The notes under the pieces are model-generated. The model saw only the letters and a list, made by a program, of their open reading frames with translations, did not search any database and had not been told where the DNA came from. Shown in pieces: positions 1-64,000 of a stretch of DNA of 64,000 nt (its first letter is position 1; every line of letters starts with the position of its first letter). The DNA comes from a virus (taxonomy: Duplodnaviria > Caudoviricetes), in the IMG/VR virus record IMGVR_UViG_3300005611_002069, positions 8,238 to 72,237 of that record. One strand, written 5' to 3'. A program made the position numbers and the translations under genes.

Positions 1-1
1 T

Positions 2-790
2 CAAGATCTAGATTGGATTCCTGAATGTGATGTGTTATTTAACCTAGCAGCAGAAAGTCACGTTGATAATTCTATTGAAGCTTGTTCTGAATTTATTGAC
101 TCAAATATCCATGGTGTTCGTAATTTACTAGAAATTATTGATAAAAATATAACACGAAGTACAGATAAGCCTTTATTTTTTCATTTTTCTACCGATGAAG
201 TTTATGGAGATCAATTAAAAGATAAGGTTACGGAAGAATCACCTCTTAAGCCGAGTAATCCATATTCAGCTACAAAAGCAGCTGCAGATATGTTAATTCA
301 GTCATGGGCTAGAACACACGGTTTAGACTATATAATTGTAAGACCTTCAAATAATTATGGAGCTTTTCAATATCCTGAAAAATTTTTACCTTTATCTATT
401 AAAAGATTACAGAGAGGTAAAAAAATCAAATTACATGATGGTGGAAACCCTATCAGAACTTGGACGCATGTTCACGATACTATATCTGCTGTTATGCTTT
501 TATTAGAAAAAGCCGATAGAAACCGAATTTATAATATCTCATCAGAATTTGAACAATCTAACTTAGAAACAGCAAAGAAAATAATCAGTACATTTTACTT
601 GGGTAAACCAAATAGAAAAATTCCAGATTTTGAAAAGCACATTGATACAACGTATAAAAGACCTGGACAAGATGTTAGATATGCGTTAAGATGTGATTAT
701 CTTAAACAGTATGGTTGGTTTCCACAGAAAAATTTTGATAATGAGATTGAAGCTCTTGTTAGTCACTACAGAGAAAGGTTTGTTTGGTAA
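2..790 (+). CDS. rfbB: dTDP-glucose 4,6-dehydratase (5'-partial; frame is open from base 2)
   Basis: HFSTDEVYG, PSNPYSATKAAAD (YxxxK), RPSNNYG..QYPEK and RPGQDVRYA motifs of the RmlB/RfbB family. Confidence 0.9.
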   Translation, partial: QDLDWIPECDVLFNLAAESHVDNSIEACSEFIDSNIHGVRNLLEIIDKNITRSTDKPLFFHFSTDEVYGDQLKDKVTEESPLKPSNPYSATKAAADMLIQSWARTHGLDYIIVRPSNNYGAFQYPEKFLPLSIKRLQRGKKIKLHDGGNPIRTWTHVHDTISAVMLLLEKADRNRIYNISSEFEQSNLETAKKIISTFYLGKPNRKIPDFEKHIDTTYKRPGQDVRYALRCDYLKQYGWFPQKNFDNEIEALVSHYRERFVW

Positions 791-1791
791 TGAAAGTGTT
801 TATAACAGGTGTTGCAGGATTATTAGGTAGCAATCTAGCAAAATATTTATGTCAAAAGAAAATAGAAGTTGTTGGTATAGACAACTTAATCGGCGGCATC
901 AAAAGTAATATTCACCCTAATATTCAATTTCATACTGCAGATATACTTAGTACAGATTCTTTAAAACAGTTGATGTGGGGATGTGATATTGTAGTGCATT
1001 GTGCATCTTTACCGTACGAAGGATTAAGTGTGTTTTCTCCTAAAATAACAGTAGAAAGTATAGTATCAGGTACTGTATCTGTTGCCTCAGCTGCTATTGC
1101 TAATAATGTGAAGCGATTTATTAACTTTTCATCAATGGCAAGATATGGTAGAGGAGTTCCTCCGTTTTTAGAAACTCATAAAACAGCTCCTGTAGATCCT
1201 TACGGTCTTGCAAAAATACAAGCAGAGGAACAACTAGAACTTTTAAGTAAAATTCACGGCCTAGACTACACTACCGTTGTGCCACATAATGTAATTGGTG
1301 TTGGTCAGAGGTTTAATGATCCCTATAGAAATGTCGTTGCCATTATGATTAATAGAATATTATCTGGTAGATCGGTAATAGTGTATGGAGACGGTGAACA
1401 AAAACGCTCTTTTAGTGATGTTAGTGATTGTATTGATGCTGTATATAAAATAATGACAAGTGATAGAAACCTTAAAGGTCAAGTTTATAATATTGGCCCC
1501 GATGAAAATGAGATAACCATTAAAGCTCTTGCATATAAGATAGGCCATTTAGCAAACATGTACCCAGAGCTTGAACACTTTCCTGATAGACCTACAGAAG
1601 TAAAAAATGCTTATTGTTCAAGTAATAAAATAAGAAAAGAATTTAATTACAATGCATCTGTACCTTTAGATCAAACTTTAAAAGATATGATAAGTTGGAT
1701 TAAACCAATTAGAAAAGCTTTTGAATATCATTTACCTATTGAGATAGAAAACGAAAATACCCCAAGAACCTGGAAAGAGAAACTAATATAA
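784..1791 (+). CDS. NAD-dependent nucleotide-sugar epimerase/dehydratase (extended SDR)
   Basis: TGVAGLLG Rossmann motif, FSSMARYG, PYGLAK (YxxxK). Confidence 0.9.
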   Translation: MVMKVFITGVAGLLGSNLAKYLCQKKIEVVGIDNLIGGIKSNIHPNIQFHTADILSTDSLKQLMWGCDIVVHCASLPYEGLSVFSPKITVESIVSGTVSVASAAIANNVKRFINFSSMARYGRGVPPFLETHKTAPVDPYGLAKIQAEEQLELLSKIHGLDYTTVVPHNVIGVGQRFNDPYRNVVAIMINRILSGRSVIVYGDGEQKRSFSDVSDCIDAVYKIMTSDRNLKGQVYNIGPDENEITIKALAYKIGHLANMYPELEHFPDRPTEVKNAYCSSNKIRKEFNYNASVPLDQTLKDMISWIKPIRKAFEYHLPIEIENENTPRTWKEKLI

Positions 1792-2507
1792 TGCAAGTCA
1801 TAACCCCTTATGTATTTGAAGAAGAAATTGCAAGTCATCAAATAAATTTTATGGATTATGATGTATATTATGAAAAAGACATTGCTGGAATAGGTTCAGA
1901 TTTAATGTTCCAAAAAATGTGGAATAAGTTTCCAGATAAGGATATTTTTATTCTCCATGCCGATATGGGAGTACACGATGAAGACTGGAATACTAAAATA
2001 AAAGAGTATGCCAAAAATTATCCAAATGCTGGAATGATTGGTTGTTTATTACTATACCCAGCTAAAGACGAAAAAGGTAACTATTATATACAGCACGCAG
2101 GAGGTAAATTTACCAACGATGTTCCTGATCATTATGGAAGTGGTCTAAATCTTGAAATGGGTAAACGATTTAAAGATGATTTAGAAATTGACACAGGACA
2201 GTACGATGAGGTTAGAGAAGTTGCTTGGACAACTTTTGGAGGATTATATATTCGTAGAGAGGTAATCAATAAAGTTGGTAATTTTTCTCCAGAATATGAG
2301 TGGACTTACAATAGGGATGTAGACTATTGTTTACAAGCTAGAAAACTAGGATATGATATTTTAAATGTTCCTGTGCGACTTTTACATCACGAATCACGGG
2401 ATAATAAAAGAATAAAAGACGATTCTAAATTAAAGATGGAAATGAGAAACCTTAAAACATTACAAGAAAAATGGAAAGGGACAAAATGGTACACGACCCT
2501 GGGGTAA
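1791..2507 (+). CDS. GT-A (GT2-like) glycosyltransferase
   Basis: ILHADM DxD-like motif, DVDYCLQARKLG and LLHHES C-terminal GT2 signature. Confidence 0.8.
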   Translation: MQVITPYVFEEEIASHQINFMDYDVYYEKDIAGIGSDLMFQKMWNKFPDKDIFILHADMGVHDEDWNTKIKEYAKNYPNAGMIGCLLLYPAKDEKGNYYIQHAGGKFTNDVPDHYGSGLNLEMGKRFKDDLEIDTGQYDEVREVAWTTFGGLYIRREVINKVGNFSPEYEWTYNRDVDYCLQARKLGYDILNVPVRLLHHESRDNKRIKDDSKLKMEMRNLKTLQEKWKGTKWYTTLG

Positions 2508-2525
2508 AATGCGGAGAAAAATGTT

Positions 2526-2741
2526 TTGATGAATAGATTTATTACAAAAGAAGAGCTAACTAAGACACTTAACAAAAAGCCTGCACAACTTTTTGCAGGT
2601 TTAGGTATACTAGTTTGGTTAGCAGGAGCATTTGTGTTGATGTTACCGCTTGTATTATGGACTTTGTGTTTAGCCATAATGTTTTACCCACTGTGGTATA
2701 TAGAAAATAAGATTAGAGGAGAAGAAAAAATTAATGGTTAA
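2526..2741 (+). CDS. small membrane protein
   Basis: long hydrophobic stretch LFAGLGILVWLAGAFVLMLPLVLWTLCLAIMFYPLW; overlaps the next gene start. Confidence 0.65.
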   Translation: MMNRFITKEELTKTLNKKPAQLFAGLGILVWLAGAFVLMLPLVLWTLCLAIMFYPLWYIENKIRGEEKING

Positions 2742-3480
2742 AATATCAAAAGAATATGTTGAAGGTTGTTTAAAGTTAGCAGATAGCGAAAACTCAAAAC
2801 TTACTATGACAGAAAGAGAACTAACAGGAGACAATTCTCCTAAACTTAAGAGCTTTTTAAATAATTTGTGCGCTAAAGATGGTACTAATTACTTAGAACT
2901 TGGAGTATACAGAGGAGCCAGTTTAATAAGCGCTATGTATGGTAATCTTAAGACAAAAGCAGTGGGGGTAGATAATTTTTCATATGATACTAAAGAAGTT
3001 AAAAAAGTACCTCCAAAAGGTTATATTTGGAGTAATGTTCAAAGTGCTCTGCACGATCGTATTAAAGTTTATACTAATACCCACGGTGCTAAAGTATTTG
3101 CACACGAAAATGTTAAGATTATTGAAGAAGATTTTACGAAAATAGAATGGCAAAAACAACCTAGATTCGATGTAATCAATTTTGATGTACTACCTATTAC
3201 ATACGATAATCTTGATGCACTATTTGATTTAGTTATAAAAAAAGCAACAGGACCAGAATGTGTTGTAGTAATAAACGGTTATTCTGATATTCAAAAATCT
3301 CAATGGGTAGATAATGCTCTTAAAACATACTCGAAAGACTTTGAAATTGTTTTTAAAGAGCAGAGAGTGTCTAGTAGTCAAAGAGATCATTTTGGTTATT
3401 ATAGCGGTATTTGTATAGTAGGACTAAAAAGAAAAACTAGTACAAACAGTAAACCAATAACAAAGAGTGTTAATAAATGA
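2734..3480 (+). CDS. class I SAM-dependent methyltransferase (Methyltransf_24-like)
   Basis: YLELGVYRGAS motif I, VGVDNF motif II, FDVINFD motif. Confidence 0.75.
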   Translation: MVKISKEYVEGCLKLADSENSKLTMTERELTGDNSPKLKSFLNNLCAKDGTNYLELGVYRGASLISAMYGNLKTKAVGVDNFSYDTKEVKKVPPKGYIWSNVQSALHDRIKVYTNTHGAKVFAHENVKIIEEDFTKIEWQKQPRFDVINFDVLPITYDNLDALFDLVIKKATGPECVVVINGYSDIQKSQWVDNALKTYSKDFEIVFKEQRVSSSQRDHFGYYSGICIVGLKRKTSTNSKPITKSVNK

Positions 3481-4307
3481 TTAAAAAGAGTGTTATAAGT
3501 TTGATTAGCTACGATGCTGAATATCTTCCAGCAAGCATCAAAACATACTATAATTATGTAGATGAAATTGTGCTTGGGTTAGATAAAAATAGAGTTACTT
3601 GGAGTAAGAATAATTTTACTTTTGATGAGAGTAAGTTATGGCAAGAACTAAGTGCTCTTGATGGAGATAGTAAAATTACTATAGTTGAAGAAGATTTTGT
3701 AAAATCAGATAAGCCTATAGAGAATGATAACTATGAAAGAAATTTTTTAAAAGAACAGTGTTCAAATGATTGGATATTTTCTTTTGACGCAGATGAAGAA
3801 CTTTTAAATGCAAAAGATTTCTTTACTTGGTATTGTCCCATAGTAGAACCATATTACAAAACAGCTGATATAATGATGACATGGGCAACTCCCTTTAAAA
3901 CTATTGATGACAAAACTTTAGTTATTGCAGAACCTAACGGTAACGCTTTTTTAAAAGAACCACAAGGAGTAGTTACATCAAAAGACAGCACATATGTATT
4001 CGCAAGATGGACAGATAAAGCGCAGAATCAATCTAAAAGATTAGCTTCTCCTCTTATAGCTTTACACTGGAGTCTTTGTAGGAAAAAAGATGATTTGCAC
4101 CAAAAAATACATAATATAGGACATAGTGATATTGTAGAAAATGATCCTTTTTATAAAATATGGAACGAAATAACACTAGAAAATCATAAAAACTACGTTA
4201 ATTTTAAAACTTCTGGTATGGGTCCGCAATGGCCCGCTTTAAGAGCTGTGCCCACAGCCCAACTTAAAGATTTCTATCTTGCTTTTGCAAAAGGAGTATA
4301 TCAATGA
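3477..4307 (+). CDS. GT2-like glycosyltransferase
   Basis: YVDEIVL, NYERNFLKEQC, DWIFSFDADE (DxD). Confidence 0.75.
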   Translation: MIKKSVISLISYDAEYLPASIKTYYNYVDEIVLGLDKNRVTWSKNNFTFDESKLWQELSALDGDSKITIVEEDFVKSDKPIENDNYERNFLKEQCSNDWIFSFDADEELLNAKDFFTWYCPIVEPYYKTADIMMTWATPFKTIDDKTLVIAEPNGNAFLKEPQGVVTSKDSTYVFARWTDKAQNQSKRLASPLIALHWSLCRKKDDLHQKIHNIGHSDIVENDPFYKIWNEITLENHKNYVNFKTSGMGPQWPALRAVPTAQLKDFYLAFAKGVYQ

Positions 4308-5461
4308 TAATAGAAATAATTGGAAAATTTTATGATAACCAGTCTCTTACTATAATTAATAGAGAATTAGCTATAGGATTGGCAAACAGTAATGACGTTT
4401 ATATTACTCCTCTTGATTCAATTAATCCAAGTGCAAAAGTTAGTAAAAACAAAATAAAAAAGATTATAGAACTTGAAAATAGACATTGGACTGATGATAC
4501 CGTACCTGATATTCAAATAAGACATAGCTATCCTCCTATCTGGAGATGGCCAGTACACGAAAAAACTAAAGTTGTCTACATCCAACCATGGGAATGGCAA
4601 AAAGTGCCTTTTGAGTGGCAGTATAAATGGGAGCAGTTTGCAGATGCTTTAATTGTTCCTAGTGCTTGGGAGGCTGAAAATATACTAAATGGAGGTTTAA
4701 ACCCTGAAAAATTGCACGTTGTGCCTAATGGATATGATCCTGAGGTGTTTAATAAAAAAGATAAAGCACCTGTTGCAGGCGTAGATCCTAATAAGTTTAA
4801 TTTTATATTTGTAGGGTGCCCTCAGTGGAGAAAAGGTCTAGATATTGTTTTAAACGCTTGGTCAAAAACATTTGTATCCGCTGATAACGCGAGACTTATT
4901 ATTAAAGATACTCCACAAGTATATGGAAATAACAATATACTTAATGAAATTGTTAAATTACAATACAATACGAGTTGTGCAGGTATACTATATTTAGATG
5001 ATAATTTTTCACAAGAAGAGATGGCAGCTATATATAAAAATAGTAAAGCAGTAGTACATCCTTATAGAGCTGAAGGGTTTGGAATGCACGTACAAGAAGC
5101 AGTAGCATCTGGTTGTGTGCCAATAATTTCTAATAAAGGACCAACTGATGAATTTATACCTAGTGTGGGGCTTGATTTAGATATGAGAGAGCAAAATATA
5201 AATATCAATGCGACTGAAGTATTTGCTCTTAAACCTGGAGATGCAACCACAATGATGAGCACTCATACAACTGTGCAAGAACCTACGGTTGATTCTGTAG
5301 CCAATGCGATGAGATCTCTTTATACACATCATCATAAAGACCAGTTTTTTGACAAGGTAAACAATTTTAATCTTGAAAATTCTTGGGAAAATGTTATAGT
5401 CAGGTATAACGAAGTATTAACTAAGATTAATACTAAATTGAAAACAGATAGGAATAAATAA
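4304..5461 (+). CDS. GT4 (GT-B) glycosyltransferase
   Basis: VVPNGYDPEVF, WRKGLDIVL, YRAEGFGMHVQEAVASG (ExxxxxxxE). Confidence 0.88.
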   Translation: MIIEIIGKFYDNQSLTIINRELAIGLANSNDVYITPLDSINPSAKVSKNKIKKIIELENRHWTDDTVPDIQIRHSYPPIWRWPVHEKTKVVYIQPWEWQKVPFEWQYKWEQFADALIVPSAWEAENILNGGLNPEKLHVVPNGYDPEVFNKKDKAPVAGVDPNKFNFIFVGCPQWRKGLDIVLNAWSKTFVSADNARLIIKDTPQVYGNNNILNEIVKLQYNTSCAGILYLDDNFSQEEMAAIYKNSKAVVHPYRAEGFGMHVQEAVASGCVPIISNKGPTDEFIPSVGLDLDMREQNININATEVFALKPGDATTMMSTHTTVQEPTVDSVANAMRSLYTHHHKDQFFDKVNNFNLENSWENVIVRYNEVLTKINTKLKTDRNK

Positions 5462-5782
5462 ATGGCAGTTTATACTCAAACTAATGCCCCCGTCTATACT
5501 ATTGATAATGTATATTTACAAACACACGTTGAAACGGCGGCAAATAGTCAAAATAAAACAGATTATACTTGGAGAGTAGCTTATACACTTTCAGGTCAGG
5601 ATCAAGCAATCTATATGTGTGGTGGAACAGATCAAGAAACTGATGTAAATGCAAGTACCCCAATTATAGATGTTAGACTTGCAAAAGATGATTTTATAGC
5701 AAATGTTGTACCTTTCATTAATACTCACGCAACTGCGATGACACAAACCTCAGAGACTGAAAAGAATGACTGGCGCTCTTAA
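5462..5782 (+). CDS. hypothetical protein
   Basis: 106-aa ORF abutting neighbours; no recognisable motif. Confidence 0.6.
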   Translation: MAVYTQTNAPVYTIDNVYLQTHVETAANSQNKTDYTWRVAYTLSGQDQAIYMCGGTDQETDVNASTPIIDVRLAKDDFIANVVPFINTHATAMTQTSETEKNDWRS

Positions 5783-6197
5783 AGAAAAACTACTGTGGGA
5801 TTTTCACGGTAACGCACCTATCATAGATGAAACACAGACAGAATTACCTACAATCACTAAAAAAGCAGCCATTTATATAAGCTCAGTTTTGACAGAGGGT
5901 GAGATGTTTAGATTTGGTATAGCAGGCGGAGGTTGCAGTGGTTTTCAGTATCTATTTGATATTGCACAAGCGCCTGATAGTAATGACGTTTGTTTTAGTA
6001 CAGACCCAATTGCGATTATTGATAAAGAAAGCTTAACTTATCTCAGAGGGTCTGAGATTGATTTAGAAGACTCAGGACTTAACAAACAGTTAAAAGTTAC
6101 AAATCCTGGTGCTAAAATGAGTTGCGGCTGTGGAACTAGCTTTGCTTATGATGATGCTTATTGGGAACAAATTATGGCTCAAACAGAGACTGAATGA
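5766..6197 (+). CDS. iscA: A-type Fe-S cluster carrier (HesB/IscA/ErpA family)
   Basis: GGGCSGFQY and SCGCGTSF conserved Cys motifs. Confidence 0.92.
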   Translation: MTGALKEKLLWDFHGNAPIIDETQTELPTITKKAAIYISSVLTEGEMFRFGIAGGGCSGFQYLFDIAQAPDSNDVCFSTDPIAIIDKESLTYLRGSEIDLEDSGLNKQLKVTNPGAKMSCGCGTSFAYDDAYWEQIMAQTETE

Positions 6198-6358
6198 CGA
6201 CACTTGACCATATAGTAGTGTTTCTTACTACCTTATTTATATATTTACACGTTAAGCAATTATTATCAGTAGGCTCTGTTTACATTATGAATGCTTTATT
6301 AGGTGTTTGGCTATCTTTGACCATATTTGATATGTATGCCCGTTGGAGAACTAAATGA
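6194..6358 (+). CDS. 54-aa membrane peptide (not in ORF track)
   Basis: MTTLDHIVVFLTTLFIYLHVKQLLSVGSVYIMNALLGVWLSLTIFDMYARWRTK; ATGA overlaps at both ends exactly fill the gap. Confidence 0.7.
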   Translation: MTTLDHIVVFLTTLFIYLHVKQLLSVGSVYIMNALLGVWLSLTIFDMYARWRTK

Positions 6359-6996
6359 CTAATTACAAATGGATTATTAATGAAAGTAAACTTCCTTGGT
6401 TAAAATTAGATATTAACATACCTCACGAAGAGATGCTTCAAGAGGCCATATCGTTAAAAGACGAGTTCACCAAGCATAGAGATGAAGATAAATCTCCTGA
6501 TTCAGGTTCTTATTCTCATAAAGGTTGGAGGAGTTTATGTATACATGGAATAGATCCCTATAAAACAAATCATTTTGTACAGTATGGTTATAAAAGTCAT
6601 GACGAAACTCCCTATAAATGGACTGAAATCTGTGATAGATGTCCTGTCACTACAAAGTTTTTTAAAGATATATTTCCTTATAAAAGATACTTCAGATTAC
6701 GATTTATGTTACTAGAACCAGGCGGATATATAACTCCTCACAAGGATTCTGATGTAAATAAACTTTCTCCCATAAATATTGCTTTAAGTCACCCAAAAGG
6801 TTGTAATATGAAAATGAAAGGACACCATGGGTATGTTCCTTTTACTCCTGGAGATGCAATGTTATTAGACGTTGGTAATATTCATGCCTATATAAACAAA
6901 AGTAACGAAGATAGATATCATATAATAGTTCATGGAGTGCATGATAAAGCATATGAAAAATTAGTGGAGCGTAGTTATGAGAAAAATGGGCGTTGA
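6355..6996 (+). CDS. aspartyl/asparaginyl beta-hydroxylase-like Fe(II)/2OG oxygenase
   Basis: RLRFMLLEPGGYITPHKD (HxD), distal His in NIHAYIN, RYHIIV. Confidence 0.8.
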   Translation: MTNYKWIINESKLPWLKLDINIPHEEMLQEAISLKDEFTKHRDEDKSPDSGSYSHKGWRSLCIHGIDPYKTNHFVQYGYKSHDETPYKWTEICDRCPVTTKFFKDIFPYKRYFRLRFMLLEPGGYITPHKDSDVNKLSPINIALSHPKGCNMKMKGHHGYVPFTPGDAMLLDVGNIHAYINKSNEDRYHIIVHGVHDKAYEKLVERSYEKNGR

Positions 6997-8359
6997 TAAA
7001 AAGTATGTTCTTGGTATTTATGATGATAGAACAACAATTCCAAATCTAGACTTAGCGCAAAAATCAAAAGAGTTAACTGAGTTTTTTTCAAGATTTAAAT
7101 ACTTTGGTCCTATGGTAAGGGGAACTTCTGTAAATCAAGTGTTAGATAAAGCTTGTGAAATTGAAGGAGCAGAATACTGTATTGTACAGTGTGTAGGACA
7201 TTTAATAAAAACAAGTGAGTTTTTCAAGTTTATTGAAAAGTGGATAGAAATAAAAGACTTTTTTGTAACAGGGCATATAATGGATAGTCATACAGACAAT
7301 TCACAGAGCAGAGGTGGTAACAAATATTATGGTCTTCATAAACAATGTATACTAGTAAATTTAAATTACTACAAAAAATTTGATAAACCAGTTTTTGGAG
7401 ATAAACAACTAGAACCTTCAGAGACTCTCGCTGCAGCTCGTAGACACGCAAAAAATATACATGATGATTATACTCCTTTAGCCTTAATGCCTACAGAAGA
7501 TACTTGTATTTGTACCCCATATGTTGATGGCTGGAACTTTGTAAATAAGTCTTTAGAGAATGGGCTTACTGTATACAACTTTCACCCTAAAATAAGAGGA
7601 GCAAAACAGTATCTATATCCAGCAAAAGGTGTACAAGTGCTTCAAAATCAATTGGCTTGGATTAATAATATTGTATCCTTTGCAAAAGACTGTGTATTTA
7701 TATGGAATACTGAAAACTATATTGATTTAAAGTATTTAAAGTTTCCTAAAGATAGAAAGATTAAAAAACTTTATTGCGTTGCCGCAGCCTTTAAACCAAA
7801 TATGATACTACATAAATTTGGATTTGATGAAGATACTGAAGTTGTTTATTTTGATTATAGTAAACAAGCACTAGCATTTAAGAAATTACTTGTTACTCAG
7901 TGGAATGGAGTAGATTATCCCACATTTGTGAATGATGCTATTAAGAAACACGGCATAAATGTTACAGGAGGTAATGAAACACAGTTTTTAAGTGATTCAG
8001 AATTATGGACAAGAGAGTTAAAATGGTGGAAGGAAAGTGACAATTTACAAAATCATTGGAATAGGTATAGAAAATTAAAACATACTTATGTTCATATGGA
8101 CTTATGTGAAAATCCTGAAGAATTATACCCACACATAACAGACGAAGAAGATTCAGTTATATGGTGGAGTAATGCATTTCATACAGTTAATGCCCATTAC
8201 GTTAGAGGTTTACAAGGCGTTACAAAATGTTATAATGACTGGTTAAGTAATCTTGAAAAACGAAATAAAAATTTATACCTCCTAGGAAAAGATTACTTAG
8301 ATCGACCTGTTGAGGGAGGTACCTTAAAGGAATATTTAGATGAATACAGACAAACTTAG
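6977..8359 (+). CDS. 460-aa hypothetical; C-terminal half resembles a degenerate SAM-binding (DUF3419/BtaA-like) fold
   Basis: LYCVAAAFKP...EVVYFDYSKQALAFKKLL resembles SAM-fold motifs I/II; the ORF is solid, the function tentative. Confidence 0.45.
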   Translation: MRKMGVDKKYVLGIYDDRTTIPNLDLAQKSKELTEFFSRFKYFGPMVRGTSVNQVLDKACEIEGAEYCIVQCVGHLIKTSEFFKFIEKWIEIKDFFVTGHIMDSHTDNSQSRGGNKYYGLHKQCILVNLNYYKKFDKPVFGDKQLEPSETLAAARRHAKNIHDDYTPLALMPTEDTCICTPYVDGWNFVNKSLENGLTVYNFHPKIRGAKQYLYPAKGVQVLQNQLAWINNIVSFAKDCVFIWNTENYIDLKYLKFPKDRKIKKLYCVAAAFKPNMILHKFGFDEDTEVVYFDYSKQALAFKKLLVTQWNGVDYPTFVNDAIKKHGINVTGGNETQFLSDSELWTRELKWWKESDNLQNHWNRYRKLKHTYVHMDLCENPEELYPHITDEEDSVIWWSNAFHTVNAHYVRGLQGVTKCYNDWLSNLEKRNKNLYLLGKDYLDRPVEGGTLKEYLDEYRQT

Positions 8360-8537
8360 ATTATTTAAAAATATAGATGAAGTAAAAGAGTATGCTAGAG
8401 TAAATGGTTATGATACTCCAGAAGCTAATGATTTAATTAAGCAATGGGAAGAAATAGATAAAACTCCTAAAAAAATTAAAAAGAAAAAAATATTAAGCAT
8501 ATTACCTGAAGATGATGATACTGTTGAGGTAAAGTGA
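8340..8537 (+). CDS. hypothetical protein
   Basis: 65-aa ORF overlapping both neighbours. Confidence 0.55.
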   Translation: MNTDKLRLFKNIDEVKEYARVNGYDTPEANDLIKQWEEIDKTPKKIKKKKILSILPEDDDTVEVK

Positions 8538-9088
8538 GTACCTATAGATATTTAAAATTTAACTTAGAATCTGATCTATTAGCTGAATGTAAAAATTTAG
8601 TTTATTATAATTATGATGATAGAGATTTAAAAAATGCTATTACTGCTTGTGCTATTAGAAGTCCTGACGGTAAACCTAATAATATGTTTAAGGTAAATCC
8701 TGATATTTGCAGTAATTACATGTTTACTAGTATTGTAGGGTCAACACCTAAGCTTATGAGTGAAATTAGTAAATTTAAATGTAATACTGCAAGAATAAGA
8801 ATTTTAAAACAAGAACCAAAAAATGTAACGCCAATACACATTGATGAAGAAAATTGGCACAACCCTCCTGAAAAACACTTAAGAATTTGGATTGCAATTA
8901 ACCACAATCCTAACTTTATTTGTGTTTTTGGTAAAGATGAAATATGCTTAGAAAAAGGTCAGGGTGTTGTTTTTGATCCAGATACTCCTCATGGAGCAAA
9001 AAATATAGACAGTTCAGAAGCGAGATATTCGCTGAATATGATTGTCAAACCTAACAAATGGTTAAGAGAGAATACTATTGAATATTGA
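8534..9088 (+). CDS. second AspH-like Fe(II)/2OG oxygenase (GTG start)
   Basis: RIRILKQEPKNVTPIHID (HxD), DTPHGAKN, RYSLNM. Confidence 0.75.
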   Translation: MSTYRYLKFNLESDLLAECKNLVYYNYDDRDLKNAITACAIRSPDGKPNNMFKVNPDICSNYMFTSIVGSTPKLMSEISKFKCNTARIRILKQEPKNVTPIHIDEENWHNPPEKHLRIWIAINHNPNFICVFGKDEICLEKGQGVVFDPDTPHGAKNIDSSEARYSLNMIVKPNKWLRENTIEY

Positions 9089-9356
9089 TTTTGGCACTGC
9101 TTTTCATAAACCAAATGGAAACGCAGTAAAAGTAACTTTAAATGAGTTTAGAGATAAACTATATTTACACATAAGAGAATATTCTATGGATGGAGATACC
9201 GGTCAATGGTACCCAACTAAAAGTGGATTTTCGCTACTAGCAGATGAAACAAGTTCGCTACTTCCCTTATTAGAAGCAGCCAGCCAAGAAGTAGCCAAGC
9301 AATATATTCGTAGTAATCAATTAGAATTAGATTTGGAGATAACAAATGAGCGTTAA
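9078..9356 (+). CDS. PC4-like ssDNA-binding protein
   Basis: VTLNEFRDKLYLHIREY...WYPTKSGFSL matches PC4/YdbC family; T5 encodes a homologue in this region. Confidence 0.85.
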   Translation: MNIDFGTAFHKPNGNAVKVTLNEFRDKLYLHIREYSMDGDTGQWYPTKSGFSLLADETSSLLPLLEAASQEVAKQYIRSNQLELDLEITNER

Positions 9357-9654
9357 AGCTTGGAATGATGAAGAAGAAGCAAAACTTGTAGAAATGTATG
9401 TAGAGAGTGATATAAAAGATGTTTATACATTAGCAGATCATTTTTCTAAAGGTTACAGATCTGTTATAAGTAAGCTAGTACAATTAAAAATTTATGAGAA
9501 ACCTGTAATAGATCATGGAGAAAAAGGACAAACAGTTAAAGTTATGCTTCGTGAAATAGAAGAACTACTTGGAATTCAAGTAGAAGGTACAAACCTTAAC
9601 AAAAAGGAAAATCTTTCTTCTCTATTGGCCGCAATTAAAAGTAAAATAAATTAA
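9346..9654 (+). CDS. T5 D3-like DNA-binding protein
   Basis: AWNDEEEAKLVEMY...SVISKL..KIYEKP resembles the T5 D3 N-terminus; synteny with PC4. Confidence 0.65.
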   Translation: MSVKAWNDEEEAKLVEMYVESDIKDVYTLADHFSKGYRSVISKLVQLKIYEKPVIDHGEKGQTVKVMLREIEELLGIQVEGTNLNKKENLSSLLAAIKSKIN

Positions 9655-10794
9655 ATGATTAAAATTAATTGTTTATCTAGTAACTCTATGATTAAACAAT
9701 TTTGTGAGACATTAAAAATTGATTGCGAAGTAAATGAAGACGCCGATTTATGTGAATATTACATAAAAGGTTATGATTTTAACTCTCAACCTGAGTTATT
9801 CTCAAAATTATTAAGTAAAATAGATTGGGAGTTTATTAGTAAAAATAATAAAAAACTTATCTTTACTCATTTGATTATATATCATTTAGCTAAATTTGAA
9901 GAAGTCTTAACTTACTACATTGAAAAATATAATTGTCAAGACAAGGTTTTTTGGTATAGTTTTAATCCTTACGAGCTAACTTTTAAAAGATTAAATAAAA
10001 AAATCAATATTGCTTATTTTGACCCCTTAAATCATATACATATGGAAGCTAATTTGCATATTGGTAAGTGGAGTTACTTTCAAGGTAGTGAATTAAAAAG
10101 TTTTAATGAAGCTGATAAATACTTTATATCAACAAATCATAGACACGCAACTCATAGAGTTCTTAGTAATCATTTATTAAATACTAAAAAACTAATCAAA
10201 AAAGGTTATTATTCATTTTATCCCCCAGAAAATAATATTTACCATAATAAGCAACAACTAATTATAGATTTTGAAAAAAATTTAGAATCAATAAATAATT
10301 ACAAACTAGATATAAATAAAATTTGTGATGATATGAATTTCACTCATTTACTCGACAAAAGTGTGGCATCTCATTTTGGACTATATCCATCTACTGCAAA
10401 ATTTTATGAAAGATCACTAGTAAGTCATGTTACAGAATCATCGGTGTCTAATACTGAAATATTCCTTACTGAAAAAACATATCTTCCTCTTTTGTTAGGA
10501 AGACCTTTTTTGCTTATCGGCAATAAAGATAGTTTAAAATTTTTAAAAAAATATTATGGATTTAAAACCTTTGATAAGATTTTTGACGAGTCCTATGATA
10601 ATGAAAAATGTTTTATAAAAAGAACCATGAAAGTTACAAACGAGCTTGATAAGTTTTGCTCTTTACCTTTTTCTGTAGCAAAAGAAAAAGTTGAAAGTAT
10701 TTCTCATATATTATTACATAATAGAAAAGTTTGCGAAAGTTTTAACCCTGCCTATTTGTTCAGGAAAATGATAATGAAAATAACAGAAGGATAG
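9655..10794 (+). CDS. putative GT-B glycosyltransferase (GT10-like C-terminal motif), marine-phage family
   Basis: VTES..IFLTEKTYLPLLLGRPFLLIG...GFKTF..FDESYD; paralogue at 39981-41186. Confidence 0.5.
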   Translation: MIKINCLSSNSMIKQFCETLKIDCEVNEDADLCEYYIKGYDFNSQPELFSKLLSKIDWEFISKNNKKLIFTHLIIYHLAKFEEVLTYYIEKYNCQDKVFWYSFNPYELTFKRLNKKINIAYFDPLNHIHMEANLHIGKWSYFQGSELKSFNEADKYFISTNHRHATHRVLSNHLLNTKKLIKKGYYSFYPPENNIYHNKQQLIIDFEKNLESINNYKLDINKICDDMNFTHLLDKSVASHFGLYPSTAKFYERSLVSHVTESSVSNTEIFLTEKTYLPLLLGRPFLLIGNKDSLKFLKKYYGFKTFDKIFDESYDNEKCFIKRTMKVTNELDKFCSLPFSVAKEKVESISHILLHNRKVCESFNPAYLFRKMIMKITEG

Positions 10795-10797
10795 TAT

Positions 10798-11460
10798 ATG
10801 TATGTAAGATTAATTAGTTATTCTAAACCAGATAACATTATTGGTATAGATAATATTCAAGATTTAATTGCTTATTGTGCTAGAGTTAGTAATCCCGCTA
10901 ACCAAATGAATAAGGAAACAAGTGAAAAATTGATAAGATATTTGATTAAACATGGACATTGGTCACCTCTTGAGATGGTGTCAGCCTGTTTAGAAATAGA
11001 AACTACTAGAGATATCGCACACCAAATAGTAAGACATCGTAGTTTCTCTTTCCAAGAATTTAGTCAACGTTATGCTAATCCCGCTGAGATGGGCGATCAG
11101 TTTGTTCTGCGTGAAGCAAGATTGCAAGATACTAAAAATCGTCAGAACTCTATTGATACTGACGATGTTAACCTTCAAGACAGCTGGGAAGTAATTCAAA
11201 AAGATGTTATAAATGCAGCAGAATTAGCTTATAACTGGGCACTAGAAAACGGTATTGCAAAAGAACAAGCAAGATCTGTATTACCTGAAGGCAACACTAG
11301 AACTAAACTTTATATGAATGGCTCTATAAGAAGTTGGGTACACTACATTGAATTACGAAGTGGTAATGGCACACAAAAAGAACATATGGAAATTGCAAGA
11401 GGCTGTGCTTATGAACTCAAATCTATATTCCCTATGATAATGGAATTTGTAAATGACTGA
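10798..11460 (+). CDS. thyX: flavin-dependent thymidylate synthase
   Basis: HWSPLE and RHRSFSFQEFSQRY signature. Confidence 0.95.
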   Translation: MYVRLISYSKPDNIIGIDNIQDLIAYCARVSNPANQMNKETSEKLIRYLIKHGHWSPLEMVSACLEIETTRDIAHQIVRHRSFSFQEFSQRYANPAEMGDQFVLREARLQDTKNRQNSIDTDDVNLQDSWEVIQKDVINAAELAYNWALENGIAKEQARSVLPEGNTRTKLYMNGSIRSWVHYIELRSGNGTQKEHMEIARGCAYELKSIFPMIMEFVND

Positions 11461-12007
11461 ATACGATTCTACTAAAGAATGGCAAAAACTTTATGAAGAT
11501 ATTGAACCAAAACTTTATGAAGACAGTGAGCCAGAACGTTATTATGATTGGATGTTATGGAAATTGAGACAAGAAAGAAAAAAAGAAGAAGAGAAAAAAT
11601 ATATTTATGAGTCGCCTGACAAAGGCAAAACAATTTATAGACGAGAAATGGGCAGTATGAAAAAAGAAAAATTAGTACAAAAAGATAAATCTCCTTTTAT
11701 TCAATACGGTAAAGATGAGCATGAAGTATATCTATCAGCCGATGCTGTAGAAAAATTATCTAAACAAAATGGAACTGTGTCAATCAATGACATGGTAAAC
11801 CACCCACCACACTATAACAAAGGCATAGAAACAAATGACTATATAAAGTCATGGGATATGAACTATGCTCAAGGTAATGTAATTAAATATGTTACTAGAT
11901 ATAATTTAAAACATAGCGATAAAAGAAAACAAAGAGAAGATTTAAGTAAAGCCAAATGGTATCTTAATGATTTAATTACTCAGCTGGAAGAGTCCATCAA
12001 AGATTAA
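11453..12007 (+). CDS. DUF3310 (T7 gp1.7-like nucleotide kinase domain) with N-terminal extension
   Basis: DMVNHPPHY..GIETNDYI..YAQGNVIKYVTRY..EDLSKAKWYL. Confidence 0.8.
   Translation: MTEYDSTKEWQKLYEDIEPKLYEDSEPERYYDWMLWKLRQERKKEEEKKYIYESPDKGKTIYRREMGSMKKEKLVQKDKSPFIQYGKDEHEVYLSADAVEKLSKQNGTVSINDMVNHPPHYNKGIETNDYIKSWDMNYAQGNVIKYVTRYNLKHSDKRKQREDLSKAKWYLNDLITQLEESIKD
11485..11532 (+). repeat. 24-bp tandem duplication (21/24 identical) encoding KLYEDIEP/KLYEDSEP
   Basis: aaaactttatgaagatattgaacc followed by aaaactttatgaagacagtgagcc. Confidence 0.85.
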
Positions 12008-12015
12008 CTTTAAAC

Positions 12016-12044
12016 TTTCTTAATGATTAATTTTTTTATATTAT
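12016..12044 (+). promoter_or_regulatory. sigma70-like promoter for ligase, possibly giving a leaderless mRNA
   Basis: TTTCTT-17 bp-TATTAT; ATG at 12051; no SD. Confidence 0.45.
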
Positions 12045-12050
12045 ATTTAT

Positions 12051-13781
12051 ATGAATTACAAAGAACTCAAAGAGCTAATCCAAAAGCACAACAAAGCATA
12101 TTATGACAACTCAGCCTCTGCAATAGCAGATGCCGACTACGATCAGCTATATGACAAGTTGGAGGCTGTGGAGAAGGCTCAAGGTTGGAGAGACCACGAT
12201 TCACCTACAAAGCACGTAGGTGGCGCTCCAGGTAAGGTAAAACATCCTTATAAACTATACTCACTTCGTAAAGTGTTTAACGAAGATGAAGTAGATAGTT
12301 TTATGAGTATCAAACTCCCGAAGATTGATGGCACTAATCTTTCTCTAATTTACCGTAATGGAAAATTAAAGATGGGTTTGACCAGAGGTAACGGTGAACA
12401 TGGTAAAGATGTCTCGCATCTTATCGGAATGTTAAAAGGGTGTCCTACAAAAATTGATACACAATATGAAGAAGTTGTAATCAATGGAGAGTGTGTAACT
12501 GACAATACAGTAGATAATTATCGAAACTATGTTAGTGGTGCGCTTGGTCTTGACAGTCCTTCTGAGTTTGCTCAAAGAAACATAAAGTTTATTGCACATG
12601 ATTGGCTTGGTGTAAACATGAATTACACTCCAAGAATGAAAGTAATAAAAAATATGGGTTTCTTTACTGTGTTAGATGCAGAATCATGGAACTATCCTAT
12701 GGACGGCACTGTGTTCAGAACTGATAGCTGGGAAAAAGAACAAACTCTAGGACATACTGGAAAGTATCCTAGATTTGCAGTAGCTCTTAAACAAAGAGAA
12801 ACTGAAACAGCAATTACTACTTTACAAGATGTTCTTTGGACAATTGGTAGAACAGGTAGTGTTAACCCAACAGCTGTAGTAGAACCTGTAGTAGTAGAAG
12901 ATGCTACTATATCAAGGATAACTTTGCACAACATAGATTTCATTGAGCAACACGATCTAGGCTTAGGTGATACTATCAAGATTGAAAGATCAGGTGGTGT
13001 TATTCCTAAGTTCCTAGAAGTGATTGAACACTCTAAACACAATCTTAAAATTAATCAAGCACACGCAGAAAAAGCCATTGGACAAAAAGTTGTAAGAGAT
13101 GGCCCAAAACTAATGACAAAAAGTGGTGAAGGAGATTCAGTTAAGTTTTTAGAATACTTTATAAGAACCATGCAAATAAAAGGTCTTGGCCCTGCATCAA
13201 TTAAAAAATTAGGACTTATGCACCCCGTAGATTTATACAGTAACGTAAACTGGGATAGACTAGGTGCAAATGGCGCAAAGATTGAACAAGAGATTGAAAG
13301 AACTAAGACTAAACCTTATATGACTGTATTAGCAGCATTAGGAATTGAAGGTGTAGGTAACGGGGGAGCTAAACTTATTATTCCCCACATTCCAGCTTTC
13401 AGAAATTTAAGAGATATTGAATTTGCAGAGATCAAAGGAATTGGTCCTCGCACAAAAGAATCTATACTTTCTTGGTTAGACGAAAACGAAGAATGGGTAC
13501 TCGAACTGCCATTACAACTTGAACAAGAAGTAACGGTAGAAGAAGTATCTCAAACTGTAAAAAAAGTCTGTATTACTGGAAAGCTAGATATGACTCGCAA
13601 TCAACTTGTGAGTATTTTAGAGCCTTTAGGGTTTAAAAATACAAGTACTGTAACAAAGGACTGTTATGCCCTAATTACAGGAGATACTGGTAGTTCAAAA
13701 CATACCCGTGCTACTCAACTAGGTGTTAAGATAATTGACTATTGGTCAAGTAAAAAAAATGTGTTATCTGGTGATTTTTAA
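12051..13781 (+). CDS. ligA: NAD-dependent DNA ligase (single ORF; split in T5)
   Basis: KIDG adenylation motif, TRGNG, WTIGRTG, TLHN, RSGGVIP, C-terminal BRCT (VCITGKL). Confidence 0.95.
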   Translation: MNYKELKELIQKHNKAYYDNSASAIADADYDQLYDKLEAVEKAQGWRDHDSPTKHVGGAPGKVKHPYKLYSLRKVFNEDEVDSFMSIKLPKIDGTNLSLIYRNGKLKMGLTRGNGEHGKDVSHLIGMLKGCPTKIDTQYEEVVINGECVTDNTVDNYRNYVSGALGLDSPSEFAQRNIKFIAHDWLGVNMNYTPRMKVIKNMGFFTVLDAESWNYPMDGTVFRTDSWEKEQTLGHTGKYPRFAVALKQRETETAITTLQDVLWTIGRTGSVNPTAVVEPVVVEDATISRITLHNIDFIEQHDLGLGDTIKIERSGGVIPKFLEVIEHSKHNLKINQAHAEKAIGQKVVRDGPKLMTKSGEGDSVKFLEYFIRTMQIKGLGPASIKKLGLMHPVDLYSNVNWDRLGANGAKIEQEIERTKTKPYMTVLAALGIEGVGNGGAKLIIPHIPAFRNLRDIEFAEIKGIGPRTKESILSWLDENEEWVLELPLQLEQEVTVEEVSQTVKKVCITGKLDMTRNQLVSILEPLGFKNTSTVTKDCYALITGDTGSSKHTRATQLGVKIIDYWSSKKNVLSGDF

Positions 13782-13825
13782 TAAAAATAAAAATAACCAA
13801 GAAACCACAATAAGTTAATTTGTAG

Positions 13826-13854
13826 TTGCTTGTAATATAAATCTTAGATATACT
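13826..13854 (+). promoter_or_regulatory. T5-type sigma70 promoter for D5
   Basis: TTGCTT-17 bp-TATACT with an A/T-rich upstream tract. Confidence 0.8.
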
Positions 13855-13866
13855 CTTTATATCAAG

Positions 13867-13891
13867 TCAAGAAGAGAACAAAACTTCTTGA
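13867..13891 (+). promoter_or_regulatory. inverted repeat in D5 5' leader
   Basis: tcaagaag-9 nt-cttcttga perfect 8-bp stem just after the predicted TSS. Confidence 0.55.
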
Positions 13892-13924
13892 GTACATTAA
13901 CAAAAGTTCGAAAGGAACACTAAT

Positions 13925-14608
13925 ATGTCAAAATTTGAATACACTGAAGACATGGTTAGCTCAATGCACGATGCGGCTGCATCAGGTGTTACTGAGGAAA
14001 TCATCGAAAATCTTATGGGTGAGTTTGACTTCCCAAGACGTTCTGTAACCGCTAAATTAAGAAAACTAGGTTATGACGTTCCTAAAAAGCCAGGAGCTGC
14101 TCCTGTATTTTCAGCTGAAGAAACTGCTGAGTTATCTGAATATCTTCAAGCAAACTCAGGCACTATGACTGCTGAAGAAATTTCCGAAAGTTTTGCTGAC
14201 GGAAAATTTACTGCAAGACAAATTAACGGTAAGGCTCTTTCATTAGAGATGACTTCACACGTTAAACCTGCAGAAAAGAAAGTTACACCGAGAACCTATT
14301 CTGAAGAAGAAGAAGGTACTATTCAATCAATGGTTGATGACGGTAAGTATCTTGAAGAAATCGCTGAGTCAGTTGGAAGAACTGTCAACTCAGTGAGAGG
14401 TAAATTACTTTCTATGGGTCTTAAAGCTCCGCAAAGAGATAAAAAGACTACTAAAAGTGATCCTTATGAGGGTATCGAAGATATGCTCGATCAAACTGTT
14501 GAGCAATTGGCAGAAGCATTTGACAAAACTGTCAGAGGCGTAAAAACAGTACTTACAAGACGTGCTCTTGCTTGTGCTGATTATACTCCAAAGTCTGCTC
14601 AAGACTAA
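13925..14608 (+). CDS. T5 D5-like multi-HTH transcription regulator
   Basis: RSVTAKLRKLGYDV, RQINGKALSLEMT..VKP, RGVK..LTRR match T5 D5; follows ligase as in T5. Confidence 0.88.
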   Translation: MSKFEYTEDMVSSMHDAAASGVTEEIIENLMGEFDFPRRSVTAKLRKLGYDVPKKPGAAPVFSAEETAELSEYLQANSGTMTAEEISESFADGKFTARQINGKALSLEMTSHVKPAEKKVTPRTYSEEEEGTIQSMVDDGKYLEEIAESVGRTVNSVRGKLLSMGLKAPQRDKKTTKSDPYEGIEDMLDQTVEQLAEAFDKTVRGVKTVLTRRALACADYTPKSAQD

Positions 14609-14618
14609 TTTACCTTTA

Positions 14619-14654
14619 AAGAGAGTCAGGAATATCTTGACTCTCTTCTTTTTT
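14619..14654 (+). terminator. rho-independent terminator after D5
   Basis: aagagagtca/tgactctctt 10-bp stem followed by a T-tract. Confidence 0.8.
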
Positions 14655-14657
14655 CAT

Positions 14658-14954
14658 ATGCTCTTGCAAGATATTTCAAATGAAGACTTAGATTCTATAT
14701 TGGGTATGTCCTTACCTGGTAAGAAATCTTTTTTTGCCAAAATGATAAACAAACATTTTCCAGAGTTAAAAGAAGAAGATCCCATGTACAAAGACACTTT
14801 AGAGGCTTATCTTTCTAGTTTTTATGTCGAAAAACTATATCGCTCTAACAAATTTTTCCAAGAAAAGTTTGTAATGGTTTATACGAACACTGGTCTTGTT
14901 CGTAATGTTATTAACGAATTGTATTTCACAGACGACCATCTCATCACACATTAA
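14658..14954 (+). CDS. hypothetical protein (likely start 14658, not 14562)
   Basis: ATG just after the terminator; the upstream extension would cross the D5 stop and terminator. Confidence 0.6.
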   Translation: MLLQDISNEDLDSILGMSLPGKKSFFAKMINKHFPELKEEDPMYKDTLEAYLSSFYVEKLYRSNKFFQEKFVMVYTNTGLVRNVINELYFTDDHLITH

Positions 14955-14956
14955 AC

Positions 14957-14985
14957 TTGCTAAACTGTTGACTTTTTAGTATAAT
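14957..14985 (+). promoter_or_regulatory. sigma70 promoter for the helicase-primase-polymerase block
   Basis: TTGCTA-17 bp-TATAAT, then a GAGGAG SD before ATG 15010. Confidence 0.8.
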
Positions 14986-15009
14986 CTAAATACTAGAGGA
15001 GTATTTAAC

Positions 15010-15804
15010 ATGGCAAGAAACCCAATCAAAGCAGATATACCTGAAGCTAAAATTCGTCAAGCAATTTGGATGCTAAAGGTTAATAAAACCAAAAAAGCAG
15101 TATGCGAGCATTTAGGTATTGCATATAATACTAAAAGACTTGACGCTATTATTGAAAATTTTCACGACAGATTAGCAAAAGAGGCTGCCCTTAAAAAAGC
15201 GGCTAGAACTAAAGTATTCACAACTGCAGAGAAACAATCCATTGTTGATTCATATCTGAGTGGAGATGCTCAATCAGCAATAGCTAAGTTACATCATATT
15301 TCTCCTGCAAGAGTCAAAAAAATATTAATTGAAATGAATATACCTATTAGAGCAAGAGGTAAAAATAAAGCTGCAAATGTTGAACACGTTATTCAAGACT
15401 TAGAAGTAAAATTTAAAAAAGGCGATAAAGTGTTCTATGCTGAAAAAAATTGTTTTATGCAAATTAGAGAAGTTTATGATGAAGATTGGTTAGACTTTCA
15501 TGAAAATGGTTTTCAAAAATATATTGATATATACCCATTCAAACCTAATCCAAAAACTGGCATGGCTGGTAACTATCATGAGCCTGCTCAAGGAGTTCAC
15601 TATGAGATATACTGGATGCTTGATGGCGAAACTTTACCTACTAGAAAACTTAATGCGTTCTTGCATCAACGTGATAAAGTTAGTAAAATATTAGAAGAAA
15701 CAGGCAGAGAAAGTTATTTAACTTATCAGCTTGGCGATAATGGTGGTTATGCCACTCTCAAAAGAGATGTTCTATTTCCCGTAAAGGCTATTAATGGCAA
15801 TTGA
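15010..15804 (+). CDS. hypothetical protein with HTH-like segment
   Basis: AQSAIAKLHHISPARVKKIL HTH-like segment; strong SD. Confidence 0.6.
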   Translation: MARNPIKADIPEAKIRQAIWMLKVNKTKKAVCEHLGIAYNTKRLDAIIENFHDRLAKEAALKKAARTKVFTTAEKQSIVDSYLSGDAQSAIAKLHHISPARVKKILIEMNIPIRARGKNKAANVEHVIQDLEVKFKKGDKVFYAEKNCFMQIREVYDEDWLDFHENGFQKYIDIYPFKPNPKTGMAGNYHEPAQGVHYEIYWMLDGETLPTRKLNAFLHQRDKVSKILEETGRESYLTYQLGDNGGYATLKRDVLFPVKAINGN

Positions 15805-17182
15805 TTTACAAAAACTCACTTTAAGACGATTGCTGGACACTCAAAGTAACGATCTATATTCAAGGTTACTTAATCAGTATTTTACGGGTATTAATCTTAC
15901 TTTGTTTGAAAAAGTAAAATCTTTTTACAAAGCAAATATGCGACTACCTAGCACTGATGAAATATTGAGTCTACGGAAAGATATAGGGTTACAAGAGTAT
16001 ATTGAAAATCAAATTGTAAATGATGAAAATGTTTGTGACCAAATACAGAATGAGTTTTTAGTCTCACAACTACAAGATTATTATATTCGTGATGAAACTA
16101 TACATTTTATGGATAAGTTTGTGGATCGTCTTGATGATTTAGAAAAAGTAGAAATTGTAGATCAATTTCAAAATCATTTATTACACCTAAATCAAGCTAT
16201 ACCTTACAATGATGAATTATATGACATAGCTGAATTAGACTTTTTTCCTTCTGAAGATGATTTCAAAATATTTCCTTCAGGTCTTAGTGCTGAATTTGAC
16301 GCAGTTAATGGTGGTTTTGCTACACAAGAACTAGTATTACTAGGAGGGCGTAGAGGTTCGGGTAAGTCTATTATATCACTTAATATGGCGCTAAATAGAT
16401 TTTTAGAAGGTAATACTGTTGCTTTTTTTACTATAGAAATGAGATACAAAGAAGTTTACGATAGAGTTCTTTCTATAATTAGTGAAGTTCCTTTCTTAGA
16501 TATATTTAGGAATAAAACTACAGCACAACAAAAGATTGCTATGGCTAAAGCAAAGTTTAAGCATTTTTATAAACCTTCAAAAAAGATTGACGAACTGTTG
16601 AAAGAGCTAGAATATACTAAGGACTTTAAACTATTTGAACAAAAATTAAAAGTAGAAAAACCAGCAATGACAGATCATAGACTGTTTATGATTGATGATG
16701 AATCTTTGACTTTAAACAGAATAGATCACTACTGTAACATGTTCAGTTCTAAATATCCTAATTATAATCTTGCAGTTGTTGATTACGTCAATATAATAAA
16801 ACATGATGATCAAAAAAATTGGCAAACTCAAATAACTATTGCAGAGAATCTTAAATCATTATCAAGAAAATATGATTTAACTATGATATCACCTTATCAG
16901 ATAGATGCAACTGGCGAAGCTAGATTTGCAAAAGGTATTTTAGATTCTGCTGATAGGAGTTTCAACTTTTTTCCTCCACCTGAAGATGAAGATAGACAAC
17001 TAAATAATAAAATTACAATACATACGACAAAGATTAGAAACGGAAAACATATGAGTTTTGATGTTTACATGAATTGGCCGTGTGTAAAAATAGACCCAGC
17101 ACAATCAAATGTAATAAACGAAAAACCTCACGATGCTGTGAAGTTTGGAACAGATAAAAAAGAAGGATCAAAAGATATATGA
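15794..17182 (+). CDS. DnaB-like replicative helicase (T5 D6)
   Basis: GRRGSGKS Walker A, FTIEM, VVDYVN Walker B, KIRNG. Confidence 0.92.
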   Translation: MAIDLQKLTLRRLLDTQSNDLYSRLLNQYFTGINLTLFEKVKSFYKANMRLPSTDEILSLRKDIGLQEYIENQIVNDENVCDQIQNEFLVSQLQDYYIRDETIHFMDKFVDRLDDLEKVEIVDQFQNHLLHLNQAIPYNDELYDIAELDFFPSEDDFKIFPSGLSAEFDAVNGGFATQELVLLGGRRGSGKSIISLNMALNRFLEGNTVAFFTIEMRYKEVYDRVLSIISEVPFLDIFRNKTTAQQKIAMAKAKFKHFYKPSKKIDELLKELEYTKDFKLFEQKLKVEKPAMTDHRLFMIDDESLTLNRIDHYCNMFSSKYPNYNLAVVDYVNIIKHDDQKNWQTQITIAENLKSLSRKYDLTMISPYQIDATGEARFAKGILDSADRSFNFFPPPEDEDRQLNNKITIHTTKIRNGKHMSFDVYMNWPCVKIDPAQSNVINEKPHDAVKFGTDKKEGSKDI

Positions 17183-17370
17183 ACAGTTTAGAAGAAAAAT
17201 TAAATAAATTAAAAAAATTATTAACCGAGCAACAACATCTTAAGAACCCTTTAGAAGTGTGGGATTATTTCTTAAAACTAATTCGGTACTGGGGTGTGTG
17301 TGATAATAGTCAGCGACTATTCTTAGATAAAGCAAAAATGATATTGTTGAATAATAAAAAATGGATTTAA
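17179..17370 (+). CDS. hypothetical protein
   Basis: 63-aa ORF coupled to helicase and primase. Confidence 0.55.
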   Translation: MNSLEEKLNKLKKLLTEQQHLKNPLEVWDYFLKLIRYWGVCDNSQRLFLDKAKMILLNNKKWI

Positions 17371-18218
17371 AAGAAATATTAGATAAAAGGGGTGTTGAAT
17401 ATAAAAATACAAATAACCCTAGTGAAATATTAATATCTTGTACAAGTGGTTTACATGATGATAAATCGCCTTCATTATCCTATTCTCTTGAAAAAAATGT
17501 ATTTCATTGTTGGAGTTGCGGTTTTGGAGGAGGTGTATCAAAATTTCTAGAAAGTATAGGAGAAATTACTAGAATACCTGTAGAGAGTAAACAACCCTTT
17601 AAAATACAAAAACTAAAAACTAAAATTAAGGCTGTAATTGAGATAGATGAGGTAAAACTTCCTAAAACGAGACAAACTTTTATAGGAGAATTCAAAAACA
17701 TTTCAGGCGCAACGTTAAAAGAATTTCAAGCATTTACTACAGAAGAATTACAATTACATAATTATATTTGTGTTCCGATATATCAATTTGGTAAATTAAA
17801 ATTTATTGAAGGAAGATATATGGGAAACGTATCTTCACAACCTAAATATTATAGACGACCTGCAAAAGGTAAGGTTAATAATATACTTTTTCCTTTAGAT
17901 AAAGTAAAAAATACGAATTATATAATTTTAGTTGAAGGATTATTTGATATGTTAAATATGTGGCAGTTAGGTTATAAAAATACTCTATGTATTTTTGGTG
18001 CATCTAATTTTGGTAGAATTAAACTAGACCTAGTAGATAAAATTGGAGTAAATCGAGTTGACATCATGATGGATCCAGATGCTCCTGGACAAATGGCTGC
18101 TGATAAGATACAATCTTTATTAGATTCAAAAAATATTTATTCAAGAATAATAAAGTTACCATTAGGACATGATCCTGGTGATATAACTAAAGATATGGCA
18201 GAGGCAGTGTTAAAATGA
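17361..18218 (+). CDS. DNA primase (CHC2 Zn finger + TOPRIM)
   Basis: C..LHDDKSPSL..FHCWSC; VEGLFD; MDPDAPG. Confidence 0.92.
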   Translation: MDLKEILDKRGVEYKNTNNPSEILISCTSGLHDDKSPSLSYSLEKNVFHCWSCGFGGGVSKFLESIGEITRIPVESKQPFKIQKLKTKIKAVIEIDEVKLPKTRQTFIGEFKNISGATLKEFQAFTTEELQLHNYICVPIYQFGKLKFIEGRYMGNVSSQPKYYRRPAKGKVNNILFPLDKVKNTNYIILVEGLFDMLNMWQLGYKNTLCIFGASNFGRIKLDLVDKIGVNRVDIMMDPDAPGQMAADKIQSLLDSKNIYSRIIKLPLGHDPGDITKDMAEAVLK

Positions 18219-19423
18219 AATTAGCAATCATTGGAGCAGGAGTTACAGGTATAACTACTGCATATTTTTTACGAAAAGCAGGACACGAGGTCACTGTAAT
18301 AGATGCAAACATGCATCCTGCTATGCTTGCATCTCATGCTAACGGAGGACAACTATCTTCATCAAATGCAGAAGTATGGAACTCTTGGGCAAATGTATAT
18401 AAGGGTATAAAATGGTCATTTAAAAGAGATGCTCCACTAAAAATGAGATATGACTTAGATTTCAAAAAATATAAGTGGCTAATACAATTTATGTCTAATA
18501 TAAAACATGCAGAAGAAAACACTATTGAAACCACTCGTATGGCGATGGAGTCTATTCATTTAATGAGAACTGAGTTTTCAGACATAGATTATGAACAAAG
18601 TGATTGTGGTATTATGCATATCTATAAGAACAAAAAAGAATTAAATCATGCAAGAAGGGTAAACGAACTTTATAAAAAAGGCGGATTATCTCGAACAGAA
18701 ATTAATCCTAATATGATGAAATTAAAAGAACCAAACATAGTGACTGATGATTGTATTGGTGGCATGTGGACTGGTTATGACGGTGTTGGAGATATTCATA
18801 AATTTTGTGTGAACCTAGCTAAAAAGTGTGAAAAAATGGGAGTTAAATTTAGATATGACACTAGGATTGACTGGTACCATAAAGCACCTATGGGGTTAAG
18901 TACAAAAATGAAGAGGTGGAGGCTTACAGATAGAAATAAAAATGATCTACATTATGAAGGACTAGTAATTTGTGGAGGTGTATATTCTAGAAAAATAGGA
19001 AGAGAATTAGGAGACAATATACCGATATACCCAGTAAAAGGATATTCTGTTAGTATTAATATAAAAGGTCAAGAACATCTTGCACCAAAGGTATCACTAT
19101 TAGATGATGAAGCTAAGATAGTCACATCAACTCTAGGTAGTGTACTAAGAGTAGCAGGAACTGCAGAATTTAATGGGCAAAATAGAGATATAAGAATAGA
19201 TAGAATTACACCATTAATGAATTGGGTAAGGAAACATTTTCCAAAATTAGAACTACGAGACTACAAGTCTTGGGCAGGATTAAGACCTATGACACCTAAC
19301 ATGATGCCTATAGTTAAAATTGGCAAATGCCCAAATGTTTGGTACAATACAGGACATGGACATTTAGGATGGACACTAAGTGCATACACAGCAAGACAAA
19401 TAACGGAGATAATAGATGAGTGA
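18215..19423 (+). CDS. dadA: FAD-dependent D-amino acid dehydrogenase
   Basis: GAGVTG, ASHANGGQLS, IYPVKGYS, WAGLRPMTP, NTGHGHLGWT. Confidence 0.88.
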   Translation: MKLAIIGAGVTGITTAYFLRKAGHEVTVIDANMHPAMLASHANGGQLSSSNAEVWNSWANVYKGIKWSFKRDAPLKMRYDLDFKKYKWLIQFMSNIKHAEENTIETTRMAMESIHLMRTEFSDIDYEQSDCGIMHIYKNKKELNHARRVNELYKKGGLSRTEINPNMMKLKEPNIVTDDCIGGMWTGYDGVGDIHKFCVNLAKKCEKMGVKFRYDTRIDWYHKAPMGLSTKMKRWRLTDRNKNDLHYEGLVICGGVYSRKIGRELGDNIPIYPVKGYSVSINIKGQEHLAPKVSLLDDEAKIVTSTLGSVLRVAGTAEFNGQNRDIRIDRITPLMNWVRKHFPKLELRDYKSWAGLRPMTPNMMPIVKIGKCPNVWYNTGHGHLGWTLSAYTARQITEIIDE

Positions 19424-21671
19424 TATATGTTTTGTATTTGCCTCAGCAGCAGAGAAAAACGCAGATAAGATTGTAGGTAAATATCTTAAAGATATTGACT
19501 ATGATATACAGTTTCTAAGTTCTGGGTCTAAAGATAAAATACTTAAAAAAGATATTGATTTAGAAATGTCAGTACTTGATAGTTATAAGTTAGTTTGTCC
19601 TATAGGTGCAGATGCACTAAAATATGTTACTGGTATTACAGGTATAACTAAATACAACGGTGTACATTTAGAAAAAAAATATATGCCTATTGTCCACCCA
19701 AATATGGCAATAGTAAAACCACAGATGGAAGATGAGATTAAAAAAGCATTTAGTAGAATACTTCCTATACTTAATGACGAAGATTCGGGTAAACAGATTG
19801 AAAAAGATTATAAACACATTGAAACCGTAGCAGAACTAGATGAATATAGAGATCAATTAGAAGCTGCTAAAACTTTAGTTGTTGATATTGAAACAACCTC
19901 TGTGTCTCCACACACAGGATCAATACTTGGTATTGCAATGTCTACAAAACCAAACCAAGGATTATATGTATCAATCGATGTAGTAAATAATCTTTATACT
20001 TACTTTCAAGAATTGTTTAATGATAGAAAATGTATATTTCATAATGCAAAATTTGATATGGGTTTTATGGAACATGAGTTAAAATTTTCTTTTCCTGATT
20101 GGGAAGATACTATGTTATTACATTATTGTTTAGAAGAATCAGTTGGAACACACGGTCTAAAACCCCTTGCTCTTAGATTTACTGATCTTGGAGATTATGA
20201 GAGAGAACTTGATGAATATAAAAAGTCATGGGCTAGAAGAAATAAAGTAAAACTAGCAGACTTCAATTATGGTATGTTGCCCGCTGACATACTTGCTCCT
20301 TACGCGTGTAAAGATGCGGATGCAACTTTTCAATTATACAATAAGTTTAAGCCGCTGGTTGATAAGAGTAAAGAATTTACAAGACTATATACAACCATTC
20401 TTAAACCTGCAACTATCGCATTAAAACGTTTAGAGAAAAACGGTGGCCCAGTTGATACTACAGCAGTAGACGCTTTACAAAAATCTTATCAAATAGATGT
20501 TGAAGAATGTATAGATGAAATTTCAAATAATAGTGCAGTTCAAAGATTCGAAAGAATACATAATAAAACTTTTAACCCAAACTCAACTATGCAACTTCGA
20601 GAATTGTTTTTTAATATCTTAGCAATTAAACCTACAAAGAAAACAGAAACAGGTGCACACAGTGTAGATAAAGAGGTATTGCAAAATATGAACCACCCTC
20701 TAGCTGAAGCGGTGCTCGATCTCAGAGAAAAATCTAAAATGGCAGGCACTTATATTTCTAACATACAACAAGGAGTAGATAGTGACGGAAGACTTAGAAG
20801 CGGTTTTAATATTCATGGGACCACCAGTGGTCGCCTTAGTAGTAGTGGGAATCTCAACTACCAAAATATACCAAGAGACAACAAAGACATTAAAAAACTT
20901 TTCAAAGCACGAGAAGGTTTTAAAATTGTTCAGTGTGACCTCGGCACTGCAGAAGTCTATTATGCAGCTATGCTTAGTAATGATTCATTCCTACAAAAAG
21001 CTTTTATTGATAAATTGGACTTTCACTCGTATGTTGCAAAACAAATGTTTAACCTCACTTGTGAAGTATCAGAAGTTAAATCAAAATATCCAGCACAGAG
21101 ACAGTATGCAAAGGCTATTACCTTCGGGATTATGTATCAAGCAGGACCTGCAAAAATCGCAGAGACAGTTAATAAAGACGCAGTACCAGGAGAAGAAATA
21201 AGCATTCCACAAGCTAAGTTATTCATTAATAAATACTTCAATGAAGCAAGAGCACTTAAACGTTTTATAGATGCGTCAAATCAACAGATAGAAAATTATG
21301 CTTATATATATTCTTTTTTTGGTAGAAAGCGTAGACTTCCAGAATCTAAATCACCAAACCCAGGAGTATCAAAACACGCAATACGATCAGGTGTTAACTT
21401 CTTAGTTCAAAGTGTGGCTTCAGATATTAATATTATGGGTGTTATTGATCTGATAAAGTGGATTGATGAGAATAATTATCACAATGATATCTTACCTTTT
21501 ACTGTGGTTCATGACTCTATTGTGTCAGAAGTGAGAGAAGATTTGATTGATACTTATATTCAAAATACTAGAGAGTGTATACAAAGAGACCGAGGACTAA
21601 GTATACCTAACTGTCCTATAAAAGTTGATTTTGAAGTTGGGCCAAGTTGGGGAGAGTTAAGTGAGCTTTAA
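19416..21671 (+). CDS. polA: family A DNA polymerase, T5-like
   Basis: ExoI VDIET, FHNAKFD, YACKDAD; motif A CDLGTAE, motif B AKAITFGIMY, motif C VHDS. Confidence 0.95.
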   Translation: MSDICFVFASAAEKNADKIVGKYLKDIDYDIQFLSSGSKDKILKKDIDLEMSVLDSYKLVCPIGADALKYVTGITGITKYNGVHLEKKYMPIVHPNMAIVKPQMEDEIKKAFSRILPILNDEDSGKQIEKDYKHIETVAELDEYRDQLEAAKTLVVDIETTSVSPHTGSILGIAMSTKPNQGLYVSIDVVNNLYTYFQELFNDRKCIFHNAKFDMGFMEHELKFSFPDWEDTMLLHYCLEESVGTHGLKPLALRFTDLGDYERELDEYKKSWARRNKVKLADFNYGMLPADILAPYACKDADATFQLYNKFKPLVDKSKEFTRLYTTILKPATIALKRLEKNGGPVDTTAVDALQKSYQIDVEECIDEISNNSAVQRFERIHNKTFNPNSTMQLRELFFNILAIKPTKKTETGAHSVDKEVLQNMNHPLAEAVLDLREKSKMAGTYISNIQQGVDSDGRLRSGFNIHGTTSGRLSSSGNLNYQNIPRDNKDIKKLFKAREGFKIVQCDLGTAEVYYAAMLSNDSFLQKAFIDKLDFHSYVAKQMFNLTCEVSEVKSKYPAQRQYAKAITFGIMYQAGPAKIAETVNKDAVPGEEISIPQAKLFINKYFNEARALKRFIDASNQQIENYAYIYSFFGRKRRLPESKSPNPGVSKHAIRSGVNFLVQSVASDINIMGVIDLIKWIDENNYHNDILPFTVVHDSIVSEVREDLIDTYIQNTRECIQRDRGLSIPNCPIKVDFEVGPSWGELSEL

Positions 21672-22206
21672 AGCTTTTACAGCAGCAACAATTATCATGG
21701 GATCTTTAACAAGTAAAGCTGCTCTTGGAGATGTATTTAACGGAAAACCTCCTAATAATCATATTGAGTGTATGGCAAAAAATATATATTTTGAAGCTAA
21801 GTCACAGTCACTTGTTGGTCAACTTGCTGTTGGATTAGTAGTATTAAACAGAGTAAAGAGTAAAGATTTTCCTAATGATGTGTGTAAAGTAGTATATCAG
21901 GGACCTATTAGAGAGTCTTGGAAAACCAAAAAATATCCTAATCTTCCTAAAGAATTAAGAGAATACTATCCTGTAAGACATCGGTGTCAATTTAGTTGGT
22001 ATTGTGATGGATTTAAAGATACAATAAAAGAACCTTCAGTTTATGCAAACATACTATCAATAGCTACAAAACTTATGGGAGATGTTTATGATTTTACAGA
22101 TGGAGCTACCCATTATCATGCTACATACGTTTCTCCTGAATGGACTAATTTAGAGGTAGCATTTACTATAGATGACCATATATTTTATAGACCTAAAAAG
22201 AAATGA
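21661..22206 (+). CDS. SleB-like cell wall hydrolase (Hydrolase_2), GTG start
   Basis: CMAKNIYFEA, VVLNRV, CQFSWYCDG, GATHYHA, IDDHIFY. Confidence 0.9.
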   Translation: MSFKAFTAATIIMGSLTSKAALGDVFNGKPPNNHIECMAKNIYFEAKSQSLVGQLAVGLVVLNRVKSKDFPNDVCKVVYQGPIRESWKTKKYPNLPKELREYYPVRHRCQFSWYCDGFKDTIKEPSVYANILSIATKLMGDVYDFTDGATHYHATYVSPEWTNLEVAFTIDDHIFYRPKKK

Positions 22207-22661
22207 TTCAATATCCTATATTTTGTTTAAGAAAAAAACCGTATGATATCAAAATTGATACAACAACGATTAAAATAAAGAAACATGAGCATTCGCACTT
22301 TGAGACTGTAGATGATAGAGATTTTGGTGGTGATTACTTTATGAGACTTTTACAAATAGAGCATCGAATAAGGTTTGATTTTACCTGTAGTAATTTACAA
22401 GAGATTATTTTATCAAATTGTAGATGGGGAATAGATTCTAATGCAAAAATTCATGAATTACCTAGTTTTAATAAAATTAGAAGTCAAAGAAGAAAAATAG
22501 TCAGAGCAAATAAGAATAGTATTTGGTTGCACAGAATATCTTATCCATTTAAAATTAAAACACAGGAAAATTTAAAAGGATCTATTGAAGGAAAATATGT
22601 AGATATAATAAAGATTGAGAATAAATGGTTTATAAAACGGTTTGTAGATGAACCTGTTTAA
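22203..22661 (+). CDS. conserved T5-like hypothetical protein
   Basis: coupled ORF between pol and D10, as in T5-like phages. Confidence 0.55.
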   Translation: MIQYPIFCLRKKPYDIKIDTTTIKIKKHEHSHFETVDDRDFGGDYFMRLLQIEHRIRFDFTCSNLQEIILSNCRWGIDSNAKIHELPSFNKIRSQRRKIVRANKNSIWLHRISYPFKIKTQENLKGSIEGKYVDIIKIENKWFIKRFVDEPV

Positions 22662-22669
22662 ATGAGGAT

Positions 22670-23338
22670 ATGATGGCAAGACTAGCAACACCAATAGAAT
22701 ACGTCTTAGAGAAAGAAAAATACTTAAATATAGTCGAAGACGGAAGTAGATGGATCAATGTAAATGGTCATGATATTTTTGGTTATTGCAGATATGCAAA
22801 GTTTTATGAACTAATGGTTACTAGTGCAAAAGGACCATGCGTATTTGTGGAAGTTGGAAGTTTTTTAGGTCAATCAACTGCTATACTTAGTTATTTAATT
22901 GATAAATATAAAAAACCAATCGTTATTGATTGTGTAGACATTTTTGATTTATCTGATTTTAGTGATGGTGAACACGAAAGATATATAGGACAACTTGAAG
23001 GTAAGTTTTTTGAAACATTTTTAGCAAATATGAATAAATCTAAAACAATTCACAACATTAGGTATATTCATAAGGGAACTTCTGTTGAAGCAGCAAAAAA
23101 GTATCCAGAACATTCTATAGATTTAGTATACTTAGATGCTTCACACTTAAAAGAACATCTTCTGTGGGATTTAAAATCTTGGACACCTAAAGTCAAAAAA
23201 GATGGAGTTATTGCTGGTGATGATATAGATCATAAGGGTGTTTATGAGGCTTTAGAAGAGTTTTTTGAAAAAGACGAAAAAGGCATCAAAAATTCTAGAG
23301 GCACGGATTTTGGAACATGGGCTGTAGTGAAAGAATGA
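22670..23338 (+). CDS. class I SAM-dependent methyltransferase (Methyltransf_24-like)
   Basis: VEVGSFLGQS, DLVYLDASH, GVIAGDD. Confidence 0.85.
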   Translation: MMARLATPIEYVLEKEKYLNIVEDGSRWINVNGHDIFGYCRYAKFYELMVTSAKGPCVFVEVGSFLGQSTAILSYLIDKYKKPIVIDCVDIFDLSDFSDGEHERYIGQLEGKFFETFLANMNKSKTIHNIRYIHKGTSVEAAKKYPEHSIDLVYLDASHLKEHLLWDLKSWTPKVKKDGVIAGDDIDHKGVYEALEEFFEKDEKGIKNSRGTDFGTWAVVKE

Positions 23339-24621
23339 AAAAGGCAAAAGTAAAAAAGATTTATCTTTCAGACAAAATATATATTAAAAAAACAGACGTT
23401 GAGGATGTAGATACGCTAGTATCTCTTTTTACATACGACACAGGTGAAGATATTCTTCAAACTTACGATGAAACTGATACTCACTTTATTTTACCATCAA
23501 ATAGTTTTGGTAAACTAGACTACGGTTCTGTTTCTGATAAAAGAACTTTCATAACTGCAAAAAGTAATCTTTCATTTGCTGGCAAATTAAGATGGGAACA
23601 AAAAGAAGTTGTAGACAAATTTCATACAAAAGGAAGAGCTAGAAGTGGTATTATACAAGCCCCTTGTGGTTGGGGAAAAACATTTACTGGTGTAGATATA
23701 ATCGCAAGAAATAATGTTACAACTCTAGTTATGGTGCATACTAAACTTTTATTCAGACAATGGATAGAAGAATTAGAAAAACAAGTTCCTGGGTGCAAGA
23801 TAGGAATGATAGGAGACGGAATACTCGATATCCAAGATATTACAGTTGGTATATATAAAAGTGTTTATAATAACCTTAGTGATTTGCGTAATAGTTTTTC
23901 TTTAGTATTAGTAGACGAAGCACATTTATGTCCTGCAGAGTTATTTAGTACAGCACTTAATAACTTAAATGCTAAAATCAAGATAGGAATTAGTGCTACA
24001 CCAAAAAGAAAAGACGGAAAACATGTGTATTTAGGAGACTATTTCACTCCTTTTATGGTTACGGCTAGAGACCCGAGAAAATTACAAGATCCAATGATTA
24101 TGGTTAAAAGGACTGATTTTAGATTTCCAGTTATAGATCCAAAACGTGATTGGTCGCGCCAGTTGAACAAATTATGCGGTAATCAAGATTACTTGGCAGC
24201 TATCGCAAATATGGCGACTCAACTTATAGGTCAAAAACGATGTCCTTTGATTCTTGGTGAGCGAGTTCAAATGCTCAAAGACTTACAAGGAATGATAAAA
24301 GATAGTATATGTTTAATAGGAGAAACAGATGAATCAACTAGAAAAGACGTTCTTCAAAATGTTGGAGGAAAGTATAAAGCAGTCTTATCAACCAAACTCT
24401 TCGATGAAGGCATCAGTTGTCATCGTCTTGATACTCTTATTATCACTTGCCCTAACAATAATCCTATAAAGTTAGAGCAAAGAATAGGTAGAATAATAAG
24501 AGAACATCCCGACAAACAAGTGCCTATGGTGGTAGACTTTTGGCTTAGTGGGCCAATAGTAGCTAGACAGCAAGCAAAAAGATTAGAGTGGTATAAACAA
24601 CGTGGCTATTACATACTTTAA
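23335..24621 (+). CDS. SF2 helicase (T5 D10/UvsW-like); likely start 23335
   Basis: APCGWGKT, LVDEAH, SAT, QRIGRIIR. Confidence 0.92.
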   Translation: MKKAKVKKIYLSDKIYIKKTDVEDVDTLVSLFTYDTGEDILQTYDETDTHFILPSNSFGKLDYGSVSDKRTFITAKSNLSFAGKLRWEQKEVVDKFHTKGRARSGIIQAPCGWGKTFTGVDIIARNNVTTLVMVHTKLLFRQWIEELEKQVPGCKIGMIGDGILDIQDITVGIYKSVYNNLSDLRNSFSLVLVDEAHLCPAELFSTALNNLNAKIKIGISATPKRKDGKHVYLGDYFTPFMVTARDPRKLQDPMIMVKRTDFRFPVIDPKRDWSRQLNKLCGNQDYLAAIANMATQLIGQKRCPLILGERVQMLKDLQGMIKDSICLIGETDESTRKDVLQNVGGKYKAVLSTKLFDEGISCHRLDTLIITCPNNNPIKLEQRIGRIIREHPDKQVPMVVDFWLSGPIVARQQAKRLEWYKQRGYYIL

Positions 24622-25042
24622 TTGGTACGAGTTACACTCAAAAGCAAAGGGCGACCCTGCTGGAATAATCATCTTGACTTATGGTCTAACTTCAAGTTAT
24701 AATGTGAATACTTCTCAATACTTGATGAAAAAATTAAATATAAATCATATACCGCCTTTACTTTTTAGTAGAAAGCATTTGAGTCAGTCAAGATACAGAA
24801 TAATATCAAACTATGTTACTAAAGAACCACAAAGTTATTTCAAAAACGAAAGGTTTTTATTTGCAAGAGTAAATGTTAGACATAAAGCATTATATTTACG
24901 AGCATTGTCAATGAGAGATATTGATGATAAAAATAATTTTATACCTAGACACTATTTTAATGAAGTAGCTAAAAACCCTTTTTTAAAAGTAACAGAAGAT
25001 AAAATACATTTTATATACGAGTCTCCGCGAGGAGATACCTAA
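24602..25042 (+). CDS. conserved T5-like hypothetical protein (GTG start)
   Basis: position between D10 and D11. Confidence 0.55.
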   Translation: MAITYFNWYELHSKAKGDPAGIIILTYGLTSSYNVNTSQYLMKKLNINHIPPLLFSRKHLSQSRYRIISNYVTKEPQSYFKNERFLFARVNVRHKALYLRALSMRDIDDKNNFIPRHYFNEVAKNPFLKVTEDKIHFIYESPRGDT

Positions 25043-25074
25043 ACTAAAGAACCAACGTTCACAAGGAGGATACT

Positions 25075-25734
25075 ATGGTAGCTTGGGATAAAGCAAGAGG
25101 TAAACAAAGCTCTGGGTCAAGCCAGCGCAAAGAAATCGAGAGACTATCTCTCTCGATCGGTGATACTAAAGTTAGGTTGATAGGCGATGTAATGCCTAGA
25201 TACTGCTACTGGGTTGTCACTACTGAAGGCAAAAAAATGCCTATAGAATGTCTTAGTTTTTCAAGAGAAACTGAGTCATTTGATAATAACGCTCAAGATC
25301 CTTTCAAGGAGATTGACACTGCAATATATTCAGACAAACCACAATTTTCATATGTCTGTAATGTAATTGATAGAACAGATGGTAAAATTAAACTGTTCGA
25401 TTTAAGAGCAACTATTTATTCTCAAATAGTAGACTATGCTTCTAACCCTGAATATGGTAACCCTGCTGATCCAGTAAAAGGTTATGATCTCACTGTAAAA
25501 AAAGAGAAGACAGGGCCACTTCCTCAAAATGTTAAGTATACTGTAGTTCCTGCAAGGAGCAACATTGCCTTAACTGAAGACGAACAAAAGCTAGAACTTT
25601 TTGAACTAGATAGAATCTACAAACGTCAAACTTATGATGAGCAGAAAGAATGGCTATTGCAAAATACTGCATTCTTTTCCGCAGAAGCTGGTGATGAGTT
25701 TAAAGCTGTAGAAGATGTTGAGGACTTAGCATAA
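25075..25734 (+). CDS. T5 D11-like ssDNA-binding/recombination protein
   Basis: VRLIGDVMPRYCYWV, GYDLTVKKEKTG, acidic C-tail; AGGAGG SD. Confidence 0.8.
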   Translation: MVAWDKARGKQSSGSSQRKEIERLSLSIGDTKVRLIGDVMPRYCYWVVTTEGKKMPIECLSFSRETESFDNNAQDPFKEIDTAIYSDKPQFSYVCNVIDRTDGKIKLFDLRATIYSQIVDYASNPEYGNPADPVKGYDLTVKKEKTGPLPQNVKYTVVPARSNIALTEDEQKLELFELDRIYKRQTYDEQKEWLLQNTAFFSAEAGDEFKAVEDVEDLA

Positions 25735-26574
25735 ATGAAAAAAAAGTTATCTGATTTAGTTAGTAATACTATAACTAGCGAAGGTAGCACAGATAATGCT
25801 CCAAAGAAAAAAAACTTTGGAGCATTCACTGATGTTACAGGTGATCAAGCGAAAATTGATCTTAACATACTGAGAGAATATAATGTTTTCTTTGCAACTC
25901 CGTGTTATGGAGGAAATCTAACGGATCAGTACTTTTTAAGTATGTTTCGTTGCACACAAACGATGATGAAAAACGGTATAAATTTTAGGATAACAACATT
26001 AAGGAATGAATCGTTAGTAACTAGAGCTAGAAATATTTTATCAGCAATGTTTATGGAAAGTGATTGTACTCATTTATTTTTTGTTGATGCTGACATAGAA
26101 TTTGATGCAGAGTCAGTATTAAGAGCTTTAGCTTTTGATAAAGATATAATTGCGGGTGCTTATCCTAAAAAAGCACTACCTGTACAGTATGCACTGAATT
26201 TTAAATTTATTGACCCTACTAAAGGACAGATTAGAGTTCAGAATGGTGCTGCTGAAGTATTAGATGCATCAACTGGTTTTTTCTGTATAAAAAAGAATGT
26301 ATTTGATAAGATGAGAGAAGCATACCCAGAACTGCATTATAAGAATGATTCTAACATAGACAAAAAATACAATAAATATTGTTATTCATTTTTTGATACA
26401 ATCCATGATAAAACAGATAATAGATATTTATCAGAAGATTACACTTTTTGCAGAAGATGGCAAGCTATAGGTGGAGAAATTTGGGTAGATTTATCTACAA
26501 AACTTAATCATGTAGGTAGTTATACTTTTGAAGGCGATCTCAGCAAAATAATAAATGTGGGAGCAGGCAAGTGA
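25735..26574 (+). CDS. GT-A glycosyltransferase-like protein
   Basis: ATPCYGG, ESLVTRARN, THLFFVDADI (DxD), YLSEDYTFC. Confidence 0.8.
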   Translation: MKKKLSDLVSNTITSEGSTDNAPKKKNFGAFTDVTGDQAKIDLNILREYNVFFATPCYGGNLTDQYFLSMFRCTQTMMKNGINFRITTLRNESLVTRARNILSAMFMESDCTHLFFVDADIEFDAESVLRALAFDKDIIAGAYPKKALPVQYALNFKFIDPTKGQIRVQNGAAEVLDASTGFFCIKKNVFDKMREAYPELHYKNDSNIDKKYNKYCYSFFDTIHDKTDNRYLSEDYTFCRRWQAIGGEIWVDLSTKLNHVGSYTFEGDLSKIINVGAGK

Positions 26575-27158
26575 AAAAGGGGATAGTTGTAAAAAAGAAT
26601 GTATTTCAAATTGAAGAAGTAAAAGCAATACATGATTTTATCATAAAAAATGATATACTGTTTAATAATCCCGTATTTACATCTGGACAACAAATCCCCG
26701 ATTTTATAGGGTCTACAATACCTTTTAAAAGATTAGATAATAACTCACAAGAAATGTTCGGTATTAAACAGTTTTTAAACACTGTTAGATTCTTTACTCA
26801 AAAAATTATTCACGAAAGATCTGGAGAGTTACATATACCTGATAATACTGAACTAGTAAAGTGGAAAGAAGGTAGAGAGATGGGTCTTCACTCAGATAAC
26901 TCTTGGCCAGATGGCTCTCAACAAGATCATCCTACTAACTTTAGAACATGGTCTGGTATATTTTATATTAATGATGATTATGAAGGTGGTAAGATTGAGT
27001 TTCCATATAAAAAATATATGTATAAACCTAGAGCAAACTCTTTAGTAGTATTTCCTTCTACAAGTGATTATCTTCATGGAGTAACTAAGATTACTAAAGG
27101 AACTAGATACACAGTAGCTATGTGGTTTACACAAGACTTTGCTCACATTGAAATTTGA
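26571..27158 (+). CDS. prolyl-4-hydroxylase-like Fe(II)/2OG oxygenase (GTG start)
   Basis: LHSD (HxD), YINDDYEGG, YLHGV, RYTVAMW. Confidence 0.88.
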   Translation: MKKGIVVKKNVFQIEEVKAIHDFIIKNDILFNNPVFTSGQQIPDFIGSTIPFKRLDNNSQEMFGIKQFLNTVRFFTQKIIHERSGELHIPDNTELVKWKEGREMGLHSDNSWPDGSQQDHPTNFRTWSGIFYINDDYEGGKIEFPYKKYMYKPRANSLVVFPSTSDYLHGVTKITKGTRYTVAMWFTQDFAHIEI

Positions 27159-28999
27159 TGAAATTTCTTAGTTTTGTTCAGGTTAACTATACAGCTAATT
27201 TTGAAGGTAATAAGTACTACCTTCCTTATTCTGTAGGATTACTATGGGCATATCTAAGCAGTTTTAAAGAAAATGAGTTTACATTAGATAAAATTATATT
27301 AAAAAGGGATCCCATATCTACTACAGCAAAGATACTATCCAAAAATACAGTAGTAGCTTTTTCGTGTTATCTCTGGAACAGAAATTACTGTCTGTCTCTT
27401 GCCAAAGAAGTGAAGAAATTAAATCCAAGTATCAAAATCGTTTTCGGAGGGCCGGAGCTTGAGGTATCTGATATATCTTTTTTTAAAAAATTTCCTTTTA
27501 TTGACGTTCATGTAATAAATGAAGGTGAAATTACTTTCAAAAATGTTTTAGACAATATTAATAGTCTTGATCAAGTCCCAGGTATTATCTGGAATGACCA
27601 AGGAAAGCTAACTGTTAACAAAGTAGCAACGCGGATTGATAATCTAGATAATATTCCATCTCCTTATCTTACTGGGGTTTTTGATAAATTGATAGCGTCA
27701 AACCCAAACTTAGAATGGTCGGCGACTATAGAAACTAATAGAGGATGTCCTTATAAGTGTACTTTTTGTGATTGGGGTAGTTTAACTTACTCTAAAATTA
27801 GGAAATTCAATTTAGAAAGAGTATTATCGGAAATTAAATGGGTTTTTGATAATAAAAATGTAACTACTATTGACTTAGCTGATGCTAATTTTGGTATATT
27901 TACTGAGCGCGATTCACGGATTGTAAACGCAATTATTGAACAAAAAAATACAACAGGTAAAAAAATCAGCTTTACAACAAACTTTGCAAAAAATCAGAAT
28001 AAAACAGTAGTTGAGATGGTTAAAAAATTAGCAAAAAATACAGATTCATCCGACTATCACACTGTATCCCTTCAATCTCTAAATGAAAATGTTTTATCAG
28101 CTATTAAAAGAAAAAATCTTGCTGTTAACAAAATACAAGAAATATATGACATTGCTATTGAAAATGACTTAACTTTAAAAGTAGAACTAATCTTAGGACT
28201 GCCCGAAGATACTTTAGAAACTTACAAAAAAACCATTTTTGATTTATATGAAATCTCACCCGAAATCAGCATACAAGCTTATAGGCTTCAAGCTTTAAAT
28301 AACTCTGAGCTATTCCTAACAAGTCAGGATACTGTATGGAAACCTATAAAGAATTACAACTCTGAGTCAGAAGAAGATGTAGATGAATATATCTCTTATG
28401 TTTATAGTACAAAAACACTACATCATGAAGATTTATTAGAAGCTTTGTGTTTTACTTGTTGGATTATAGCATTTCATGTTTATGGTTTTTCTAATGTTTT
28501 AGCTAAAGAAGCGCGTGACAAAGGTATATCATATGAAAGTTTTTATAACGGGTTGTATGCTAGATGTATAAAAGACAAGTACATCAATAAGTATTTTGAA
28601 GATTTTAAGAAGAACCAAACAGAGTGGTATAACAATGAAGAATCAACCATTGAAGAAGTAAAAGGATTAAAATTTAATGCTCATAGGTCTATGTGGCATT
28701 TTATATCTAAAATACATGGCGACGAAGCGTTCACTCATATTTTTAAAATTTTAAAAGAGTACTCAAAAGAAATAAAAATTTTTAGTGATGAGTTATTTGG
28801 TTTACAACAAGTAGTACCAATTAACTTTAATAATCAAAGTGCATATCCGTTAACATTAAAATATAATGATAAAGATTTTAAAGTAATTAACAAACATAAG
28901 GTAACTCATAATCATATACAGTTTATCAATGATTTATATTATAAGAGAGATATTGGGTGGGGCAAGGCTATTGTTAAAGAAGATACAAGTGTGACGTGA
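27155..28999 (+). CDS. B12-binding radical SAM enzyme
   Basis: N-terminal cobalamin-binding domain (FSCYLWN, IVFGGP, GEGE-like), ETNRGCPYKCTFCDWG (CxxxCxxC), ELILGLP. Confidence 0.88.
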   Translation: MMKFLSFVQVNYTANFEGNKYYLPYSVGLLWAYLSSFKENEFTLDKIILKRDPISTTAKILSKNTVVAFSCYLWNRNYCLSLAKEVKKLNPSIKIVFGGPELEVSDISFFKKFPFIDVHVINEGEITFKNVLDNINSLDQVPGIIWNDQGKLTVNKVATRIDNLDNIPSPYLTGVFDKLIASNPNLEWSATIETNRGCPYKCTFCDWGSLTYSKIRKFNLERVLSEIKWVFDNKNVTTIDLADANFGIFTERDSRIVNAIIEQKNTTGKKISFTTNFAKNQNKTVVEMVKKLAKNTDSSDYHTVSLQSLNENVLSAIKRKNLAVNKIQEIYDIAIENDLTLKVELILGLPEDTLETYKKTIFDLYEISPEISIQAYRLQALNNSELFLTSQDTVWKPIKNYNSESEEDVDEYISYVYSTKTLHHEDLLEALCFTCWIIAFHVYGFSNVLAKEARDKGISYESFYNGLYARCIKDKYINKYFEDFKKNQTEWYNNEESTIEEVKGLKFNAHRSMWHFISKIHGDEAFTHIFKILKEYSKEIKIFSDELFGLQQVVPINFNNQSAYPLTLKYNDKDFKVINKHKVTHNHIQFINDLYYKRDIGWGKAIVKEDTSVT

Positions 29000-29124
29000 C
29001 GGTTAGGCAACTCCGTTGCCACGACTGCGTCTCTACGAGACACTAGCTAGAACACAGTGGTTCAAGCCTTATTCAATAGCTTTTCACCTGCCGGTGTAAC
29101 GCTGTTCACTAGCTATTCAATATT
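28991..29124. other. structured non-coding element: cluster of short hairpins upstream of D12
   Basis: ggcaac/gttgcc, gtctc/gagac, cacc/ggtg, gaac/gttc and ttcaatagct/agctattcaa inverted repeats; direct repeats gtgac x2 and tattcaata x2. Confidence 0.7.
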
Positions 29125-29150
29125 TTTAGCATATTTTAGAAGGAATTGCA

Positions 29151-30116
29151 ATGACAAAAATTTTATGTAGTGCTGACTGGCATATACTTTTACACAAAAA
29201 GAAGGTTCCATATGATTGGCAAGTAGGTAGATTTAAAGCTATGTTCAGAAAGCTAATTGCCCTAGAACAGCGGTGTGATGTGCATATTATTGCTGGTGAC
29301 ATATTTGATAAAAAACCTGAGCCAGATGAAATCTGTTTATTTTTAAGCTATATCAATTCAGTCACAATTCCCACATACATTATCCCTGGCAATCACGAAG
29401 CCACTAGAAAAGGAGAATCATTTTTTGAATACTTTACTCAAGAGAATGCCATCAAAAATGAGAACGTCACTGTGTTTACTAGAAACGGACGTGCGAGTGT
29501 TGGTGAAGCGAATTTTTGCTTTTTTCCGTATGGGGAAATGCAAAAAGACAATCTCCCTAATTACGTGGAAGGCGACATACTGGTTACACATATTCGCGGA
29601 GAAGTGCCGCCGCATGTATCGCCAGAATATGACTTTTCCCGTCTCGCCCCTTGGCGCTTATGTTTACTTGGTGACTTACACTTTAATCATCGTTATGGTG
29701 ACAGCGACTGTTACTATCCTGGTAGTCCACTAAATACTACTTTTGATCGTGATGAGAAACGTCAATATGGTGTAGATATCTATGACTTTAGTAGCGATAA
29801 AGACTATAAACGTGAGTTTGTAGATTTACAACTACCAAAGCTAGTTCGTAAACGTATTGTAGCTGGAGAACCTATGCCTGAAGATAAAATAAATCATGTG
29901 GTGTATGAAGTTACTGGCTCAGTAGATGAACTAACTAAGATTGAGAATACAGAACTGCTAGATAAGAAGATAGCATCTGCACCTGATGACACCTCCAAAC
30001 TAGACTTAAAAAATAAAACTACATTTGAAGAGCTAGAGTTATACTTAGACTATATTAAGATTAAAGATAAAACTGCTGTACTAAGTGAGTTCAAAGAGTT
30101 AAATATAAATGTGTGA
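29151..30116 (+). CDS. SbcD/Mre11-like nuclease (T5 D12)
   Basis: ADWH, AGDIFD, PGNHE, THIRG, LGDLH, YPGSP phosphoesterase motifs. Confidence 0.92.
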   Translation: MTKILCSADWHILLHKKKVPYDWQVGRFKAMFRKLIALEQRCDVHIIAGDIFDKKPEPDEICLFLSYINSVTIPTYIIPGNHEATRKGESFFEYFTQENAIKNENVTVFTRNGRASVGEANFCFFPYGEMQKDNLPNYVEGDILVTHIRGEVPPHVSPEYDFSRLAPWRLCLLGDLHFNHRYGDSDCYYPGSPLNTTFDRDEKRQYGVDIYDFSSDKDYKREFVDLQLPKLVRKRIVAGEPMPEDKINHVVYEVTGSVDELTKIENTELLDKKIASAPDDTSKLDLKNKTTFEELELYLDYIKIKDKTAVLSEFKELNINV

Positions 30117-31080
30117 TGTTACCTATAATAGGGTGTTCTGGGAATATCTTCAGACTAAATCTTATATGCGACCTCTAAGCAGCTACTTTTGTCATGAGCT
30201 AGTACCTAGTCTTGGCGTTAAAGTTCTTGATCCGCCCTACAAAAAGTGTGATGACTTTAAAAAAGACTATACATGGTTAGTTCGCAACTTTAAACGCAGA
30301 TATCCTCATAAACGGTTTGTGCTTGCGCTATCAGGTGGCATAGACTCTGAGGTGTGTGCAGAAACCTTTTATCAACTAGATATTCCTTTTAGAGCTGTCA
30401 GTTTACGTTTATTTGACGGAGCAAATGATTTTGACATCGCATTTGCGGCTAGATACTGCAAAACACGGAACATTGATTACAAAATTTATAATCTTTCACT
30501 CTCACACTTAAAGAGTTCAGTAATCCCAAAAGCCGTCGAGTTTGGACAGTTTACACATTCTGCTTCTCAATGTGCGCTAACACACTTATTTGAGCATGTA
30601 GATGATGATGAAATTCTAATAATGAGCGGACATAATCCAGACTATCATCCACAGTTAGGTTTTGGTTGGATGGAAGACTCTATCAATATGGTAAAGTATG
30701 CTATAAACACTGATAATCGGTTTATGACTTTTACTAGCCTTGAGCCTATCTTTGTTCACTATATGAAAAATTTTGATGCAAGCTTGCCTGGTGGAAAGAA
30801 TAACGATTTTATCTATAAGGCATTTCCTGCTTTATCAATAAGAAAAAAAATGACAGGATGGGAAGCTGCTTTAGATCAGCAATCTGAGTGTGAATCTATA
30901 GTTAGAAAACTTTCTAATCATGCATATGCAACATTCGTAACATGGCCCGAGCTTACTCTAAGACGTAAACTAGAAGTAGAAAAAAAGTTAGATGAGTATT
31001 TTCAAAAGCACAAATTACAAGATACTTGGTTATCATACAAATTACAAAAAGGAGTAAAAAGTGGCATATATAAAACTTAA
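30109..31080 (+). CDS. PP-loop adenine-nucleotide alpha-hydrolase family protein
   Basis: FVLALSGGIDSE PP-loop; no glutaminase domain. Confidence 0.7.
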   Translation: MCDVTYNRVFWEYLQTKSYMRPLSSYFCHELVPSLGVKVLDPPYKKCDDFKKDYTWLVRNFKRRYPHKRFVLALSGGIDSEVCAETFYQLDIPFRAVSLRLFDGANDFDIAFAARYCKTRNIDYKIYNLSLSHLKSSVIPKAVEFGQFTHSASQCALTHLFEHVDDDEILIMSGHNPDYHPQLGFGWMEDSINMVKYAINTDNRFMTFTSLEPIFVHYMKNFDASLPGGKNNDFIYKAFPALSIRKKMTGWEAALDQQSECESIVRKLSNHAYATFVTWPELTLRRKLEVEKKLDEYFQKHKLQDTWLSYKLQKGVKSGIYKT

Positions 31081-32890
31081 GAAACTAGAGTTTTCTAATC
31101 TATTTTCATATGGCAAAAATAATGTGATTAACTTTGAGAAAAATAAGATCAGTCAACTAACCGCTCCGAATGGTAGTGGTAAAACCTCTATCGCTATGAT
31201 TCTTCAAGAAACACTTTTCAATAAGAATATTAAATCTATAAAAAAGAATGATTTACTCAATAGGTGGTCAAGCTCTAAAACATGGTCTAGTACTCTCTAT
31301 TTTACAACAAATTCAAAAAACTATGAAATATCTGTAAAACGCGTTGGTGCACAAACTAAGATACAACTGCTAGAGGAAGGAGTTGACATAAGTGACCATA
31401 AAGTATTAGATACTTATAAAAAAATTCAAGAGATTGTAGGCTTAGATTTTGAAGTTTTTTCTCAACTCACTTATCAATCATCAGTAGATTTACTAGACTT
31501 TCTAAAAGCGACAGACACCAATAGAAAAAAGTTTCTCATTAACTTATTCAATCTTGAAAAGTATGTAAATATAGGAGAAACAATAAAAGTAAAGTTAAAT
31601 ACTACAGATAAAGAACTAGCTAAGATTAGTGGTGAGCTAAAGTCTATTGAAGACTTTTTAAATAATGTTGTTATACCAGAAAAACAAACAGAAAAAGCAG
31701 TGCCTGACATTGATGAGTCGCTACAACAAAGAATTGGTGTTTTAGATGAACAGCTAAAAAACTACTTTGAAACCTGTAAAAAGATAGATAAAAATAATCT
31801 ATACATAAAAGAGAGAGAAAATTTAAGATTTAAAATTGATATGCCTGCTCCTTTATCTTTTGATAAATTTAATGAGTATACAGATGCAAAAAATGAATTA
31901 CGTAGTATTCAACAAGATATAGCAAGATGGAAAAAAGAAATGACAGGGTTAGATACTAATGATACTTGTCCTGCCTGTGGTCAGTCAATAGATAACTCTC
32001 ATGCTACTCTATTAATTCATAATAATAAAGCAAAAATCATAAATGCTGAGAATAACTATAACGAAAAACTAACACAAGTAAAAGAGTGGAGTGATGAGAT
32101 TAAAGAGATCGAAACTCAACAAAAACGGTATGAATTAAATCAGTCTGCTATAGAAAAGTTTGAATCTTTATCGCAGATCATAGATAATAGCATACCTGTT
32201 GAATATCCAGATGTTGACATGATTCAAAAGGAAAAAAAGGAGCTACTAGAAAAATACAAAATTCAAAAAGCTGTGGTAGACGAAATAGTAGAATTTAATA
32301 AACAAGTTGGAGTAAATAATGCTAAAGTCGAAGCACTAGAAGAGCAAAAAACGGATTTTATAAATAGACAAGCTCTTGTTAAAAATGATACATTAGTCTT
32401 ACAAAATTCGTTGAATAATCTAAACATTTTAAAGAAAGCCTTTAGTACCTCAGGGATAGTAGCTTTCAAATTAGAAAATTTAACAAAAGAGCTTCAAAAC
32501 TCAATTAACTATTATCTATCACTTCTAAGTGATGGTCAGTTTCAAGTCAAGTTTACATTAGATAGAGAAAAACTAAATATAATTGTAGTTAATAATGGTG
32601 TAAGCACCCCGATAGAAACTGTTTCAGGTGGAGAATTTAGCAGAATTCAGACGGCTATTTTACTAGCCATAAGAAACCTGTTGTCAAAACTAGGTGGCAG
32701 CAGTATCAATCTTCTTTTCTTAGATGAAATTACGGGTGTGTTAGATGACGAAGGAAAAGAAAAGTTGATAGAAGTTTTACAGATAGAAGAAAATCTTAAT
32801 GTATTTCTTATATCACACGACTTTACTCATCCGTTAATAGATCAAATACAGATAACAAAGAACAATAATATAAGTTCGATAGAGGTATAA
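31061..32890 (+). CDS. SbcC/Rad50-like ATPase (T5 D13), GTG start
   Basis: NGSGKTS, zinc hook CPACG, VSGGE signature, LFLDE. Confidence 0.93.
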   Translation: MAYIKLKKLEFSNLFSYGKNNVINFEKNKISQLTAPNGSGKTSIAMILQETLFNKNIKSIKKNDLLNRWSSSKTWSSTLYFTTNSKNYEISVKRVGAQTKIQLLEEGVDISDHKVLDTYKKIQEIVGLDFEVFSQLTYQSSVDLLDFLKATDTNRKKFLINLFNLEKYVNIGETIKVKLNTTDKELAKISGELKSIEDFLNNVVIPEKQTEKAVPDIDESLQQRIGVLDEQLKNYFETCKKIDKNNLYIKERENLRFKIDMPAPLSFDKFNEYTDAKNELRSIQQDIARWKKEMTGLDTNDTCPACGQSIDNSHATLLIHNNKAKIINAENNYNEKLTQVKEWSDEIKEIETQQKRYELNQSAIEKFESLSQIIDNSIPVEYPDVDMIQKEKKELLEKYKIQKAVVDEIVEFNKQVGVNNAKVEALEEQKTDFINRQALVKNDTLVLQNSLNNLNILKKAFSTSGIVAFKLENLTKELQNSINYYLSLLSDGQFQVKFTLDREKLNIIVVNNGVSTPIETVSGGEFSRIQTAILLAIRNLLSKLGGSSINLLFLDEITGVLDDEGKEKLIEVLQIEENLNVFLISHDFTHPLIDQIQITKNNNISSIEV

Positions 32891-32891
32891 C

Positions 32892-34634
32892 ATGGTAGAA
32901 ATAAATTTAAAACAAGATAAAAATATTACAGAACAAGCAATGAAGTTGTTAAAAGACTATTATTGTCGAGACGGTGAGACTAGCCCTCAACAAGCTTTCG
33001 CAAGAGCTGCTGCTTGTTATAGTCCTAACAATGCTTTTGCACAAAGAATTTATGACTATGTATCTAAAGGGTGGTTTATGTTTGCATCTCCAGTACTTTC
33101 AAATGCTGTAAAACCTGGAGAAAAAGTAAAAGCATTACCGATTTCTTGTTTTTTAACATATGTTCCTGACTCATTAGAAGGTTTGATTGATCATACAGCT
33201 GAACTCAGATGGTTGTCTGTTAAAGGTGGAGGAGTAGGAGGTCATTGGAGTGATGTTAGAGCTGTATCAGATAAAGCTCCAGGTCCTATGCCGTTTTTAT
33301 CCACTGTAGATGCAGATATGGTAGCTTATAGACAAGGTAAAACACGTAAGGGTAGCTATGCTGCTTACCTTGATATTGACCATCCTGACATTATTGAATT
33401 TGTAAATATGAGAATACCTACAGGTGACGTAAATCGAAAATGCTTAAACTTACATAATGCTGTTAATATCACAGACAAATTTATGCAAGCAGTTGAAAAC
33501 AACGAAGACTGGTATCTTTTAGATCCTAATGACAGAAGTGTTAGAGACACAATCTCAGCAAGAAAACTTTGGGAAACTCTACTAGAAACTAGATTTAGAA
33601 CAGGTGAACCATATTTAAATTTTATTGATACAGCTAATAGGGCATTACCTCAACCTATGAAAGATAAAGGGTTAGTATTAAAAGGCTCTAACTTGTGTAA
33701 CGAAATTCATTTACCGACTAGTAAAGATAGAACTGCTGTTTGTTGTCTATCTTCTGTAAATATAGAAAAGTTTGATGAGTGGAAAGATACAGACATGATT
33801 AAAGATCTTACTAAGTTCTTAGATTATGTACTACAATTTTTTATCGATCATGCAGGAGATGAGATAAGTCGTGCAAGATACTCTGCACAACAAGAACGAT
33901 CATTAGGGTTAGGTGCTATGGGATTGCACTCATATTATCATAAACACAGAGTGCCTTTTGAATCTGCTAAAGCAGCACTTATAAATGAGACAATATTTAA
34001 GCATATAAAAGAACAAGCCCTAGAAGCTACTCTTGAAATGGGTAAAGAATTAGGTGAGTGTCCAGACATGGCAGGAACAGGTAGAAGAAACTCTCATATG
34101 TTAGCAATAGCTCCTAATGCTAATAGCTCTATATTATGTGATACATCTCCTTCTATAGAACCTTCTAAAGCTAATGCTTATACTCATAGAACTCGTGCAG
34201 GTTCACACTTAATTAAGAATAGATACTTAGAGGAAGAATTAGAAAAGTTAGGAAAAAACAATGAAAAAGTATGGACAAGCATTATAACTAGTGGTGGTTC
34301 TGTACAACATCTTAAGTTTTTATCTGACGAATTAAAAGCAGTATTTAAAACTGCAATAGAACTTGATCAGTCAAAAATAGTAGAACAAGCGGCTGCTAGA
34401 CAAAAATATTTATGCCAAGGTCAGTCACTAAATGTGTTTTTTCCTGCAGGAGCTAGTAAAAGTTATATACACAAGGTGCACTATCTTGCATGGAAACTAG
34501 GCTGTAAAGGACTATACTATTTAAGAACTGAGACTACGCAACGGGCAGAAAATGTTGCTGAAAAAATTAAAAGAGACAAATTAAAAGATTTTGTGGCACA
34601 AGAAGATGAATCTTGTGTAGCATGTGAAGGATAA
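32892..34634 (+). CDS. nrdA: class I ribonucleotide reductase alpha subunit (no ATP cone)
   Basis: ISCFL, SNLCNEI, APNANSS, LYYLR, C-terminal CVAC. Confidence 0.95.
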   Translation: MVEINLKQDKNITEQAMKLLKDYYCRDGETSPQQAFARAAACYSPNNAFAQRIYDYVSKGWFMFASPVLSNAVKPGEKVKALPISCFLTYVPDSLEGLIDHTAELRWLSVKGGGVGGHWSDVRAVSDKAPGPMPFLSTVDADMVAYRQGKTRKGSYAAYLDIDHPDIIEFVNMRIPTGDVNRKCLNLHNAVNITDKFMQAVENNEDWYLLDPNDRSVRDTISARKLWETLLETRFRTGEPYLNFIDTANRALPQPMKDKGLVLKGSNLCNEIHLPTSKDRTAVCCLSSVNIEKFDEWKDTDMIKDLTKFLDYVLQFFIDHAGDEISRARYSAQQERSLGLGAMGLHSYYHKHRVPFESAKAALINETIFKHIKEQALEATLEMGKELGECPDMAGTGRRNSHMLAIAPNANSSILCDTSPSIEPSKANAYTHRTRAGSHLIKNRYLEEELEKLGKNNEKVWTSIITSGGSVQHLKFLSDELKAVFKTAIELDQSKIVEQAAARQKYLCQGQSLNVFFPAGASKSYIHKVHYLAWKLGCKGLYYLRTETTQRAENVAEKIKRDKLKDFVAQEDESCVACEG

Positions 34635-34638
34635 AGAA

Positions 34639-35886
34639 ATGAATATTAGAATAGTAACAAAAAAAGATTGTCCATTTTGTGTAATGGCTAAAAACTGGTT
34701 TAAAGAGCATGGAATCGAATACGAAGAACAACTCATGGAAAGAGAAGAAGATAGATTAGCTTTTTATCAAACATTAAATGATATGGAAGAAACTATCGGT
34801 AAAAATGACAGAACAAGACGTATTAATTCTGTACCTCAAATATTTATTGATGATGAAAGAATAGGTGGATATGATAATCTTATGAGAATGAGTGATTCTT
34901 TAATTAAGAAAACCTCTGGTGGATTATTAAACTTTAGTGAAACTTACAAACCCTTTCATTATCCCTGGGCTGTAGAAATCACTACCAGACATGAAAAAGT
35001 GCATTGGATTGAAGATGAACTTGATCTATCTGAGGATGTAACAGATTGGAAAGGTGGTAAAGTCAGCGCAATAGAAAAAGAATATATAACAAATATTCTT
35101 AGGTTATTTACCCAGTCAGATGTTGCAGTAGGGCAAAACTACTATGATCAGTTTATTCCAAAGTTTAAGAATAATGAGGTAAGAAATATGCTTGGCTCTT
35201 TTGCTTCAAGAGAGGGTATACACCAAAGAGCATATGCGTTGCTTAATGAAACTTTAGGACTTCCTGATTCAGAATATCATGCATTTTTAGAATACTCTGA
35301 AATGGCAGACAAAATTGAGTTTATGATGGATTCAAATGTTAATACTCAAAGAGGTCTAGGATTAGCACTAGCTAAGTCTGTATTTAATGAGGGTGTAGCT
35401 TTATTCGCATCTTTTGTTATGCTTCTTAACTTTCAAAGATCAGGTAAAATGAAAGGTATGGGTAAAGTTGTTGAGTGGTCTATTAGAGATGAGTCCATAC
35501 ATGTTGAAGGTATAGCTAAAGTTTTTAGACAATATTGTTTAGAGTATCCTAGAATTGTAGGAGATAAATTCAAAGCTGATATTTATAATATGTCTACTCT
35601 ATCAGTTGAACTAGAAGATAAGTTCGTTGACTTAGCTTATAGTATGGGAGATATTGAAGGCTTATCAGCTGATGATGTAAAAACATATATAAGATATATA
35701 ACTGATCGTAGATTATTACAACTAGGACTAAAACCGAACTTTAAGGTAAAAGAAAATCCTTTACCTTGGCTCGAATGGGTTCTAAATGGAGCCGATCACA
35801 CTAACTTTTTCGAAAATCGTGTGACAGAATATGAAGTGGCTGGTCTTACTGGCTCATGGGAAGAAGCATACAAGGAGGTTGCATGA
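34639..35886 (+). CDS. nrdB: glutaredoxin-fused ribonucleotide reductase beta subunit
   Basis: N-terminal CPFC...SVPQIFI..IGGY Grx domain; FTQSD, EGIH, IRDESIH, NFFE. Confidence 0.93.
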   Translation: MNIRIVTKKDCPFCVMAKNWFKEHGIEYEEQLMEREEDRLAFYQTLNDMEETIGKNDRTRRINSVPQIFIDDERIGGYDNLMRMSDSLIKKTSGGLLNFSETYKPFHYPWAVEITTRHEKVHWIEDELDLSEDVTDWKGGKVSAIEKEYITNILRLFTQSDVAVGQNYYDQFIPKFKNNEVRNMLGSFASREGIHQRAYALLNETLGLPDSEYHAFLEYSEMADKIEFMMDSNVNTQRGLGLALAKSVFNEGVALFASFVMLLNFQRSGKMKGMGKVVEWSIRDESIHVEGIAKVFRQYCLEYPRIVGDKFKADIYNMSTLSVELEDKFVDLAYSMGDIEGLSADDVKTYIRYITDRRLLQLGLKPNFKVKENPLPWLEWVLNGADHTNFFENRVTEYEVAGLTGSWEEAYKEVA

Positions 35887-36272
35887 CCACCAACTTTGAA
35901 AGAGTAAAAGTCTTTATGGAAACATTTGGACAAGAAGTAAAATCAGAAATTGAGTTACCCGATAAAAATACTCAAAAACTAAGAGTTCGTTTAATACAAG
36001 AAGAACTTACTGAGTTAATACAGGCATTAGCAGTAGAAGATGAAGTAGAAGTAGCAGATGCATTGACCGATATACTATATGTTACTTATGGAGCAGGTCA
36101 TGCTTTTGGAATAGACCTTGATGCTTGTTTTAAAGAAGTTCAAGAATCAAACATGAGTAAACTAGGAGCTGATGGGAAACCTGTATATAGATCAGACGGT
36201 AAAGTACAAAAAGGTCCAAACTACTGGAAACCAAATCTGCATAAGATACTATATAAGGAATTAAATGGCTAA
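35883..36272 (+). CDS. MazG-like all-alpha NTP pyrophosphatase (DR2231/PRA-PH-like)
   Basis: EELTEL..EVADALTDILYV, EVQESNMSK, DGKVQKGP. Confidence 0.85.
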   Translation: MTTNFERVKVFMETFGQEVKSEIELPDKNTQKLRVRLIQEELTELIQALAVEDEVEVADALTDILYVTYGAGHAFGIDLDACFKEVQESNMSKLGADGKPVYRSDGKVQKGPNYWKPNLHKILYKELNG

Positions 36273-36966
36273 CGGAAATAGCAACGGAAAACACCACTTA
36301 CGTAGGGTGCGAATAGACGACCTACTAACACACGACCCTATTACAATAAATCAGAAAAAAGTTTACGAAGCATATAAAAAAGGTAACAATCTTTTTCTTC
36401 ATGGCATAGCTGGAACAGGTAAAACATTTATTAGTTTATACTTAGCTCTCGAAGAAGTCTTAGATAGAAGTAGTGTGTATAATGACATAATCATTGTTAG
36501 AAGTGCAGTTACTACTAGAGATATAGGTTTTCTGCCAGGCGATGAACAAGAAAAAGTTTCTATGTACGAAGCTCCGTATAGGTCAATCTGTGCGGAGCTT
36601 TTTAATGTAAAAGATGCTTATGACTCACTTAAAGCACAAGGCAATGTAAAGTTTATGAGTACGTCTTTCATTAGGGGCATAACGATAAATCACGCCATAG
36701 TGATTGTGGATGAATGTCAGAACTTGAATTTTCATGAACTTGATAGTATAATAACTAGAGTTGGAAAAGACGCAAAAATTATATTCTGTGGAGATTACAA
36801 CCAAACAGACTTACAAAAAGATAATGATAAGAAGGGTGTTCTTGAATTTATGAAAATACTCTCTGAAGTTAATCACTTTGAAAAAGTTGAATTTGTAATA
36901 GATGACATTGTAAGGTCTGACTTTTTAAAAGAGTACATAATAGCAAAATATAAACTAGGATTTTAG
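36265..36966 (+). CDS. phoH: PhoH family ATPase
   Basis: GIAGTGKT, IGFLPG, RGITI, IVDECQN, GDYNQTD. Confidence 0.93.
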   Translation: MANGNSNGKHHLRRVRIDDLLTHDPITINQKKVYEAYKKGNNLFLHGIAGTGKTFISLYLALEEVLDRSSVYNDIIIVRSAVTTRDIGFLPGDEQEKVSMYEAPYRSICAELFNVKDAYDSLKAQGNVKFMSTSFIRGITINHAIVIVDECQNLNFHELDSIITRVGKDAKIIFCGDYNQTDLQKDNDKKGVLEFMKILSEVNHFEKVEFVIDDIVRSDFLKEYIIAKYKLGF

Positions 36967-36977
36967 AGTAATAACTC

Positions 36978-37499
36978 ATGTTCGTAAAAGAAGTAAAAAT
37001 AGACTTTGATTTTAATTTTGAAGAGGTTGCTTGGGAAGAACACGCCCATAATTGCATACCATATCAAAAAGTAGAACTTAAAGATGTGCATGATAAGGTT
37101 GGTGGTTTTCCAAAATCATTAACTGTAAAGAACACTATGTTTTATCAAAAATTTTTTACTAGAGAAGAGATAGATTATAAAAATTTAGAAGAGCAATTAG
37201 GGATAGAAGCTGTTACGGTATCTATTATTAAACAACCTCCAGGTATGACTAATCCATTACATAGAGATACTTTTTACCAGATAAATAAACTTTACCCTAA
37301 TGATAAAAGACTTAAAGTAAGAGCTAATATCCAACTACTAGATTGGAAAGATGGTCATTTTCTTCAATATAATAAAACAGTGGTTAGTCATTGGAAAAAG
37401 AACACAGGACATATGTGGGATTCAGACGTGTTACATCTAGCAGTAAATGCAGGTTTAGAAGATAGATACTCACTACAAGTATCAGGATTTTTACAATGA
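36978..37499 (+). CDS. cupin/Fe(II)-2OG-type oxygenase
   Basis: KQPPG..PLHRD (HxD), LHLAVNAG, RYSLQVSG. Confidence 0.7.
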   Translation: MFVKEVKIDFDFNFEEVAWEEHAHNCIPYQKVELKDVHDKVGGFPKSLTVKNTMFYQKFFTREEIDYKNLEEQLGIEAVTVSIIKQPPGMTNPLHRDTFYQINKLYPNDKRLKVRANIQLLDWKDGHFLQYNKTVVSHWKKNTGHMWDSDVLHLAVNAGLEDRYSLQVSGFLQ

Positions 37500-38338
37500 T
37501 AAGATTCAAAGGAGCAACCAGTGTTGCTGATGTTGAAGTTCTGTATAAAATTCATGAAGGGCATCAAGAGTGTAAAGTAAAAGACTTCCTTGAAGAGTAT
37601 AAAGAATGGATGCAAAAAGGACATAATATTAATGGACTGGACAAGTTTACCCACCTTAGTTATGCAAATGGAACTACTGAGGTATTTGATAAGTTTTATC
37701 TTAGGCATTTAGAAAAAAGATTAAGATTTTTTAAAGGTGAATACTACTATCATAGTATAGCTGCAAGAGAGTGGTTTAGAGATAGATTTGCCTTTATTGA
37801 AGATGATGTTATAAAAAATGATGACGTAGTAGTTATAAGTGTACCTTTTAGTGATACAGGAAATTTACATTTCTATTATGATTGGCTGATGAAAGAGTGT
37901 TGCGAAAAAAATGTTCCTGTTTTGGTAGACATGGCATACATAAACCTAACAAAAAACTTTGAGTTGTCTCTTGATTATGATTGTATAGAAACAGTAGCAA
38001 CAAGTCTAAGTAAAGTATTTCCTGTGCAGTATTATAGAATAGGAATGAGACTTAATAAAGAGTTTAGAGATGATACTTTAGATGCTTACACTGATCAAAA
38101 CTATGTAAATCAGACCAGTGTTAACATGGGTTGTCATTTAATTAATAATTTTAGTAATACTCACACATATAATAAATACATTAATAAACAGAAAAAAATA
38201 TGCTGGGAGCTTGATGTTGAGCCTAGTGATTGCGTAATATTTGGGATAGATAAAAAAAATTTTCACCCAAAGCTAAACAGAGGCGGTAAGACTAATAGAT
38301 TGTGTTTCAGCAGATTATGGGGTAACAATGGCGTGTAA
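37496..38338 (+). CDS. fold-type I PLP-dependent enzyme (short, aminotransferase I/II-like)
   Basis: VLVDMAY (PLP Asp) and TSLSKVFP..YRIG (Schiff-base Lys). Confidence 0.72.
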   Translation: MIRFKGATSVADVEVLYKIHEGHQECKVKDFLEEYKEWMQKGHNINGLDKFTHLSYANGTTEVFDKFYLRHLEKRLRFFKGEYYYHSIAAREWFRDRFAFIEDDVIKNDDVVVISVPFSDTGNLHFYYDWLMKECCEKNVPVLVDMAYINLTKNFELSLDYDCIETVATSLSKVFPVQYYRIGMRLNKEFRDDTLDAYTDQNYVNQTSVNMGCHLINNFSNTHTYNKYINKQKKICWELDVEPSDCVIFGIDKKNFHPKLNRGGKTNRLCFSRLWGNNGV

Positions 38339-39353
38339 CAATGATTGGAGTCCTTTAGAAGAGATAATAGTTGGAACAGCAGATTATGCTTCTATACCTT
38401 TGACTAATATAAGCACTATGAAATGCCAGTTTCCAGAGTATGAAGAAGAATATATCAAACAATACACTGGTTTTTTCCCACAACAAATTATTGATGAACA
38501 AAATGAAGACTTAGAAAAATTATCTGATGTTCTAAAAAAACTAGGTGTAAAAGTCCACAGACCAGACACACAGTACGCGGAAACAGAAACTGTGTCACCC
38601 AACTGGAGAGGTAAAAACTGGCACTATCATTGTCCTCGTGATTTAACATTAGTTGTTGGAGATACACTTATAGAAACTCCTTCACCAATCTGGAATCGTC
38701 AATACGAGACTTGGGCTTATAGGAAGATTTTTACAGAACTGTTTAATGAAGGATATAATTGGGTAAAGGCGCCTATTCCTATTCTTTATGATGAAAATTA
38801 TAAAGAGAACACAAAAGGAGTTCCTGCTCTTAATAATCTAGAAATTTTATTTGAAGCGGCAAACTGTATAAGAATCAACGAAGATATATTGTATCAAGTT
38901 TCAAACACAGGAAATGAAAATGGTGCTAAATGGTTACAGCGTACCTTAGGAGATAAGTATAAAGTTCATGTAGCTACAGATCTGTATTCATATGCACATC
39001 TAGATAGCACGATAGTGCCTTTGAGAGAAGGCTTAGTGCTTTATAATGCACACAGAGTCACACCACAGAATGAGCCTGAGATATTTAAGTCATGGGATAA
39101 AATCTGGATAAATGAGTGTGTAGGGCCTGATACTTCACCCTTTAATCTGCCTTGGGGTGCTAGTGAGTGGATTGGTTTAAATCTTTTAAGTATAAACGAA
39201 AATCTTGCTATTGTAGACAAGAAACAAACACAAATACATGAAAGAATGAAGTCTTTTGGAATTGAAACAATACCACTTGAACTCAGGCATGATAGAATTA
39301 TAAGTGGAGGATTTCATTGCGTAACGCTGGACTTAAAAAGAAAAATATCATAA
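38328..39353 (+). CDS. amidinotransferase, StrB1 (inosamine-phosphate) type
   Basis: NDWSPLEEIIVG, CPRD, FEAAN, GNENGAKWLQ, HLDSTIVPLREGLVL, SEWIGLNLL, GGFHCVTLD; acid-His-Cys triad present. Confidence 0.9.
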   Translation: MACNNDWSPLEEIIVGTADYASIPLTNISTMKCQFPEYEEEYIKQYTGFFPQQIIDEQNEDLEKLSDVLKKLGVKVHRPDTQYAETETVSPNWRGKNWHYHCPRDLTLVVGDTLIETPSPIWNRQYETWAYRKIFTELFNEGYNWVKAPIPILYDENYKENTKGVPALNNLEILFEAANCIRINEDILYQVSNTGNENGAKWLQRTLGDKYKVHVATDLYSYAHLDSTIVPLREGLVLYNAHRVTPQNEPEIFKSWDKIWINECVGPDTSPFNLPWGASEWIGLNLLSINENLAIVDKKQTQIHERMKSFGIETIPLELRHDRIISGGFHCVTLDLKRKIS

Positions 39354-40003
39354 TCTGTGGAGAAAGTTTTAGTTATGGTACTGGAGAGAAACACTGGCCT
39401 CAAATTGTGGCTCAAAAAACCAATCGTAATTTAAATAATCTTGCAATAGTAGGGTGTAGCAACTACGCAATTTGTTTTCAACTTCAATACGCTTTAACCT
39501 TTCTTAAACCTGACGATCTAGTAATAATATCTTTAACTGCTGCAGAGCGTTTTGAAATTGACGATGACGAACATAATGTTCCAGCAAGTATATCAGATTT
39601 TAGACACAATATTGATGAAATAACTGACTCACCGTATAATAAGACTCCAACAATCACATCTGGCAATTTATCATCTCACTTACGTAATTATCATATTGAG
39701 CGAATAAAAAAGTATATGATGATAAGCTCTTATAGGCTTTCAGCTCAATACCAAGCATGGTGTATAAATTATTTACTGTCAAAGGTACAAAGTAAATATT
39801 TACTTTACAGAAATATATTTCCAAGGTATCATTCTAATAAAGAGATGTATAAAAAAGAGTATTACTTTGACTTAGAAAATTACATCAACTCAGGGCCGTA
39901 TGACTTTGAGACTAAACAAGTAAGCACCACGAATCATCTTTCAAATAACGATAATATCTCATTTGCTAAAAGGGTCTTAGATGACTATAGAATTAATTTT
40001 TGA
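39317..40003 (+). CDS. SGNH/GDSL-fold protein (TTG start, GGAGG SD inside the upstream gene)
   Basis: ICGESFSYG block I, NLAIVGCSN block II, C-terminal NH. Confidence 0.6.
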   Translation: MRNAGLKKKNIIICGESFSYGTGEKHWPQIVAQKTNRNLNNLAIVGCSNYAICFQLQYALTFLKPDDLVIISLTAAERFEIDDDEHNVPASISDFRHNIDEITDSPYNKTPTITSGNLSSHLRNYHIERIKKYMMISSYRLSAQYQAWCINYLLSKVQSKYLLYRNIFPRYHSNKEMYKKEYYFDLENYINSGPYDFETKQVSTTNHLSNNDNISFAKRVLDDYRINF

Positions 40004-41186
40004 AAACTATCCAGAACCAAATATAGGAATGTTTGCTAATAAGAGAGAGTCAATTCCTTTTTTTCTCCAATTAAATAAACAATATAAAATATGTAATATA
40101 GACCACATATATAATTCAAACAATTGGGTATATCCGATTGCAATAAAAAACCCTATTTTAGAAAAAGATATTTATATAAATAGCTCTGCTTCAAATACGA
40201 ATTTTTTTATAAATCGTATAGATCAGAGAGTGCTAGAGGAAATAGCTAAAGGTAGAGGCTGGATCTGTATAGATGTAACAGAAGAACCGATAAGTAACCA
40301 TAGTTTAGCACACTTAGTAAATTATATTAGAAACTGTGTATCATACGAGTTTAAAAGGTCAAATATAAAAAAACTGTTAGAAAGAACTTTTATTCTAACC
40401 AGACAAATGAAGTCCTCTAGACGTCCTTACATAAATAGCGATTTTGTATTTAATCTCACAAGTAGAAGAGAGGCAGACGTTCAATTTTTAAATTCTACTG
40501 CTATGGCTGGCATTGTTAATAATCCCTCTGTGGAGTCTCAAGTTAAAGTACAGGGCAAAAAAGTATATTCTTTTTTTAATTATGATTATACTACAGAGCA
40601 TATAAGGTTTATCTCTATAGCCCTCTTACAAAAACTAGAACTTCTGGACTATGGTCATATAAGTCTTTTAGACAAAGGTAAGTACTTCTCAGATTATTAT
40701 CATGATTTTTGTGGTACATACAATAAGAGGAAAATGAATATTACATTTAACCAAACTGATAAAGTTCACGAGTTATTAGATGTAGTAGACACCCTTAATA
40801 AGTCTTACATAAACTTAGTTATGGAAGCATACTATGATATTGCTGATATTGATACTTTATATATAACAGAAAAAACTTTTAGAAATTATTATCTTAAAAA
40901 ACCTTTTATTGTAATAGGACAATCTGAGACGTTATCAGCCTTGAAAAATATAGGATATAAAAGTTTTCATCCATATATAAATGAAGAATATGATGAAACC
41001 GTAAGCGGATCGGTAAGATTACAAAAGATATTTAAGGAGCTCAAAAGACTATGTTCCTTTACTGAAGAAGATTGGAAAGAGTTTTATAAAAATATATCTC
41101 CAATACTAGAGCATAATTTTAAAATAAATACAGAAGTGAGGCCAAAGACCTCATACGAAACTTTCAAAGAGTATATTAATGGCTAA
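39981..41186 (+). CDS. putative GT-B glycosyltransferase (GT10-like motif), paralogue of 9655-10794
   Basis: YINLVME..YITEKTF..KPFIVIG..GYKSFHPYINEEYD. Confidence 0.5.
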   Translation: MTIELIFENYPEPNIGMFANKRESIPFFLQLNKQYKICNIDHIYNSNNWVYPIAIKNPILEKDIYINSSASNTNFFINRIDQRVLEEIAKGRGWICIDVTEEPISNHSLAHLVNYIRNCVSYEFKRSNIKKLLERTFILTRQMKSSRRPYINSDFVFNLTSRREADVQFLNSTAMAGIVNNPSVESQVKVQGKKVYSFFNYDYTTEHIRFISIALLQKLELLDYGHISLLDKGKYFSDYYHDFCGTYNKRKMNITFNQTDKVHELLDVVDTLNKSYINLVMEAYYDIADIDTLYITEKTFRNYYLKKPFIVIGQSETLSALKNIGYKSFHPYINEEYDETVSGSVRLQKIFKELKRLCSFTEEDWKEFYKNISPILEHNFKINTEVRPKTSYETFKEYING

Positions 41187-41637
41187 TACAAGCAAAAATA
41201 AAGGTAGTGCTTATGAAGCTAAGATAGCAAAACTACTTACAAATGAGTTTAAGGTTGAATTTAGAAGAGTGCCTTTAAGTGGTGCGATTGACTATCTCAA
41301 AGGAGATATATGGACACCAAAAGATACAGCCTGGTGGCCTTATTGTATAGAGTGTAAACACTATAAGGATATACAGTGGAATAATTTTCTTACTTCAAAA
41401 ACAACAGATATGTTAGTGTTTTGGAAGCAAACATTAAGAGAGGCAGAGGTGATGGATAAAAAACCTCTACTAATTTTCAGATGGAATAGATCGAAAGATT
41501 TTGTAGCATTTAATGATGAGTTACTCGTTGAACACTATGTAGAAATAAAGTCTTTTGGTTGTCACTTTAAAATAACTCTATTAGATGAATGGATAAAGTG
41601 CATTAAAAACCAATCTTTTGTTGCCAAGTCATCATGA
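41179..41637 (+). CDS. Holliday-junction resolvase-like nuclease (T5 D14)
   Basis: KGSAYE, RRVPLSGA, GDI, IECKHYK (PD-(D/E)xK). Confidence 0.88.
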   Translation: MANTSKNKGSAYEAKIAKLLTNEFKVEFRRVPLSGAIDYLKGDIWTPKDTAWWPYCIECKHYKDIQWNNFLTSKTTDMLVFWKQTLREAEVMDKKPLLIFRWNRSKDFVAFNDELLVEHYVEIKSFGCHFKITLLDEWIKCIKNQSFVAKSS

Positions 41638-41649
41638 TATTGATATTAT
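41621..41649 (+). promoter_or_regulatory. sigma70 promoter for D15
   Basis: TTGCCA-17 bp-TATTAT; AGGAG SD at 41662. Confidence 0.7.
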
Positions 41650-41674
41650 ATATTTATTAACAGGAGAAATATAT

Positions 41675-42529
41675 ATGAACAACTCAAAATCATGGAATGA
41701 TCTGGAGGCTTTACAAACGCCAGATTATGAAGCCTACAATAATGTGTTACTTATAGATGGTAACAATCTTTCTTATCGCTGGTTACAAAGACCTAATCAC
41801 GGTAATTATGCTAATGAGTTCATTAGAACTGTCCAATCATTATCAAAATCTTATGAAGCCTCAAGAACTATTGTCTGTTTTGACTTTGGTAAAAGTTATT
41901 TTAGAATGGACATGTCAGAGGAATACAAAGGAAATCGAAAGAAGCCAAAAGAAGAAGAAGAAATAAAGCGCTATGAAGCCTTTTTTGAAGTGCTAAACAA
42001 TCTGCCTGATATGTTAGATGAAGAAGTTTTAAAGTTTAGAGGAGTCGAGGCTGATGATACTATTGCATATTTAGTTATGAAATATGAAGAACAAACTAAC
42101 TATAATCATATTTGGATCGTATCATCTGACCGTGACTTATATCAACTAGTAAGTGAAAAAACTAGCATATTTAATATTTTTGGTAGACGAGAAGTAACCT
42201 ATACGACTATGCAAGAAGAAATGGAAATTACTCCTGACCTATATTTACTATCAAGAATAATAGAAGGCGATAAAAGTGATAATATTATTGGAGTAGAAGG
42301 TATCGGCCCAAAGCGTGCACAAGGTTTAGCTAAAGAGTATAAAACTTTTGATGCTCTAATTAAAGCATTACCTATAAAAGGCAGAGCCAAATATATACAA
42401 AATCTTAACGCGTCAAAAGAGTTACTCATCAGAAATGAAAAAATGATTAGCCTTAAAGCATATAATGAGCAAGCATTAGATGCAGCTAAAGAACCAGAGA
42501 TAGTTCGTGACAAACTTTCATCAATGTAG
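41675..42529 (+). CDS. 5'-3' exonuclease/flap endonuclease (T5 D15); likely start 41675
   Basis: IDGNN, YKGNRK, VEADD, SSDRD, GDKSDNIIGVEGIGPK. Confidence 0.93.
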   Translation: MNNSKSWNDLEALQTPDYEAYNNVLLIDGNNLSYRWLQRPNHGNYANEFIRTVQSLSKSYEASRTIVCFDFGKSYFRMDMSEEYKGNRKKPKEEEEIKRYEAFFEVLNNLPDMLDEEVLKFRGVEADDTIAYLVMKYEEQTNYNHIWIVSSDRDLYQLVSEKTSIFNIFGRREVTYTTMQEEMEITPDLYLLSRIIEGDKSDNIIGVEGIGPKRAQGLAKEYKTFDALIKALPIKGRAKYIQNLNASKELLIRNEKMISLKAYNEQALDAAKEPEIVRDKLSSM

Positions 42530-43097
42530 TATTAAAGTTAAAAAGAGAGAATTAGCTAGATTATTAGAAGAACGAGATGGTGTCAGTTGGTCATTTGATC
42601 CTGTTAGTAGGTTTGACCCTTTCCTTTATTTAAGATGTTGTACACCAAAACCTATAACTATAAAAGCTAATTCTACTCTACCAATACCTACAGGTATTAC
42701 TGTTGAGTTAAATAATCCAAATTTTAAAATGCAAATCACAACGTTATCTGCTTTAGCTTTAAAAAAAGGTTTAATAGTTTTAGACTCTCCAGCAACACTA
42801 GATTATAGTTTTCGCGGTGAGATTTGGATAATGTTACACAATATTTCAAATATAGATGCTGTAATTAGAACTGGAGAAAGGGTAGCACAGTTTTCAATTG
42901 AACCTACTATTTCACTAAATATAAGTTATGTAGATGAAGTTGATACAGAAACCCCTAGTTTAGGTATGGTAAAATGGATTTCTGAACATATAAAGAGTAA
43001 AACTAACAAGGTGCAAAAAGAACAATATCCAATTGAAAATGTATCTAAAGAAAAAATTTTAAAAATTTTGAATTTAAATGAGTCAGAAAATGATTGA
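42507..43097 (+). CDS. dut: degenerate trimeric dUTPase-like protein (GTG start)
   Basis: LDYSFRGEI (motif III) and GERVAQ (motif IV) present; motifs I, II and V not recognisable; T5-syntenic position. Confidence 0.7.
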   Translation: MTNFHQCSIKVKKRELARLLEERDGVSWSFDPVSRFDPFLYLRCCTPKPITIKANSTLPIPTGITVELNNPNFKMQITTLSALALKKGLIVLDSPATLDYSFRGEIWIMLHNISNIDAVIRTGERVAQFSIEPTISLNISYVDEVDTETPSLGMVKWISEHIKSKTNKVQKEQYPIENVSKEKILKILNLNESEND

Positions 43098-43177
43098 TTG
43101 TAACTTTTCAATATTGTGACTTATAGAGAATTTAATCATATTTTGAAATAAATAAATTTATAAAAGCTAGGATAGTA

Positions 43178-44299
43178 ATGGTTTTATTTTTAACTCAGTA
43201 TTATAGAGGAATAGGACACGCAAATAGAATTAGATTGTTAGCTGAAGAAGTTGGCAAACATACGGAATGTATAGTAGTTGATCAATTATTTAAACCACCT
43301 TTAAATTTTACTAACGCAACACATTATGCTCTTTTACATGATTACAAAGTTAAAGACATAAAAAAAATATTTCATTTTATTCAACAAAAAGAATTAATCA
43401 GGTTTCGAATCAGAAAATGGAAAGAAATATTAGATCTACACAAACCTAAAGTCATAGTAGTAGAAGGTTTTCCATTTTGTAGACATCAATTTGCGTTTGA
43501 GTATTTTACTTATTTAAAAGAGGCTAAAAAAAGAAATATAAAGATTCTTTGCTCTATAAGAGATTATCCATGGGATGAACCACACGAACCAGGGTTACAA
43601 GACTGGGTTGCCAATACACAAAATCTAGCAATTCAAATGTACTTTGATAAAATACTTGTTCATGGAGATAAAGACATAATGCCATTACTCTCTGACAGAG
43701 TTAGAATTGAAAACACATCAGCAATCATAGGTGAGTTAGAGAAATATGTAACCTACACAGGTTATGTGGTAGATAAAAAACTTAAAAAACATGAAAGAAA
43801 GAATAACACAGTATATGTAAGTTGCGGCATGAATAAAGAAGAAGTGTTAATTATTTTCAAGCAGGTGATTAAAGCAGCAGAAAAGTTTCCAGAATTAAAT
43901 TTCATAATGCCAACTGCTAATGATTATATGGAAAAGTTAAAAAATACAACAAAACGAAATGTAACACTAACTGACTATATCGAAAATTTATCTAGTAAAA
44001 TATCTGATTGTGCTTTGTTTATTACTTATGGTGGGTATAACTCAACAATGGAGATACTACAAACAGAGTGTCCTGCTATAATAATTCCTAGGCAAAATGG
44101 TCAAAAACTGGAACAATTTGTTAGAGCATACGCATTTGAGCCTCTCAATGTTTTTAAAGTTTGTAGTCCTAATGAATTAAATAATCTACACAAAGTTATA
44201 ATCGAAGCTCAGAAAGATAAATCTTTTCCAAAAAAATTTGAATATAGTATGAATGGGGTAGAAAACAGTGCAGAAGAAATCTTCAAGTATATCTCTTGA
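43178..44299 (+). CDS. GT-B glycosyltransferase (COG4671/GT28-like)
   Basis: GIGHANR, VEGFPFCRHQF, GGYNSTME, IPR..EQ..RA. Confidence 0.82.
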   Translation: MVLFLTQYYRGIGHANRIRLLAEEVGKHTECIVVDQLFKPPLNFTNATHYALLHDYKVKDIKKIFHFIQQKELIRFRIRKWKEILDLHKPKVIVVEGFPFCRHQFAFEYFTYLKEAKKRNIKILCSIRDYPWDEPHEPGLQDWVANTQNLAIQMYFDKILVHGDKDIMPLLSDRVRIENTSAIIGELEKYVTYTGYVVDKKLKKHERKNNTVYVSCGMNKEEVLIIFKQVIKAAEKFPELNFIMPTANDYMEKLKNTTKRNVTLTDYIENLSSKISDCALFITYGGYNSTMEILQTECPAIIIPRQNGQKLEQFVRAYAFEPLNVFKVCSPNELNNLHKVIIEAQKDKSFPKKFEYSMNGVENSAEEIFKYIS

Positions 44300-44822
44300 C
44301 GAGTTTAAAAAAATGAGAAATGAATGGCGAGAACAAATTGCTATATCTGAAATTAAACAGATAAGTTATTGGAAGTCAATAAATGCCTTGGAGCTTGCAT
44401 ATAAAAATGCTGCAAAAAATAAGTATATTGTCATGACTTTGCGAGACAAAAAAATGCGTTATAAGTTTCCTAAAGCCAAGAATGTAGTTTTAGTTGGTTC
44501 TGGAATGTATCCCTATAGTCTGTTTGATTTACATAAGCAGTATCCTCATATAAAATCAATAGGGATCGAGATAGATAAAAAAAGAGCATTGATTAGTAAA
44601 ATACTTGTGGAAAACTCACCAGCTAAAGACATGATTACTATTTTAAATTGTGATGGTATAGACTATGACTATAGTTGGTTAGACCATGATGATCTAGTAT
44701 TTGTAAGTGTTGATGTTGAGATAGAAAAAAAGATACAAGAGAAAGTTATACTTGAAAGTAAAGCATCACCTTTTCTTTGTGCGCCTTATCATACGGCGTG
44801 GAGAGACGCTTACCTTAGTTGA
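44268..44822 (+). CDS. nicotianamine-synthase/CntL-like SAM-dependent protein
   Basis: VVLVGSGMYPYS...SIGIEID resembles CntL LLVGSGAYPMT...IGIDID; true start may be an internal ATG. Confidence 0.62.
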   Translation: MQKKSSSISLDEFKKMRNEWREQIAISEIKQISYWKSINALELAYKNAAKNKYIVMTLRDKKMRYKFPKAKNVVLVGSGMYPYSLFDLHKQYPHIKSIGIEIDKKRALISKILVENSPAKDMITILNCDGIDYDYSWLDHDDLVFVSVDVEIEKKIQEKVILESKASPFLCAPYHTAWRDAYLS

Positions 44823-44891
44823 CTTTCTCTTCTTCGGTTTGCGTCTCTTTACACCATAATTGCTTTTAAAGGCATCTACGTCAGTAATCAT
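44766..44891 (-). CDS. 41-aa protamine-like peptide (not in ORF track)
   Basis: MITDVDAFKSNYGVKRRKPKKRKSTKVSVSPRRMIRRTKKR; 17 K/R; ATGA coupling to the upstream ORF. Confidence 0.65.
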   Translation of the reverse strand: MITDVDAFKSNYGVKRRKPKKRKSTKVSVSPRRMIRRTKKR

Positions 44892-45097
44892 TTCTTTTTC
44901 TTAATAGTCCTGATTACCTGTATATTAGGGTTTTTAACTTCTTTAATAAGTCTAGTTTTTTCTGGCAAAGTTCTATAGTATTCCATTGTTTTACTTTTTA
45001 CAGCAGAATCATATTCCTCAATTAATCCAACTCTTGGATCACCAATCATTTCTAACTTACCTTCGCCCTTACCTGAGCCAAATGTATCTCTAGCCAT
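44888..45097 (-). CDS. small basic hypothetical protein
   Basis: 69 aa; GGAG SD. Confidence 0.7.
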   Translation of the reverse strand: MARDTFGSGKGEGKLEMIGDPRVGLIEEYDSAVKSKTMEYYRTLPEKTRLIKEVKNPNIQVIRTIKKKK

Positions 45098-45107
45098 GGG
45101 TCACTCC

Positions 45108-45479
45108 TTACAGTGCAGGGCCGCCTTTTAGAGGTGCGTAAAACTTACCACCCATGCCGCCTTGAACATTTTCACTAGCTGCTTGGTACTTTTTATTTAT
45201 ACCAGTAGCTGCTGGACCTTTTGATACATGACCTGCGGCCATAGAACCAGCTGCTGAACTCATATCAGCCATTACTGGACCTTGATCTACGTATCCAGGA
45301 GCAGTTTTCATTCCAGCCATTGGGCCACCTTTTACAGCGCCAGCAGGTCTAGAATCACTTGAACCCGTGAATGAAGTTCTCTGTGTGCCACCTTTTGGCA
45401 TACCTGTAGCTTGTTTAGCATTTTTTACATACTTTAAAGCTTCGGCATCACCTGTGACTGTTTTTTTAATCATAGACAT
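45108..45479 (-). CDS. Gly/Ala/Met-rich low-complexity protein
   Basis: recurrent KGGP/KGP/QGP/QGG motifs; AGGAGG SD. Confidence 0.75.
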   Translation of the reverse strand: MSMIKKTVTGDAEALKYVKNAKQATGMPKGGTQRTSFTGSSDSRPAGAVKGGPMAGMKTAPGYVDQGPVMADMSSAAGSMAAGHVSKGPAATGINKKYQAASENVQGGMGGKFYAPLKGGPAL

Positions 45480-45492
45480 TATGTTGTCCTCC

Positions 45493-46224
45493 TTATGAAA
45501 TTGCTGCTTTTACAGTTTCCGTATTATTACCAGCGTTAGCTGCTTCTGAGACAGATGATCTTACAGTTACAGTTGGTGCACCACCAGCTGCGATTGAAGT
45601 AAAGTAAGAGTTTGCACCAGTAAATGTACAATGTTCAATTACTGTAGCAACGTTACTTAGCATTCCAGTGTCTACTGGAAAGTTACAATATCTGTAAGTT
45701 TGGCTTCCAGAATTGTTATGAGCAACAACACCATAACCTGCTGAAACATTATCACCAAATGTACAATTTTCTGCTATGATTACAGAAGCTGCATCATCCG
45801 CTACAACACCTGCGTTTGAATCTAATACACCAGTTGTAATACCTGCATTAGCAATTGCTAGTGCAGCACTTCTACTTGGACCGTCTGTTCCATCAAAAAT
45901 ACAATTTTCAAAGGTTACAGTAACAGCAGCGTTACCTACAATTGCTCCTGGTGAAGCGATTTTGCAGTTTTTAATTATTACGTTTGAACCAGCTGTTATA
46001 CCAGATGGTATAGAAAAACCAGTAAACACAATATCTTTAGCATCGCCCATACCCATTATAGTTACATCTGCAACATTAGTTGTTCTTGGATCGGTATAAG
46101 AACCTGGTAACACTTGAATTACATCACCTGCTTGTAGATGGTTAGTAGGAATATGGTCAATAGATTTGAACTGTGCGCCCAAGTTAAGTTCTGGGCTAAC
46201 TATGTGAGTCTGTTTATTTGACAT
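45493..46224 (-). CDS. parallel beta-helix (pectin-lyase-like) putative virion protein
   Basis: GDVIQVLPGSY start and repeated IKNCKI/FENCIF/AENCTF/RYCNF/IEHCTF rungs. Confidence 0.7.
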   Translation of the reverse strand: MSNKQTHIVSPELNLGAQFKSIDHIPTNHLQAGDVIQVLPGSYTDPRTTNVADVTIMGMGDAKDIVFTGFSIPSGITAGSNVIIKNCKIASPGAIVGNAAVTVTFENCIFDGTDGPSRSAALAIANAGITTGVLDSNAGVVADDAASVIIAENCTFGDNVSAGYGVVAHNNSGSQTYRYCNFPVDTGMLSNVATVIEHCTFTGANSYFTSIAAGGAPTVTVRSSVSEAANAGNNTETVKAAIS

Positions 46225-46400
46225 TATTTTTTACCCTTCTTTTTAAGAATAGCTTTTTGTAAAGCTGGAGGTAACTTCTTCTGCGCTGCAGTTAGTCCGT
46301 TCTTGCCATTCCCGTTTCCGTTCATTGCTTTCCCGTTCTTCATGGTGTTACCATTACCATTTTTTTTCATCATACCATTTTTCATTTTATGTTTTGGCAT
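46224..46400 (-). CDS. 58-aa Lys/Asn-Gly-rich peptide (not in ORF track)
   Basis: MPKHKMKNGMMKKNGNGNTMKNGKAMNGNGNGKNGLTAAQKKLPPALQKAILKKKGKK; GGAG SD; TAATG coupling. Confidence 0.8.
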   Translation of the reverse strand: MPKHKMKNGMMKKNGNGNTMKNGKAMNGNGNGKNGLTAAQKKLPPALQKAILKKKGKK

Positions 46401-46411
46401 TTTATATCTCC

Positions 46412-46440
46412 ATTTTCATTTAATTGTAATTAAAAGTCAA
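46412..46440 (-). promoter_or_regulatory. possible internal late promoter
   Basis: TTGACT-17 bp-GAAAAT on the minus strand; weak -10. Confidence 0.3.
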
Positions 46441-46444
46441 AATT

Positions 46445-46648
46445 TTATTTATTCTTTTTCTGAAGAGCTTTTCCTGCTGTATTCAGAGCTATCGCTACCG
46501 CTTGCTTTCGTAAGGCTTGTTTCTTCGATATTCCTTGCTTTTTCGAAATTGTCGCTATCGCTTTTGATCTCGAACGTGAAGGTTTCTTCATCAGCTCTTT
46601 GATGTTTTTTGATATCGTTTTCTGACTCTTTCCTTTTTTCAACGGCAT
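46445..46648 (-). CDS. small basic phage protein
   Basis: MPLKKGKSQKTISKNIKELM...KQAVAIAL pattern familiar from phage proteins; GGAG SD. Confidence 0.75.
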   Translation of the reverse strand: MPLKKGKSQKTISKNIKELMKKPSRSRSKAIATISKKQGISKKQALRKQAVAIALNTAGKALQKKNK

Positions 46649-46916
46649 CTTCTTCTCCCATAGTCACTAGCATTTCAGAGGGTGACTTTGGTGCATTAGA
46701 CTCTTCTCTAGGAGTTTCTTGCACAGTGTATACCAGATAATCTCTATCTGAATTAATATAAGCTGCTGATACAGCTAGTTTATTAGTCCACCAAGTTGGT
46801 AGAGAAGCTTCATTATCTTCAGGTAAACTACGAAGAATATCTTGACAATCTTCTATTATATTAGCGCACTGTCTTCTAGCAGAGGCTACATCAGTGTGTC
46901 CATCTTTTAATTTCAT
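46449..46916 (-). CDS. hypothetical protein whose acidic tail overlaps the basic ORF
   Basis: N-terminal LPTWWTNKL..RDYL motif; ATGA coupling. Confidence 0.65.
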   Translation of the reverse strand: MKLKDGHTDVASARRQCANIIEDCQDILRSLPEDNEASLPTWWTNKLAVSAAYINSDRDYLVYTVQETPREESNAPKSPSEMLVTMGEEDAVEKRKESENDIKKHQRADEETFTFEIKSDSDNFEKARNIEETSLTKASGSDSSEYSRKSSSEKE

Positions 46917-47128
46917 CTTCTGCTCCTTGATTTTTTAAAACCTATAGGTTTTGAGTACTTAACTGGATAGCCTTTTTTTCTCTCATTAACTATATGTTTT
47001 TCTAATCTATTTGTAGTAAGTTTACCACTTGTAGCAAGTTTACGCAAACGTTCATTTTTACGAATTTTAGGACTGGGAGGTTTTTTAAACTTAAACCTTC
47101 CAACTTTTTTTATAGTTCTGTAAGCCAT
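46913..47128 (-). CDS. 71-aa Lys/Arg-rich protein
   Basis: very basic; overlaps the radical SAM stop. Confidence 0.65.
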   Translation of the reverse strand: MAYRTIKKVGRFKFKKPPSPKIRKNERLRKLATSGKLTTNRLEKHIVNERKKGYPVKYSKPIGFKKSRSRR

Positions 47129-48108
47129 GACATTTTTCCCCCTGCATTAAATTTTATGGTTTCCCCTGTCTCTAAGTTTTCTTCAATCTTCTCTCTACTA
47201 CTAAGTAGTTTACCACACTGCGCCTTACAAAGAGGAAACGCTCTCTCATATCCTGCTAGATACTTAGACAACTTAGTCCAATATTCATAACTCAGTATTT
47301 TCTCTAAAGAGTGATTAAAACCATTAAATACTTTTTCATAATCTTTTATGTAATAAAACCTAGTATTAGTTTCATCATAAAAATGTCCACCAGTCCAACA
47401 ACACCTAAAAACATTACCATCAGGAGCAATATACCATTTACCCCAATCTTGCCAGCTACAAATAATCTTTCGTTCTATGCTCTCAAGATTTATTTTTTTC
47501 TTAGCATGAACATATTTTCCACTTTTTGGAGCGCCAAATTCTCTAGAAGTTTTAATAGTAGAAAAAGTAGTAAAATTTGCATTTACTGCCCTTCTTCTGG
47601 CTTCTTCTACTTGATGCTTATTATGTTCAAAGACTATATACTTCCAATGAACTTTTGGTCTTTTAGTATTAATTACTGCTTTTGCATTATTAAATACTTT
47701 TTCATACTCTGTATTAATTCTATAAATATGATGAGTATCTTCTAAACCATCGATATCAAAGTTTATAATATCTTTTTCAGTTAGTATATTACCAATATCA
47801 GTCCAATAGTCTTGATTATGTATCCCACCATTAGTATGGATTAAAACTTTGGTATCATATGATTTTACATATGTAAGAATATCTCTAAAATCTTTATTCA
47901 TTATAGAATCACCAAAGTTTCCGTTAAACATTAGCCACTCTAAGTTTTGTAATAACTCAGGATAAAATAACTTTTTAAAGTTTTCTATAGAGATAGTATA
48001 TTTTTTATCATTAAGATTTATTCTTAAAGGTTTTAGCCTGTGACAAGCAGGACATTTAGCATTGCATCTAAATGTAATCTCTGTAGTCAGTTGTCTATAT
48101 TTTTTCAT
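47110..48108 (-). CDS. radical SAM enzyme with C-terminal Twitch/SPASM-type cysteines
   Basis: TFRCNAKCPAC, NGNFGDS, HTNGG, IDGL; C..DGNVFRCC..C..C. Confidence 0.88.
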   Translation of the reverse strand: MKKYRQLTTEITFRCNAKCPACHRLKPLRINLNDKKYTISIENFKKLFYPELLQNLEWLMFNGNFGDSIMNKDFRDILTYVKSYDTKVLIHTNGGIHNQDYWTDIGNILTEKDIINFDIDGLEDTHHIYRINTEYEKVFNNAKAVINTKRPKVHWKYIVFEHNKHQVEEARRRAVNANFTTFSTIKTSREFGAPKSGKYVHAKKKINLESIERKIICSWQDWGKWYIAPDGNVFRCCWTGGHFYDETNTRFYYIKDYEKVFNGFNHSLEKILSYEYWTKLSKYLAGYERAFPLCKAQCGKLLSSREKIEENLETGETIKFNAGGKMSWLTEL

Positions 48109-49478
48109 TAACTAGCGGGTCTTAATCCTACAATTGTTATAGTTAAACCAGCGGGGATAGATGTTTCAACATCTTTAAACTGTATAGTATCTCCAGGATT
48201 ATTATAAATATAATCTGTAGTGGGAGCTTGAGTAACACCGTCAATTGACACACTTAACACATTAGCTATGGCCACTAGAGCTACACCAACTCCGTAAGTA
48301 TTTGAATCTGCTATACTAGTAACCACGTTAGTGTGCGGAGCTAATAAAGTAGCTCCTCCAGTTATAGCAGCAACGTTATCTTGTACTATGTTAATGTTGG
48401 CAGTTGTAGAGTTTAGGTTTGAATTAAGTCTTGTAAAAGTAACAAAATCATTAGAAGCTGAGTCAGTAATTGCAATCTTAGAATCAATTTGTGTTTGTAG
48501 TGCAGAAGTTACCCCATCAAGGTGCCCAAGCTCAGTAGAAGTAACAGCGCTAACTTCTATCTTACCTCCAGAACCAGCTATCAAGGCTCTTGAAGCTGTT
48601 AGGTTAGTATTAAATACAGTGCTTATTGCCCCAGATCTATTATCAGTTATGGCGGTAGATAAATCTGTTCCATCAAATTTAACACTTGCAGCAGTTAATA
48701 TGCCAACATCTAAATTAGATTGTGTTACAGGTGATAATGCAGTATTAGAAAGAGGATCCTTAGTATCAGCTAGTTTAAAAGTAGTAGCACTCTCATCGTA
48801 AAAAATTGCTGCATTTCCTTGGTTACCTCTATTAAATAATAAGCCAACATCTAAAGTAGGGCTGCCAGTAGCACCTGATGCTAACATTATCATTCTATCT
48901 GCTACTGTGAGATCTGTTGTATCAACTGTGGTAGTTGTTCCGCTTACGGTTAAATTACCAGTGATTACAAGATCATCATTCATATTAACTTGATCTGTGA
49001 ATGTAGCTGAAGTTAAATTTGCAGCTCTTCTTGCTTCAAGTGCGTCTATCTGTGTTTGAACGGCAGAAGTAACTCCATCTAGATGTCCTAATTCTGTAGA
49101 GGTAATAACACTAACTTCAACTTTTCCACCAGTGCCTGCAATTAATGCTCTTGATGCAGTTAGGTCAGCTGTAGTAATAGTGCTTACAGCACCAGCAATA
49201 TTAGCTGCTCTTCTAGTTTCTATCGCCGTATCTTCTGCAGTTAATAGAGTATTATTTGCTGAACGTCTAGTTTCAACAGCGGCCACATTATCCTGTACTA
49301 TATCAACATTAGCATTAATTCTAACCTCAACTGCTGCAGCATTAGCTCCTGCATCTAACTGAGCCGCAGTAATAGTACCGTCTGCTATATGTCTACCTTC
49401 AACACTATTGTTTGCTAATAAAGAAGAGTTTATTAAATTACTAGCAACAACAGATCTACTTATTCGTGTAAGTGCCAT
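48108..49478 (-). CDS. fibre-like structural protein with internal repeat
   Basis: Ala/Thr/Asn-rich; ELGHLDGVTSAxQTQID coiled segments. Confidence 0.75.
   Translation of the reverse strand: MALTRISRSVVASNLINSSLLANNSVEGRHIADGTITAAQLDAGANAAAVEVRINANVDIVQDNVAAVETRRSANNTLLTAEDTAIETRRAANIAGAVSTITTADLTASRALIAGTGGKVEVSVITSTELGHLDGVTSAVQTQIDALEARRAANLTSATFTDQVNMNDDLVITGNLTVSGTTTTVDTTDLTVADRMIMLASGATGSPTLDVGLLFNRGNQGNAAIFYDESATTFKLADTKDPLSNTALSPVTQSNLDVGILTAASVKFDGTDLSTAITDNRSGAISTVFNTNLTASRALIAGSGGKIEVSAVTSTELGHLDGVTSALQTQIDSKIAITDSASNDFVTFTRLNSNLNSTTANINIVQDNVAAITGGATLLAPHTNVVTSIADSNTYGVGVALVAIANVLSVSIDGVTQAPTTDYIYNNPGDTIQFKDVETSIPAGLTITIVGLRPAS
48483..49193 (-). repeat. two 50-aa repeats (49044-49193 and 48483-48632)
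   Basis: GAVSTITTADLTASRALIAGTGGKVEVS..TSTELGHLDGVTSAVQTQID vs GAISTVFNTNLTASRALIAGSGGKIEVS..TSTELGHLDGVTSALQTQID. Confidence 0.85.
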
Positions 49479-49481
49479 ATC

Positions 49482-49949
49482 TTACTCCTTTTTATCGGGT
49501 TCCACTTCATCAATTTCAGCAAAAAACTCTTCTAAGAAATCTCTTTTCTCTAAAGGTTTTTCATCCTCATCATCAAAAAATTCTTTAATAAAAGATTCAA
49601 CCTGCTCATCAACAGATGGGGGAGCATTAAGATAATCAAACTCATTGTCTACGCAAGCTCGTTTTATAATTTCCATACACCATTTTTGATCTTCTTCATT
49701 GAGCATTTCTCTTTGTCCATCAATCCATTGAATCTCAGTATGAGGATTTTGTGATCCTGATTTTTCATAGTATATTCCTACAATATCTCCCGCTACCATT
49801 TCCTTTACTTTTGGAACAACCTCTGCCATTTTATCTAAACTAAATGACTTTAATTTTAAAGGACCTTTTCCATCTTTAGTAATTTCTCTGAACTCGCAGA
49901 ATACATTATCTGCATGAAGTTCGTCTATATGCATTTTATAATAAGACAT
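49482..49949 (-). CDS. hypothetical protein with acidic C-terminus (possible fibre assembly factor)
   Basis: between two fibre genes; GGAG SD. Confidence 0.6.
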   Translation of the reverse strand: MSYYKMHIDELHADNVFCEFREITKDGKGPLKLKSFSLDKMAEVVPKVKEMVAGDIVGIYYEKSGSQNPHTEIQWIDGQREMLNEEDQKWCMEIIKRACVDNEFDYLNAPPSVDEQVESFIKEFFDDEDEKPLEKRDFLEEFFAEIDEVEPDKKE

Positions 49950-49957
49950 TCTATCTC

Positions 49958-51187
49958 CTATGTTTTTATAATAAATTTAACGCCTTGAAAGGCTTGTGTG
50001 ACTGTGATACCACCAGTAGAACCACTCACACTAGTTACAACTGTTGAACTACCAGCGTCTTTTGAAGCTGTAGCCACTGATGATGTACCAACACTTAAAC
50101 TTAATGCTCCTCCTGATGCTGTTAAAACTCCTGAAGAGCCTATTGTAGTGCCAGAGGGTGAATAACCAACATTAGTTGCTTTACCTGCCGCTACTCTATC
50201 GCTAAAATTAGGCAAAGTAAAAGTGCTACTACCATCCCCAGCTCCAAAATTTGTACCTATTACTGCAAATAAAGCTGCATATGTAGTTCTACTTACAGTT
50301 CCTCCTTCACAACCTAACCAACCAGCAGGGGCTGAGTCTGCTCCGTACATAATTATTGTACCAGGAGGCATTAATGGTGCTACATCTGTAGCTGTATTCA
50401 TTATGGTTGCTTGAGAAAGCACTCTAGCAGCAACATTACCGTAAGTTTTACCGTCTTGTGTGAGGATATTTAATCCATCTTTTCCTGCACCAGCAATCGC
50501 ACCACTAGTTGTTCCATAATGAACAATAGAGGTATTAGCACTGTTAATAGTTCCAAGTGCAATCGCAGTTGGATTATTAGCTATGGCAGAAACTTTGATT
50601 TGAGCATTTGCCCCAGCTAAGCCTTTTGTACTATTAAAAGCAAAGTTAAGTCTATCACCTGTTATACCAGTTGTTGTACTAGTGGTTGCTTCAATCATTG
50701 CATTAGTAACGGAACCATTTAAAGGTGGTATACCGATATCAACAAAATCAGTGGCGGTATCAGTATTAGCTTTTTTTAGATAGAGTCTAGCATTAGCAGA
50801 CAATCCTCCAGCGGAACTAACAGTAGCAGCAAGCTCTCCTATCTCATAATGAGAGACATTAGACATCATAGACACAATGCCGTTCTCAAGTCTATGCCCA
50901 ATTCCTACTCGTGTAAAACCTGTGCCAACCGTTTGTGTTTTAATATGGTTTGCGTCAGCTACGAAAAAGGCAGTTACATTTGCATTTGAGTGTCTATAAA
51001 GTAAGCCAGTTTCAGGAGCTTGAGCTGTACCAGATCTAACAATATTACTACCTGATAATGAAGGCGCAGCTGCTCCCGCAAAATTGGTCAGCAAAGACCT
51101 AAGAGCATTATTGAACTGAGTTCGTGCAGTACTAATACTAGTTGCTGCAGTAGGTTCAACAAAGGTGTTTGAGTCTAGTAATGTCAT
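49958..51187 (-). CDS. tail fibre protein with tail-collar domain
   Basis: PPGTIIMYG..APAGWLGCEG..SRTTYAALFAVIGT.FGAGDGSSTFTLP. Confidence 0.85.
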   Translation of the reverse strand: MTLLDSNTFVEPTAATSISTARTQFNNALRSLLTNFAGAAAPSLSGSNIVRSGTAQAPETGLLYRHSNANVTAFFVADANHIKTQTVGTGFTRVGIGHRLENGIVSMMSNVSHYEIGELAATVSSAGGLSANARLYLKKANTDTATDFVDIGIPPLNGSVTNAMIEATTSTTTGITGDRLNFAFNSTKGLAGANAQIKVSAIANNPTAIALGTINSANTSIVHYGTTSGAIAGAGKDGLNILTQDGKTYGNVAARVLSQATIMNTATDVAPLMPPGTIIMYGADSAPAGWLGCEGGTVSRTTYAALFAVIGTNFGAGDGSSTFTLPNFSDRVAAGKATNVGYSPSGTTIGSSGVLTASGGALSLSVGTSSVATASKDAGSSTVVTSVSGSTGGITVTQAFQGVKFIIKT

Positions 51188-51188
51188 T

Positions 51189-54100
51189 TTATATTCCCGT
51201 TGCTGTCAATGCGACTGATATTGCACCATCAGCAGGTGCTACCGCATCAGCTCCAATATCAAATACTCTATACGCCACATGATCTTTAGTAACCTCAACA
51301 GTAAGTACAACAGCTGCATTGGCAAAATTTATCGGCTGTAAAGATACAGTCGGTGTTAAACCAAAATTTGCAGATGTCATATCAACAAACTGCGTAGCAT
51401 TACTAAAAGTTGATGTATCAGTAAAAGTTGTTGTAGTCTTCTCTATACTAACTCTAAATTTATCGAGTGTAAAGTCAAATTCATTTGGAGATGAGTTGAG
51501 TACCACAAATTTTAATTGATAAAATCTAAACTGACGGGATCCAACCTCGTAAGGTAAAAAACCATCATTAATCGAAGAAGAAGTAAAAGCACTTACATTA
51601 ACGTTTCCATTTGATACTCCTGCACCTGTGTAAAATAATACATCAGGATCTGCGCTAGAGGTCCTTATGAAAGTTTGTTGAGTTATCGCTGTAGCGGAAC
51701 CAGCAAAAGTTGTGGAGGCTTCGTCTTGATACTGTCTTAAGTTAACTAGTTTATAATTATTAACTCCACTATTTGCCGTAGTAACGTTAGCAAAGGCATT
51801 ACCTCCAGTAGAATCTCCATTTGCATGAAAAGTTTCCCCTAGTTCAATCTCATTCGCATTGATGGCACCAGCTATAAAAGCCATAGCATTAGCATTTGCT
51901 CTGTCACCTTGGTCTAATACTCCTCCACTTACATAAGTACTAAAACCACTAGAGTTTAAACCAGTGCTTCCTCCTGAATCAGTGAATATATTTAATGTTG
52001 TTGCATTAACTCTAGTTGCGTATACTTCTCTTTCATTAATCTCAGTCATGCCACTAACACCATGAATTATAATACGCTCAGTTCCAGTAATTCCATGCTC
52101 AGAGCCAGAAGTTGTAATCACAGCAGGGTTAGCTTTTGTTATAGCTTGAATCGAAATAACATTACCAGTATATTGTCCAGGATTTACGATTGCATACACA
52201 TTTTGTGATGTCGTTGAATCGACAAGTGTTTCATTATTTGTATCAAAACTGAAAGATAAAGTTGTATTACTGAAACCTAATACAGTGCCTAAGCCTCCAA
52301 AGTTAGTTTCTCTTAACACATTGTCTTTAGGACTACTTTGTACCTCTGTGGCTCCAGTTAGTATGTCGTCTGTAAAATCATTAAAAGTAGTTTTAGCAGC
52401 TGATGTACCTTGTATATCAGCCTGTACAGATCCTGTAATAACTGCACCCATGTCTCTAATTGGAGTAATATATGTCGCATCACCACCAGCAGTTAAATCA
52501 GAGACGGCTAAGCCAGCATTGTACGACCACCCAGTAGCAGAGGCATTAGCATTATCTGCAGCAGTTGAAGGAGTAGCAGCAACGTTAAGTCCTCCCGAAT
52601 TAGTGTCAGTAACACTAACAAAAGCTGCTTCAGAAGCATTTTCATTGGCTATACCAGCAAATTGAACAGAAGGGCTATCAGTATTAAACGCTTTAAATAC
52701 CGTTTTTCCTCCTGGTCTAAATGTTGTTAAAGTAGTAATAGCAATGTCATCACTAAAATTTCCTGAGGTATCACGAGTTTTTGCAAGATATGTAAAATCA
52801 CCAAAAGCATCAATAGGACTAGATTTACGAGATACACCTGCTGCAACTGTTAAAAAAGGATTGGCTGCGTTAAAATTCTCTTCAGTTGCCGTGCGAATAC
52901 CTCCTATACGTCTTATCACTACTTCTTTTAAATCTAAATCAACTAGATCACCTGTTGCTTGACGTGGGTATTGCCAAAATAAGGTAAGTTGTTCTTCAGA
53001 TTGTCCAGCACCAAAATCAGTAATATTTTGTGGTTTAGCTGTTTTTCCTATTATAAGTTTTTCTGCTGTTGCAGTTATTCCTCTTATATTTTTATTAAGA
53101 GGTGTGATTCTTACAAATAAAGTTATTGTGCTTCCTACAACGCCTCTATCAATATTATTTATGACATGAGTAATTTGTCCTGCATCATCAACATTATTAG
53201 CAGGAACTTTAACTGTAGAAAAACTACTTAAATCTGTATTATCTGTATTATTAGTACGATATGAAATTTCATAATCAGTTACTTCTTGATTAACTACGTG
53301 ATTAAATTTGATTATAGCACGTGTAGCAACACCACCTAATTGTTCTACATATAAACCTTCAGTAATTGAAATATTTTGAACCTTTTGAATAGGTATCTCT
53401 CCAATAGAAACACTCTTTGTTACACTAGGGCTGAATCTTCCTGTAAGGTTTCTATTCCTAGCTTTTACAGTAGTAGTGCCTATAGGTATATCTCTTATAA
53501 TTCTATCTTTTGCTAAAAAAGTTTTTTCAAACTCACCACCAACATTCAGTTGATATATTTGATTATTAGCTAATCTAAAATTACCAGGATAAGTTCCTCT
53601 ATCATAGTCGAGAGTAAAAGTTTTATCTCCAGTATTCACATTACCTATAGCTCCGACAGGGTCTTGAGCAAGGTTAACCATAGTTACGCCAGTAAGATTA
53701 GCTACTGGCGTAGTCAATAATTCTACCTGATAAATATTATTAGCGGTCATTTCAGCATTGTAAGTTGGGCTAGCAGGGTCATAACTAGTGTTTGCCACAG
53801 TAAAAATATTCTGAGTTTCAAACTGCACATTATCACCTATCTCAATAGCTGGTACAGTATAATGATCTATTTCTACTCTTATTTGACTTTCATCACTCGC
53901 TGCGGTAACTTGTATAGTAGCAGGTGTTGATACTCTATCTAGTGTGAAGTTCTGAGTTTCAATATTATCTAAAAATACTCTTACAAAAGCTGCATCTCTA
54001 GGAGTAATTGGTAAAGGCTCTGTATGGGTGCTTCCTCCTACAAAAGCATTTTCTTGGGTGTAAGTAAATTCTGAACCACCGACATAAAAGTTTGCTCTAC

Positions 54101-57100
54101 TATTAAAATATCTCGAATCCAATATTTGAAATATCTCAATATAAAATGGAGTATTAAGCAATTTACTACCAAGATCAACGCCATTTGTAATAGGATTATC
54201 AATATAAATAAAGTTATTTGGTCTATCAGCAAAACGTATATTAGCAGATAAACCAGTTAATTCTGGCCCAGCAGCTACAAAGTTTCTTGATCCTCCTGTT
54301 TGTTGTACAGAAATCGGTACAGTTACAGCATCGTGTCCTTTTAGTCCTTGGAAAATACCATCTGCTAACCCATCATTTACATCTAAAAGAAACTTAGGCT
54401 CACCACTTGCAATAAAATTATAATCAGTAAGAACATTCATACCTTCAACTTGTAATCTTAAATTATCAACTGCACTTGTTCCATGAGTAGCACCTGAAAT
54501 TACAGAATTACATAATAACCTAATTTTACCTGTTAAACTATCAAACCCGTTTTTACCGATTAATGCAGCAGGACCGTCGCCATCTTCTATAGCAGTAATA
54601 TCAGAGGCGTTAAATTTTATAGTGCTTCCGTCATCACTAACTAATGAGGGTATTAGTTGAGATTCGTCTGGAAGAGAAATAAAATACTCTGTCTCAAACT
54701 GGATACCATAATTCTGACTTTCAGTAAAATTTTCTACAATTAAATCAACCCTCACTGACCCATCTTGCTCTCTAGTAGGTACTGAACGTAAACTAAAGAC
54801 AGGAGCAGGAGGTGCGATTAATGGTGATTTAGTATCTAAATATGCTGTTGGGGTATAATCAATAAAAGTATCTGAATCTACGTATATATTAGATACATAC
54901 TCTATAGCTGATACTGTTACTTCTTCTTCTTTTGGGTCACGTGAAAGTGAAGTGATTTTAAATAGTTTATCTGTTTTATTTGTGTAAAACTGGTCTGGGT
55001 TATCCCATTCTCCAAAGCTCCACAAATCTCCTCTTTTTGGTAGATTATTAGAAGTAAATTGGTTAAAATTCACTAGAGTTTTAGTAATCGGATCATATCG
55101 TTTATCTATTCTAACTTCAATTAAATCTGCGCCTGCACTAACATTACCTGTACTATTAACTGCAAATAAGGTATTTGAAAGAATATATAAATCAATTCTA
55201 TCTCCATCAAGTTGTATAACTCTTAAAGCTAATGGTGAAGTATTACCTGTAAAATCTGTAGCAGCAATAGTAGGGACAGTTAAATGCTCTAACATTAAAT
55301 TAGAACCTAGGCTTAAGGTTGTGTTGGCGTCTCTAGCAATCTTACCTCCATAACCAAAAGCAACACCAATCTGTCTTTGGGCTAAAGATATGACATCACC
55401 AGGAGCGAGTGCTAAAGCATCTGTAGAAGTAATAAAGTCAACTTTTCGTCTTTGAAATCTAGAAGCAGCTATTTGGTATTGTGCATATCTAAGAGCTTGA
55501 GACCGTCTAGTAACTCCAAATAAATCAAGAGAAGCAATATTTTCAATTATACTACGATCTGTACCATCATTAGCATCAACAGTGTCTATTCTTACTGTTT
55601 CCCTTTTAAAATGATTTGTTGGGTCAACGTATGATACGTCTACACCAGTAAAAATCTCGCTCTCTTTAACTCCAGAGATGTTTAGGGAGCCTGTTTTAAT
55701 ATTTGTCTCATTAAAAAGCGCAACTGGTGTTTCGTCAGGTAAGTCAACAGCTAAAGTAATCTTACCTCCAGAATATACTAAAGCAGCTCTAATTGACGCA
55801 GCCATTTGATTTAACACATCTAATGCTTGTCCTTGATCTTGTATGACTCCATTGAATGTAAAGCGTCTTTCAATTATTTTAGTGCCTTCAGGTATTCCAA
55901 TTAAAGTTTCTCTAACAGCTGTGAATAAACCTCTAGGTTTATGTCTAAATGTTCCATCAGCTAAACCTTCAACACCAATAAATGCTCCAGTTGCATCATC
56001 ACAAGCATCACAATATTTAGCTACCCTATGAAATTTAAATTTATCAATATTTGCTTCATCAACCCCTAATCCATATGTTTTGTTAGTTAAGATATCATAC
56101 ATTATCCATACAGGGTTCTGAGTCCATGAATATACAAATTCACCGTCCCATGGACCTATATATAGTATAGGATTAGCAGTTAAAAGTTTAGTGCTTGGGC
56201 CTTGGCTCTGTAAACTATAGCCGTTTCCAAAATAACTTAAGTCACCTGAACTTGGATTCTCTAATTCTCTCCAATCAATCTCACCACTTGTTAATATTGG
56301 TTGATTATAGTTAGTAGGAACTTTTACTATAAGTCCTTTAACTAACGAAGTAAAGTTAGGAACTCCTCCAGTGTGTTCAGCAAAAGCCTTTAAGGCGTAA
56401 CCAATATGAGCAGTTCTGGGGTATGCTTGTGGTTGATTTTCAATCTCAAACCAGCCAATGCTTTGTATAGTTTCTTGAACTTTAGAGCTGTCTGAGTCAT
56501 CAGAAGTTTTTTCTATAGTGAATTTGTAACCGTTAGCACTTTGTGAAACAGCAGGTATTGTAATATCTACTGTAAATTTAAAAGGACTATTAGTCTTACC
56601 TCTAATAGTTTTATCAACAGTTCTTATAATAGTGCTACCTGTGCTATCAAATAAAGTAATTCTTATAGATATTGCTCTCTGAACAATATCACCATTATCT
56701 TTGGACTCTTGAAGAGCGCTAATTACAAATGCAAATTTAATTTGATCCCAGTCATTTGCACTAGTCGATTGTAAAAATATTCTTGATTGTGGTACACCAG
56801 CTACATTACCTTTTTTAAGTGTGACAGGTGAAGAGAAATTTTGAGGGCCAACTGTCTGTTCCCCAAAAACTGGTAAAGGTTGTTGAGTTACAGTACCTGT
56901 ATTAGTAGCAGTTCTAAAAAATTCTGTATTTTCCTGTCCATCTCCATCAATATTAATCATATCATCAATATTGCCGTCATTAACTTCAATATCTTGAGGA
57001 CCATTAGGGTTTATTCTATACATCGGCCCTTCACCTAATGCAGAGGTTACGAATAGAATATCAGTAGAAAATAAGTTATTTGGATCTTCTTTTCCGCCTT

Positions 57101-57587
57101 GAGATCCCGACTTGCCGCCACCTTTATTATGTACTCGTAAATTCTCAGCTATATAAGTTTGAGTTTCAGAAACTGTAAAAGTATAAACAGGAGCATCTGG
57201 TAGCGTTACAATGCTTAAAATAGTAGAAGGAGTACCATTCTGCAGAACTAACTCCTCTCCAAGTTTAAATTCTTGCATCTCCTTAAATAAACCATCAGAA
57301 CCCATCATCCAATGATTAGGAGTAACATCAACTGTTCCGTGTTGGTGTTTTACTCTTATTACATTGTCTATTTCATGAAAAAAAACTTCAGTCACAGTAG
57401 CAGGACCAAGTTCTCCATATTTTTTGAAACTCCATACTATATCAGACGGTGATATATCTTTAATATCTTTAAAAGTACCGTCAGCCATAGTAATCATAGT
57501 ACCTGCAGGAAAACACCCTTTAGAGCCAAAAATAGAAGGTACACTTTTTCCTTGATACTGTACGTAATGTCTATTAATCATAGCCAT
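51189..57587 (-). CDS. central tail fibre/tip protein J (lambda gpJ-like) with N-terminal Hint domain
   Basis: EDPNNLFS..GEGP, YPRTA, WTQNPVWIMYDILT..YGLG, RFTFNG, LAPGDVI. Confidence 0.92.
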   Translation of the reverse strand: MAMINRHYVQYQGKSVPSIFGSKGCFPAGTMITMADGTFKDIKDISPSDIVWSFKKYGELGPATVTEVFFHEIDNVIRVKHQHGTVDVTPNHWMMGSDGLFKEMQEFKLGEELVLQNGTPSTILSIVTLPDAPVYTFTVSETQTYIAENLRVHNKGGGKSGSQGGKEDPNNLFSTDILFVTSALGEGPMYRINPNGPQDIEVNDGNIDDMINIDGDGQENTEFFRTATNTGTVTQQPLPVFGEQTVGPQNFSSPVTLKKGNVAGVPQSRIFLQSTSANDWDQIKFAFVISALQESKDNGDIVQRAISIRITLFDSTGSTIIRTVDKTIRGKTNSPFKFTVDITIPAVSQSANGYKFTIEKTSDDSDSSKVQETIQSIGWFEIENQPQAYPRTAHIGYALKAFAEHTGGVPNFTSLVKGLIVKVPTNYNQPILTSGEIDWRELENPSSGDLSYFGNGYSLQSQGPSTKLLTANPILYIGPWDGEFVYSWTQNPVWIMYDILTNKTYGLGVDEANIDKFKFHRVAKYCDACDDATGAFIGVEGLADGTFRHKPRGLFTAVRETLIGIPEGTKIIERRFTFNGVIQDQGQALDVLNQMAASIRAALVYSGGKITLAVDLPDETPVALFNETNIKTGSLNISGVKESEIFTGVDVSYVDPTNHFKRETVRIDTVDANDGTDRSIIENIASLDLFGVTRRSQALRYAQYQIAASRFQRRKVDFITSTDALALAPGDVISLAQRQIGVAFGYGGKIARDANTTLSLGSNLMLEHLTVPTIAATDFTGNTSPLALRVIQLDGDRIDLYILSNTLFAVNSTGNVSAGADLIEVRIDKRYDPITKTLVNFNQFTSNNLPKRGDLWSFGEWDNPDQFYTNKTDKLFKITSLSRDPKEEEVTVSAIEYVSNIYVDSDTFIDYTPTAYLDTKSPLIAPPAPVFSLRSVPTREQDGSVRVDLIVENFTESQNYGIQFETEYFISLPDESQLIPSLVSDDGSTIKFNASDITAIEDGDGPAALIGKNGFDSLTGKIRLLCNSVISGATHGTSAVDNLRLQVEGMNVLTDYNFIASGEPKFLLDVNDGLADGIFQGLKGHDAVTVPISVQQTGGSRNFVAAGPELTGLSANIRFADRPNNFIYIDNPITNGVDLGSKLLNTPFYIEIFQILDSRYFNSRANFYVGGSEFTYTQENAFVGGSTHTEPLPITPRDAAFVRVFLDNIETQNFTLDRVSTPATIQVTAASDESQIRVEIDHYTVPAIEIGDNVQFETQNIFTVANTSYDPASPTYNAEMTANNIYQVELLTTPVANLTGVTMVNLAQDPVGAIGNVNTGDKTFTLDYDRGTYPGNFRLANNQIYQLNVGGEFEKTFLAKDRIIRDIPIGTTTVKARNRNLTGRFSPSVTKSVSIGEIPIQKVQNISITEGLYVEQLGGVATRAIIKFNHVVNQEVTDYEISYRTNNTDNTDLSSFSTVKVPANNVDDAGQITHVINNIDRGVVGSTITLFVRITPLNKNIRGITATAEKLIIGKTAKPQNITDFGAGQSEEQLTLFWQYPRQATGDLVDLDLKEVVIRRIGGIRTATEENFNAANPFLTVAAGVSRKSSPIDAFGDFTYLAKTRDTSGNFSDDIAITTLTTFRPGGKTVFKAFNTDSPSVQFAGIANENASEAAFVSVTDTNSGGLNVAATPSTAADNANASATGWSYNAGLAVSDLTAGGDATYITPIRDMGAVITGSVQADIQGTSAAKTTFNDFTDDILTGATEVQSSPKDNVLRETNFGGLGTVLGFSNTTLSFSFDTNNETLVDSTTSQNVYAIVNPGQYTGNVISIQAITKANPAVITTSGSEHGITGTERIIIHGVSGMTEINEREVYATRVNATTLNIFTDSGGSTGLNSSGFSTYVSGGVLDQGDRANANAMAFIAGAINANEIELGETFHANGDSTGGNAFANVTTANSGVNNYKLVNLRQYQDEASTTFAGSATAITQQTFIRTSSADPDVLFYTGAGVSNGNVNVSAFTSSSINDGFLPYEVGSRQFRFYQLKFVVLNSSPNEFDFTLDKFRVSIEKTTTTFTDTSTFSNATQFVDMTSANFGLTPTVSLQPINFANAAVVLTVEVTKDHVAYRVFDIGADAVAPADGAISVALTATGI
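57126..57515 (-). other. 130-aa Hint (intein/BIL-like) domain, no endonuclease, +1 residue Lys
   Basis: CFPAGT block A, VTPNH block B, VYTFTV..YIAENLRVHN blocks F/G. Confidence 0.9.
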
Positions 57588-58321
57588 TAGAATTGATCTC
57601 CTACTCTAATAACATCACTTTTACCATGTGAAGTTGTATTTAGATAACCAGAAACAAATTGACCTGCAACTCGGGTTTCTCCATAAACTAGTGCTATAGG
57701 AGTACCGCTCTCGGTTGTATTTTGAAGAGAACCAAACATATCACTACCTCTTGTAGAGCTATCTACTTGTTCTGCCATTTTTGGTTTTTTGGTAAATATG
57801 CTTGAAAGTACACTAAGGGCTAAGTTTCCTATTATTGAACGGGCAAATGACGCTCCTAAACCACTTCCTGATAAAGCACCTGTCATTCCTGAAAAAGCTG
57901 TCCCAACACTTGATAATCCCGCACTATAGGTTGCTGCAAAACCTGCACCACCTGCACCAGCAGCTAATCCAATAGCATACGGAGCTACAATAGCCACAGC
58001 TGCTAATAGTAAAAAACCGCGTTTACCTCCGCCGCCTGTAATCAAGGGCACAACGTAAATAACTTCATCATTTTTTACCTTTTTAAGGGGAAACTCAGTT
58101 GGACGAAGTATTTTAAAATTTTCATCAACAAGAGCTATTCCCTCATCAATTTTACCCTCTTTTATCTTATTACTATACGTGGCAAACTCTTTAAATGAGT
58201 TTGATAAATAAACGATAACTTCATCATAAGTATTTATATTTACTTGAAGTGACTTTATATCCGCCGTATGTTTGCGTAAAGTAGAATGTATCTTAATCGT
58301 TGCCAAGGTGTTTACTCTCAA
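57587..58321 (-). CDS. tail assembly protein I (ubiquitin/MoaD-like fold + hydrophobic tail)
   Basis: IYVVPLITGGGG, Gly/Ala-rich segment, GTPIALVYGETRVAGQFVS. Confidence 0.85.
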   Translation of the reverse strand: MRVNTLATIKIHSTLRKHTADIKSLQVNINTYDEVIVYLSNSFKEFATYSNKIKEGKIDEGIALVDENFKILRPTEFPLKKVKNDEVIYVVPLITGGGGKRGFLLLAAVAIVAPYAIGLAAGAGGAGFAATYSAGLSSVGTAFSGMTGALSGSGLGASFARSIIGNLALSVLSSIFTKKPKMAEQVDSSTRGSDMFGSLQNTTESGTPIALVYGETRVAGQFVSGYLNTTSHGKSDVIRVGDQF

Positions 58322-58667
58322 ACTTATCGAATTTTAGTGCATCTAGATTTCTATCGTACCAATAAATAAAATAATTTAAACCGAAGCCAACAATAAATTT
58401 ATATTCTGCAAAAGCTGCTGCATGTTTATCTTCTCTACTAGGTAATGGTTGTTCTTCTCCAGGATGAGAATGAAATATACCCCAAATTTGATCGTCATAT
58501 TTAATTAAAGCTCCAGGATCTAATTCAAAGGTTATAGTAGGAGTATTACTTAAATTATCAACTCTTACGTAGGAAAAGTCCTTAAGAATAATGCCACAAG
58601 CTTCTCTTGGATAATCTTCTTCAGCGTGAGCCTGCATTTCATAAATTAATTTATCGAACCGTTCCAT
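58293..58667 (-). CDS. stand-alone JAB/MPN domain protein (gpK N-terminal half)
   Basis: YPREACG, FHSHP..PSREDK. Confidence 0.88.
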   Translation of the reverse strand: MERFDKLIYEMQAHAEEDYPREACGIILKDFSYVRVDNLSNTPTITFELDPGALIKYDDQIWGIFHSHPGEEQPLPSREDKHAAAFAEYKFIVGFGLNYFIYWYDRNLDALKFDKFESKHLGND

Positions 58668-59092
58668 CTATATATTCCTGTTGTATATTGTTTATAATAA
58701 TTACCATATGGAGCAACCCAACTAACGTGACCTAACATAGTTTGTAAAATTCTGTTCTTGTCAATATATATTGCGCAGTGGTTACTAATATTAGTAGAGC
58801 CAATACTCATCAGAATAATATCATAGAGTTTTGGCTCTTCGTTAACCTTTTTAAAAATGTGAGAAAACTTTTTAAAACCATCTTCATAAAACCGATCAGT
58901 AGTTTTACTATACCAGTCTTCATCAACTATATTACAGAAATCCCAACTACGTTGTTTGACATCTATATTAAGATGATCTTTGTAAATATACATACAAAGA
59001 TTCCAGCAATCAATACCAGTTTTAGGGTCATTTCCTAAATGCTTATAAGGGTAGTCAGTATATTTATAGTACCACTTGTCTATAGGCTGCAT
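58646..59092 (-). CDS. NlpC/P60 protein (gpK C-terminal half); likely start 59092
   Basis: YPYKHLG..GIDCWNL, NHCAIYID. Confidence 0.85.
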   Translation of the reverse strand: MQPIDKWYYKYTDYPYKHLGNDPKTGIDCWNLCMYIYKDHLNIDVKQRSWDFCNIVDEDWYSKTTDRFYEDGFKKFSHIFKKVNEEPKLYDIILMSIGSTNISNHCAIYIDKNRILQTMLGHVSWVAPYGNYYKQYTTGIYRWNGSIN

Positions 59093-59492
59093 AAATTTTT
59101 TCACTCCAATAATTATCAATAGTTGTAATCATAGAGTGAGCCCCCTCCTCTAGATGTAACATTCTCATATTGTTATCAATCAGCATACCAAAGTGAATCG
59201 GATTTTCACTTTTTAATGATCTAAAAACTATTACATCATAAATTTGCAATTCTGTCAATGATACTTTTGTTGCATACAGTGAAGCCCAGTCATCAATGTT
59301 CTTAAGACTGATTTCCTTCATCCATCTTCTAGTAGAAATATTTTTATTTTGATTTTTTATTAATTCAAATAGCTTTTCAAATATATTGCTTTTTAACTCG
59401 TTTTTATAAAAGCTTGCAATTAGCGTAATGCAATTAGTTCCTGAATATCTATGTGATAGCCCAAGATAATTTTTTATATTTTTCGATACCAT
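59064..59492 (-). CDS. second NlpC/P60-like protein
   Basis: GTNCITLI, YDVIVF, IHFGMLID..MLH. Confidence 0.75.
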   Translation of the reverse strand: MVSKNIKNYLGLSHRYSGTNCITLIASFYKNELKSNIFEKLFELIKNQNKNISTRRWMKEISLKNIDDWASLYATKVSLTELQIYDVIVFRSLKSENPIHFGMLIDNNMRMLHLEEGAHSMITTIDNYWSEKIYAAYRQVVL

Positions 59493-60661
59493 TCTGCATA
59501 CTCTGGAAAAGTTGCTTCAAAACTTTCATTCCTGCTTAAATCTAAGGCAGTGTTAAATTTTTTAAGTTCGGGTAATAAATGTGAATTATCAGCTCGATTC
59601 ATATGTCTTAGAGAATTTAGAATTGTGTTTATCTCGTTTTTACTAAATAAACTTTGATGCTTAGTAAGAAACTTTTTATATTTTTCATTAATAAATTTTT
59701 TAGTTTCAAGAGGTAACACGCTTGTATCCATAAATGATGGACTTATTAAATTAGTGATAAAAAGCGAGATATTTAATTTTTTCAAGTGCAAGATAAGTTC
59801 TGGATTTGAAAGTATAGAATATACATTTCCCGTTGCACTTACTGTTTCTATATAGTCTTTGAACACATTCAGATTTTCTGCAAAAGTTTTCCAAACAAAT
59901 CCTTTTCTACTGTATTCAACATGTTCTTTATAGCCTTCAACACTAGGCCATAATTTAACCTTATCAAACTTTTTCCATAGTTGAACTATGTCATATTTTT
60001 TAAACTTTGAATATGAGAGATTAGAGTTATATTGTAATTCAACATCTGTCTTACCTTTATCTATAAGAAATTCTAACATTTTGTACATACCATCTTGAAC
60101 AAAAGGCTCTCCTCCAGCAAAATAAATAGTATCAATTGTTTTATATATTTTCTCCATGTCGTCCCAGAATTCAGGGTTATTAGTCCAATAGTCTAAACTT
60201 TGAACTTCATTACCAGCAGCATTAAAAGGTGCTAAGTGTTTTTCTCTAAACCAGGAAGTTGAAGCATCAGGACCACACATTCGGCATTTGAAATTACACA
60301 AGTTACCAAATCTAAAATCAAGCCATACAGGAGGATTTTTAACAGATCCATCTTTTTCAGTTTTTCTCTGAAGCGGAGCATATTTTCCAAATCTTTGATT
60401 AACTCTATTTCTATGACTATCTTGTCCAGATTTTTCTATGTCATAGCATACATCACACTCTACTGGGTGCTGACCTTGTAAAAATTGTAGTCTTTTTTTC
60501 TTATACAAATCATTATTCCACACTTCAAGTGGTGCTGCGCCATTAGTCCCAAGTTTTTTCTCGCCAGGACCCATGTAATTATCGGTATGACAACATAGGC
60601 TATAATCTCCTCTAATGTCTCCGTACATATGAATCCAAGGCATAATACATCCTTTAATCAT
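59474..60661 (-). CDS. radical SAM enzyme with N-terminal Twitch domain
   Basis: CIMPW..SLCC..ECDVC then NLCNFKCRMC, FAGGEP. Confidence 0.9.
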   Translation of the reverse strand: MIKGCIMPWIHMYGDIRGDYSLCCHTDNYMGPGEKKLGTNGAAPLEVWNNDLYKKKRLQFLQGQHPVECDVCYDIEKSGQDSHRNRVNQRFGKYAPLQRKTEKDGSVKNPPVWLDFRFGNLCNFKCRMCGPDASTSWFREKHLAPFNAAGNEVQSLDYWTNNPEFWDDMEKIYKTIDTIYFAGGEPFVQDGMYKMLEFLIDKGKTDVELQYNSNLSYSKFKKYDIVQLWKKFDKVKLWPSVEGYKEHVEYSRKGFVWKTFAENLNVFKDYIETVSATGNVYSILSNPELILHLKKLNISLFITNLISPSFMDTSVLPLETKKFINEKYKKFLTKHQSLFSKNEINTILNSLRHMNRADNSHLLPELKKFNTALDLSRNESFEATFPEYAEWYRKI

Positions 60662-62250
60662 TGTCTAGGTATAGTTCTTCCAGTCGCAGGGAAGCCTCCA
60701 AAGTGAATTTGATTGTTTCTTAGCTGACATGATCTGATTGATTTTCCGCATACGTCTAAGTCGTTACTGGCTGCAGTTTCATTTGCTGCTGTAATTGGGT
60801 TAGTATTAGCTTGTAATACAGGGTTTGAGGTGCCCGGAATAGAACCACCCCCAGGTCCAGGATATTGGCATTCAGGTCCTTTATATACCCATTGACAGGT
60901 ATTTTTATAAAACTTTCTTTTTGGAACAGCCAATCTAAAATATTGAAGCCATGATATTAAACCAAATCTTGCTACATTCTCATCTAAACTTTCTAAATTA
61001 TCTATTTTGAAAACATCTTCTATATATGCTTCGGTATCTGCTTCAGGATTAACTATGTAAATATTATCTCCAACAGAAGTATTAGCATCTAAAGATCTAT
61101 CCAAAAATAAAAACCTATTTTCCTCAATTCTAGTGATAGTTGCCTCAGTTGTACCAAATTGTCCTTTTACGTTATCATTTACTCTGTAGGGTAAAGCACT
61201 AAGAACTTCTATTACGTTTGAAGAGATATATCTAGCACTACTATATTCTGGCCAAAAATCTAAAAAGTTTGCAAAAGTAGTTTTAACTTCAACAACCCCA
61301 CCTAATAAATCTCTTGTATCTTGTTTTTGTTCTTGCCAATCAGCAGTGCTACTATGAGCGATTGTCTCGCTATAAGTCCATGCAGCATTAGCTCTACCAT
61401 ATCTACCGACAACTTCAGCGCTATAGTTTAAATCTGCATTAGCTCTAGCGCGGGTCATTGCATGAAATCCCTCTGTTCCTGTTGTATAGTCAGAAGCTTC
61501 TGCATCTACAGTTCTAGGATCAATACCATGTACAAGCTCATCATTGACAAGGGCTACGACAGAATTTGAACTATTATTACCAGCTAAAAAAGGATTCTCT
61601 ACAAATGTACTAATTATATTGTCAAAGTTTGATATACTAATAGTTACTTCATTTATTTTTCCATCACTACCAGACTCAACAGTAGAAAAATCTACAGGAA
61701 AAGGAATATATTCTTTTTTATCATAGTTAATTCGGTATACAGAATCACTTTGAGTATCTCCCACAATCTCTGCGAATCTTAAAGGTATATCTACAGGCCA
61801 AGATCTACCTTCACCTTGACCAGCTGGATTACCGTTAGAATTAGGAGGATACCACTCACCTGGATAATATAGAGAATAAAGTCTAACAATCTGATTTTGA
61901 GTGAAAGCATTTTTTTCAGCAATAAATGGTGAGTTTGATATTGAAGATATTGTTGTACTAGCAACGGTAGTATTACTTGAAAACGTATTAGCCTGGAATG
62001 GTAAACTAGTAGTGGCTAACGCTCCATTAGCACTAGTAGACATCACTGTGCCTATATCTTGTAACGTTTCTCCAGATGAGAACTCTCGAGATACATTATC
62101 AACTTTTACTTTTATCGTATTTGATGCTGCATCTACATTAGCAATAACAGCTTGTGTAGTTGACGTGGCACCAACTACTGTATTACCGTTTCTAAAGCCT
62201 GTAGCATCGGCAACAGTTAAAATAAAGTCATATGTTCTTACTGTGGGCAT
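60658..62250 (-). CDS. minor tail protein L (lambda gpL-like, Fe-S) with N-terminal extension
   Basis: CQWVYKGPEC..DVCGKSIRSC..HFGGFP four-Cys C-terminus. Confidence 0.88.
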   Translation of the reverse strand: MPTVRTYDFILTVADATGFRNGNTVVGATSTTQAVIANVDAASNTIKVKVDNVSREFSSGETLQDIGTVMSTSANGALATTSLPFQANTFSSNTTVASTTISSISNSPFIAEKNAFTQNQIVRLYSLYYPGEWYPPNSNGNPAGQGEGRSWPVDIPLRFAEIVGDTQSDSVYRINYDKKEYIPFPVDFSTVESGSDGKINEVTISISNFDNIISTFVENPFLAGNNSSNSVVALVNDELVHGIDPRTVDAEASDYTTGTEGFHAMTRARANADLNYSAEVVGRYGRANAAWTYSETIAHSSTADWQEQKQDTRDLLGGVVEVKTTFANFLDFWPEYSSARYISSNVIEVLSALPYRVNDNVKGQFGTTEATITRIEENRFLFLDRSLDANTSVGDNIYIVNPEADTEAYIEDVFKIDNLESLDENVARFGLISWLQYFRLAVPKRKFYKNTCQWVYKGPECQYPGPGGGSIPGTSNPVLQANTNPITAANETAASNDLDVCGKSIRSCQLRNNQIHFGGFPATGRTIPRQ

Positions 62251-63833
62251 TAATCAAATGTTTCCTGTAATTTAAAACTAACAGTATAAAAGTTATCTCT
62301 CAAGTTTGAAGAGGCACCTAATACTTGAGTAACATTCAGAGGGCCATCAAAACGTACGGTAGCAGTTCCAGATTCATTTATGTGTCCTAAATCAAAAGTA
62401 AATGACTCGAACTCTCCACTTCTAGCAGTATAAAAGTCATCAATTGCTCTTTTACCTATACCGTGTAAATTTGTGTACTGAAGATCGTATTGTCTTTTTG
62501 ACCTTCTTGATTTCAGTCTTCTTTTTTCATATCCTGCTTGGCTTTGAAAGATAGTAGTATCAAAGGCTCTAGTAGAAGAAAAGCCTACGTCTGGTCTTCT
62601 ATCCGCCATTGAAGTAAATCTATCATCTTTTTCAACAGTGCCTTGATATACTCTGATATCTAAAGTGTCTTGATTATCAACTGCACCTAAAGCTCCTCCT
62701 CCTAGTTTGGTAGGAGCAGAGGTCATTGCTTCCGTGCCTAAGCCACTATATTTAGATGACCTTGAAAATCTTACAGCATCAACCTTGCCATCAAAAAATT
62801 CTCCTGTATTGAATCTACCTATATTAACATTTCCACTAACCGTGTTACCAAATACTTTTTGCCCTACCGCCACTCTCGCGTTATTAACATAAAGACTAGC
62901 GGTCTCATCATCTCTTGAAACACTTAATGCAACATGATAAAAAGAACCTGTGTTAATAGTGCCACCATATAATTCATGTATAACACCTTCTATAGCAGAT
63001 ACATATCCAATTGTATTATTAGAACCAACTGTCCTAACAACTATGTAGTTGTTTGTGGCTTGATAGCGAGAAAATATAGTTCCATTTGCGCTTAGAGAGT
63101 CTGGATTAACAAAAGCTTCAAACGTGAAATCGTCACCATTTAAATCAAATATAGCTTTATCACCATAATCTAAGAAATGAGAACTTCCGTTTAAGTCTAC
63201 AGACTTAGAACCAAAAGCTGCTGTGCTTGAGTATGTTTTAGTAGTAGAATTTAGATCTGTTTGCGCAATATCAGACTCATCTGTAGCATTTTCACTCTCA
63301 AAGTTAAGTAGCAGTTTTGTGGCATCATCTGCAATATCTATTCCAGAAGTACCTAAAGTTACACTTGGAAATGTAAATGCTGATGATTGCTGTAAAACAC
63401 CTGATAAAAACACTAAGAGAGAATTTGCATCGCTTACGTTAGACCCGACAGGTAATGCAAAACTCTCTTGATCTGCATTTACTAAGTAGGTGTTACCGTC
63501 AACTATTGTAGCTGATGTATTACTATAAGTGACTGCACCAGTAACTTCTGTTTTTCTACTTATCTGAAAGCGTTGTGGGAGACTAATAGTTTTTAGTTGT
63601 AGAGTAGTCGCATTAGGAGCTGTGACGAAACTTACAGTGGCACCTGCGTTTGTGACTGCATAAGTAGTAGTATCTTGTACGGCACCGTCAATTGAAGCTA
63701 TAACTTCGCTCTCACGTGTTACACTTGAAGGTAAATTAAAATCTGTTGTAGAGCCTGTACTGTTAAAAGTAGCCGTTGCTAAAACAGCAAACTCTGAAGT
63801 ATTAGCTGTAGCATCATTTGGATACGTTGCCAT
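62250..63833 (-). CDS. distal tail/M-like protein carrying a LamG (ConA-like) domain
   Basis: DFTFEAFV..FYHVA..YVNN..GKVDAVR LamG; C-terminal GYEKRR..IDDFY..FTFD gpM-like domain. Confidence 0.8.
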   Translation of the reverse strand: MATYPNDATANTSEFAVLATATFNSTGSTTDFNLPSSVTRESEVIASIDGAVQDTTTYAVTNAGATVSFVTAPNATTLQLKTISLPQRFQISRKTEVTGAVTYSNTSATIVDGNTYLVNADQESFALPVGSNVSDANSLLVFLSGVLQQSSAFTFPSVTLGTSGIDIADDATKLLLNFESENATDESDIAQTDLNSTTKTYSSTAAFGSKSVDLNGSSHFLDYGDKAIFDLNGDDFTFEAFVNPDSLSANGTIFSRYQATNNYIVVRTVGSNNTIGYVSAIEGVIHELYGGTINTGSFYHVALSVSRDDETASLYVNNARVAVGQKVFGNTVSGNVNIGRFNTGEFFDGKVDAVRFSRSSKYSGLGTEAMTSAPTKLGGGALGAVDNQDTLDIRVYQGTVEKDDRFTSMADRRPDVGFSSTRAFDTTIFQSQAGYEKRRLKSRRSKRQYDLQYTNLHGIGKRAIDDFYTARSGEFESFTFDLGHINESGTATVRFDGPLNVTQVLGASSNLRDNFYTVSFKLQETFD

Positions 63834-64000
63834 TATGCGCCTCCTCTCATAGATTTACGGATTGGGCCATTATTTCTTAAGTCTCTGGTCACAATATCTA
63901 TAACAATAGCATCAACATCCATACGTGGTGTAGCAGTTGTTGCCTCTTGTGGAGTGCCTTCATTTTTGACTTGAACCTTAATATTCGGCATACCTCCAGC
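63833..64000 (-). CDS. C-terminal end of probable tape measure protein (partial)
   Basis: open frame ...MDVDAIVIDIVTRDLRNNGPIRKSMRGGA*; TAATG coupling to the M-like gene. Confidence 0.65.
   Translation of the reverse strand, partial: AGGMPNIKVQVKNEGTPQEATTATPRMDVDAIVIDIVTRDLRNNGPIRKSMRGGA

Follow-up and report, generated by a model that had tools for sequence, protein, structure and literature searches.

What might an uncultured marine T5-like phage make with an amidinotransferase of the type used in streptomycin biosynthesis, encoded in one block with an oxygenase and an aminotransferase? The block lies in a window of 64,000 nucleotides from the virus record IMGVR_UViG_3300005611_002069 and consists of five co-directional genes with overlapping ends, all on the plus strand, which we call g1 to g5. 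Upstream is a phoH-like ATPase gene (36,265–36,966, plus strand; Pfam PhoH, E = 4.7e-44; phrog_170, E = 1e-80) and downstream a gene for a D14-like PDDEXK nuclease (41,179–41,637, plus strand; Pfam PDDEXK_15, E = 1.1e-30). The preliminary description, which had reported five coupled genes between phoH and D14, was thus correct in every open reading frame and in both flanks. Overlaps of 4 nt (g1/g2), 11 nt (g2/g3), 37 nt (g3/g4), 23 nt (g4/g5) and 8 nt (g5/D14-like gene) join the series, and the five genes form a genuine biosynthetic cassette that is coupled in translation. It is embedded in a co-directional DNA-metabolism block (phoH, D14, D15 and a dut-like gene), in which the 5'-3' exonuclease D15 was also confirmed by Pfam. 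The phoH flank is syntenic in 35 related loci and the D14-like flank in 43, and these two genes are the left and right borders of a hypervariable insertion site, a hotspot whose gene content differs widely among relatives.

Cassette conservation in viromes is wide for part of the block. In 54 of 55 related viral loci g2 adjoins g3 or sits just upstream of it, and g1 is linked to g3 in the same proportion. The order g1-g2-g3 also occurs, at 43–63% identity, in a T4-like contig (L070) and in a phage contig bearing CsgF/G (L071), and the same core is found in Bdellovibrionota MAG contigs, beside the nearest cellular homologues. In contrast, g4 is present in only 23 of 53 relatives, and g5 varies from one to five copies per locus. 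The five-gene cassette as originally proposed therefore stands as a conserved core of g1, g2 and g3, with g4 and g5 as variable additions. Given the widely varying content of the phoH-D14 interval, the genes might be unrelated passengers that serve no single pathway, but g1, g2 and g3 remain together across T5-like phages, T4-like phages and bacterial MAG contigs while their surroundings change, and the gene ends overlap; we give this explanation next to no credence.

The gene that most clearly indicates a chemistry is g3 (38,328–39,353, plus strand; 341 aa), which by its sequence is a full-length, intact L-arginine-dependent amidinotransferase of the StrB1 type. It aligns end to end (residues 3–338; 279 bits, E = 4.4e-82, phmmer against PDB) with StrB1, the S. 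griseus L-arginine:scyllo-inosamine-4-phosphate amidinotransferase (1BWD), which is its best solved relative, of the same length class and with matching catalytic motifs. HsvA (5WPI, E = 1.6e-54), SxtG (6U1R, E = 1.5e-51) and AGAT (1JDW, E = 6e-50) share with g3 the pentein fold, the Cys-His-acid chemistry and L-arginine as donor, but they score 90–110 bits below StrB1 (their entries together span E = 1e-48 to 1e-54), have longer chains (383–423 aa) and use other acceptors. The extra segments of AGAT-type enzymes are absent from the alignment of g3 with StrB1, which, in the light of the solved structures of both types, presumably fits a roomy acceptor site. The earlier assignment to a StrB1 rather than an AGAT pattern is upheld by these comparisons. 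A Pfam scan of g3 returned no match, phrog_25854 was matched at E = 2e-36, and 4071 metagenome relatives were collected at E ≤ 1e-20.

In an alignment of relatives D105, E176, H224, D226, R243, S279 and C331 of g3 are invariant, so that the catalytic cysteine (C331, in GGFHC) and histidine (H224) are both in place. D105, D226, R243 and S279 align with StrB1 positions for which we assume, from the AGAT and StrB1 structures, roles in arginine binding: the two aspartates for the guanidinium group, the arginine and serine for the carboxylate. All of the motifs quoted beforehand for g3 are visible in the StrB1 alignment, with one difference: the acidic partner of the triad is E176 in the phage enzyme (FEAAN) and D179 in StrB1 (FDAAN). 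No member of the phage clade departs from this glutamate, and 19 of 82 collected cellular homologues share it; the search pattern biased that collection. In a quick tree, from which StrB1 itself was left out, the phage sequences form a separate clade with a support of 100, sister to MAG sequences from Bdellovibrionota, Chloroflexota and Gammaproteobacteria, with the actinomycete clades further out. The identification of g3 as a true StrB1 orthologue acting in streptidine synthesis was rejected, since in this tree the phage sequences fall outside the actinomycete clades and Pfam and NCBIfam searches found no streptidine neighbour genes in the cassette.

The first gene, g1 (36,978–37,499, plus strand; 173 aa), gave no match in Pfam or to any sequence HMM. 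Its predicted structure (AF2 pLDDT 94) is that of a minimal Fe(II)/2-oxoglutarate dioxygenase with a double-stranded beta-helix fold, with Foldseek matches in the PDB to AusE, AsqJ, AspH and P4H (E = 5e-7) and a VIA-align Z score of 10.9 to prolyl hydroxylases, SnoK and AspH, in agreement with the cupin oxygenase that had been proposed. In 15 orthologues neither the HxD...H iron site (H95, D97 and H153) nor R115 varies. Protein hydroxylases, nucleic-acid oxygenases and small-molecule enzymes all appear among its structural neighbours with similar Z scores, which counts against the small-molecule pathway proposed below.

This breadth bears on the possibility that g3 acts on polyamines in the manner of HsvA, or on lysine or ornithine side chains of proteins once g1 has hydroxylated them, yielding cationic polyamines for DNA packaging or modified virion or host proteins. 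HsvA, a polyamine amidinotransferase, is the second-best PDB match of g3, and in structure g1 comes nearest to protein hydroxylases acting on prolyl, lysyl and aspartyl residues; HsvA nevertheless lies about 90 bits below StrB1, the protein hydroxylases are tied in Z score with small-molecule oxygenases, and neither route has an obvious role for an aminotransferase. An amidinotransferase and a prolyl hydroxylase have been detected in virions of cyanophage S-SCSM2R (PMC12801897). The homologue of g3 that we located by tblastn occupies the only such place in the S-SCSM2R genome, so the virion-associated enzyme must be a different and more distant gene. A polyamine or protein target thus appears quite improbable.

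The product of g2 (37,496–38,338, plus strand; 280 aa) is a shrunken fold-type I PLP aminotransferase of class I/II that lacks some 30 aa present at the N-terminus of its orthologues. Although the phage's own copy had no match in a Pfam scan, its 43%-identical orthologue in L070 passes Aminotran_1_2 (PF00155; 30.4 bits against a cut-off of 19.7 bits), and g2 itself matches the NCBIfam hisC model at E = 1.4e-5. The g2 model (AF2 pLDDT 78, pTM 0.81) matches HisC, C-S lyases and a CobD-type decarboxylase in Foldseek (E = 6e-10), and the protein keeps the SxSK lysine K173 (SLSK), D145-x-x-Y148, R181 and R268, with K173 and D145 invariant. The earlier label of PLP enzyme can accordingly be narrowed to a HisC-like aminotransferase. 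Aminotransferases of the DegT/StsC type are those normally used on sugars and cyclitols; g2 was considered as one of these and rejected on the Foldseek and orthologue Pfam results, which counts against the pathway proposed next.

With an oxygenase and a PLP aminotransferase conservatively coupled to a StrB1-type amidinotransferase, a sequence of oxidation, transamination and amidination is a reasonable logic for the core, and its product is most likely a guanidino compound with a positive charge. We propose a small substrate, probably sugar-like or carrying a phosphate or nucleotide, in which g1 would oxidise a carbinol or C-H position to a carbonyl, or which it would otherwise prepare. With an amino acid as donor, g2 would turn the carbonyl into a primary amine. 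Cys331 of g3 would then take the amidino group of L-arginine, with release of ornithine, and pass it to the amine to leave a permanently cationic guanidino group. That the cassette in this way oxidises, transaminates and L-arginine-amidinates a sugar-like or phosphorylated small molecule, which is possibly then transferred to a macromolecule, we regard as an evenly balanced proposition. The families and folds of g1 to g3, the residues of their active sites and their constant linkage are established, while the sequence of reactions, a sugar-like substrate, its transfer and the target are proposals.

The streptidine branch of streptomycin biosynthesis shares this logic of making a carbonyl, transaminating it and amidinating the amine with arginine. 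The analogy first drawn with that pathway survives in the coupling of a StrB1-type enzyme to an oxygenase and a PLP enzyme, but not in the identity of the other steps. The cassette lacks the inositol dehydrogenase, kinase and phosphatase, oxidation would fall to an Fe/2OG oxygenase in place of an NAD dehydrogenase, the aminotransferase is HisC-like rather than StsC/DegT-like, and g3 belongs to a clade of its own. Pfam and NCBIfam searches of the cassette reading frames found no dehydrogenase, kinase, nucleotidyltransferase or member of the StsC/DegT family, which also speaks against the proposed route.

The aminotransferase class also invites the reading that the product stays free, as a guanidino amino acid or another small metabolite (such as homoarginine, a guanidino acid, or an analogue of arginine that is hydroxylated or rearranged) with a metabolic or antibiotic-like effect, and is not bound to a macromolecule. 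The class to which g2 belongs acts on alpha-amino acids, and g2 retains its C-terminal Arg268, a residue characteristic of enzymes that bind a carboxylate; moreover, g4 and g5 are often absent, so that the core may suffice by itself. In routes of the VioC/VioD type, arginine is tailored by an Fe/2OG oxygenase paired with a PLP enzyme. Compared by enzyme type only, VioC/VioD and OrfP/OrfR likewise combine an Fe/2OG oxygenase with a fold-type I PLP enzyme on a guanidino compound, but those pathways start from arginine and, unlike the phage cassette, have no amidinotransferase. A cyanophage homologue has been annotated as an "antibiotic synthesis" gene (PMC12801897). Against a free metabolite, g3 resembles StrB1, which acts on a cyclitol, far more than it does the enzymes for glycine, lysine or polyamines, the recurring neighbours are of a glycan-tailoring kind (sulfotransferase, carbamoyltransferase and the multi-copy g5 family), and no exporter or self-resistance gene was present among the reading frames scanned. 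We consider such a product unlikely.

On the preferred reading, in which a sugar-like molecule is guanidinylated and possibly transferred, the accessory genes would trim, acylate or transfer the product; here these would be g4 and g5. The 228-aa product of g4 (39,317–40,003, plus strand) is a putative SGNH/GDSL-type hydrolase or acyl-transferase, with a weak resemblance to that family. The SGNH assignment made at the outset finds agreement in a conserved GESFS block with an invariant Ser17 and in conserved G46, N49 and H207, but less in profile searches: Lipase_GDSL_2 was matched by 2 of 13 family members (Pfam, E = 2.2e-4), a profile search of the PDB reached the GDSL protein 4RSH at E = 0.03, and the family alignment has no Asp three residues ahead of the conserved His. 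The proposed TTG start of g4, with a ribosome-binding sequence hidden in g3, is real in so far as GGAGG does lie within the Ser-Gly-Gly-Phe codons. However, the codons for the catalytic His-Cys pair of g3 themselves create this TTG, and its conservation is therefore forced and no proof of the g4 start.

The last gene, g5 (39,981–41,186, plus strand; 401 aa), belongs to a very large orphan family, with 11,883 representative clusters at E ≤ 1e-3 and many tandem fusions. Its C-terminal part is conserved (E282 ... YITEKTFRN ... KKPFI..GQ ... GYKSF ... EEYD) and its N-terminal part variable. The E...YITEK(x)(F/W)RN motif resembles that of GT10 (fucosyltransferase-like) enzymes, and the nearest named ESM Atlas clusters carry Glyco_transf_10, at scores of only 0.77–0.78. 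The GT-like label attached to g5 found no backing in HMM tests: searches of Pfam, PHROG and the PDB, profile searches included, gave no match, and neither did PF00852. A GT-B/GT10-like sugar transferase is a possible identity for g5. In favour of the preferred reading, a UDP-glucose/GDP-mannose dehydrogenase is fused to 1 of 89 g5 relatives; the negative HMM tests of g5 count against it, as does the fact that many relatives can dispense with g4 and g5. The same genome has a sugar-nucleotide and glycosyltransferase island with a 4,6-dehydratase-type SDR and a GT4, and in relatives the glycan-type tailoring neighbours comprise Sulfotransfer_2 proteins, methyltransferases and 2OG oxygenases, with a carbamoyltransferase in one locus (L081). 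The product would probably be placed on a glycan or other macromolecule made in early or middle infection.

The position of the cassette among DNA-metabolism genes (phoH, D14, D15, dut-like) raises the alternative of DNA hypermodification, in which a base substituent would be oxidised, aminated and amidinated, or g5 would attach a guanidino sugar to DNA. The cassette of L070 is directly preceded by a gene for a C5 DNA methylase, and elsewhere in the phage genome a second small oxygenase is paired with a g5 paralogue next to ThyX and DNA ligase. Hypermodification of DNA by oxygenases and glycosyltransferases is an established theme in phages (bioRxiv 10.1101/2023.12.21.572611). Against this, g1 is not specifically TET/JBP-like, an ordinary ThyX is present in the genome, Bdellovibrionota MAG contigs share the core, and a full-text literature search found no guanidino DNA base. 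The record contains no C5 methylase, Tet/JBP-type domain or ThyA-type hydroxymethylase homologue, which is weak evidence because it is only about 63% complete. We judge this alternative improbable.

More broadly, and tentatively enough that we would sooner doubt it than assert it, marine phages of several lineages may attach a guanidino sugar or building block to virion DNA, virion protein or the host envelope. If true, these phages would possess a modification that is permanently cationic and derived from arginine, and we know of none of this kind in any virus. The view that no such phage pathway had been described holds as to function, and we found no functional test of a phage amidinotransferase in the literature, but the genes themselves had already been noted in Campylobacter phages CP220 and CPt10 (PMC2853527) and in cyanophage S-SCSM2R (ORF308-309; PMC12801897), likewise among oxidative tailoring enzymes and glycosyltransferases. 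In S-SCSM2R a small 2OG oxygenase lies directly upstream of a 39%-identical amidinotransferase in a glycosyltransferase-rich island that lacks g2, an arrangement in keeping with the preferred sugar-based reading. The Campylobacter phage enzymes are only 25–30% identical to g3 and lie among radical SAM genes, also without g2; a 173-aa gene upstream of them was considered as a g1 homologue and is not homologous.

Among relatives of the present locus, the accessory genes further comprise a sulfotransferase, methyltransferases, a B12 radical SAM enzyme and an oxygenase of the PhyH type. The PhyH-like oxygenase is present in 39 of 42 relatives and absent from this phage. On the broader reading, the pathway of most relatives would start with this enzyme; its iron site reads HxG, not HxD, which may indicate a halogenase-type or two-His oxygenase step.

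The cassette at 36978-41186 of the window consists of five co-directional ORFs on the + strand, g1 (36978-37499), g2 (37496-38338), g3 (38328-39353), g4 (39317-40003) and g5 (39981-41186). A PhoH-like gene (36265-36966; Pfam E 4.7e-44) borders them on the left. On the right is the gene for a D14-like PDDEXK nuclease (41179-41637; E 1.1e-30), and beyond it come a D15-type flap exonuclease gene and then genes of dUTPase-like and GT28-like type. These coordinates, the Pfam matches of the flanks and the overlaps at the ORF ends (4, 11, 37, 23 and 8 nt) bear out the five coupled genes between phoH and D14 reported in the preliminary description. A scan of the cassette region revealed no promoter-like or terminator-like signal above shuffled background which, together with the overlaps, means that the cassette reads as a stretch of one long early/middle transcription unit. 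The window, with ~32% G+C and a T5-like gene order, is part of a record of ~72 kb with an estimated completeness of ~63%. It also carries an island of sugar-nucleotide/glycosyltransferase type at 784-5461, in which three unassigned ORFs separate an SDR of 4,6-dehydratase/epimerase type (E 3e-51) from a GT4 gene (E 4e-13).

Residues 3-338 of g3 align with residues 6-339 of StrB1 (1BWD), the scyllo-inosamine-4-phosphate amidinotransferase of Streptomyces griseus (E 4.4e-82, 279 bits; phmmer against the PDB), with lower scores for HsvA (188 bits), SxtG (179 bits) and AGAT (166-173 bits), and a Pfam scan of g3 gave no match. The protein is much nearer to this enzyme, whose acceptor is a cyclitol phosphate, than to amidinotransferases acting on glycine, lysine or polyamines, and every g3 motif that had been quoted as StrB1-like is indeed present in the alignment. 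Residues D105, E176, H224, D226, R243, S279 and C331 are invariant among 14 diverse phage and metagenome sequences; the sole departure from StrB1 at these sites is a conservative substitution of Glu for Asp in FEAAN, which is fixed throughout the phage clade and shared by some cellular homologues in a sample biased by the search pattern. The g3 enzyme is very likely to be active and arginine-dependent.

Neither g1 nor g2 matched any Pfam or PDB sequence, even with orthologue profiles, and their folds were resolved by structure prediction only. An AlphaFold2 model of g1 built from orthologue alignments (pLDDT 94) resembled the Fe/2OG dioxygenases AusE, AsqJ, AspH and P4H (Foldseek E 5e-7), with VIA-align Z scores of 10.9-10.0 to prolyl hydroxylases, SnoK, AspH, PolD, AlkB and EvdO2, and its iron site, H95-x-D97...H153, is invariant. 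Since these neighbours are tied in score, the fold leaves the substrate class (small molecule, protein or nucleic acid) undecided. The g2 model (pLDDT 78, pTM 0.81) resembled class I/II aminotransferases, the top matches being HisC, C-S lyases and a CobD-type decarboxylase (E 6e-10). By analogy with this class, its invariant residues D145, Y148, S170, S172, K173, R181 and R268 would correspond to the pyridine-N Asp, the Schiff-base Lys of SxSK and the carboxylate/phosphate Arg, and an orthologue 43% identical to g2 passes Pfam Aminotran_1_2. The g2 protein belongs to class I/II and is not a sugar aminotransferase of the DegT/StsC type. Amidination of polyamines or protein side chains by g3 would leave the role of this aminotransferase unexplained, and we regard it as improbable.

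The linkage of these genes was counted among 67 IMG/VR loci carrying g3 at 72-84% identity, with denominators comprising only loci with enough flank. The expectation that the cassette would be conserved in viromes holds for the core trio g1-g2-g3: g1 is upstream in 54 of 55 loci, and g2 is next to g3 in 48/55 and shortly 5' of it, with inserted genes between, in 6/55. Immediately 3' of g3, g4 is found in 23/53 loci, and g5-family genes occur in 19 of 26 (32 copies, with a maximum of five per locus). A PhyH-like gene of ~370 aa precedes g1 in 39/42 loci, is present at 3434-4555 of the related locus L028 and in two further contigs, L070 (2228-3280) and L071 (1018-2097), and is absent from the window and from the entire record. 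Its product matches Pfam PhyH (E 7.6e-6) and has an iron motif F-H-Q-G with an invariant Gly, whereas PhyH enzymes have HxD; another invariant His lies in HGN(V/I)NN. Fe/2OG halogenases show a pattern of this type, as does AspH with its two-His site. No recognised family covers the C-terminal ~150 aa, and an orthologue profile of the gene against the PDB returned nothing useful. The order PhyH-like, g1, g2, g3, SGNH-like, g5-like is found in both L070, a T4-like contig with gp5 and a C5 DNA methylase gene upstream of the cassette, and L071, which carries CsgF/CsgG.

Further inserts in the relatives encode a Sulfotransfer_2 protein, a B12-binding radical SAM enzyme, a 2OG-FeII_Oxy_5 protein, methyltransferases and a DctP-type binding protein. 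The Sulfotransfer_2 gene (E 1.8e-9) is located between a g5-like gene and g3 in four related loci (L002, L003, L009 and L014), and in L009 the DctP/TRAP solute-binding protein gene (9433-10404; E 6e-37) is just 3' of the cassette. None of the small ORFs adjoining the cassette in relatives resembles a carrier protein or precursor peptide.

At E<=1e-20, a protein search with g3 identified 4071 metagenomic relatives, numbers which imply that the product of the cassette is common in the ocean. Among cultured phages, a nucleotide search matched phoH alone, and the August 2025 collection contained no close copy of g3 and no T5-like phage with the cassette. The best cultured-phage relative, from cyanophage S-SCSM2R, is 39% identical and has a small 2OG oxygenase gene directly 5', within a GT-rich island, while Campylobacter phage amidinotransferases are 25-30% identical to g3. 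The 173-aa gene 5' of the Campylobacter phage amidinotransferase was rejected as a g1 homologue despite its equal length. The best cellular matches, with one genome per GTDB species, are 40-48% identical. In a quick maximum-likelihood tree with an arbitrary root and StrB1 outside the set, the marine-phage sequences form one clade (support 100), whose sister (support 99) comprises four sequences, drawn from Bdellovibrionota and from one MAG each of Gammaproteobacteria and Chloroflexota; next come S-SCSM2R with a Pseudobdellovibrionaceae sequence, and then a large actinomycete clade. The nearest cellular amidinotransferases (48% identity) are on two Bdellovibrionota MAG contigs, L072 and L073, surrounded by genes similar to g1, g2 and g5 and close to a tyrosine recombinase (integrase) gene and a ComM-like gene, an arrangement suggestive of a mobile island or of viral DNA assigned to the wrong bin. 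On the Chloroflexota contig the amidinotransferase gene is accompanied not only by g5-like genes but also by genes for a 2OG oxygenase, a B12 radical SAM enzyme and a carbamoyltransferase of NodU/CmcH type. Given these bacterial MAG contigs the module is not phage-restricted, and it travels with tailoring enzymes of glycan or aminoglycoside style.

The description of g5 as "GT-like" is a lead and not a finding. Searches of Pfam, PHROG and the PDB gave no relative for it; orthologue profiles at two depths gave nothing useful against the PDB, and Pfam scans of 18 and 89 relatives detected no GT family. None of 39 relatives from an alignment-based search of a 5.8-billion-protein set has a Pfam domain. 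The family is very large: at E<=1e-3 it takes in 11,883 representative clusters, with numerous tandem fusions. Its members have a conserved C-terminal half and a variable N-terminal half. We take the C-terminal motif E...YITEKTFRN...KKPFI.GQ to resemble the alpha-1,3-fucosyltransferase motif, and the nearest named ESM Atlas clusters carry Glyco_transf_10, with a score of only 0.77-0.78; the GT10 model PF00852 matched nowhere in the record. The set of 89 relatives includes a single fusion to a UDP-glucose/GDP-mannose dehydrogenase. A second locus in the window, at 8534-10794, encodes a small oxygenase (184 aa) that is PhyH/Asp_Arg_Hydrox-like and distantly similar to g1 (E 0.002) and, after two small ORFs, a 379-aa g5 paralogue whose C-terminal domain is 35% identical to that of g5 (E 6e-13), directly 5' of the genes for ThyX (10798-11460) and NAD-dependent DNA ligase (12051-13781). 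Proteins of the g5 family may act in pairs with small oxygenases.

The core trio would carry out oxidation, then transamination, then amidination, giving an end product with a guanidino group from L-arginine. We favour a sugar-like or phosphorylated small molecule as substrate, because g3 is nearest to a cyclitol-phosphate enzyme, the nearest folds of g2 include the phosphorylated-substrate enzymes HisC and CobD-type, the accessory genes are glycan-like (sulfotransferase, carbamoyltransferase, methyltransferases, SGNH and a possible GT family), and the record has its own 4,6-dehydratase-type SDR and GT4. The main weaknesses of this reading are the non-DegT g2, a cassette devoid of kinase and nucleotidyltransferase genes, and the still putative GT nature of g5. 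The streptidine-like pathway originally proposed is supported in part, by the intact StrB1-like g3 and the linked trio, and weakened by the class of g2 and by g5. The amino-acid class of g2, and the occurrence of the trio without g4 and g5, would also suit a free guanidino amino acid or other metabolite, a less probable outcome that deserves some weight and would represent a new type of auxiliary, arginine-consuming metabolism. Hypermodification of DNA appears unlikely: the cassette is located among DNA-metabolism genes, L070 has its C5 DNA methylase, and the second oxygenase and g5-paralogue pair adjoins ThyX and the NAD-ligase, but domains of the C5 DNA methylase, Tet_JBP and ThyA types are all absent from the 72-kb record (~63% complete) and the module is present on bacterial MAG contigs too.

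To our knowledge, StrB1-type guanidinylation is known from bacterial antibiotic and toxin pathways and not from viruses. Here a variant of this chemistry would stand in a new biological setting, in widespread and compact form: an intact amidinotransferase is tied to a miniature aminotransferase and an oxygenase, and both T5-like and T4-like marine phages possess the module. If placed on DNA, virions or the surface of the infected cell, a guanidino group would add a new type of chemistry to those known from phages, with a bearing on defence evasion, adsorption or superinfection exclusion. Putative glycine amidinotransferases were described within radical-SAM clusters of Campylobacter phages in 2010 (PMC2853527), and the S-SCSM2R "inosamine amidinotransferase" was classed as an antibiotic-synthesis gene in 2025, with a second amidinotransferase and a prolyl hydroxylase in the virion proteome (PMC12801897). 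Neither these papers nor a wider literature search yielded a functional test of a phage amidinotransferase; the search found no guanidino DNA modification, and a DNA-glycosylation preprint (bioRxiv 10.1101/2023.12.21.572611) does not mention these enzyme types. As g1, g2 and g3 are small and soluble-looking, their function is directly testable.

HMM support for g4 as an SGNH protein is weak, and g4 keeps a GESFS block with an invariant Ser17 along with G46, N49 and H207. It has the TTG start previously described, with GGAGG six bases 5' of it. At 39306-39320 of the window, and at the equivalent site in 21 related loci, GGAGG is supplied by the Gly-Gly codons and TTG by the His-Cys codons of the catalytic Ser-Gly-Gly-Phe-His-Cys motif of g3, so that conservation of both signals, and of the first dozen residues of g4, is forced by the catalytic codons of g3. 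The translation signal of g4 is in this way locked to the g3 active-site motif; two related loci, L031 and L049, are without GGAGG and have an ATG ~30 nt downstream.
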